Part shown: piece by piece, positions 1 through 32,000 of the stretch | Numbering within the stretch: the first letter of the stretch is position 1 | How the letters are laid out: each line of letters begins with the position of its first letter | NCBI RefSeq assembly: GCF_000404225.1 | Contig: NC_021353.1 | Span: forward strand, 808,371-840,370 | Direction of reading: 5' to 3' | DNA: 32,000 nt | Source: Candidatus Methanomassiliicoccus intestinalis Issoire-Mx1 | Lineage (GTDB): Archaea > Thermoplasmatota > Thermoplasmata > Methanomassiliicoccales > Methanomassiliicoccaceae | Made by a program: the position numbers and the translations under genes | Notes under the pieces: generated by a model | What the model was told of the DNA's origin: nothing | The model's input: only the letters and a program-made list of their open reading frames with translations | Databases searched by the model: none

Positions 1-43
1 TTTTTGATAAAATTAATAAATTTAAAATAATGAAATGGTTTTT

Positions 44-436
44 TTACCACGGTTTCTGTCCCGTGGTCTGTAATATCTGATTATACTCTTCTGTGATGTT
101 ATATGCGTCATATATCTGCCACACCCAGAAGATCAGGAACACTACTATAAATGGTAAAAGCATAATGGTTGCAAATGATACAATAATTCCAATGATGAAG
201 TATAGCAGTCCCTTTCCAATCTGACCTGCGTAGATAACTCCTGCGCCTGGTATTATAAAAGACAGTATTGCTGCAATACCAGAACTTTTGAGCGGAAGTA
301 TATACTGCGGCGGAACTCCTGCTTGGTATGCACTCTGCGGAGTGCTTTCTATTCTTGCACCACAATTTTTGCAATAGCTTGAACCGTTTTCAATGTCGTT
401 TCCGCATTTTGGGCAAAACATAATCTTCAATTGCAT
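44..436 (-). CDS. zinc-ribbon membrane protein (N-terminal CxxC..CxxC ribbon plus two hydrophobic helices)
   Basis: 130-aa ORF. CPKCG...CKNCG motif at the N-terminus; hydrophobic IIPGAGVIYAG...LLPFIVVFLIFWVW segments; TAA stop. Paralogous C-terminal half to the next gene. Confidence 0.6.
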   Translation of the reverse strand: MQLKIMFCPKCGNDIENGSSYCKNCGARIESTPQSAYQAGVPPQYILPLKSSGIAAILSFIIPGAGVIYAGQIGKGLLYFIIGIIVSFATIMLLPFIVVFLIFWVWQIYDAYNITEEYNQILQTTGQKPW

Positions 437-519
437 AGATTGATCACTTGAGATATAAAAGATAGCTTATGAGTCTATGATTCATAAAAAATAACTAAAA
501 AGTAAAGGAGCGTATTTTT

Positions 520-900
520 TTACCAAGGAGCTCTCCCCGTTTTGTTAAAATACTCTTTATACTCGTTATATTTGACAAATGTTTGCCATATCTGCAGAAG
601 CCACACTATTATGGCCACGATCCACACGAGCTTACCAGGTAACCCTCCGAGCACATACCCAACAGATAATAAGATAATCTCTATGATCAAGAACAACGTG
701 CCATCTTTTAGTTTCTTCATATACATCAGACCGATTCCCGGCACGATTGACAATATTGCACTAATCGCAAAACTTTTTTCATCTCCGTATACTGCCCGTT
801 CTAATTTCTGAAATGTTTTGTTTGTAGAATCCTCCACTTCTCGGCAATCTTCTGTGGCGCCGTTGTGGGTTATATCCTGGGTATGATCTATTTCAGCCAT
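520..900 (-). CDS. small membrane protein, paralog of 44-436 without the zinc ribbon
   Basis: The ORF track starts at a GTG at 939. I prefer the ATG at 900 (MAEIDHTQD...) because a TATA-like CTTTATAATT (minus strand, about 950-960) sits too close to 939. Shares the PGxGxxY membrane core and the ...YN..Y...TGxxPW C-terminus with 44-436. Confidence 0.55.
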   Translation of the reverse strand: MAEIDHTQDITHNGATEDCREVEDSTNKTFQKLERAVYGDEKSFAISAILSIVPGIGLMYMKKLKDGTLFLIIEIILLSVGYVLGGLPGKLVWIVAIIVWLLQIWQTFVKYNEYKEYFNKTGRAPW

Positions 901-1070
901 GGCTGTCACTTTATACACAGTTAGATGTTGAATATGCACATCTTCTATTCAATTATAAAGACTATTTCTATTGAACTAATCTTTCCAGAAGTGAGATCAA
1001 TCGACTCGTTATTTCTTTTTGCAGTCAAAAAGATTTAAGCCTATCCCGTCATTTAGTCTAATGAGTTTAG

Positions 1071-2042
1071 ATGAATGAGATTTGGATAGAGAAATATCGA
1101 CCTAAGACTTTGAAGGAAGTTGTAGGGCAAACAGATATAGTTGAACGGTTACAATCCTACGTAAATACGAAGAATCTCCCCCACCTTATGTTTGCAGGCC
1201 CTGCCGGTACTGGGAAAACAACCTCTGCCATTGCAATGGCTAGGGAATTATATAGTGATTCTTGGAAAGGTAATTTCAATGAACTCAATGCCTCAGACGA
1301 GAGGGGAATTGATGTTGTCAGAGGTAAGATAAAAGAATTTGCTAGAACAGCTCCAATTGGTGGAGCAGAGTTTAAGATAATTTTCTTAGATGAAGCTGAT
1401 GCCCTTACATCTGATGCGCAGGCTGCTCTAAGAAGAACTATGGAGAAATATAGTAAAATCTGCAGGTTCATCCTATCTTGCAATTACTCTTCAAAGATTA
1501 TTGAACCTATCCAATCGAGATGTGCGGTCTTTCGTTTCCGTCCACTCCGCGCAGAGGACATCAAAACATATCTAGAAACAATTGCACAAAAAGAAGATCT
1601 TACGATCTCTGGAGATGCACTCGATGCATTAGTGCATGTTTCTAATGGTGACATGAGAAAAGCTGTAAACTCTCTTCAAGTTGCTGCATCTCTAGGGACT
1701 ACGATTGATGTCGATCTTGTATATCATACAACCGGCATGGCAAGGCCCGAAGATGTTCAAAGTCTTCTGGAAACTGCAATTTCTGGTGACTTCATAGGCG
1801 CCAGAAATCGGCTGGATGAAATAATGATTTCATATGGTTTATCTGGTGAAGATATTCTCAAACAGATCCATAAAACAATATTTGATCTAGAAATCGAAGA
1901 CTATGAGAAGGTAAGGCTTATCGATCGGACTGGTGAAATAGAATTTAGAATGGTCGAAGGATCAAATGAACGTATCCAACTCGAATCTCTTCTTGCATAT
2001 CTGGTATTGCTGGGTGAGCACAGGGGAGATAGTGCAGATTAA
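1071..2042 (+). CDS. rfcS: replication factor C small subunit
   Basis: 323 aa. Walker A GPAGTGKTT, Walker B FLDEADAL, SRC motif (PIQSRCAVFRF); N-terminal WIEKYRP typical of clamp-loader small subunits. Confidence 0.95.
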   Translation: MNEIWIEKYRPKTLKEVVGQTDIVERLQSYVNTKNLPHLMFAGPAGTGKTTSAIAMARELYSDSWKGNFNELNASDERGIDVVRGKIKEFARTAPIGGAEFKIIFLDEADALTSDAQAALRRTMEKYSKICRFILSCNYSSKIIEPIQSRCAVFRFRPLRAEDIKTYLETIAQKEDLTISGDALDALVHVSNGDMRKAVNSLQVAASLGTTIDVDLVYHTTGMARPEDVQSLLETAISGDFIGARNRLDEIMISYGLSGEDILKQIHKTIFDLEIEDYEKVRLIDRTGEIEFRMVEGSNERIQLESLLAYLVLLGEHRGDSAD

Positions 2043-2050
2043 ATATGCTC

Positions 2051-2069
2051 TGAGCTGATGTTCAGCTCA
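2051..2069. terminator. 8-bp hairpin TGAGCTGA-tgt-TCAGCTCA between convergent genes
   Basis: Perfect inverted repeat read directly. It lies between the rfcS stop (2042) and the stop of the minus-strand XRE gene (2078), with T-rich flanks on both strands. Confidence 0.5.
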
Positions 2070-2077
2070 TTCATCTT

Positions 2078-2287
2078 TTATTCAAAATAGAACAATTCTT
2101 CAAATTTTTTATCAAGTGCTATACACATAACTAATGCTAGTTTCGCTGTGGGATTAAATTGTCCAGTTTCTATTGAGCTAATGGTCTGCCTCGAGACTCC
2201 CGTCATATTTGCTAGATCCTCTTGTGTCAGATTTTTCTCGGCTCTTGCTATTTTGAGCCTATTTTTGAGTACGAGTTTTTCATCCAT
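2078..2287 (-). CDS. XRE/Cro-C1 family helix-turn-helix transcriptional regulator
   Basis: 69 aa. LTQEDLANMTGVSRQTISSIETGQFNP is a textbook XRE HTH. Size and FEELFYFE ending resemble the small bacterial YozG-like regulators. Confidence 0.85.
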   Translation of the reverse strand: MDEKLVLKNRLKIARAEKNLTQEDLANMTGVSRQTISSIETGQFNPTAKLALVMCIALDKKFEELFYFE

Positions 2288-2290
2288 TTT

Positions 2291-2632
2291 TCAAATGGCC
2301 TCCATGATATAGCAAATAGCAAATATGATCGTTGCAGCCAGAAGTATCATCCCCATCACTAAAAAGAATTTTTTACTTGGAATTTTTGTATATTTGTATA
2401 TCGACATTGCTGCGCTTCCAGCTGTTAAAATTGACAAGATGTCCATATACGGCTGGTTGATAAAAATCTTAAACAGCATGTATGCAAAAGACAATATTAA
2501 AACGCATAAAAGACCCATGTATGCAGATTCATCATCTATGTGACTCTCTCTTTCATCCATATCCCTATTCTCGTCTCTGCTCAATTCTAAAATCTTTTCT
2601 TTTTCCATTCTGATTACCTGATTTTTAGACAA
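2291..2632 (-). CDS. small membrane protein co-transcribed with the XRE regulator
   Basis: 113-aa ORF from a TTG at 2632, with an alternative ATG at 2608 (MEKEKIL...). Acidic N-terminal region followed by three hydrophobic segments. Its stop is 3 nt from the XRE start. Confidence 0.6.
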   Translation of the reverse strand: MSKNQVIRMEKEKILELSRDENRDMDERESHIDDESAYMGLLCVLILSFAYMLFKIFINQPYMDILSILTAGSAAMSIYKYTKIPSKKFFLVMGMILLAATIIFAICYIMEAI

Positions 2633-2840
2633 TCTATGGCATGTACACTTATCATTTTGTATATTAAACTTGTTAAAAATATAAGTAAACTTGTCATAAT
2701 TATTGATTTTTTTATCTAATCTCTGAGGTTAATGTTTTATCTCCTATTGGATATCATCTAATCTATGCAGGATTCAGCCATATTGCAGATTGCTGGGTGT
2801 TTTTGCGATGCGGGTCTGATGAGATGGCTTCATACTAATC

Positions 2841-2850
2841 TATTTATATG
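2841..2850 (+). promoter_or_regulatory. TATA-like box (TATTTATATG) upstream of rpl40e
   Basis: AT-rich TTTATAT core about 35 nt upstream of the ATG at 2882. GAGGA at 2872-2876 could serve as a Shine-Dalgarno sequence. Confidence 0.3.
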
Positions 2851-2881
2851 ACATCTATCTTCCATAGCCCAGAGGATTTAC

Positions 2882-3031
2882 ATGACACGTTTCAAGGAAG
2901 CTGACGAAAGGCTTCTTAACAAGAAGATCTGCATGAAATGCGACGCACGCAATGCTCCAAAAGCAACTCGTTGCCGCCGCTGTGGATATGATAAGCTTCG
3001 TCCAAAAGCAAAAGAAAGCAGAAAAGCTTGA
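2882..3031 (+). CDS. rpl40e: 50S ribosomal protein L40e
   Basis: 49-codon ORF absent from the ORF track because it is under 60 aa: [49 protein letters not shown]. It has the basic CxxC...CxxC zinc ribbon and the [11 protein letters not shown] signature of archaeal L40e. Confidence 0.85.
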
Positions 3032-3045
3032 TTTGAGCTTTATTC

Positions 3046-3075
3046 AGGGGCTTGCCCCCTCTTTTTAAATTTTGC
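3046..3075 (+). terminator. GC hairpin (GGGGC-tt-GCCCC) followed by T-tracts
   Basis: Inverted repeat at 3047-3058, then CTCTTTTTAAATTTT. Located 15 nt after the rpl40e stop. Confidence 0.45.
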
Positions 3076-3185
3076 TTATCTATTTTAGTTTATACTTTAT
3101 ATGTTTTGTTTTTACAATTTTTCTTTTCAGTATGCATTAATTAATATCCGGTGAGTATATTCTATAATCATTTGGAGTTGAATAA

Positions 3186-4463
3186 ATGTCATCACCTATT
3201 ACTCGTGTATGGGCCAGAGAAGTGTTGGACTCAAGAGGAAATCCAACAGTTGAAGCTGAAATTACAGCAGGCAAAGACTGTGTGTCTGCCATAGCCCCTT
3301 CGGGTGCATCTACAGGTTCTCACGAAGCATTGGAGCTCAGAGATGGAGATGCACGTTACAATGGAAAAGGCGTTATGAAGGCTGTAAATAATGTCCGTTT
3401 TTCTATCTCAAAGGTCATCGAAGGAATGGATGTTCAAAATCTTAAGGCTATAGACAATGCCATGATCTCTGCAGATGGAACTCCCAACAAAAGCAAATTT
3501 GGGGCAAATGCAACCGTTGCAGTTTCCCTGGCTGTTGCAAAAGCCGGTGCCATATCAAAAGGTGTTGAGCTTCATGAATATCTTTCACCGGGAAGTTACA
3601 TTCTGCCAGTACCTATGATGAACATCCTTAATGGCGGGAAACATGCAGGCAGCAACCTGAAGATTCAAGAATTCATGATTTCTCCTGCTGGAGCAGCAAC
3701 ATTTGCCGATGCTTTAAGAATGGGAGCAGAAGTCTATCATGAGCTGAAAAGCCTTCTTAAAAAGTCATATGGTGTGAGTGCAATAAATATTGGTGACGAA
3801 GGTGGGTTTGCACCTGCACTGGATACGACACCAGAGGCTATGAATATCATCATGGATGCTATAGAAGGTGCAGGTTATGCGCCTGGCAGAGATGTATATA
3901 TGGCCATGGATGCCGCAGCTTCTGAATTCTATGCTGATGGGAGCTACACATTAGATGGCAAAACCCTAAATGCAGGCGAACTTGTTGATTTCTACGCTGA
4001 TTTATCCAGATCTTACCCTTTGATAAGTCTGGAAGATCCAGTAATGGAAGACGATTTCGAAACCATGACTGAGATGACTAAAAAACTAGGCTCAAAACTG
4101 CAACTGGTAGGAGACGATCTTTTTGTTACCAATACAGAAAGGCTCCGCAGGGGAATAGAAGCAGATGCTGGTAATGCCCTGCTGCTCAAGGTCAACCAAA
4201 TAGGAACGGTCTCAGAGGCCATCGAAGCTGCAGAGCTTGCTCTAAAATCTAATTATGCAGTCATGGTAAGCCATAGATCTGGAGAATCAGAAGACACCTC
4301 AATTGCAGACATTGCTGTTGCACTGGGATGCGGGCAGATTAAGACAGGTGCACCTGCCAGGGGTGAAAGAACTTCAAAATACAACAGGCTGTTGCGCATT
4401 GAAGAAAAATTGGGTCAGAGTGCAAAATATGCAGGTAAGTCTGCATTTGCCGCTTTGAAATGA
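3186..4463 (+). CDS. eno: enolase (phosphopyruvate hydratase)
   Basis: 425 aa. AREVLDSRGNPTVE N-terminus, LLLKVNQIGTVSE and SHRSGESEDT signatures. GGAG lies 9 nt upstream of the ATG. Confidence 0.97.
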   Translation: MSSPITRVWAREVLDSRGNPTVEAEITAGKDCVSAIAPSGASTGSHEALELRDGDARYNGKGVMKAVNNVRFSISKVIEGMDVQNLKAIDNAMISADGTPNKSKFGANATVAVSLAVAKAGAISKGVELHEYLSPGSYILPVPMMNILNGGKHAGSNLKIQEFMISPAGAATFADALRMGAEVYHELKSLLKKSYGVSAINIGDEGGFAPALDTTPEAMNIIMDAIEGAGYAPGRDVYMAMDAAASEFYADGSYTLDGKTLNAGELVDFYADLSRSYPLISLEDPVMEDDFETMTEMTKKLGSKLQLVGDDLFVTNTERLRRGIEADAGNALLLKVNQIGTVSEAIEAAELALKSNYAVMVSHRSGESEDTSIADIAVALGCGQIKTGAPARGERTSKYNRLLRIEEKLGQSAKYAGKSAFAALK

Positions 4464-4471
4464 AACATTTG

Positions 4472-4503
4472 GCTGGTAATCTACCAGCTTTTATTTTTCT
4501 TTA
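4472..4503 (+). terminator. hairpin GCTGGTA-atc-TACCAGC followed by TTTTATTTTTCTTT
   Basis: 7-bp perfect stem beginning 9 nt after the eno stop, followed directly by a long T-rich tract. Confidence 0.6.
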
Positions 4504-4624
4504 AATTTTTAAGATCAGAGGCACATATTAGGTCTAGATCCTGACTACTCCACATTCATCCAATATGTGAAAAGCTCACCAAAACCTATTTACTGTAAGT
4601 TCTTTTAGGATCCGGGACAAAAAT

Positions 4625-5815
4625 ATGAAACCGCGATACTTTACCGCGACTGATGATGACATCAATGCATGCAGGACTACTGACATTTATTTTGTGCGTA
4701 CTATGGAAATTTTAAAATCCAGAGGCATGCTTGATGAGAGAGCCTTTGCAGAGATGACTGTAGGATCACTGCCTGGCTGTTGGAAGTGGGGAGTATTCTG
4801 TGGCCTCGAAGAGGCACTGCGCTTTATGGAGGGCAGGGATGTTGACATATATGGGGTTCCAGAAGGCACAATCTTTCCTTCAAGAACTCAGAGTGGGCTT
4901 AAACTTCCTCTTTTGAGTCTGGATGGAAAATATTCTGAATATTGTATGCCTGAAAGTCCCATGCTTGGTTTCATGTGTCATTCTACGGGTGTAGCAACAA
5001 TGGCTGCAAGATGCAGGATTGCCGCTGAAGACAAACCTATGATGGCATTTGGTGTGAGGCGATCTCACCCAGCAATCAGCCCTATGCTTGATCGATCATC
5101 ATACATTGGAGGTTGCGATGGTGTGTCTTCTTTGATGGGTGCTGAACTTATCGGTGAAGAACCAAACGGCACAATGCCTCATGCATTAATCGTGATGATG
5201 GGTTCTTCAAAACTTGCATTTGCAGCGTTTGATGAGATAATAGATTCTTCAGTACAGCGTATTGCACTTGCCGACACATATTCTGATGAAAAATCAGAAG
5301 CGGTTATGGCAGCTGAAACAATAAAAGACCTATATGGAATACGCTTGGATACTCCAGCTTCCAGAAGAGGGTCATTCTCTGAGATAATAAAAGAAGTCAG
5401 ATGGGAACTGGATATTCGTGGATTTACGGATGTAAAGATCATAGTTTCTGGCGGTCTAGATGAAACATCAATTCCAGATTTAGTTAGAGCGGGAGTAGAT
5501 GGCTTTGGTGTAGGAACTTCCATATCAAATGCTCCGACTGTGGATTTTGCATTAGATATTGTGGAGAAAGATGGAAAGCCTGTTGCTAAACGCGGTAAAC
5601 TCGGCGGTAAAAAATATGTATTCAGATGTCCAGACTGCAACTCCTGGGAAATTTCTCCAAATGAATCAGACATTCCCGTATGCCTCTGCTGTGGATCTGA
5701 CATGAAACCTGCTTTTGAAAAGCTAATGGAAAATGGAAAAAGGATTTATGGTGAAAGATCTCCAAAAGAAATAAGAGCGTATGTTCTTAAGCAGCTGGAG
5801 ACAATGGAATTATGA
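4625..5815 (+). CDS. pncB: nicotinate phosphoribosyltransferase, archaeal type with C-terminal zinc knuckle
   Basis: 396 aa. The overall pattern resembles type II PRTases of the Thermoplasma NAPRTase kind. C-terminal CPDC...CLCC zinc-ribbon segment. Confidence 0.85.
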   Translation: MKPRYFTATDDDINACRTTDIYFVRTMEILKSRGMLDERAFAEMTVGSLPGCWKWGVFCGLEEALRFMEGRDVDIYGVPEGTIFPSRTQSGLKLPLLSLDGKYSEYCMPESPMLGFMCHSTGVATMAARCRIAAEDKPMMAFGVRRSHPAISPMLDRSSYIGGCDGVSSLMGAELIGEEPNGTMPHALIVMMGSSKLAFAAFDEIIDSSVQRIALADTYSDEKSEAVMAAETIKDLYGIRLDTPASRRGSFSEIIKEVRWELDIRGFTDVKIIVSGGLDETSIPDLVRAGVDGFGVGTSISNAPTVDFALDIVEKDGKPVAKRGKLGGKKYVFRCPDCNSWEISPNESDIPVCLCCGSDMKPAFEKLMENGKRIYGERSPKEIRAYVLKQLETMEL

Positions 5816-6237
5816 ATTCGGAAAAAGGTCCGGTCGTAATATCAAGGGAAGAGGGATACAGGTTTAGAATATCATTCTCTTCGAATAAAATCGAAGACAT
5901 ACATATGGATGAACCCGAGCCTCTTGGTACTGGAAACTTTCCTAATGCCGGAAAACTTCTTGCAGCGGCTGTAGGGAACTGTCTCTGTGCGTCTCTTACA
6001 TTTTGTCTTGAAAAATCTAGATTGGACTGCTCTAACATCTGTGCAGAAGTTATGACGCATGCTGAGCGTAATGATGATAATAAAATTAGGATAACTGGAA
6101 TAGATGTGCACATCGTCCATGGCATAGATGATTGTCCTAAGCTCCGCCATTGCTTGGATGTTTTTGAAGATTACTGTACAGTTAGCCGGAGTGTTGCTGA
6201 AGGAATCAAAGTTTCAGTCATAACTTCAAAGGATTAG
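5812..6237 (+). CDS. OsmC/Ohr family peroxiredoxin-like protein
   Basis: 141 aa with the two conserved Cys contexts (AAAVGNCLCASL and EDYCTVSRS). ATGA start/stop overlap with the upstream gene. TAG stop at 6235-6237, then an in-frame TAA two codons later. Confidence 0.8.
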   Translation: MNSEKGPVVISREEGYRFRISFSSNKIEDIHMDEPEPLGTGNFPNAGKLLAAAVGNCLCASLTFCLEKSRLDCSNICAEVMTHAERNDDNKIRITGIDVHIVHGIDDCPKLRHCLDVFEDYCTVSRSVAEGIKVSVITSKD

Positions 6238-6380
6238 AAATGTTAATCATGATTAGATGGGAGAAGGTTCTACATCCATTGATTAACTGCACTGGCTCTT
6301 ATGATTTTAGGTATGATTTTTAATTAATACTGAAAATCTCCGTCCGAGTACATCTAAAAGTGGATTATATAAAAATATAA

Positions 6381-6400
6381 AAGAGGCTTAAAAGCCTCTT
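6381..6400. terminator. hairpin AAGAGGCTT-aa-AAGCCTCTT at the 3' end of the minus-strand ABC operon
   Basis: 9-bp perfect inverted repeat that includes the permease stop codon (6388-6390). The minus strand continues with TTTTATATTTTTATATAAT. Confidence 0.5.
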
Positions 6401-7194
6401 TGTTTGTAGATCAATGATGCAATGAATGATACAAACACTCCCCATGTAACCATGACCATTGCTGAAAGCGCTGGATCAGCCACATAATACCATGAAGATC
6501 TTATGGCATCATCATACATCAATGCTGCAGAGGCGCCGTTTAGCACAGTAATGATGCTGCCTGATGAATATGTGATGCTGAACCAAGGTTCGATTCCATT
6601 TCCGGAAAATAATTGAGAGATCCAGTTTCCCACTATCAGCAGAACTATGATCGTTACAGATGTAGCTGTATTGCTTTTCTTGAAGTATGAGCTGAATAGC
6701 AATGCAATACCAGTTGCTCCGAATATGTACGTGATCATTAATCCAAGTGATACCCAGATCTTGCCATATATTGAGCCGGTTATTATGTATGACATTATTG
6801 CTACTATCACATAATATATGATTATCACGAACGTTGATGTTATAAATCCTGCCAGAAATTTTCCGGCGAATATGGATTCTTTTTTGATAGGTCTTGTGAA
6901 TAGTAGTAAACCAGTTCTTTCTTCATATTCTGAAACCAAGAGACCGGATGAGAATATGGTTACAGCAACTATCGCTAAGATTGTTATAAATCGCAGATAT
7001 AGTGTGATAAAATCTTTAGATTCTGAAGGAAATTTTATCTCAGACAGTGTAAATATCAGATAAATCCCTGCGATTATTGCTATCATCAGCACTATGAATC
7101 CAACTAATTTTTTTCCTTTTATGTATTTATGAAACTCTTGATTCATAACGACACTGGTCTGTCTCAAATCATCAATAAATTCAGACAGCATCAT
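6388..7194 (-). CDS. ABC-2 family exporter permease
   Basis: 268 aa with six hydrophobic segments and an N-terminal cytoplasmic stretch, a NosY/ABC-2-like layout. ATGA overlap with the upstream ATPase gene. Confidence 0.8.
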   Translation of the reverse strand: MMLSEFIDDLRQTSVVMNQEFHKYIKGKKLVGFIVLMIAIIAGIYLIFTLSEIKFPSESKDFITLYLRFITILAIVAVTIFSSGLLVSEYEERTGLLLFTRPIKKESIFAGKFLAGFITSTFVIIIYYVIVAIMSYIITGSIYGKIWVSLGLMITYIFGATGIALLFSSYFKKSNTATSVTIIVLLIVGNWISQLFSGNGIEPWFSITYSSGSIITVLNGASAALMYDDAIRSSWYYVADPALSAMVMVTWGVFVSFIASLIYKQRGF

Positions 7195-8135
7195 ATCGAC
7201 TCCTTTACAAGATCTAAATATGACGTTTCAAGACTGTTTTCAGAACTGGAAAAACTGTATACATATATATTTAAAGCTCCTATCTCACTGAGAAGCTGCG
7301 CCTGTTCACCCAGCCCGCCTTTCAAAATTATTTCAACGTCATTTTTCCCTGCATACTCTACATCTGTCACATTGCTCAAATTTTTTATTTTTTCTAGAAT
7401 ATCTGCATTTGGCTCATCTATAAGTTTAATCTCTATTTTCCGCGTTCCTTTCGTCCCGATTACATTTGAGAGATCATCGTTAACAATGAGTTTTCCACGG
7501 CTGACCATCGCAACTCTATCGCACAAATCGTTTACTTCATGAAGCATGTGCGAACTCATCAAAATAGTGAGACTCTCTTTTTTTCTCAGCTCTTTTAGGA
7601 TCTCTCTGATCTCAGCCATTCCTCTTGGATCTAGGCCGGATGTAGGCTCATCGAGAATGATAATACTTGGACTATTGATTAATGATTGTCCCAAGGCTAC
7701 TCTTTGCCTCATTCCCTTTGAAAATGTTCCAAGTTTTTTATCGGCCCATTCACTCATCTTTATCTTTTCAAGAATCTCATCCGTTTCTGTAGCTATGCTC
7801 TCGTTGGACATTCCAAGAATCTTACCAATATATCTGAATGTTTCGCGCGGAGTCAAATACGTGTAGAATTCTGGTGTTTCAACAACTGTTCCAACGTTCT
7901 TCAAGGCATTTTTTGGATGAAGTTCAACATCATATCCATCCAGATAAACTGATCCAGATGTGGCTCTGGTGAGATTGGATAATATCTTTAATGTAGTGCT
8001 TTTTCCTGCGCCATTTGGCCCAAGCATGCCGGTAAAGCTGTTCTTCTTTACAGAAAAGGTAAGATCATCAACTGCTACGAATTTTCCATATGTCTTGGTT
8101 AATTTTTCAATGACAATTGGGTCTTCATGCGTCAC
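7191..8135 (-). CDS. ABC transporter ATP-binding protein
   Basis: 314 aa. Walker [10 protein letters not shown], signature FSKGMRQRV, Walker B IIILDEPTSGLD, H-loop SSHML. GTG start overlaps (GTGA) the stop of the upstream gene. Confidence 0.93.
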   Translation of the reverse strand: MTHEDPIVIEKLTKTYGKFVAVDDLTFSVKKNSFTGMLGPNGAGKSTTLKILSNLTRATSGSVYLDGYDVELHPKNALKNVGTVVETPEFYTYLTPRETFRYIGKILGMSNESIATETDEILEKIKMSEWADKKLGTFSKGMRQRVALGQSLINSPSIIILDEPTSGLDPRGMAEIREILKELRKKESLTILMSSHMLHEVNDLCDRVAMVSRGKLIVNDDLSNVIGTKGTRKIEIKLIDEPNADILEKIKNLSNVTDVEYAGKNDVEIILKGGLGEQAQLLSEIGALNIYVYSFSSSENSLETSYLDLVKESI

Positions 8136-9220
8136 AAGCTCACCTCGGCAGATTCAAAACTGAATGTTATTGACGTAGGGTATGGATCCACGCGCCATTC
8201 ATACTTATATAAAGATACATTCCCTTCAATCGTCATCTTTTTAAGGGTATCTCCATCATCGTCATATTTTGAGCTTATTTTATACTCTATAGTATGCATA
8301 TCAAGGTCTTTATCGATATATGAGTAATTTACAGAATACTCATATTGAAAATCGGCAAGTCTATCATCGACCGTTTCATAATGTTTTGAATTGCCTAAAT
8401 GATCACCTTCTATGCATGGTACATACATAATCAGGCATGTTTCATCAGTGTTGGAATTATTATCTAACGTCAGTGTGATCTCTTTGTACATACCATATGA
8501 ATTGAGATACGCATTCGTTAAAAATTTAGTATTTGATATAGTTTTTATAGATATAGTTTCAGAATAGTATTTATTCGTAGCATCCTGGGAATCACTCATG
8601 TATATCTTTTCGTTTCCACTCATCTGAATATTTTGTATCTCTCCTATTTCCCCAATTTCATATTTTCCTTCGGTGACTGATGCTCTGTCTAAGTCTGCTG
8701 TTATTGATATGTCAGCAATAGTCTGTTTAGAATCAATTTGTGCTAGGCTATGGATCTGGCAGTCAATTCTATAAATTAAAGGTGCATCTATCCCGATATA
8801 GTATGTATAAACTTGTTCAGTTAACGGGCTGACATACTCATAAACATTGCATCTAAAATTTTTATCTTCTACACTGACATTTTCCACTCCTTTGTATCCT
8901 GATCCATCTGGAGTTAAGTTTCCAGCATCAAGCCACATAAACTCATTTTGTTTATGTGTATAGATATCGATGTCTTTAGAAAAAGCAGATTGAAGAGTAA
9001 ATATGGAATATATTTTTTCATCAGATATAAATAGTAAAGACTGATATGCATATCCACTATCTATTTTATATGTCTGGCCATTGTCCGTATCCTTAATTTC
9101 ACCTGAAACTTTAAAAATCATATCTGCACTAGTATCTGATTGCCCATTTGGTATGATCTGCATTTCTGATTCCAGCGTGTTATGGTATGCAGAAAGACCA
9201 GCAATAATTACAATCAGCAA
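8132..9220 (-). CDS. exported or membrane-anchored protein of unknown function, first gene of the ABC-2 operon (5' end uncertain, may reach about 9276)
   Basis: 362-aa ORF from a TTG. The same frame stays open upstream and encodes ...NEKVKKAKNKIISLIVAVVLLIVIIAGLSAY, a typical signal anchor, with no in-frame ATG/GTG/TTG. The rest is Asn/Tyr/Ser/Asp-rich and I recognise no motif. Confidence 0.6.
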   Translation of the reverse strand: MLIVIIAGLSAYHNTLESEMQIIPNGQSDTSADMIFKVSGEIKDTDNGQTYKIDSGYAYQSLLFISDEKIYSIFTLQSAFSKDIDIYTHKQNEFMWLDAGNLTPDGSGYKGVENVSVEDKNFRCNVYEYVSPLTEQVYTYYIGIDAPLIYRIDCQIHSLAQIDSKQTIADISITADLDRASVTEGKYEIGEIGEIQNIQMSGNEKIYMSDSQDATNKYYSETISIKTISNTKFLTNAYLNSYGMYKEITLTLDNNSNTDETCLIMYVPCIEGDHLGNSKHYETVDDRLADFQYEYSVNYSYIDKDLDMHTIEYKISSKYDDDGDTLKKMTIEGNVSLYKYEWRVDPYPTSITFSFESAEVSL

Positions 9221-9694
9221 AACAACAGCAACAATTAATGAAATTATTTTGTTCTTTGCCTTTTTAACTTTTTCATTAATTGCATCACCCCCATAATTTC
9301 TGAAAGGGGTATTGTTTACATACTATTTATACAGTATTATAGATTTTTATAGCTTATATCATGCATAAATTTTCAGTAGATTATTACTGTTATTAATCAG
9401 TGTATATGCAACATTGCTGATGATATTGTTACTTATGGCTTTGTGGTCATACATTGAAACTATAGTTAACATTTTATGATCTGCGGGCTAGATAAAAACA
9501 CACCACTTGATTTAAAATATCATCCAATCTGCTTGCAATCTGACTCTTCTTAAAATCTAAAATCTATATGTAGAATATTTTGAGCAAATCTTTATATTGA
9601 GTCCCTCAATAGTTTCGTTCTCGTTTCAGTACTAGACACCCTTGTTGCAATATTTCAGCATGCTTGTTTAACACTGAAGGACGGTCAGACAGAT

Positions 9695-9895
9695 ATGTTC
9701 GGTCCATATTTAATAGGCAAAGTACTGTGCGACTGTGGCGAATTGGCAGATTTGGATGAAGAGGTAATCCTTAGAAAAAAGCTCTTAGGCAAATCAGTTG
9801 AATGTAGAGCCTGTCGAAATAGGAGAATTGCCGAAGAACTTGAGATTGATAATGAAAATTCTGAATCTTCTGATAATTTTTATAGTGATTGCTAA
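9695..9895 (+). CDS. small CxC...CxxC zinc-ribbon-like protein with an acidic tail
   Basis: 66-aa ORF with CDCG and CRAC pairs about 34 residues apart and an acidic C-terminus (EELEIDNENSESSD). Lies 47 nt upstream of the COG0523 gene on the same strand. Confidence 0.45.
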   Translation: MFGPYLIGKVLCDCGELADLDEEVILRKKLLGKSVECRACRNRRIAEELEIDNENSESSDNFYSDC

Positions 9896-9942
9896 CATTC
9901 TTTTTAAATACGCCTAACTGGATAGAAGATTAGGCGACTTAT

Positions 9943-10542
9943 ATGGATATGATTGTCATAGCTGGGTTTCTGGGATCCGGAAAAACAACGCTTGTACTCT
10001 CATCGGTTAAAGATATCTATGAGCGGTATGGTAAAAAAGTTGCAGTTGTCGTTAATGATTTTGGTACAATAGGCATTGATGGAAAAGTGATGGAAAAATA
10101 TGGTCTTCAGGTTAAAGAACTTGCAGCTGGATGCGTATGCTGCACTCTGGGTCCAAGTCTCCTTATAACTGTAAAGGAAATCTATGAAAATATCCATCCA
10201 GATGTAATAATAGTAGAACCTACCGGCATAGCAAATCCCGAAGCTGTAGTAGGAATTTTATATCAAGCAGAGGAAGAATGGGTGCCTGAGAAGATAAGTT
10301 CAGTCGTTGTTGTGGATGCTCACAGATTTCCCATGATTATGAAAGCATTTGAAAGACCCCTAAAAAATCAACTCAATACTTCTGATTTTGTGGTTATCAA
10401 TAAGATAGATACTGTGGATGACAATGAACTATCTGAGATAAAAACTAAAATCGAAGAACTTGCTCCAGGCAAGCCAATTGTATGTGCATCCGCATCTCAG
10501 AATAAAAACATTTCAGAAATGATAGACAGGCTGGTGAATTGA
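9943..10542 (+). CDS. COG0523/CobW-type G3E GTPase, N-terminal GTPase domain only
   Basis: 199 aa. Walker A GFLGSGKTT, the COG0523 metal motif GCVCC, EPTG switch, NKID specificity motif. It ends where the CobW C-terminal domain normally begins. Confidence 0.85.
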   Translation: MDMIVIAGFLGSGKTTLVLSSVKDIYERYGKKVAVVVNDFGTIGIDGKVMEKYGLQVKELAAGCVCCTLGPSLLITVKEIYENIHPDVIIVEPTGIANPEAVVGILYQAEEEWVPEKISSVVVVDAHRFPMIMKAFERPLKNQLNTSDFVVINKIDTVDDNELSEIKTKIEELAPGKPIVCASASQNKNISEMIDRLVN

Positions 10543-10958
10543 TGCTTACTGATGATTTCACAGCTTATGCTGCTAAAGTAAACATTAGTCTGAAAGAACC
10601 AGTATCTGCAGATTCGATTCAGAGAAAATTAACTACGTTTCTGTCACTCATAGCATCAGAATGTTCTGACAATGGAGCCTATCTGATTGGGCACATAAAA
10701 TGCGTTGTAGAATCTGAAAAGGGATTTTATGCATCCAGCATAACCGCGCCTACCGATACTCCATCGGTAAGAGGAGAGATGGGAGATGGTTCCGAATCTT
10801 TAGAAGTCATAATCAATGTGCTTCTATATGGATTAGACAAACTAACTGTAAAGCAAATAACTAAGGCTGCTGTACCAGTATCTCTTTCGTTCGTTGACGC
10901 TGAGATAAAAATATGGGATCTAGAAAGTGAAGAAAATCAGCCGATTCATTTCGGCTGA
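10542..10958 (+). CDS. hypothetical protein, possibly a detached CobW C-terminal-like domain
   Basis: 138 aa from the ATG at 10542 (TGATG overlap with the GTPase stop; TTG at 10539 in the track). The pattern LIGHIKCVV...LEVIINVLLYGLDKLTVKQI loosely resembles the CobW_C layout. Similarity is judged by eye only. Confidence 0.5.
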   Translation: MLTDDFTAYAAKVNISLKEPVSADSIQRKLTTFLSLIASECSDNGAYLIGHIKCVVESEKGFYASSITAPTDTPSVRGEMGDGSESLEVIINVLLYGLDKLTVKQITKAAVPVSLSFVDAEIKIWDLESEENQPIHFG

Positions 10959-13423
10959 TCCTCTTTAGACTTTGTACTTGCTTTTACTGCTGGTTTCTTC
11001 GTAGTGGTTTTCTTCGCAGCTGTTTTTGAAGTAGTCTTTTTGCTGGCGGTCTTTGAAGTTACAGTTTTCTTTGTAGTTTTTGTTTTAGCAGCTGCTGTTG
11101 TCTTAACCGAAGTTTTCTTATCGGTCTTAGTGACACTTTTCTTAGCTGAAGACTTAGATCTCTTAGCTTTCTCTTTCTTTTCCGGGCATTCCATATTTGC
11201 ACAGAACTTCCATGATCTGCCACCAGTTTTCATTAGTATCATTGGAGAGCCACAGGATTCACACTGTTCTTCTGTTCCCAAGAGCTGCCCCATTTGGGGA
11301 AGTGGATATGTCTGAGTACAGTCTGGATAGCTTGTGCAACCCAGAAATCTTTTTCCAGCTCTGGAATATATAATCCTCATATCATTGCCGCAATTGGGGC
11401 ATCTAGCTATGAAATTCTTCGCTCTGTTTGTTGCGCACTCTGGATCGATGCAGCTGATCGAGACGGGCTGCCCTCTGCGGATAACCTTTACTCTGGGGGC
11501 GCCGCATTCGCATTCTTCATTCAGAGGCTGCACCAAGGCATTAGGTGGCATTGGATAGGTCTGGTTGCAGTCTGGATAATTAGAACATCCAATGAACGTT
11601 TTTCCTAGTTTTGTACGTATTGTCTTAAGATCCCCATTGCACGACGGGCATTTTCCAATGTAATGCTGGGCTTCAAGGGCTTTTCTTATTTCAGTACCTA
11701 TCTGGTCTCTGTTTCTTTCTAATGTCTCTAAGGCATTGGAGAGCATCTCTTGAGATTCCTCAACAACACCGTCTAACGTTTTACTGCCATGAGCAATTTC
11801 ATCCATATCCTCTTCAAGTTTGGCAGTCATTTTTGGATCTGTAACTATGTGTGCATGTTTATTTAGTGCTTCTACAACAGCTATCCCGCTTGCTGTAGGT
11901 ATCAAATCATTGCCTTCAGCATATTTTCTGTCATATAACTTTTGAATAATATCATGCCTTGTGGACTTTGTTCCCAGCCCTAACCGTTCCATCTCTTGGA
12001 TTAAACTTCCCTGGGAATACCGTCTAGGCGGTTGAGTCATTTTTTTCTCAAGTTCCACTGACAGTACATCGATATCTGCTCCGATCATAAGTTCTGGGAG
12101 ATCATATTCAGTAGTTTTCAGATACGGGTAATATTTTTTCCACCCCTGAAAGATTAATTTGTATCCCTTGGATGTGAATTTTTCATTTTTAATTCCAATA
12201 ACTGCTGATGACACTTCAGCCTTAGCAGGAGGAGCTACAGTTGCAAAGAATCTTCTGGTTATTAACTCATATAATGTCCATTTGTCACCTTTAAGTTGTT
12301 TCTTAGTAGCTGCTTCAGTGGGATATATTGGAGGGTGATCGGTTGTCTGTACCTTTCCTTTAGATGGCCTGATCTTCTCTTGTTTTAGCAACTCCTCGGC
12401 TTCAGCTTTGAACTCAGATTCCTTGAGTTTTTCTAAAATCCTTCTTAGGCCAAGGGATTGAGGATAAACCGTATTGTCTGTTCTTGGGTATGAGATATAT
12501 CCTGCAGTGTATAGGTCTTCAGCAATCTTCATAGCCCTTGATGCCGGGAAACCAAGTTTGTTAGCCTCCATAAGCATCATAGTAGTATTGAATGGTGGAA
12601 GAGGATACTCGTCTTTTTCGTTCTTTTCATACTTCAGAACTTTCCCGAGTTCTATTCCCTGACATGCATCAAGTGCTTTTTGCGCATCTACATCACTGTG
12701 AAATGGATTATTGACATGCTCTCCTTTGAACTCTATTCCATCTTCAAACCTTGCATTTATATTCCAATATGGTTGAGGTACGAATTCTTCAATTTCTTTA
12801 TGTCTGGCTACTATCAGTGCCAGGGTTGGGCTCTGCACCCTTCCTACTGATAAAAAGTTGCTTCCTCCTTGTCCAGAGGACATCGAAATGAATCTTGTTA
12901 GCACCGCACCCCATGCTAAATCTATTTTTTGCCTGCATTCTGCAGAGTCTGCAAGTTTTATGTCAGGGTCTGTAAGATCATTGAATGCTGTATCGATTTC
13001 AAGTTTAGTGAACGCGCTGAACCTTGCTCTTTTTATTTCTTTGCCTTCAGTGTCTAGAAGCCTAACGGCTTCCATTCCAATGAGTTCTCCTTCTCGGTCA
13101 TAGTCAGTAGCGATAACTATCTCGTCTGCATCAATCGAGAGATCTTTTAGGGCATTTACTATACTGTGAGCGCTGACGTTCTTTATAGGTTCAGCATATA
13201 TAAGATCTGAAAGTTCAACTTCAGACCAATTATTGAGACTTTCTGGATAGTCCAGCTCAATTATGTGTCCTCTTAATCCGATAATGAAAGTCGTACCCGA
13301 CTCCCCTTCGAATTGAAAAACTGAGACTTTGTTCACAGACGTCCTTTTTGACGTTCCTTGTGAAAGAATGACCGCAATTCTTGCGGCTGCGTCACTTTTT
13401 TCTGATATAATGAGCCGGCTCAT
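10946..13423 (-). CDS. topA: DNA topoisomerase I (type IA) with four zinc ribbons and a Lys/Thr-rich tail
   Basis: 825 aa. Toprim (ISEKSDAA, TDYDREGE), catalytic GYISYPRTDN, Zn ribbons CPSC/CSNYPDC, CECG, CPNC/CTSYPDC, CESC. Confidence 0.95.
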   Translation of the reverse strand: MSRLIISEKSDAAARIAVILSQGTSKRTSVNKVSVFQFEGESGTTFIIGLRGHIIELDYPESLNNWSEVELSDLIYAEPIKNVSAHSIVNALKDLSIDADEIVIATDYDREGELIGMEAVRLLDTEGKEIKRARFSAFTKLEIDTAFNDLTDPDIKLADSAECRQKIDLAWGAVLTRFISMSSGQGGSNFLSVGRVQSPTLALIVARHKEIEEFVPQPYWNINARFEDGIEFKGEHVNNPFHSDVDAQKALDACQGIELGKVLKYEKNEKDEYPLPPFNTTMMLMEANKLGFPASRAMKIAEDLYTAGYISYPRTDNTVYPQSLGLRRILEKLKESEFKAEAEELLKQEKIRPSKGKVQTTDHPPIYPTEAATKKQLKGDKWTLYELITRRFFATVAPPAKAEVSSAVIGIKNEKFTSKGYKLIFQGWKKYYPYLKTTEYDLPELMIGADIDVLSVELEKKMTQPPRRYSQGSLIQEMERLGLGTKSTRHDIIQKLYDRKYAEGNDLIPTASGIAVVEALNKHAHIVTDPKMTAKLEEDMDEIAHGSKTLDGVVEESQEMLSNALETLERNRDQIGTEIRKALEAQHYIGKCPSCNGDLKTIRTKLGKTFIGCSNYPDCNQTYPMPPNALVQPLNEECECGAPRVKVIRRGQPVSISCIDPECATNRAKNFIARCPNCGNDMRIIYSRAGKRFLGCTSYPDCTQTYPLPQMGQLLGTEEQCESCGSPMILMKTGGRSWKFCANMECPEKKEKAKRSKSSAKKSVTKTDKKTSVKTTAAAKTKTTKKTVTSKTASKKTTSKTAAKKTTTKKPAVKASTKSKEDQPK

Positions 13424-13471
13424 GCAATGTGTTCAAAGAGAAAAGGGTATAAAAAAAGTGTTATGATTTTC

Positions 13472-13933
13472 CTAATGGGAATGAACGTGAGCGTGCTTAT
13501 GATCATCCTCTTCGCTATGGCTCATAGAACCTGATGTCATAGTAAGTTTGCTGAAAACCACACCTTTTATTGCACCAATTTCATCTGCCAAATGTGTGAC
13601 TTCTTTAACTTTTCCCCATACAATCAGCACTTCTAAACACTGATCCATATTTAGGTGTACATGGATTGTTGAAGATATGCTGAGGTGCTTAGAGTGTTGG
13701 ATTTCCATCAATCGTTCTTGGGTGTAACTCACAGTATGGTCATACACCATTGTAATTGTACCCACTACCTCTGATTCGCTATCCCTCCAGCGATCTTCTA
13801 CAAGAGCATCTCTTATAAGATCGCGTATAGCTTCAGATCTTGCTGTGTATCCCTTATTGTTTACAAGCGTGTCGAACTCTTCTAAAAGATCGGGTTCGAG
13901 CGACATGCTTATTCTTACGACCTTATCCATCAT
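13472..13933 (-). CDS. nikR: nickel-responsive regulator NikR (ribbon-helix-helix plus Ni-binding domain)
   Basis: RHH N-terminus MMDKVVRISMSLEPDLLEEFD. High-affinity Ni site pattern HVH-x5-C (HVHLNMDQC). His-rich tail HKHAHVHSH. The track ORF extends to a TTG at 13981. I prefer the ATG at 13933, which lies about 25 nt downstream of a TATA-like box. TAG stop. Confidence 0.85.
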   Translation of the reverse strand: MMDKVVRISMSLEPDLLEEFDTLVNNKGYTARSEAIRDLIRDALVEDRWRDSESEVVGTITMVYDHTVSYTQERLMEIQHSKHLSISSTIHVHLNMDQCLEVLIVWGKVKEVTHLADEIGAIKGVVFSKLTMTSGSMSHSEEDDHKHAHVHSH

Positions 13934-13953
13934 GCACATATCGGGCTTCAAAG

Positions 13954-13962
13954 ATATAATAA
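13954..13962 (-). promoter_or_regulatory. TATA-like box (TTATTATAT on the minus strand) for a leaderless nikR transcript
   Basis: Centre is about 25 nt upstream of the ATG at 13933, matching archaeal leaderless promoter geometry. Confidence 0.35.
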
Positions 13963-13988
13963 TTGGCTCATCTTCCATCAATCTGGAC

Positions 13989-14043
13989 TATGATATACAC
14001 ATCTTTTGATGTTTCATATTACAATTGCCAATAAAACTGTAAT
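13989..14043. promoter_or_regulatory. two adjacent dyads: TATGA-N20-TCATA (13989-14018) and ATTACA-N14-TGTAAT (14018-14043)
   Basis: Both inverted repeats were read directly. TATGA/TCATA is the core of the E. coli NikR half-site (GTATGA-N16-TCATAC), but the spacing here differs. Confidence 0.25.
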
Positions 14044-14242
14044 GTTATCTATTTCTGAATGAATCGTTCTCTTTAATCACTTGCAATATCTTAAAAAGAT
14101 TTGATCTTCAGTCTAATCTGATGTAATATTTTTCTAAACTTCGCAATTGATAATTCCACATCTTTCAAGAATAAGTCAAAACTCATCAGTTTTTACATAT
14201 TAAAACTTTGCAAACCAATCCTTATATACACACTTGGTCGTG

Positions 14243-16186
14243 ATGAACTGGACTATGGATCTCAAGACATTTATCAAGAAGAATCTATTGTTTGTAGCGA
14301 TCATCATATTTGTAACTTTATTCATGTATGTTTTTGGATCTGAAAATGTACTGATCGGTGTAATGATGATCACCGCAGCTTTGATGATGCTTTCCAAAAA
14401 TCTAACTGGAAAGCCTTTTAAAAGCCTTGCTGGACTGATCGGGATAAATGTCACTCTGGGAGTAGGGTCGTTTTTAGCATATCTCAACCCCTGGCTTGGT
14501 CTTGTAACGAATTTTACAGTTGTTTTCATTGTAACTTTTGTTTTGATGCACGACATAAAGTCACCGGTACAATTTCCATTCTTACTGGGGTACGCTTTTA
14601 TCCTGGCATTTCCGGTGCCTGTCGAGGAATTTCCGCTTCGTCTTTTATCCCTGATAGTTGGATCAATTTTTATTGTAGTGCTCAACGTAGTTGTCAATCG
14701 CAACAGGCTTGCAATGAGTTGCCATGCGGGCATCTCAGGTCTGTTCTCTGAGATAAAATCACTCTTAGAAAAATTCCTCAACGGCGAAGAAGTTAATTCA
14801 AACACTCTTATCGAAAAAGCTAAACTTGTAAACTCTGCTGTTTATGACCGTCTGGAAGAAAAATATTATACATCCCCAGGGAGCAGATCGGCAATTAATC
14901 TTGCAATCTCTGCAGAAGAACTTGGAAAAGCTGTCATAGATGGAGATGATGAAGAACAAGATCTTAGAGACCTACTTCCTGTATTAGATGACCTCATCAG
15001 TTATCAAGAATTGAAAATTCCGCTTGAGCAGGTCCATAACAGCATAATGCAGTATTTAGATAATCACAGGTCTGCGGACTACGAAGTCCTATCAAGCCTG
15101 AGGATTATCGATTATGAGCTGGATATTCTTGTCAAGTCTGATAAAGAATCATTGATTAAATATACTGATTCTGAACAAATTCCTAAAAGCTTCAGAATGA
15201 AGACATTATTTAAGGAGAATTTTAGAAGAGATTCTCTAAAGTTCAGTTTTGCTTTCCGTGTAGCGTTACTGCTGGCACTATGGGAGTTTATAGGTGACTA
15301 CTATAACCTTGAAAATGCTAAATGGCTGGCATTTACTACAGTAGCTGTAGTACAGCCATATCTTGAAGCGACAGCTAGTAAATCACTAATGAGAGTAAAG
15401 GGAACGTTGGTGGGAGTGGCAATATTTACGGTATTAGCATACTTCATCTTGATAGAGAACCCATCGCTTACACCAGCAGTACTGATGATCATATCATATC
15501 TATACAGTATCCTTGATCCAAAGAGGTACGATGTGATGATGGTCTTCATAACCCTGATGGCTTTAATGACTGCATCAATGGTATTCCCTACAGAAACGTC
15601 AATCATAGAACGTCTTGTATATATCTTGCTGGGCATCGGTGCAGCTATGGTGGGAAGCCGTATTATTTTCCCATACAGGCTTAAAGATGAAAATATTGAA
15701 CTGTCTGGAAGATACATTTCAATCAGCAAAAGCCAGATTAGAGAATTGAGAAATGTGGCATCTGGCACAGTTGATGATGTGAAGAGCGCTGCACTCACAC
15801 TCACAGCCCACACAATCGCTGAGAAAATCAAGGTCAATAATGATCAAGATAATGACGATCTTGTAGACAGGTTGATGACAAAACAGACTGAAGTAACGAA
15901 TCAATGTTCCATTCTCCGGCAGATACTGATATCTACTCCAGATGATGGAAGTGTTAAGGATACTAAAAAAATGGTCGTGAAGGTCATCGATACATTCGGC
16001 TCTAATGGAAAAGAATCAATTCCAAAAGATATCTCTCCTTTCTTAGATGGTTTGACTACGCATGGAAGTGAATATATGAAGATGGTATTGAATGTGCTCA
16101 GGCTTCAGCGTGAAAGTGAAAATATGTTCATCGAGCTAACTTCACACAATGAAGACACACCTACAATAAATGCTGTGGCAGCTTAA
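14243..16186 (+). CDS. FUSC/ArAE-family (YccS/YhfK-like) integral membrane protein
   Basis: Two hydrophobic blocks separated and followed by long helical soluble regions. The second block, FAFRVALLLALWEFIG...TTVAVVQPYLEATASKSLMRVKGTLVGV, matches the FUSC core pattern. Start is ambiguous: TTG 14234, ATG 14243 or ATG 14255. Confidence 0.75.
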   Translation: MNWTMDLKTFIKKNLLFVAIIIFVTLFMYVFGSENVLIGVMMITAALMMLSKNLTGKPFKSLAGLIGINVTLGVGSFLAYLNPWLGLVTNFTVVFIVTFVLMHDIKSPVQFPFLLGYAFILAFPVPVEEFPLRLLSLIVGSIFIVVLNVVVNRNRLAMSCHAGISGLFSEIKSLLEKFLNGEEVNSNTLIEKAKLVNSAVYDRLEEKYYTSPGSRSAINLAISAEELGKAVIDGDDEEQDLRDLLPVLDDLISYQELKIPLEQVHNSIMQYLDNHRSADYEVLSSLRIIDYELDILVKSDKESLIKYTDSEQIPKSFRMKTLFKENFRRDSLKFSFAFRVALLLALWEFIGDYYNLENAKWLAFTTVAVVQPYLEATASKSLMRVKGTLVGVAIFTVLAYFILIENPSLTPAVLMIISYLYSILDPKRYDVMMVFITLMALMTASMVFPTETSIIERLVYILLGIGAAMVGSRIIFPYRLKDENIELSGRYISISKSQIRELRNVASGTVDDVKSAALTLTAHTIAEKIKVNNDQDNDDLVDRLMTKQTEVTNQCSILRQILISTPDDGSVKDTKKMVVKVIDTFGSNGKESIPKDISPFLDGLTTHGSEYMKMVLNVLRLQRESENMFIELTSHNEDTPTINAVAA

Positions 16187-16241
16187 GCTGCGCAGCTTCT
16201 TATTTTTATATCCAAAAAATTTTATTAAGTCTTCTTTTATC

Positions 16242-17006
16242 ATGCATTATATGCTGCTTGATTCTCTTGAATCTGTGATAAAAAAAATCCCATCACCGCA
16301 AGCTGTGATGTTTTCAGGGGGTTTAGATTGTGGAGTTCTTTCTGCACTCTCTAAAAAATACTTCACGCCAAAATTATACACAGTAGGAATAGAAAACTCA
16401 CATGATCTTATCGCTGGAGAACAGGGGGCTCAGGAAATCGGACTTCCATGGACTGGAATAGTCATTACGGATGAGCTTATTCTTGAAGAATGCTGTAAAG
16501 TTCTGAAGATTGTCGATCTTTCTCCATTAGAACTCTCTTATGAACTGCCGCTTCAGATATTGGCTTCAAGAATTGATGAAGAAAATTTGATAAGCGGCCA
16601 GGGAGCAGACGAACTTTTTGGAGGTTACAACCGTTACTCAGAAATGTCAATCAGTGAAGCTGAATCATCATCTAAGAACGATTATGAGCGGCTTTTTACA
16701 AACATCATGCTCAAGGAGGATCTGATTGCTTCAGCATACTGCAAAACGTTGTGGAGACCATTCTTAAATGAGCGAGTAGCCGAGGTAGCTCTGTCCATTC
16801 CTATGTCTGATAAGATATCGGGAGGAGTAAATAAGATCCCTCTTAGAATTTTGGCTGAGGAGCTTGGGTTAAAAACTATCGCTTCAAGAAAGAAAAAGGC
16901 GGCACAATATGGTTCAGGAATCATGAAATCTTTAAAATCCTGCTCCAAAAAGAACAATCAAACATTGGATGAGTATATCTCTTCGTTAAAAAAAGAGAAT
17001 ATTTGA
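16242..17006 (+). CDS. asparagine synthetase-like PP-loop ATP pyrophosphatase, synthetase domain only
   Basis: PP-loop variant MFSGGLDCG and the AsnB C-domain signature GQGADELFGGYNRY. No N-terminal Ntn glutaminase domain. The track ORF (16170) overlaps the FUSC gene; the ATG at 16242 lies about 35 nt after TTTTATA (16204-16210). Confidence 0.75.
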   Translation: MHYMLLDSLESVIKKIPSPQAVMFSGGLDCGVLSALSKKYFTPKLYTVGIENSHDLIAGEQGAQEIGLPWTGIVITDELILEECCKVLKIVDLSPLELSYELPLQILASRIDEENLISGQGADELFGGYNRYSEMSISEAESSSKNDYERLFTNIMLKEDLIASAYCKTLWRPFLNERVAEVALSIPMSDKISGGVNKIPLRILAEELGLKTIASRKKKAAQYGSGIMKSLKSCSKKNNQTLDEYISSLKKENI

Positions 17007-17043
17007 TCGCAACATAATTATGCAAAATACGAAATAGGCTTTT

Positions 17044-18315
17044 GTGGACCGCAGAGAAGTTCTCGAATGGCTTTTTGCACAGGAAGCCTCAGGCATAAAG
17101 TTTGGGTTAGAAAACACTAAAGAACTTTTGAAACGCATGGGTAACCCTCATGAAAAGTTTAAATCGGTTCATATTGCCGGAACCAATGGCAAAGGCTCAG
17201 TAAGTGCAATGACTGAATCTGTTTTACGTGAATCTGGATATATTACAGGGCTTTATACGTCTCCTCATCTGGTAGATTTCAGCGAAAGAATACGCGTGTG
17301 TGGGAAAAAAATTTCAGACAGTGAGTTTCTTGAGTTGGCTAAAGATGTCAAATATCATGCTGATAAAATGTTGAGTGAATCTAAAAAATTGACATTTTTT
17401 GAACTTACTACTGCAATTGCCTTTGCGCACTTTGCTAGATGTGGGGTAGAGATTGCAGTAATTGAAGTTGGGATGGGTGGTAGATTGGACTCTACAAACG
17501 TCATCTCGCCAGAAGTTTGTGCAATTACACCTATTAGTATGGAACATGCAGAGTTTCTAGGAGACACACTTGCTAAAATTGCTGCAGAGAAGGCAGGAAT
17601 AATCAAACCAGGAATTCCCGTAGTATGTTCTAAACAGCCTGATGATGTTATAAAAGTCATAAGATCTAAAACGGACATGCTCATAGTGGCAGGAGAGAAC
17701 TCAAAATTCGAGATAATATCTTCTGACTCTAATGGGACTGAGATATTTTCTGACGCCGTGGGGATGAACCTTTCAGTACCACTTATTGGGTCTTATCAGG
17801 GGGATAATTGTGCTTTAGCAGTTATCATGCTAAGAGAACTGATGAATCGCGGATTTTACATCCCAGATGAAGCTTTTCTCCGAGGTCTCCAGAACACCAA
17901 ATGGCCAGGCAGATTGGAGACTGTTTCTTTTAATCCCAGGATCATAATTGATTGCACTCATACTCCTGCTGGAGCTGAAGTCGTAGCATCTGAAGTGAAA
18001 AGAATATTTGGTAACGTTATTTTGATCTTTGGAATTCTTAAGGATAAGGATGTAAAGGCCGTAGCAGAGAAGTTTGGGGCAATTTCTGAGAAGGCTTTCA
18101 TAGTCACGCCTGATTCGAAAAGAGCCCTCTCTGCAGAACAGGCTTCTAAATATTTTGAACCATATACAAAAGTACAGATCTGCCCTTCTTTGAAATGCGC
18201 CATATCAGCTGCAAAAGAAAATGCAGGCTCTAACGGAACTATATTGATAACTGGATCATTGTATATGGCAGGTGAAGCTATGGAGGTGCTCAATGTCTCA
18301 GAAAGTATCTTGTGA
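17044..18315 (+). CDS. folC: folylpolyglutamate synthase / dihydrofolate synthase (Mur ligase family)
   Basis: 423 aa. GIKFGLENT...HIAGTNGKGS P-loop and Mur-ligase middle and C-terminal pattern. GTG start. Confidence 0.9.
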   Translation: MDRREVLEWLFAQEASGIKFGLENTKELLKRMGNPHEKFKSVHIAGTNGKGSVSAMTESVLRESGYITGLYTSPHLVDFSERIRVCGKKISDSEFLELAKDVKYHADKMLSESKKLTFFELTTAIAFAHFARCGVEIAVIEVGMGGRLDSTNVISPEVCAITPISMEHAEFLGDTLAKIAAEKAGIIKPGIPVVCSKQPDDVIKVIRSKTDMLIVAGENSKFEIISSDSNGTEIFSDAVGMNLSVPLIGSYQGDNCALAVIMLRELMNRGFYIPDEAFLRGLQNTKWPGRLETVSFNPRIIIDCTHTPAGAEVVASEVKRIFGNVILIFGILKDKDVKAVAEKFGAISEKAFIVTPDSKRALSAEQASKYFEPYTKVQICPSLKCAISAAKENAGSNGTILITGSLYMAGEAMEVLNVSESIL

Positions 18316-18949
18316 AGTTTTAGACCGTCTTACAAAACTATTCGAAGGAACGGAATCTCCAACGGCATTAGCTAAAACCCCTACTTGGAATGCTACACCA
18401 TTTACTGTTCTCATATCTACAGTACTGTCTCAGCGAAACCGGGATGAGATTACGTATGCTGCATCTGAAAGACTATTCAAGAAATATCCCACACCGGAAA
18501 CACTTGTGGATGCTGATCTTGATGATGTGAATGATATAATCAGCAACGTTAATTTCCATTTCAATAAAGCTAAGGCGATTAAAGAGATTTCTAGAATATT
18601 GTGTGAAGACTACAACAGCGAGGTTCCGAAAGATATCAATGAACTCGTAAAGCTTCCAATGGTAGGGAGGAAAACCGCCAATTGTCTTCTTGGATATGCA
18701 TATAGAATAGATTCAATCTGTGTTGACACTCATGTCCATAGAATCTCTAACAGGATTGGAATTGTAGATTCTAAGACACCTGAAGAAACTGAAATGCAGC
18801 TTCAGACTGCTGTACCTAGAGATCGATGGCTGGAAATTAACGATCTATTTGTGAGATTTGGGCAGGAAATCTGCACTCCTCAAAGACCTAAACATCAAAT
18901 ATGTCCTTTGAAAGATCTGTGCAGAGAATTTAGAAACGAATCTGAGTGA
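18293..18949 (+). CDS. nth: endonuclease III (HhH-GPD DNA glycosylase/AP lyase)
   Basis: HhH-GPD LPMVGRKTANCLL, VDTHVHRISNRIG, C-terminal Fe-S loop CTPQRPKHQICPLKDLC. Start taken as MSQKV (18293), overlapping the folC end; the track start is 18272. Confidence 0.92.
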   Translation: MSQKVSCEVLDRLTKLFEGTESPTALAKTPTWNATPFTVLISTVLSQRNRDEITYAASERLFKKYPTPETLVDADLDDVNDIISNVNFHFNKAKAIKEISRILCEDYNSEVPKDINELVKLPMVGRKTANCLLGYAYRIDSICVDTHVHRISNRIGIVDSKTPEETEMQLQTAVPRDRWLEINDLFVRFGQEICTPQRPKHQICPLKDLCREFRNESE

Positions 18950-18955
18950 GATCTT

Positions 18956-21900
18956 ATGGGTATAGATATTAGAGTTACAGATATTGGTGAATATATAACT
19001 CAGAATAGTTGTGCTATAAAATTTAAGCTCCGTGCTGACAAGACATCCACAGAGGCTAATTTTCCGTACTATCACCTTGTAAGAAGTCCTATAAACCCAA
19101 TATTAGTTGAAGCTGGAAGATCCGCAGAAGAAAAAGTTTCAGATATTTTAAAAAATAAATATAATATTGAATTTCTTGGTTGCACAAGTAAATCTCGAGG
19201 AGTAGAATATACAGATTGGGATTCTTTCATAGATTATCTGGAAAATGCTAGAGAATCTAAAGACGTTTTCATGAGAGAAGTTGAAATATGTTCTGATGAG
19301 GGAGCGTTTACATTACACGGTCAAATGGATTTTGTTATTTTGAGATGGATTTCTGGTAATCCAGTTATACGAATTTTGGAGTGTAAATCCAGTAGGAAAG
19401 ACAAGACTTATCATAGAATCCAGCTTGCTTCATATGTATTGATGATCAAACAGAAATTTGCAGAAGGAGTTGTAATTGGCGGAGTTAAAAGGGATGTCGT
19501 GATTGAATGCGCAGTTGTAAGGGTAGAAGGACATGCTGGAGTTCAAGATCCTTTTGAAGTTCCGTCTTTGAACCTTGAAAATGAAATGCTTGATCTGAGG
19601 GAGTTAGTTGATATAAATGGCCCTCTCTATGCAGCATATATCTCAGATTACAGTCATATTGATTACCATTTAGGATCTAAATGTAGTATGTGCACTCATT
19701 CTGCGATCTGTGCTGCAGAGAACATAAGAAAAAGGAAAATAGAGTTGCTTGGTCTTTCTATCTCGGAAAACAGAGCACTAAAGCAGTCAGATATACACAC
19801 CCTCGATGACATCATGAGCATGCCTCTGGAAAAATCCGAAGAACTCCGAATGTGCCCAGCTTTTAAAAGTAGTATTTCAAGACTAAAGCTGGATGCAGAG
19901 ACAAAAATGGCCGGTTTACTGGATGGATATGGTTATCCAGTTCAGGCGTACAACAATGGAGAGATCTCCACACTTCCAGATCATGTTCAAGGAGAAAGCA
20001 GACTTATTTGTATATATCTTGATGTAGAATGGGATCCGGTAGAAGATAGACTTCTAGGTGTAGCAGCTCACATAACAGATTCTGAAAAATACATTTATTT
20101 TGAAAAAGGAAAAAATGCTAGTCCAGATTTAATGGAGTGCGACCAATCTAGAAACAATATCAGCAGAATGAATGCAAAAGAAGTATCAGTTATAATGGAA
20201 TCTGCATGGACTGACTCTTCAGACAAAAACGATCTGAAAGAAAGAGAGCTATTGGAGAATTTTTTCTTGAGTATTTCAAACATACTCTCGGATATTGGAA
20301 ATGGAACTGAAAGAGCACTTCACTTCTATGTCTGGTCCGAATCTGATATGAGACATTTCATAGACGGATGTAAAAGAGCCGGCGGTGATGTTTTGGGGAA
20401 TCTAGTTGAACTGCTTGGTTGCAGGGCAGAATGCACGCACAATCTTGAGCAGGTCATATATTCTTCCATATACAATGAGATAAAACGAAAAATATCAATT
20501 GGGAAAATTTCTCAATCATTAGCATCTGTAACTTCACTTGGTTGGTTTGGATGGTATTTTCACTGGAATAGACAAGTCGGAAACGAAATAATTAATTTCA
20601 GGCGTTCTTTTAGACAGGATATTTTTGATCTCATAGCTAAGTTAGATGAGAAGGATGGAAAGCTGTATTCTTCTGATAACGGAAAATATTATGAAGTCAG
20701 AATTATGGCAGATTCATTGATATCTCTACCATATTGGCATATGATGTGGGATCCAGAATCTGTCTGGAAAATCAGTGACAGCAGGGCCTATACTGCGATG
20801 ACTGAATACCGGAATGCAGGAAAATCAGACTATATTAATGGATTCATGAAGGCTAAATGTCAGGCACTAAGATGGCTAGACGAACGACTCATGCCTAAAG
20901 AAACGCAGTCTGGAAAACGACAGCCTACATTCATCATCAGCAAGCCCCCCATCAATTTAAATGAATTAACCTGTTTAAAAGAAGAATTCAAATCAAGATA
21001 CTCCATAAAACAGGCATGTTTGGATTTTCTTAAACTGGATCACAGTATGAAAGAATCCGAATGGCTATCAAATAATGCTAGACCTACATTTTCAAGGGTC
21101 ATGGATGGTTCATGTATTCCTCTAAAAAATATAAGTTTTTCACAAAATAATAATAAAATAATAATGCATGCCCAATTAGATCTCAAGACATACGGTATCG
21201 ACAATGAAAAATTTTTTGAGGTATGTGAATTTGAAGAATCCAGTTTTGTTAGAATTATTCCATATTCTGGAAGTACTGATTCTGTTGATTATTCTTTAAG
21301 AAAAGGGGTAACCGCAATAATTAATAAAATTGATTTTATTGTTGGAGATTTGGAAGCTTTAATATTCCCTGGCAGATCATCTAATTATATAATGAGTTCT
21401 AGAACATCTGATTTTGATGACTGTAATCTTGGGATTGTAGTATCAAGTATTTCAGACTTCACTAATGAGAAAGTCTCTAAAAGAATAGCTTCATCATCAT
21501 CGCCTGTTTTTGAATGGTTTAATCCCTTATCTCCAAAAGTCCCTCCAAAACTTCCGATACTAGCAGATGATAAATTACGATATGATCATATATTGTATGA
21601 ATCTAGTAACGGAAAACTTAACACTTGCCAAAGAACTGCATGTATTGAGGGTTTGGAGTGCAGAGTGCAGTTGCTATTTGGTCCTCCTGGAACAGGAAAA
21701 ACGAATACCATGGCTTATGCGACACTTCTTCGTTTGATGAAAAGTGGAGAGCACTCTATATTTTTAATTTCTGCAAATACACATACTGCAATAAATGAGC
21801 TCATATCTAGAATTAATACAATTATTGATAAATTTGTAAAAACATCAAATATGCACAATGAATACTTTTCTAAGCCTGCATTTGTGAGACTTAGTGATAC

Positions 21901-22936
21901 GCCTGGAGAGGGAACAATCGATCCTAGAAATATTGCAGCAGCAAAGGATTTCATTGCTAGTGGCAGAACGGTATTTTGTGGAACTGTGGGGCAGATAATA
22001 AAACTTTCAGATGCTATGGTTGATGAGGGATTTTTAGTAGATTCATTAATTATTGATGAAGCTAGCATGATGATCTTTCCTCATTTCTTATCATTGGCTT
22101 CCACTCTTGATATCAATGGTGATATAATGCTTGCAGGTGATATTTTGCAATTATCTCCAATTACCTCTTATGACTGGAATAATGAGCAAAGGGAACAAAT
22201 TGAGATCTTGAAGCCATATCAGAGTGCATATGCTGCCATCAGAGGTCTCTGCCCACAATCTGGCGATTCTTTAAATTATGTGGCAAATCAATCACCCCTC
22301 ACAGTTACGTATAGGATGAATGAAGAATGTACTGATTTAATATCTGAAATATATGATGCAGAAGGTATTAATTTAATATCCGCTTCAACATCGAAATGTT
22401 ATAAATCGGCTATTAATTCCTTTTCTGATCTCTGGGATGGAACGGGGGTTTATTTGATAGTTCACGATGAACACGAATCAAAGAAATACAATCCTTATGA
22501 GGTATCAATTATTCAGGATATCTTAAGATATAAAGATGAAAAAGAAGACGCGGCTGTGATTACACCGCACAGAGCGCAGAAAAGTGCATTGAAGAGATCT
22601 CTTGGAGATGTAATTCCAATTGACACTGTGGAACGGTTTCAAGGAGGGCAGTGTAGTACTATAATTGTATCTGGAACGCAGAGCGATGCTACTGAAATTA
22701 GTGGAAATGCAGAGTTTATATTAGATCTCAATCGTACGAATGTTATTTTTTCCAGAGCCAAGAACCGTTTGATCGTTGTATGTTCAAAGAATCTATTAAA
22801 CAGCGTACCTTCTGAAGCTGAGGAATATGAGAATTCTATACTTTGGAAAAAGTTAAGATCCTTCTGCAGCACAACAGTATTTAAATGTGAGTATAAAGGG
22901 CACTGTGTAGAAGTGAGAATACCGCCGTTAGTTTAA
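18956..22936 (+). CDS. multidomain nuclease-helicase: Cas4/RecB/Dna2-type Fe-S PD-(D/E)xK nuclease, HhH, RNase H-like exonuclease-fold domain and Dna2/Upf1-type SF1B helicase
   Basis: 1326 aa. Nuclease: C19, D125 (19328), ExK ILECK (19379-19387), QLASY, CX2CX5C (19682-19711). RNase H-like: YLDVEWDP (D at 20021), HFYVWSESDMRHF. Helicase: GPPGTGKT (21680-21703), IIDEAS (22049-22066), VERFQGGQ (22628-22651), FSRAKNRLIVV. Confidence 0.85.
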   Translation: MGIDIRVTDIGEYITQNSCAIKFKLRADKTSTEANFPYYHLVRSPINPILVEAGRSAEEKVSDILKNKYNIEFLGCTSKSRGVEYTDWDSFIDYLENARESKDVFMREVEICSDEGAFTLHGQMDFVILRWISGNPVIRILECKSSRKDKTYHRIQLASYVLMIKQKFAEGVVIGGVKRDVVIECAVVRVEGHAGVQDPFEVPSLNLENEMLDLRELVDINGPLYAAYISDYSHIDYHLGSKCSMCTHSAICAAENIRKRKIELLGLSISENRALKQSDIHTLDDIMSMPLEKSEELRMCPAFKSSISRLKLDAETKMAGLLDGYGYPVQAYNNGEISTLPDHVQGESRLICIYLDVEWDPVEDRLLGVAAHITDSEKYIYFEKGKNASPDLMECDQSRNNISRMNAKEVSVIMESAWTDSSDKNDLKERELLENFFLSISNILSDIGNGTERALHFYVWSESDMRHFIDGCKRAGGDVLGNLVELLGCRAECTHNLEQVIYSSIYNEIKRKISIGKISQSLASVTSLGWFGWYFHWNRQVGNEIINFRRSFRQDIFDLIAKLDEKDGKLYSSDNGKYYEVRIMADSLISLPYWHMMWDPESVWKISDSRAYTAMTEYRNAGKSDYINGFMKAKCQALRWLDERLMPKETQSGKRQPTFIISKPPINLNELTCLKEEFKSRYSIKQACLDFLKLDHSMKESEWLSNNARPTFSRVMDGSCIPLKNISFSQNNNKIIMHAQLDLKTYGIDNEKFFEVCEFEESSFVRIIPYSGSTDSVDYSLRKGVTAIINKIDFIVGDLEALIFPGRSSNYIMSSRTSDFDDCNLGIVVSSISDFTNEKVSKRIASSSSPVFEWFNPLSPKVPPKLPILADDKLRYDHILYESSNGKLNTCQRTACIEGLECRVQLLFGPPGTGKTNTMAYATLLRLMKSGEHSIFLISANTHTAINELISRINTIIDKFVKTSNMHNEYFSKPAFVRLSDTPGEGTIDPRNIAAAKDFIASGRTVFCGTVGQIIKLSDAMVDEGFLVDSLIIDEASMMIFPHFLSLASTLDINGDIMLAGDILQLSPITSYDWNNEQREQIEILKPYQSAYAAIRGLCPQSGDSLNYVANQSPLTVTYRMNEECTDLISEIYDAEGINLISASTSKCYKSAINSFSDLWDGTGVYLIVHDEHESKKYNPYEVSIIQDILRYKDEKEDAAVITPHRAQKSALKRSLGDVIPIDTVERFQGGQCSTIIVSGTQSDATEISGNAEFILDLNRTNVIFSRAKNRLIVVCSKNLLNSVPSEAEEYENSILWKKLRSFCSTTVFKCEYKGHCVEVRIPPLV

Positions 22937-22964
22937 AGTGAGAGTTCGGCAATTATTATGTTTA

Positions 22965-23237
22965 ATGCATATAGTATTCTATATACTGATAATCTATCTC
23001 ATCTTGAATCTCGTATCCCTGTTAATGTACAGGTCTGATAAAGATAAAGCAATAAATAATCAATATAGAACATCTGAGAGTACCTTGCTTTTAGCGGCTC
23101 TGATCGGGCCGTTTGGTGCTTACGCAGGTATGAGAAGATATCACCATAAAACAAGGAAGCTGAAATTTAAATTGGTTTTTGTTTTCATGGCTTTACATAT
23201 AATAATCGCGGCTCTTGTCATTTTTGAATTTATGTAA
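22965..23237 (+). CDS. DUF1294-like small membrane protein
   Basis: The pattern ...YRSDKDKA...RTSESTLLLAALIGPFGAYAGMRRYHHKTRKLKF matches my recollection of the DUF1294 core (DK.kA...R.pE..L...a..GG..Ga...HKT.K). Start is ATG 22965 or GTG 22938, 2 nt after the helicase stop. Confidence 0.7.
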   Translation: MHIVFYILIIYLILNLVSLLMYRSDKDKAINNQYRTSESTLLLAALIGPFGAYAGMRRYHHKTRKLKFKLVFVFMALHIIIAALVIFEFM

Positions 23238-23277
23238 TGGGCTCTGTTATAACTCAATACTTGTGGAGAGAAAACAT

Positions 23278-25062
23278 ATGGATGAAGATTTATTGAAAAA
23301 ATACTGGGCCGTAGTAAAAACCGAGCTTGAGACATTTAAGCCGGGGCCTAATGAAGATTGCAATTACTATCCATGTCATTTTAAGGGACAGGATTGTGCA
23401 TATTGTTATTGCCCATTTTATCCTTGCATGGATCAACGACTGGGAAAGATGGTGCATAAAGAAGGCGACGATGAAGAAGTGTGGAGTTGTCAGGACTGTT
23501 ATTGGACGCACAGAAGCGATGTGGCTAAACTCATCTCTGAAAATTTTCCATTTTCAGAAGAACCACCTGCTGACGAGATCAGAGCTGAAATAAAAAAGAA
23601 AATTGAGGAAAAATGTCCAGTGTCTGCAAAACCACTAATGATTCTTGGGACTACTTCAGGGGCTGGTAAATCAATAATTGCTAGTGCATTCTGCCGTGTG
23701 TTCTCTGACATGGGATACAACGTTGCCCCATTCAAATCTCAGAATATGTCGCTAAATTCTATGGCAATATCAGATGGAGAAATCGCCAGGGCGCAGTATC
23801 TGCAGGCTATCGCGGCCAGGACAGATCCAGAAGTAAGCATGAATCCGATTCTGCTTAAGCCACAAGGCGATGATGTTTCTCAAGTTGTTGTAAATGGCTC
23901 TGTTTACAAAAATATGCCAGTTTCTGAATATTATGAAAATTTCACAGTAAATGAAGGTATAAATATAGTGACAAATGCCTGGGAATATTTGAGGAGAACC
24001 AGAGACATTGTAGTTATTGAAGGTGCAGGCTCTCCAGCTGAAATAAACCTTTCAGAATGTGAACTGTCTAATATGAAAGCAGCTGAAATTGCTAATGCTC
24101 CATGTATCCTTGTTGTAAATATGATACGGGGAGGGGCATTTGCGTATGCATATGGAACAATCACTCTACTATCACCTGCACATAGAAAGCATATCAAAGG
24201 AATAATCTTCAACAATATGTATGGATCTGCAGATTGTCTGGATTCTGGAATCAAAAAACTGGAATCAATGCTAGGCATCCCGGTTTTAGGTGTGATTCCT
24301 CATATTGAACATGCTCTTCCAGAAGAAGATTCACAAGATCTCAAATCTTCAAAAGATGGAAATGATATAGCGATAGTTCATCTTCCCAGGATCTCAAATT
24401 TTACTGACTTTGATGCTTTGTCTTTAAGCGGCGTGTCAGTAAAGTTTGTCAGGCAACCCAATGAACTTCGCACTGCAAGGGCTATTGTAATCCCAGGTAC
24501 TAAAAACACATTTGCAGACATGGCCTGGATGAAAGAAAATGGCTTCTTTGAGACTCTTAAAGAACTACGCGGTAAAGTACCGATTCTAGGAATCTGCGGC
24601 GGATACCAGATTCTTGGTAAAAGCATCTATGACACGGAAGGGATTGAAGGAGATGTCAAAGCTGCGGAAGGCCTTGGATTTTTAGATGTTTCTACTGTGT
24701 TTGATACAACTGACAAAAAGACAGTTCAGGTATGCGGATGTCTTGAAAACGGTGAAGAAATAAGAGGATATGAAATTCACATGGGTAAGACCGAAAGCCA
24801 TGAGAAGCCGCTCATAACATTGGATGATGGGAGCCCAGAGGGTTCAATTTCTCCTGATGGGATGGTAATAGGAACATATCTTCATGGCATATTTGATCTG
24901 CCACCATTTAGGGATTATTTTTTGGAAAAAAGCAGCATAACGAGCAGTGAAGAGGTCGACTATGATGCTGAAGTTGATAAAGACCTTGATCTGATGGCAG
25001 AAACGCTCAGGAGCAATATAGACATGAAAGTCATCATGAAGATTATGGAGGATGGGGTATGA
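23278..25062 (+). CDS. cobQ: cobyric acid synthase CobQ with an N-terminal cysteine-rich small domain
   Basis: GGAG 10 nt upstream of the ATG at 23278. About 90-aa Cys-rich N-domain, then the CobQ ATPase domain (GTTSGAGKS, PFKSQNMSLNS, MNPILLKP) and a GATase1 domain (GICGGYQILG, YLHGIFD). Confidence 0.92.
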   Translation: MDEDLLKKYWAVVKTELETFKPGPNEDCNYYPCHFKGQDCAYCYCPFYPCMDQRLGKMVHKEGDDEEVWSCQDCYWTHRSDVAKLISENFPFSEEPPADEIRAEIKKKIEEKCPVSAKPLMILGTTSGAGKSIIASAFCRVFSDMGYNVAPFKSQNMSLNSMAISDGEIARAQYLQAIAARTDPEVSMNPILLKPQGDDVSQVVVNGSVYKNMPVSEYYENFTVNEGINIVTNAWEYLRRTRDIVVIEGAGSPAEINLSECELSNMKAAEIANAPCILVVNMIRGGAFAYAYGTITLLSPAHRKHIKGIIFNNMYGSADCLDSGIKKLESMLGIPVLGVIPHIEHALPEEDSQDLKSSKDGNDIAIVHLPRISNFTDFDALSLSGVSVKFVRQPNELRTARAIVIPGTKNTFADMAWMKENGFFETLKELRGKVPILGICGGYQILGKSIYDTEGIEGDVKAAEGLGFLDVSTVFDTTDKKTVQVCGCLENGEEIRGYEIHMGKTESHEKPLITLDDGSPEGSISPDGMVIGTYLHGIFDLPPFRDYFLEKSSITSSEEVDYDAEVDKDLDLMAETLRSNIDMKVIMKIMEDGV

Positions 25063-25874
25063 CTAGTATCATGGTTCAGGCTACATCTTCAGGTGCTGGG
25101 AAAACGACACTAGTGGCTATACTCTGTAAGCATTTTACATCGAAGGGCATCAATACGGTGCCTTTCAAAGCCCAGAATATATCATTAAATTCATTTGCAA
25201 CTCAATCTGGGGGAGAAATAGGAATGTCTCAGGCATATCAGGCATGGGCGTGTAACAAAGAGCCGCAAACAGACATGAACCCCGTTCTGATTAAACCGCA
25301 TGGTCCTGGACAATCTCAGACCATTCTGGGAGGAAAACCTTTCAACGGCACTCGGGATGAGATTGACAAATACATTGCAGATGCATATCTTAGATCAGAG
25401 TTGGATAATGATCTTGTAATCATTGAAGGGTCTGGTTCTCCCGTAGAAATCAATCTTATCGACAGGTCTAACATGGCAGTTGCAGATATGGCTGATGCAC
25501 CTGTCATTTTAGTAGGGGATATTGAGTATGGTGGAGTTTTTGCTGGACTTTATGGAACATATTCTCTTATGAGTGAAAAACATCGTCAGAGAGTTAAGGC
25601 ATTCGTAATCAATAGATTCAGGGGAGATATGAGTTTATTAATCCCGGGTATCGATAAACTTGAAAAAATGATTGGTGTTCCCTGTGCAGGGGTGCTGCCT
25701 CATGCAAATCTCCTATTTCCTTCAGAGGATTCATTGGATTTCATATCTGGCAGGGGAACAGAAGCAGAAGGAACAGATATCCGAGAAGCTTGGATGGAGA
25801 ATTTAGAAAGGATATATGCTATCTCTCAGAAATATCTGAATTACAGTCTGATTGAATCTTTTATTGATGAGTAA
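25059..25874 (+). CDS. CobQ-like ATPase-domain-only paralog (no glutamine amidotransferase domain)
   Basis: 271 aa, ATGA overlap with cobQ. ATSSGAGKTT, PFKAQNISLNS, MNPVLIKP and IIEGSGSPVEINL align by eye with the N-terminal half of the upstream CobQ. It ends before any GATase motif. Confidence 0.8.
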   Translation: MTSIMVQATSSGAGKTTLVAILCKHFTSKGINTVPFKAQNISLNSFATQSGGEIGMSQAYQAWACNKEPQTDMNPVLIKPHGPGQSQTILGGKPFNGTRDEIDKYIADAYLRSELDNDLVIIEGSGSPVEINLIDRSNMAVADMADAPVILVGDIEYGGVFAGLYGTYSLMSEKHRQRVKAFVINRFRGDMSLLIPGIDKLEKMIGVPCAGVLPHANLLFPSEDSLDFISGRGTEAEGTDIREAWMENLERIYAISQKYLNYSLIESFIDE

Positions 25875-25876
25875 AG

Positions 25877-26494
25877 TCAGAGATATCTGACTTTACCATT
25901 TTTTTCTGCTGGACTTAACTCAAGTGATACCCATAAACCAAGCGCTTTTCCAAGGTCATGCAAATAGTTTCCTGCAGCCATTGCATTTCTCTCAATTACT
26001 GCAGCATATCTATTCATTATATCGATTGTAGGAATGTACTCATCCTTTCTCATGATTTTATCAATCTGGAAATATCTGGATCTGCCATCTAATGATGAGT
26101 AATCTTCTTTCAGAAATTCCGGTTCTTCTGTAATTACAGCCTTTGAAAATCCAAGGTTTACAGATGCAGACTCTATTGTTCTTATTTCTTCTAATATCTG
26201 TCCCAATCCTCTTCTACCATTCAAAGAATTATTATGAAAATCTACCACTCTTACATCGGGATGATCTGCTTTCGCAGTTTTCTCGCATTCTCTTACCATG
26301 TGGAGAAGCTTTCCCATTTCATCGAACATGGTGAGCATAATTGAGAATGCCATTCTATCTCTCCCAGGGAATTTATCTGCTTCTGCCAGTGCATGATATG
26401 AATTGGCATTTTCTAGTATGTGATCTGCAAGTGCAGCTGTTGTAAAAAATGCTTCGTCCCTGACAATATAGACTACATCCGGGTTACTGCTCAT
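25877..26494 (-). CDS. hypothetical protein (205 aa, soluble, no motif recognised)
   Basis: Long ORF with an ATG start and balanced composition. Convergent with the cobQ pair (2-nt spacer between stops) and divergent from the ABC operon. Confidence 0.6.
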   Translation of the reverse strand: MSSNPDVVYIVRDEAFFTTAALADHILENANSYHALAEADKFPGRDRMAFSIMLTMFDEMGKLLHMVRECEKTAKADHPDVRVVDFHNNSLNGRRGLGQILEEIRTIESASVNLGFSKAVITEEPEFLKEDYSSLDGRSRYFQIDKIMRKDEYIPTIDIMNRYAAVIERNAMAAGNYLHDLGKALGLWVSLELSPAEKNGKVRYL

Positions 26495-26659
26495 AACGCT
26501 TTAAGTGGGGAGCAAATAATTAATGTTTTTCCCTCAGGATGATTAATTTATTATCAATTAGTTTTGATTTCTCATACATAATCTCTTTTTTTTCATTATC
26601 TTTTTTGTCTAAATTGACATACATGTTATATTAACTACATCCACATGCCACCTCAACGT

Positions 26660-26673
26660 CCCCCAGGAGGGGG
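26660..26673 (+). promoter_or_regulatory. CCCCC-AGGA-GGGGG hairpin embedding the Shine-Dalgarno of the ABC operon
   Basis: 5-bp all-GC inverted repeat read directly. The GGAGG lies in the loop and 3' arm, and the ATG at 26680 is 6 nt downstream. Confidence 0.3.
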
Positions 26674-26679
26674 AACAAT

Positions 26680-27396
26680 ATGTCAGCTATTGAAGTAACT
26701 AATCTCGTCAAAGAATTTGGTGGAGTCCGTGTCGTTGACGGCGTCTCCTTCTCTGTGAATGAGGGGGAAGTATTCGGACTTATAGGGCCAAATGGTGCAG
26801 GAAAAAGTACGACTTTGCGTATGATCTCTACACTTCTCCAGATAACTTCTGGAACCATAACTATGTTTGGACATGATGTTGAAACAGAACCTAATGAAGT
26901 AAGAAAAATTTTGAGTTATCTTCCAGAAGAGTCAGGCGCTTATAAAGATCTAACTGGAAAAGCATACCTTGATTTCTTTTCTAGATTCTTTGGAGATGGA
27001 AAAGCGGCGCAGGAAATTGCTGAGCGTGGGAAAAATATTTCTGGTTTAGGCGATAGACTCAATGATAAAATCAGCACGTACAGCAAGGGAATGACCCGCC
27101 GTCTGCTTGTTGGAAGGGCACTTATGTTCAAGCCAAAATTAGCGATTCTTGATGAATTAACCTCAGGTTTGGATGTTATCAGTGCTCAGAAGGTAAGGGC
27201 AACTGTAAAACAGACGACAAAAGAAGGCACGACTGTTATCGTATCTTCTCACAATATGCTTGAAGTGGAACTTATCTGCGATCGCATAGCACTGATTGCA
27301 AAAGGGAAAATTTTAGAAATTGGCACCCCTCAGGATCTTAAAGTAAAATATGATGCTTCAAACATAGAGGAAGTCTTCGTGAAGGTGGTAGGATGA
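26680..27396 (+). CDS. ABC transporter ATP-binding protein
   Basis: 238 aa. Walker [10 protein letters not shown], signature YSKGMTRRL, Walker [13 protein letters not shown]-loop SSHNM. Confidence 0.93.
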
Positions 27397-28688
27397 AACC
27401 ACTCTTGAACATTTTAAGAAAAGAAATTAAGGAGCTTCTTACGCCTGCAACTTTCATACCAGTTGTAATCATAGCGATTCTTTTTGCTTCGTTAGGCGGA
27501 TTCATGAGTGGTATAACTGATGATCTGACTGAAACTCCTGCAGTTGGTATTGTTGATGAAGACAATGGCAACCTTTCCACAATAGTCTTGGATTCCATAA
27601 CGAGTAATTCTAAACCTATCAGCCTCGATGACAATATGGATATAAATCAAATGCTTGAGAAGGTGAAAAGTTCAGATGGAACCGCATTAATAATCATTCC
27701 AGAGGGATTCAGTGAAACTATAGCGAGCGGCAAGCAAGCCTCTCTGGATGTATATTACATCATGAACTCAACAGGTATGTTGGAGTCTTTCCCCTCATCA
27801 ATGGTTATGGCGATCATATCCCAAGCTTCCAATGATCTGTCTGCTCATATGATTGAAAAATCAGGCATATCTTCAGACATACCCACAGCTGTATTGCAGA
27901 ACCCTATTTCTCAGGGAACTAATGTGAATACATATTTCAATGGAAATGTCATGGAAGATATTACTCCAGATTTGGTTAGCGCTTCCCTTTCGTCTAATTC
28001 ATTCATTGTCCCCATAATCGTGATGATGATTGTTATCATGGCAGGCGGAATTGTAATCTCTTCAATGGGTATGGAAAAAGAGAACAAAACGCTCGAGACT
28101 CTGTTGACTATGCCTGTAAAGCGTAGTCAGATTGTAGTAGGAAAGCTAGCTGCAGCCGCAATAGTAGGCTTGGTCATGGCTTTGATTTACATGGTTGGTA
28201 TGATTATCTACATGGATTCTCTAATGTCTGGTGCTCAAGTAGATCTTGTACAGTATGGTATGTCTCTAGGGATTGTTGATTATCTATTGCTCGGCATATC
28301 ATTGTTCCTTGCCATTCTTTCTGCTCTAGCACTCTGCATGATACTGGGAATATTTGCTAAAGATTACAAAACTGCTCAGGGACTCATCATGCCTGTAACA
28401 TTTTTGGCAATGGTACCATTCTTTGTGATTATGCTGTTTGATTTCAACGCTCTACCAACAGCTATACAGGGACTTTTGTTTGCAATTCCATTCAGTCACC
28501 CTATGATGGCAATAAATAATCTGATGCTGGATAATTATTCGATAGTTCTTGCAGGTATAGGGTACGAACTGCTCTTTGCAGCAGTAATGATTGTAATTGC
28601 AGTCATACTGTTCAAAAAAGACATTCTGATCACAGGCCGTTCAAAGAAAAAACCCAAAAATCAAATAGTGAATGAGGAAGGCCAATAA
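27393..28688 (+). CDS. ABC-2 family permease with a large extracytoplasmic loop (NatB-like layout)
   Basis: 431 aa, ATGA overlap with the ATPase gene. One N-terminal TM, an approximately 170-aa hydrophilic loop, then five or six C-terminal TM segments. Confidence 0.85.
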   Translation: MKPLLNILRKEIKELLTPATFIPVVIIAILFASLGGFMSGITDDLTETPAVGIVDEDNGNLSTIVLDSITSNSKPISLDDNMDINQMLEKVKSSDGTALIIIPEGFSETIASGKQASLDVYYIMNSTGMLESFPSSMVMAIISQASNDLSAHMIEKSGISSDIPTAVLQNPISQGTNVNTYFNGNVMEDITPDLVSASLSSNSFIVPIIVMMIVIMAGGIVISSMGMEKENKTLETLLTMPVKRSQIVVGKLAAAAIVGLVMALIYMVGMIIYMDSLMSGAQVDLVQYGMSLGIVDYLLLGISLFLAILSALALCMILGIFAKDYKTAQGLIMPVTFLAMVPFFVIMLFDFNALPTAIQGLLFAIPFSHPMMAINNLMLDNYSIVLAGIGYELLFAAVMIVIAVILFKKDILITGRSKKKPKNQIVNEEGQ

Positions 28689-28696
28689 TCCTTCCT

Positions 28697-28855
28697 TCAT
28701 TCATCTTCTTTTTTTGAAACATACTTTTCATAAAACGTCCACAGCCCCCACACTATCAAAAAAATTCCTACGATCCAATTAAGCAGATCTCTGAATACGA
28801 TGACTAATATACCAAATATTATGGCTATGATCGCCAACCACAAACTAGAATTCAT
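28697..28855 (-). CDS. possible 52-aa two-TM membrane peptide
   Basis: Not in the ORF track: MNSSLWLAIIAIIFGILVIVFRDLLNWIVGIFLIVWGLWTFYEKYVSKKEDE. ATG at 28855, TGA at 28697-28699. Supported only by hydrophobic periodicity. Confidence 0.35.
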   Translation of the reverse strand: MNSSLWLAIIAIIFGILVIVFRDLLNWIVGIFLIVWGLWTFYEKYVSKKEDE

Positions 28856-29353
28856 ATCTTGTTAATCTCTAAGTACAGTTGATAATCTCATTGTGATTTC
28901 ATAACGAAAAATAATGATATTGGCGTTATAACAGCGATATCAGTATGTTTTTCAATTTCAAATATGATTAGTTTGCTATGTAGCAAATGCTGTTAAATGT
29001 ACTAAGGGGCCAGCTTGGTAGAATGTGCCTGATTATTGCAAACACAACCTATCAGAACGAGGTTGCGAACTATTTTCAAGCACATATCTGTAATATGTAT
29101 AGTTCACAAGATCATATTACTCTCCATGATCAACACCTTTACAACATATCAACACCACTTCATGAACTCTTCAATGATGAAATTGTATTAAAATAGTCTA
29201 AACTGGATCTCGTATATACCAAATTGCTGTTGTGTGTTACTAGACTAAGATCTTCTGAACAGAATATAATCTGGTAATCATCTAAGGCTAAGCCAGGTCA
29301 TCACACAATATTTAAGTATCTAACGGATACTCTTCCTTTCTGGAGACAACATA

Positions 29354-29686
29354 TTGGCATCGAATACAGCATACAATAAGTTCGGCAATGATCGTAAACA
29401 GCAATCCTCTAAGAAGCGTCCTAAGAATCAGACTCCAAGGACTTCTATGCTAAACCTTCATAGACTCGGACCATTCAAATATGATTTAAGAGAGATACTG
29501 AATGCATCACCAATGGACAAATCAATGATTCCTACCGTTGTAGCAAATATCATTGCCAAAGCGTCCAGAGTATCAGTAAGAGAAACTAAAGAATATATCC
29601 GCAGTATTGAAGCAGAAGGTGTAATTGATAAAATTGCTGCTGACGATACCTGCACACTACTTGATCGTTATTCAAAGTGGAGATAA
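29354..29686 (+). CDS. hypothetical small basic protein, possibly winged-helix-like
   Basis: 110-aa ORF from a TTG, or 79 aa from the ATG at 29447. Basic disordered N-terminus, then a helical segment ...RVSVRETKEYIRSIEAEGVIDKI. Isolated between two long non-coding stretches. Confidence 0.45.
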   Translation: MASNTAYNKFGNDRKQQSSKKRPKNQTPRTSMLNLHRLGPFKYDLREILNASPMDKSMIPTVVANIIAKASRVSVRETKEYIRSIEAEGVIDKIAADDTCTLLDRYSKWR

Positions 29687-29754
29687 GCAAAACTGATTTT
29701 TCAATAATGACTAGCTGAACGTCCTTATTGTTTATAATCGCAATGCAGTCATAT

Positions 29755-29800
29755 GTGAGATTTCAGCATAACGATCAGTTTATGCTGCTTGTTTTCTCAC
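29755..29800 (+). other. extended interrupted hairpin (outer GTGAGA/TCTCAC, inner CAGCATAA/TTATGCTG)
   Basis: Read directly: 6-bp outer helix (29755-29760 / 29795-29800) and 8-bp inner helix (29764-29771 / 29780-29787). Confidence 0.45.
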
Positions 29801-29819
29801 TTTGCGATTCTTCGTAGAT

Positions 29820-29853
29820 CTTTATGCGGTTTGTAGTAGTTTACTGCATAAAG
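29820..29853 (+). other. 10-bp hairpin CTTTATGCGG / CTGCATAAAG with a 14-nt loop
   Basis: One G-U pair if transcribed from the plus strand, or a C-A mismatch on the minus strand. Shares the TTATGC/GCATAA core with the preceding hairpin. Confidence 0.4.
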
Positions 29854-29943
29854 AAAGTCGCTCATATGTTACAGAATGCGTTCTTTTGAAACTATGTCAA
29901 CATTCTAAATATATCTGGAGTATAATTTGGATTATGTGGGATT

Positions 29944-29974
29944 CGCAGTGAAGATCTGTAGCTGTCTCACTGCG
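29944..29974. other. 8-bp hairpin CGCAGTGA / TCACTGCG with a 15-nt loop
   Basis: Perfect inverted repeat about 60 nt beyond the stop of the minus-strand DEAD-box helicase gene. Confidence 0.4.
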
Positions 29975-30032
29975 TATTACCCTCGCCGAAGCTTCATTTT
30001 TATTGATTGAAGAGTGAGTTATATGCAATAAC

Positions 30033-31442
30033 TCAGCTCTTATATGGTCTTGCACCTAACCGTTTTCCTTTAAAGTTCATCTGGTTTAGAGATCTAATTG
30101 CACGCATAGCGACACTTTTATGCAATTCTATTACGGATGTTTTAGCTCCAATCGTTATTTTTCCAATCATCATCTCACTTATTCTGGCTTTTCTTATCAG
30201 GAGCTCTAAAATCTCATTGGTAGTAGTTCCAGTAGAGCATCCAGCTGATATTTCAATATTGACCATTCCGAAAATATCTGCCATCTCGTCAAAGTCAAGC
30301 ACCTCATGCACGTTTGCATTTGTTTTTTCAGTTGTGGTTGGAACTTCAAACTTAGGAATTTTTGTCTCTGTAAATGCTTCTACGGCCTCAAGAAGGTGCA
30401 TCTCATCCGAAGATACGAATGTTATGGCTCTTCCTTCTTTACCTGCTCTTCCAGTACGACCTATGCGGTGGACATATGTTTCAGGGCTATCTGGAATGTC
30501 ATAATTGACAACCATCACAACTCCTTCGATATCTAATCCTCTCGCAGCCACATCAGTTGCTATCAGGATGTTTGTTTTACCTGATCTAAAATCTTTTAGA
30601 ACCCTTTCTCTTTTGGATTGGGAAAGATCTCCATGAATCGCCGCCACTGGGTATCCATAGGATTTCAATCTTTTTTCAATCATATCTACTATGAATTTTG
30701 TTTGTGCAAATACAATTGTTTTAGGTTTGTTAGCCTCAAGAATTCTACAGAGAGCCCAAATTTTATTTCTTCTGCCTATTGGGACGTACATTTGTTCTGT
30801 ATTAGGAAGAACTAATATGTCTTCAGATACTGAAATCGTCTGAGGATCTTTCATATATTTCTCGCTAAGAGCATGTATTTCACTAGGCATAGTTGCTGAG
30901 AACAACAGTGTCTGGTGGTTTTTCGGAAGCTTTGAAAGAACATACTTTATATCATCAATAAATCCCATGTCTAACATTCTGTCTGCTTCATCCAGTACCA
31001 TGTATTTTATTTCAGCAAGATCAAGAGTGCCTCTGTGAAGATGATCAATAACTCTTCCGGGTGTTCCGACAACTATGTCGACTCCCTGTCGCATGGCATT
31101 TATCTGGGGTTCGATCCCGGCTCCACCATAGACTGATAGAATCCTTAGGGAAACGTACTCTCCCAATCTTTTCATTTCTTCAGAAACCTGAACTGCAAGC
31201 TCTCTTGTAGGGCATAATATCAGGGCCGACGGCTTCTTCTTAGGTTCAATCATCTGTAGCAATGGGATACCAAATGCTGCAGTTTTTCCTGTACCTGTTT
31301 GAGCCTGTCCGATTATGTCATGCCCTTCAAGAATGACGGGTATTGTAGCGATCTGGACTGGAGACGGTTCTTCCCAGTCCATACTTCTTATTGCATCAAG
31401 TATACGGTCGTCAATACCCAATGATTCGAAAGTTTTAAGCAT
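30033..31442 (-). CDS. DEAD-box ATP-dependent RNA helicase with a DbpA-type C-terminal RNA-binding domain
   Basis: 469 aa. Q motif region, AQTGTGKT, PTRELA, DEAD, SAT, HRIGRTGRAG. C-terminal approximately 75 aa (...IEISAG...IGKITIG...) resembles the DbpA RBD. Confidence 0.95.
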   Translation of the reverse strand: MLKTFESLGIDDRILDAIRSMDWEEPSPVQIATIPVILEGHDIIGQAQTGTGKTAAFGIPLLQMIEPKKKPSALILCPTRELAVQVSEEMKRLGEYVSLRILSVYGGAGIEPQINAMRQGVDIVVGTPGRVIDHLHRGTLDLAEIKYMVLDEADRMLDMGFIDDIKYVLSKLPKNHQTLLFSATMPSEIHALSEKYMKDPQTISVSEDILVLPNTEQMYVPIGRRNKIWALCRILEANKPKTIVFAQTKFIVDMIEKRLKSYGYPVAAIHGDLSQSKRERVLKDFRSGKTNILIATDVAARGLDIEGVVMVVNYDIPDSPETYVHRIGRTGRAGKEGRAITFVSSDEMHLLEAVEAFTETKIPKFEVPTTTEKTNANVHEVLDFDEMADIFGMVNIEISAGCSTGTTTNEILELLIRKARISEMMIGKITIGAKTSVIELHKSVAMRAIRSLNQMNFKGKRLGARPYKS

Positions 31443-31526
31443 AATTCATCACACGATAAGTATCGTCTCCTGTCATCTGGAGGAAACTATGAAGCAGGAT
31501 AAGCAGAGTCCATATAAAACATTGTA

Positions 31527-32000
31527 TCATGTTTTTTCTGATACTAATTTCTTAAGTCCACTTATGGCTTTTTCGATGTTGGATATGCTTCCTTTTCTAC
31601 ATTCATGCTTAAATCCCAACTCATCAGCAAATTTTTCCGATAATTCTCTATAAGATCCATCGCTGTCTACTCCGGTATCAACATATAAACATCTTGAATA
31701 TGAGTCAAAAACCACATCTAAAAAAAAGTCTGCTGAATACCCTTGATCCTCAAGTTCGTTCAAATGTAATTCTTTTATGATGCCTTCTTTTCCTATTTCT
31801 GCCCATCCAGGCGTGCTGAACCAAGTGCCTGTACATATCTTCTTTTCATTTTTATATTCTTCAGGCCCCAAGACTGCTTCAATACAGTCAACACCCTCAA
31901 TCATCATCGCTGGAATATCCAATTCATCAGTAAAGTTTTCTAAAGCCTGACAGACTGCATATCCTATTAAAATGCCATCAACATCCTTTTTAACATCATC
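31527..32000 (-). CDS. DUF1638-like protein, 5'-truncated by the window edge
   Basis: The frame stays open to position 32000 (...DVKKDVDGILIGYAVCQALENFTDELDIPAMM...). The ILIGYAVC and TWFSTPGW patterns fit my recollection of DUF1638. Confidence 0.65.
   Translation of the reverse strand, partial: DDVKKDVDGILIGYAVCQALENFTDELDIPAMMIEGVDCIEAVLGPEEYKNEKKICTGTWFSTPGWAEIGKEGIIKELHLNELEDQGYSADFFLDVVFDSYSRCLYVDTGVDSDGSYRELSEKFADELGFKHECRKGSISNIEKAISGLKKLVSEKT

Follow-up and report, generated by a model that had tools for sequence, protein, structure and literature searches.

What is the role of a 1326-aa protein that joins a nuclease, an RNase H-like domain and a helicase in one chain, and whose gene lies directly behind that of endonuclease III (nth) in the 32,000-nucleotide stretch of DNA analysed here (the window)? 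An earlier note on this DNA had favoured a housekeeping repair enzyme coupled to nth over a defence factor. ORF calling and translation placed the three modules in a single frame with an ATG start (Table 1), and every motif quoted in that note was found at its place. Because the ORF has 179 homologues (best E = 0), which among the 120 listed are all but a few full length, it is not a product of chance. Residue conservation was taken from a 46-sequence alignment. In our best explanation, to which we give about an even chance as a whole, the protein is a single-chain helicase-nuclease on the Bad/TM0106 plan, with a nuclease, a helix-hairpin-helix (HhH)-like linker, an RNase H fold plus extension, a barrel and stalk and an SF1B motor, and the window copy would work on its own against foreign or aberrant DNA.

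Table 1. Modules and motifs of the helicase-nuclease and its two neighbours, in positions of the window.
Feature	Position	Strand	Residues	Basis
Endonuclease III (nth), upstream neighbour	18272..18949	+		HhH-GPD and EndIII Fe-S domains
Whole ORF, nuclease + RNase H-like domain + SF1B helicase fusion	18956..22936	+	1-1326	Near-full-length homologues, alignment
Iron-staple (4-Cys) PD-(D/E)XK nuclease	18956..19720	+	1-255; C19, D125, E142-x-K144, Q156..Y160, C243-x2-C246-x5-C252	Pfam PDDEXK_1, invariant residues, Foldseek
C19, inside NSCAIK (19004-19021)	19010-19012	+	19
D125, inside GQMDFV	19319-19336	+	125
ILECK	19373-19387	+
QLASY	19421-19435	+
CX2CX5C	19682-19711	+	243-252
HhH-like linker and long helix	19721..19942	+	256-329	AF2 model, weak RNA_pol_A_CTD match
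Predicted diverged RNase H-fold (YprB/RNase_H_2-like) domain	19943..20515	+	330-520; D356-V-E358, D360, E363, N425..E429, H456-F-Y-V-W-S-x-x-D464	AF2, Foldseek, hhalign
YLDVEWDPVED	20015-20047	+
HFYVWSESD	20321-20347	+
Family-specific alpha/beta and long-helix extension	20516..21115	+	521-720	AF2 model, conservation
Beta-barrel and stalk accessory region ahead of motor	21116..21595	+	721-880	AF2 strands 721-830
SF1B (Upf1/Dna2-like) helicase core and C-terminal tail	21596..22933	+	881-1326; Walker A 909-916, DEAS 1034-1037, QGG 1229-1231	AAA_11, AAA_12, AAA_19, AAA_30
GPPGTGKT	21680-21703	+	909-916
IIDEAS	22049-22066	+
VERFQGGQ	22628-22651	+
SRAKNRLIVV	22751-22780	+
DUF1294 small protein, downstream neighbour	22938..23237	+		PF06961

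The N-terminal module proved to be a four-cysteine PD-(D/E)XK nuclease, as claimed: in a domain search of the 1326-aa protein, Pfam PDDEXK_1 scored 28.1 bits (cut-off 22), and Foldseek returned Cas4 SSO0001 (4ic1), EXO5 (7lw9) and AddB. D125, E142, K144, Q156, C243, C246 and C252 are invariant in the alignment, and C19 and Y160 nearly so (45 and 44 of the 46 sequences, respectively). The call of a complete SF1B helicase at the C-terminus likewise held, with AAA_11 and AAA_12 domains, helicase motifs invariant in the alignment and PDB sequence matches to IGHMBP2, Dna2, Upf1 and Sen1. When the model searched with Foldseek stopped short of the RecA domains, Sen1/SETX was returned, and these matches probably belong to the barrel and stalk region.

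Between these modules, residues 330-520 appear to form a strongly diverged RNase H fold of the YprB/RNase_H_2 type, a proposal of the earlier note that is supported by several lines, each weak alone. The domain is modelled by AF2 at a pLDDT of ~84-85 in the order b1-b2-b3-aA-b4-aB, and its Foldseek PDB and BFVD lists consist almost entirely of RNase H-like structures, YprB-like ones included, none of them significant; this lack of a significant structural match was counted against the best explanation. TM0106-helicase proteins carry Pfam RNase_H_2 (E 2e-25) at the matching position, whereas none of the 30 family members searched gave a Pfam match there. Furthermore, hhalign of the N-terminal halves against those proteins gave a probability of 95.4% (E 1.9e-8) over a span that includes the RNase_H_2, ExoI and ExoII-like motifs, the central domain alone reaching an E of about 0.1 only. 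The "DxE" motif is present in the sequence, but its Asp, D356, is not conserved across the family: it is confined to the window clade and its closest Methanomassiliicoccales relatives, and most members outside these have S, A or N at this position. The acidic positions conserved in the alignment are E/D358, D360, E363 and D/E464. On the N-terminal side, the linker is modelled as four short helices followed by helix 307-320, and the sub-threshold TIGR03491 similarity of the window protein (16.7 bits against a cut-off of 97.45) maps to it. On the C-terminal side, the extension was found by sequence search inside its own family only, with W530, W537, R539, F557, D558, E580, R639, W640 and K663 invariant in the 46 sequences.

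The AT-rich centre suspected by eye is real though modest, with a GC of 0.316 at 20900-21500, compared with 0.362 over the gene and 0.385 over the whole window. The AT-richest part is the barrel and stalk region (GC 0.30, GC3 0.17). The GC3 of the gene, 0.279, is the lowest among 21 window genes (mean 0.339, sd 0.030), which was counted in favour of a defence role.

The protein belongs to a rare, horizontally dispersed family of accessory genes, a sister lineage of the TM0106-helicase fusions. At E ≤ 1e-3, only 378 of its clusters were found among 1.84 billion representatives, with members in Methanomassiliicoccales, Cyanobacteria, Actinobacteria, Bacteroidota, Armatimonadota and Myxococcota and on haloarchaeal plasmids; none was found in the viral contigs searched. 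Of 66 dereplicated loci, 22 have a PF00145 C5 cytosine methyltransferase at most three genes away, and in 18 it is the immediate neighbour; 13 of these adjacent genes lie on the same strand, in many cases with an overlap or a gap under 125 nt. Such a methyltransferase accompanies none of the 11 Methanomassiliicoccales-type loci versus 22 of the 55 others (p=0.012), and none of those window ORFs that were scanned carries a C5 methyltransferase domain. Further neighbours across the family include integrases, a transposase, a SacI-type restriction endonuclease, DUF262, AbiEii and HNH proteins, a NACHT-protease, a DUF6079/BrxC-like protein and an MZB helicase. Since a SacI-like endonuclease accompanies some of the adjacent methyltransferases, such methyltransferases may belong to a neighbouring ordinary Type II system. 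The PADLOC check proposed in the earlier note matched a generic helicase and, weakly, Cas4, but no validated defence system. The lack of such a match, the lack of a methyltransferase in the window clade and the stable, housekeeping-looking array were counted against a defence role.

Given its usual C5 methyltransferase partner and its setting in defence islands and mobile elements, the family would, by analogy, most likely supply the DNA-destroying part of a defence that resembles restriction-modification, and this is the role that we favour. The window copy, of the Methanomassiliicoccales-type clade without an adjacent methyltransferase, is fixed in a same-strand nth-DUF1294 array; for it, too, a restriction-like role is more likely than that of a dedicated nth partner. 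If it works like Bad and Dna2, it would load at 5' single-stranded tails or flaps and translocate 5'-3' at the expense of ATP, and its nuclease, held ahead of the motor, would cut the tracked strand; the RNase H-like module may be a second nuclease or a nucleic-acid sensor.

Housekeeping repair is the less probable reading. Here, Nth would excise damaged pyrimidines and nick the DNA, and the helicase-nuclease would process the nick or flap in long-patch base excision repair (BER) or end resection, the window lineage's copy being a domesticated genome-maintenance factor. Indeed, the nth stop lies 6 nt ahead of the ATG, the DUF1294 GTG lies 2 nt past the stop, and Nth is canonical, keeping both its catalytic Lys and Asp. 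The array FUSC-AsnS-Mur-nth-gene-DUF1294-CobQ-CbiA is kept in relatives at 80% and 64% identity, with the divergence of the helicase-nuclease gene within the range of its array neighbours, and the clade combines the lack of a methyltransferase with retention of the ExoI Asp D356. Eukaryotic Dna2 processes long flaps, which also fits such a role. Moreover, in one unrelated family member (L116) the start of the gene is overlapped by an Nth-like gene, and in two further loci (L119 and L150) Mig-like HhH-GPD glycosylases, which have Tyr where Nth has its Lys, lie two genes off, directly after the methyltransferase. HhH-GPD glycosylases thus turn up repeatedly near unrelated members, so that the link to nth is not wholly accidental. 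However, linkage to nth and DUF1294 was seen in two loci only (L001 and L087), and in Methanomassiliicoccales relatives at ~40% identity the gene lies in other contexts. The adjacency is lineage-specific, and the claimed coupling to nth stands for the close relatives and fails for the distant ones. The family is also too rare and patchy for core repair, most other members are carried by plasmids or have a defence or mobile setting, and compact archaeal genomes often yield tight same-strand arrays without a functional link. The preference of the earlier note for housekeeping thus keeps the recurrence of HhH-GPD glycosylases on its side and loses on the mostly C5 methyltransferase, defence and mobile settings of the family; patchy presence in variable islands, which it had named beforehand as refuting housekeeping, is found across the family.

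The Mig-like glycosylases are more simply explained as companions of the C5 methyltransferases, repairing 5-methylcytosine deamination. The helicase-nuclease itself might be such an accessory, processing T:G mismatches or intermediates from this deamination as Vsr and Mig do beside Dcm, with the window copy a remnant after methyltransferase loss. We consider this improbable. The methyltransferase neighbours in about one third of loci, the glycosylases directly behind them and the Dcm-Vsr pairs beside Cas4-helicase fusions (PMC5704561) would fit, but the methyltransferase is missing from the other two thirds, the contexts are defence islands and plasmids, very-short-patch repair is unlikely to employ a processive helicase-nuclease of 1300 aa, and Bad-type relatives have N6-adenine Type III-like methyltransferases, for which deamination repair is irrelevant (PMC7430649). 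Most improbable of all is a generic archaeal counterpart of Dna2 in Okazaki-fragment and fork processing. In eukaryotic Dna2, too, an Fe-S PD-(D/E)XK nuclease precedes an SF1B helicase and a barrel and stalk lie between them, and mouse Dna2 was matched in the PDB (E 5.6e-8). This likeness is confined to the generic helicase C-terminus, where IGHMBP2 outscores Dna2, and Dna2 lacks the ~400-aa central RNase H-like domain (PMC7430649). Moreover, the rare family is sporadic and not archaea-wide, unlike a core replication factor.

Several known systems resemble the protein in part. Nhi, Hna, Hhe and Mokosh MkoA share the logic of helicase and nuclease in one chain, differing from the window protein in nuclease type and domain order; at the SF1 level its helicase core is similar to MkoA, Hhe and ProA, and its PADLOC and NCBIfam defence-factor matches are essentially to this core, far below family cut-offs. 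Closer are the Cas4-SF1 helicase fusions ("Cas4-UvrD", pfam12705 branch), which occur in bacteria and mesophilic archaea, join a Cas4-like nuclease to a helicase of SF1, have a predicted defence role and are tied to Dcm (with Vsr) or Type III Mod/Res, or are frequently stand-alone or beside non-conserved neighbours (Hudaiberdiev et al. 2017, PMC5704561). Their helicase was termed UvrD-like (3'-5') there, whereas that of the window protein is clearly SF1B; the leaves of their tree include Methanoculleus and Methanospirillum species used in defining Bad (PMC5704561).

Bad from Geobacillus stearothermophilus, compared here through its published description rather than by direct sequence alignment, is a biochemically characterised Fe-S protein with 5'-3' helicase and ssDNA endonuclease activities and an unknown central domain; it has a Type III-like methyltransferase next to it, and a restriction enzyme of a new kind was proposed (Wilkinson et al. 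2020, PMC7430649). Both are single chains of ~1250-1330 aa with an N-terminal iron-staple RecB-type nuclease (with a single Cys on its N-terminal side and a cluster of Cys on its C-terminal side), a large central domain that is conserved but without detectable sequence homology, and a C-terminal SF1B helicase, and both groups occur sporadically in bacteria and Euryarchaeota, in many genomes beside a DNA methyltransferase. The partner differs, being a Type III Mod-like N6-adenine methyltransferase for Bad, a C5 methyltransferase for the rare family and none for the window clade, and so does the distance from the nuclease Asp to the Walker A Lys (665 residues, D150 to K815, in Bad; 790, D125 to K915, in the window protein).

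The three-module architecture, which the earlier note had taken as novel, is thus not new: besides Bad and "Cas4-UvrD", the plan is abundant and named, with >4266 matches to the "TM0106 family RecB-like putative nuclease" (NCBI name, TIGR03491), and it is the rare sister lineage that is uncharacterised. The TM0106-helicase fusions (~1130-1150 aa; Legionella, Acinetobacter and Piscirickettsia plasmids) lack the ~200 additional central residues of the rare family, which in turn has no ExoIII Asp and, in the majority of its members, no ExoI Asp either. Nevertheless, the two share the order of Cas4-like Fe-S nuclease, HhH linker, RNase H-fold domain and SF1B helicase, the motifs [D/S]xE, DxxxE and HxYx(Y/W)xxxE in register, and plasmid or defence-like settings, which at TM0106 loci include WYL regulators and one C5 methyltransferase. 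Full-length profile-profile comparison aligned them colinearly over 1058 columns (probability 99.95%, E 2e-38).

The fusion gene is an ORF of 1326 codons with an ATG start, in which all of the motifs quoted in an earlier note on this DNA were found in place. Its start codon lies 6 nt 3' of the stop codon of nth, a canonical endonuclease III gene encoding HhH-GPD and EndIII Fe-S domains, and a DUF1294 ORF starts 2 nt past its own stop codon. Searching 5.8 billion proteins yielded 179 homologues, and almost every one of the 120 listed spans 97-100% of the query. These homologues, together with the invariance of key residues, show that the ORF is a genuine gene rather than a chance frame. Its GC3 is the lowest among the 21 genes of the window, and the AT-rich centre that had been noted by eye was confirmed as a dip over the barrel region and the last, poorly conserved part of the central extension. 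In rate of divergence the gene slightly exceeds most of its neighbours, yet remains inside their range. Divergence, GC3 and synteny speak for an accessory gene that is old and has been inherited stably, and a recent horizontal insertion was rejected in view of the conserved synteny and the mildness of the composition shift. No tRNA or Rfam features were found in the window.

Flanking nth and the fusion gene are genes for proteins resembling Asn synthase and Mur ligase, for a CobQ-type glutamine amidotransferase that carries a Cys-rich zf-like domain at its N terminus, and for a CbiA-like ATPase. The Mur ligase and amidotransferase pair recalls MurT/GatD and is kept in the loci of the 80%- and 64%-identity relatives (L001 and L087), as is, at 85-95% identity, a 205-aa product that is one of two in the window without a Pfam match (the other has 362 aa). 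The nth product retains the endonuclease III catalytic Lys and Asp; in its Fe-S ligand pattern, C-x6-H-x2-C-x5-C, a His replaces the second Cys, and the same pattern occurs in L087.

Coordinates of the features discussed, in the window and in the loci gathered for comparison (L-numbers)
Locus	Feature	Position	Strand
Window	Fusion gene	18956-22936	+
Window	AT-rich centre of fusion gene	20900-21500	
Window	nth	18272-18949	
Window	Genes around nth and fusion gene	16170-18315, 23215-25874	
Window	ORF without Pfam match, 362 aa	8132-9220	-
Window	ORF without Pfam match, 205 aa	25877-26494	-
L116	Nth-like gene	1325-2059	
L119	Mig-like glycosylase gene	10086-10718	
L150	Mig-like glycosylase gene	11140-11769	
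L161	Metagenomic family member	3785-10099	
L175	Three-gene module, Salinirubellus plasmid NZ_CP104004	834-9524	
L007	UvrD/AddA-like helicase gene	5634-11279	opposite to family gene
L142	UvrD/AddA-like helicase gene	10108-12837	opposite to family gene
L091	TM0106-helicase fusion, plasmid	3847-7236	
L092	TM0106-helicase fusion, plasmid	2766-6227	
L093	TM0106-helicase fusion, plasmid	2910-6245	
L094	TM0106-helicase fusion, plasmid	2895-6230	

Residues 1-255 of the fusion protein matched Pfam PDDEXK_1 above the cut-off and Cas4 models weakly. In an alignment of 46 sequences, the PD-(D/E)XK residues D125, E142 and K144 are invariant, as is Q156 of the RecB-family QxxxY motif (Y160 is kept in 44/46), and a four-cysteine iron-staple set is made up of C19 (45/46) and the invariant C243, C246 and C252, the latter forming a CX2CX5C motif at the C-terminal end of the nuclease. 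Judged by these residues, the domain is an iron-staple PD-(D/E)XK nuclease of the Cas4/AddB/Dna2 type, predicted to carry an Fe-S cluster. An AlphaFold2 model of residues 1-880 (pLDDT 85, pTM 0.83) matched Cas4 SSO0001 (4ic1), human EXO5 (7lw9) and AddB in Foldseek. In this model, residues 256-329 form a linker of short helices, resembling a helix-hairpin-helix, and then a longer helix, and residues 721-880 a predicted beta-barrel and stalk, on which the Sen1/SETX matches of a model that ends before the RecA domains probably fall. The SF1B core itself occupies residues 881-1290 (AAA_11 and AAA_12), with IGHMBP2, Dna2, Upf1 and Sen1 as the nearest solved relatives, and contains the full motif set (Walker A, DExx, motif III and motifs V/VI), all invariant in the same alignment; its family would predict 5'-3' polarity. 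Pfam, Foldseek, PDB sequence matches and invariant motifs thus bear out the nuclease and SF1B helicase calls of the earlier note.

The RNase H-like fold that the earlier note had also proposed, for the central domain, proved harder to establish. Pfam RNase_H_2 (PF13482) gave no match in the window protein (E<=1) or in 30 members (E<=0.01), no Pfam family of any kind, RNase H families included, was detected in the central domain across the 30 members, and the central-domain profile had no match among PDB sequences. A separate model of residues 300-720 (pLDDT 84) gave nothing significant in Foldseek (best E 0.09 in PDB and 0.005 in BFVD). Nearly all entries in these two lists are RNase H-like proteins, none of them significant (among them NurA, polymerase exonuclease domains, EndoV, Argonaute PIWI, RNase H and DnaQ-like exonucleases), the longest alignments being to an 'RNase_H superfamily' protein and a YprB-like protein of giant viruses, and the predicted secondary-structure order of residues ~330-520 is b1-b2-b3-aA-b4-aB. 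Profile-profile comparison with TM0106-helicase proteins, in which the 'TM0106 family RecB-like putative nuclease' (TIGR03491) is fused to an SF1B helicase, gave a colinear full-length alignment over 1058 columns (probability 99.95%, E 2e-38). With the helicases removed from both sides, positions 16-501 of the family aligned locally with 18-411 of the TM0106-helicase proteins (probability 95.4%, E 1.9e-8), in an alignment that starts in the nuclease, crosses the linker and reaches the RNase H motifs. Residues 356/358 fall opposite the invariant D-x-E of the TM0106-helicase proteins, 425..429 opposite D-xxx-E, and H456-x-Y-x-W...D/E464 opposite H-x-Y-H-Y...E; hhalign of the central domains alone was not significant (E ~0.1) and returned the same register. 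Together, the TM0106 alignment, the hit lists and the predicted topology, three independent lines that are each weak singly and agree with one another, support the assignment of residues ~330-520 as a putative, diverged RNase H fold of the YprB/RNase_H_2 type, although a Pfam RNase_H_2 match and a significant Foldseek match are absent.

The putative active-site positions of this domain are unevenly kept. D356 of the ExoI motif is found only in the window clade and its nearest archaeal relatives, being S, A or N in most members, while acidic residues occupy position 358 (E/D) in 41/46 and position 464 (D/E) in 46/46 sequences; Y618 is conserved, and the ExoIII Asp is absent throughout the family. 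The acidic residues conserved family-wide are E/D358, D360, E363, D/E464, E508, D558 and E580, and the RNase H-like assignment singles out E/D358, D360, E363 and D/E464 as residues to mutate.

The central-domain profile, run exhaustively with HMMER against 1.84 billion representatives, gave only 378 clusters at E<=1e-3. Save for short fragment-like sequences, the listed matches are of ~1250-1600 aa, and 18 of the 20 checked share the layout. Members occur in Methanomassiliicoccales, Cyanobacteria, Actinobacteria, Bacteroidota, Armatimonadota and Myxococcota, and on haloarchaeal plasmids. No member was found among 2.9 million viral contigs, and a phage tblastn search gave a partial helicase match only. 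A contig scan keyed on the Walker A motif returned mostly generic SF1B helicases and ~8 useful loci.

Several loci contain further helicases. In L161, a UvrD-like helicase is fused N-terminally to the family protein in an ORF of 2104 aa, preceded by a 1256-aa MZB (DUF1998) helicase resembling DISARM/MrfA. The L175 module adjoins an integrase and encodes an RNase H-like protein, a DEAD/DEAH helicase and a 1543-aa 'bifunctional RecB family nuclease/DEAD/DEAH box helicase' that is a distant relative of the window protein. UvrD/AddA-like helicase genes lie directly downstream in the unrelated loci L007 and L142, the former also holding a large PDDEXK_1 protein, AddB-like in appearance.

When the neighbours were clustered at 66 dereplicated loci, taken from genomes, plasmids and metagenomes, C5 cytosine methyltransferase (PF00145) proved by far the commonest, lying within three genes in 22/66 loci and immediately adjacent in 18, in 13 of these on the same strand with gaps of -28 to 123 nt. 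A SacI-type endonuclease is near the family gene in five loci, and further defence or mobility genes among the neighbours encode integrases, a transposase, DUF262 and AbiEii proteins, a giant HNH protein, a NACHT-protease, a DUF6079/BrxC-like ATPase and an MZB (DUF1998) helicase. From this context, we infer that the family has a part in defence or acts in a restriction-like manner. The earlier note had favoured a housekeeping role and had named a patchy spread through variable islands as the outcome refuting it; such is the spread of the family.

At the window locus, the array FUSC-AsnS-like-Mur ligase-nth-fusion gene-DUF1294-CobQ-CbiA is kept in the relatives of 80% and 64% identity, whereas Methanomassiliicoccales relatives of ~40% identity lie in three different contexts, all without nth. 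The adjacency to nth stressed in the earlier note holds within the close relatives and is lost beyond them. It is not wholly idiosyncratic, since HhH-GPD glycosylases also occur in three other loci. In L116 the first 53 nt of an unrelated family gene also belong to an Nth-like gene, whose product retains the catalytic Lys, and in L119 and L150 a Mig-like glycosylase gene (Tyr replaces Lys) directly follows the C5 methyltransferase gene. The simplest explanation for the latter two is that they accompany C5 methylation; L116 and the window are suggestive of a glycosylase link. A repair role of the window copy linked to Nth would accord with the array held at 80% and 64% identity, and its loss at ~40% argues against it; we consider such a role rather unlikely. 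A C5 methyltransferase is nearby in 0/11 Methanomassiliicoccales-type loci vs 22/55 elsewhere (Fisher p=0.012). We see about an even chance that the window copy is a stand-alone defence-type nuclease-helicase. By analogy with Bad (the bacterial DNA2-like helicase-nuclease of Geobacillus stearothermophilus) and Dna2, the protein would load on 5' single-stranded tails or flaps, ATP would drive 5'-3' unwinding, and the nuclease would cleave the tracked strand.

A more elaborate hypothesis, which we regard as improbable, joins these elements. The family would be the destructive arm of an unrecognised RM-like system, in which a Dna2/Bad-type 5'-3' helicase-nuclease is paired with a C5 methyltransferase and the degenerate RNase H-like domain reads the state of the DNA; the Methanomassiliicoccales derivative without methyltransferase would be coupled to endonuclease III, whose glycosylase/AP-lyase nicks would give the enzyme access for unwinding and degradation.

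The recurrent pairing of the family gene with a C5 methyltransferase gene, often with the two overlapping, marks out a candidate two-gene restriction module, one of the two most useful outputs of this analysis; no validated defence system of a Cas4-like/SF1 helicase and a C5 methyltransferase was found in the literature. To our knowledge, no classical restriction enzyme uses an SF1B unwinding motor, and the module, if validated, would represent restriction by a new mechanism. The archaeal copy beside nth and without methyltransferase provides a natural comparison that may reveal how an enzyme of this type is employed, or kept in check, when it has no modification partner.

For annotation, the window protein is neither Dna2 nor a plain 'AAA ATPase'. 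A Dna2 orthologue was rejected, as the PDB sequence match to Dna2 spans residues 1197-1285 only and a central domain of ~400 aa intervenes; membership of Nhi, Hna, Hhe or Mokosh was rejected with similarity confined to the helicase core. PADLOC-DB v2 gave no full-length match to the window protein, the hits being helicase-core matches to MkoA, DpdJ and MkoC and weak ones to Cas4. Against TIGR03491, the window protein scored 16.7 bits (curated cut-off 97.45), and 28 of 30 members matched, with a best E of 8e-10, over model positions ~88-290 only. Because it falls below this cut-off yet shows clear profile-profile homology, the family is a sister of TM0106 rather than a member, and the central-domain analysis ties it to the very large TM0106-helicase family. 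The latter, with >4266 matches, has the exact three-module plan: its plasmid proteins of 1110-1150 aa combine a Cas4-like nuclease, Pfam RNase_H_2 (E 2e-25) and an SF1B helicase. We found no paper describing these plasmid fusions, whose neighbours include WYL regulators (L093, L094), an SNF2-type helicase (L091) and a C5 methyltransferase (L094).

'Cas4-UvrD' fusions of bacteria and mesophilic archaea, in Type III RM or Dcm/Vsr contexts, were predicted in 2017 to act in defence (Hudaiberdiev et al., PMC5704561). Among the leaves of their tree are the Methanoculleus and Methanospirillum species that afterwards served to define Bad. With Bad, Cas4-UvrD and TM0106-helicase preceding it, the three-module architecture is not new, contrary to the earlier note, and is abundant. 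Bad (WP_053413574) is a 1245-aa monomer with an Fe-S cluster, a 5'-3' helicase/translocase with an ssDNA endonuclease ahead of the motor; in Geobacilli it always adjoins a Type III-like methyltransferase, and its authors, who report relatives in Mycobacteria/Rhodococcus and Euryarchaeota, propose that it is part of a novel restriction enzyme (PMC7430649). Neither Geobacillus nor Methanoculleus is among our named matches, and none from Geobacillus or Methanomicrobiales appeared in second-tier relatives or cluster look-ups. Unlike Bad, the window locus has no methyltransferase neighbour, and 22 of 55 other family loci have a C5 enzyme, not a Type III Mod. By its published description, Bad is the closest characterised protein, sharing with the window protein the plan of an Fe-S nuclease, a conserved central domain and an SF1B helicase. 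The structure and function of the Bad central domain were reported as 'completely unknown' (PMC7430649), which is why a putative fold for the corresponding domain of the present family, degenerate and YprB/RNase H-like, matters; this fold assignment is the other most useful output of our analysis.
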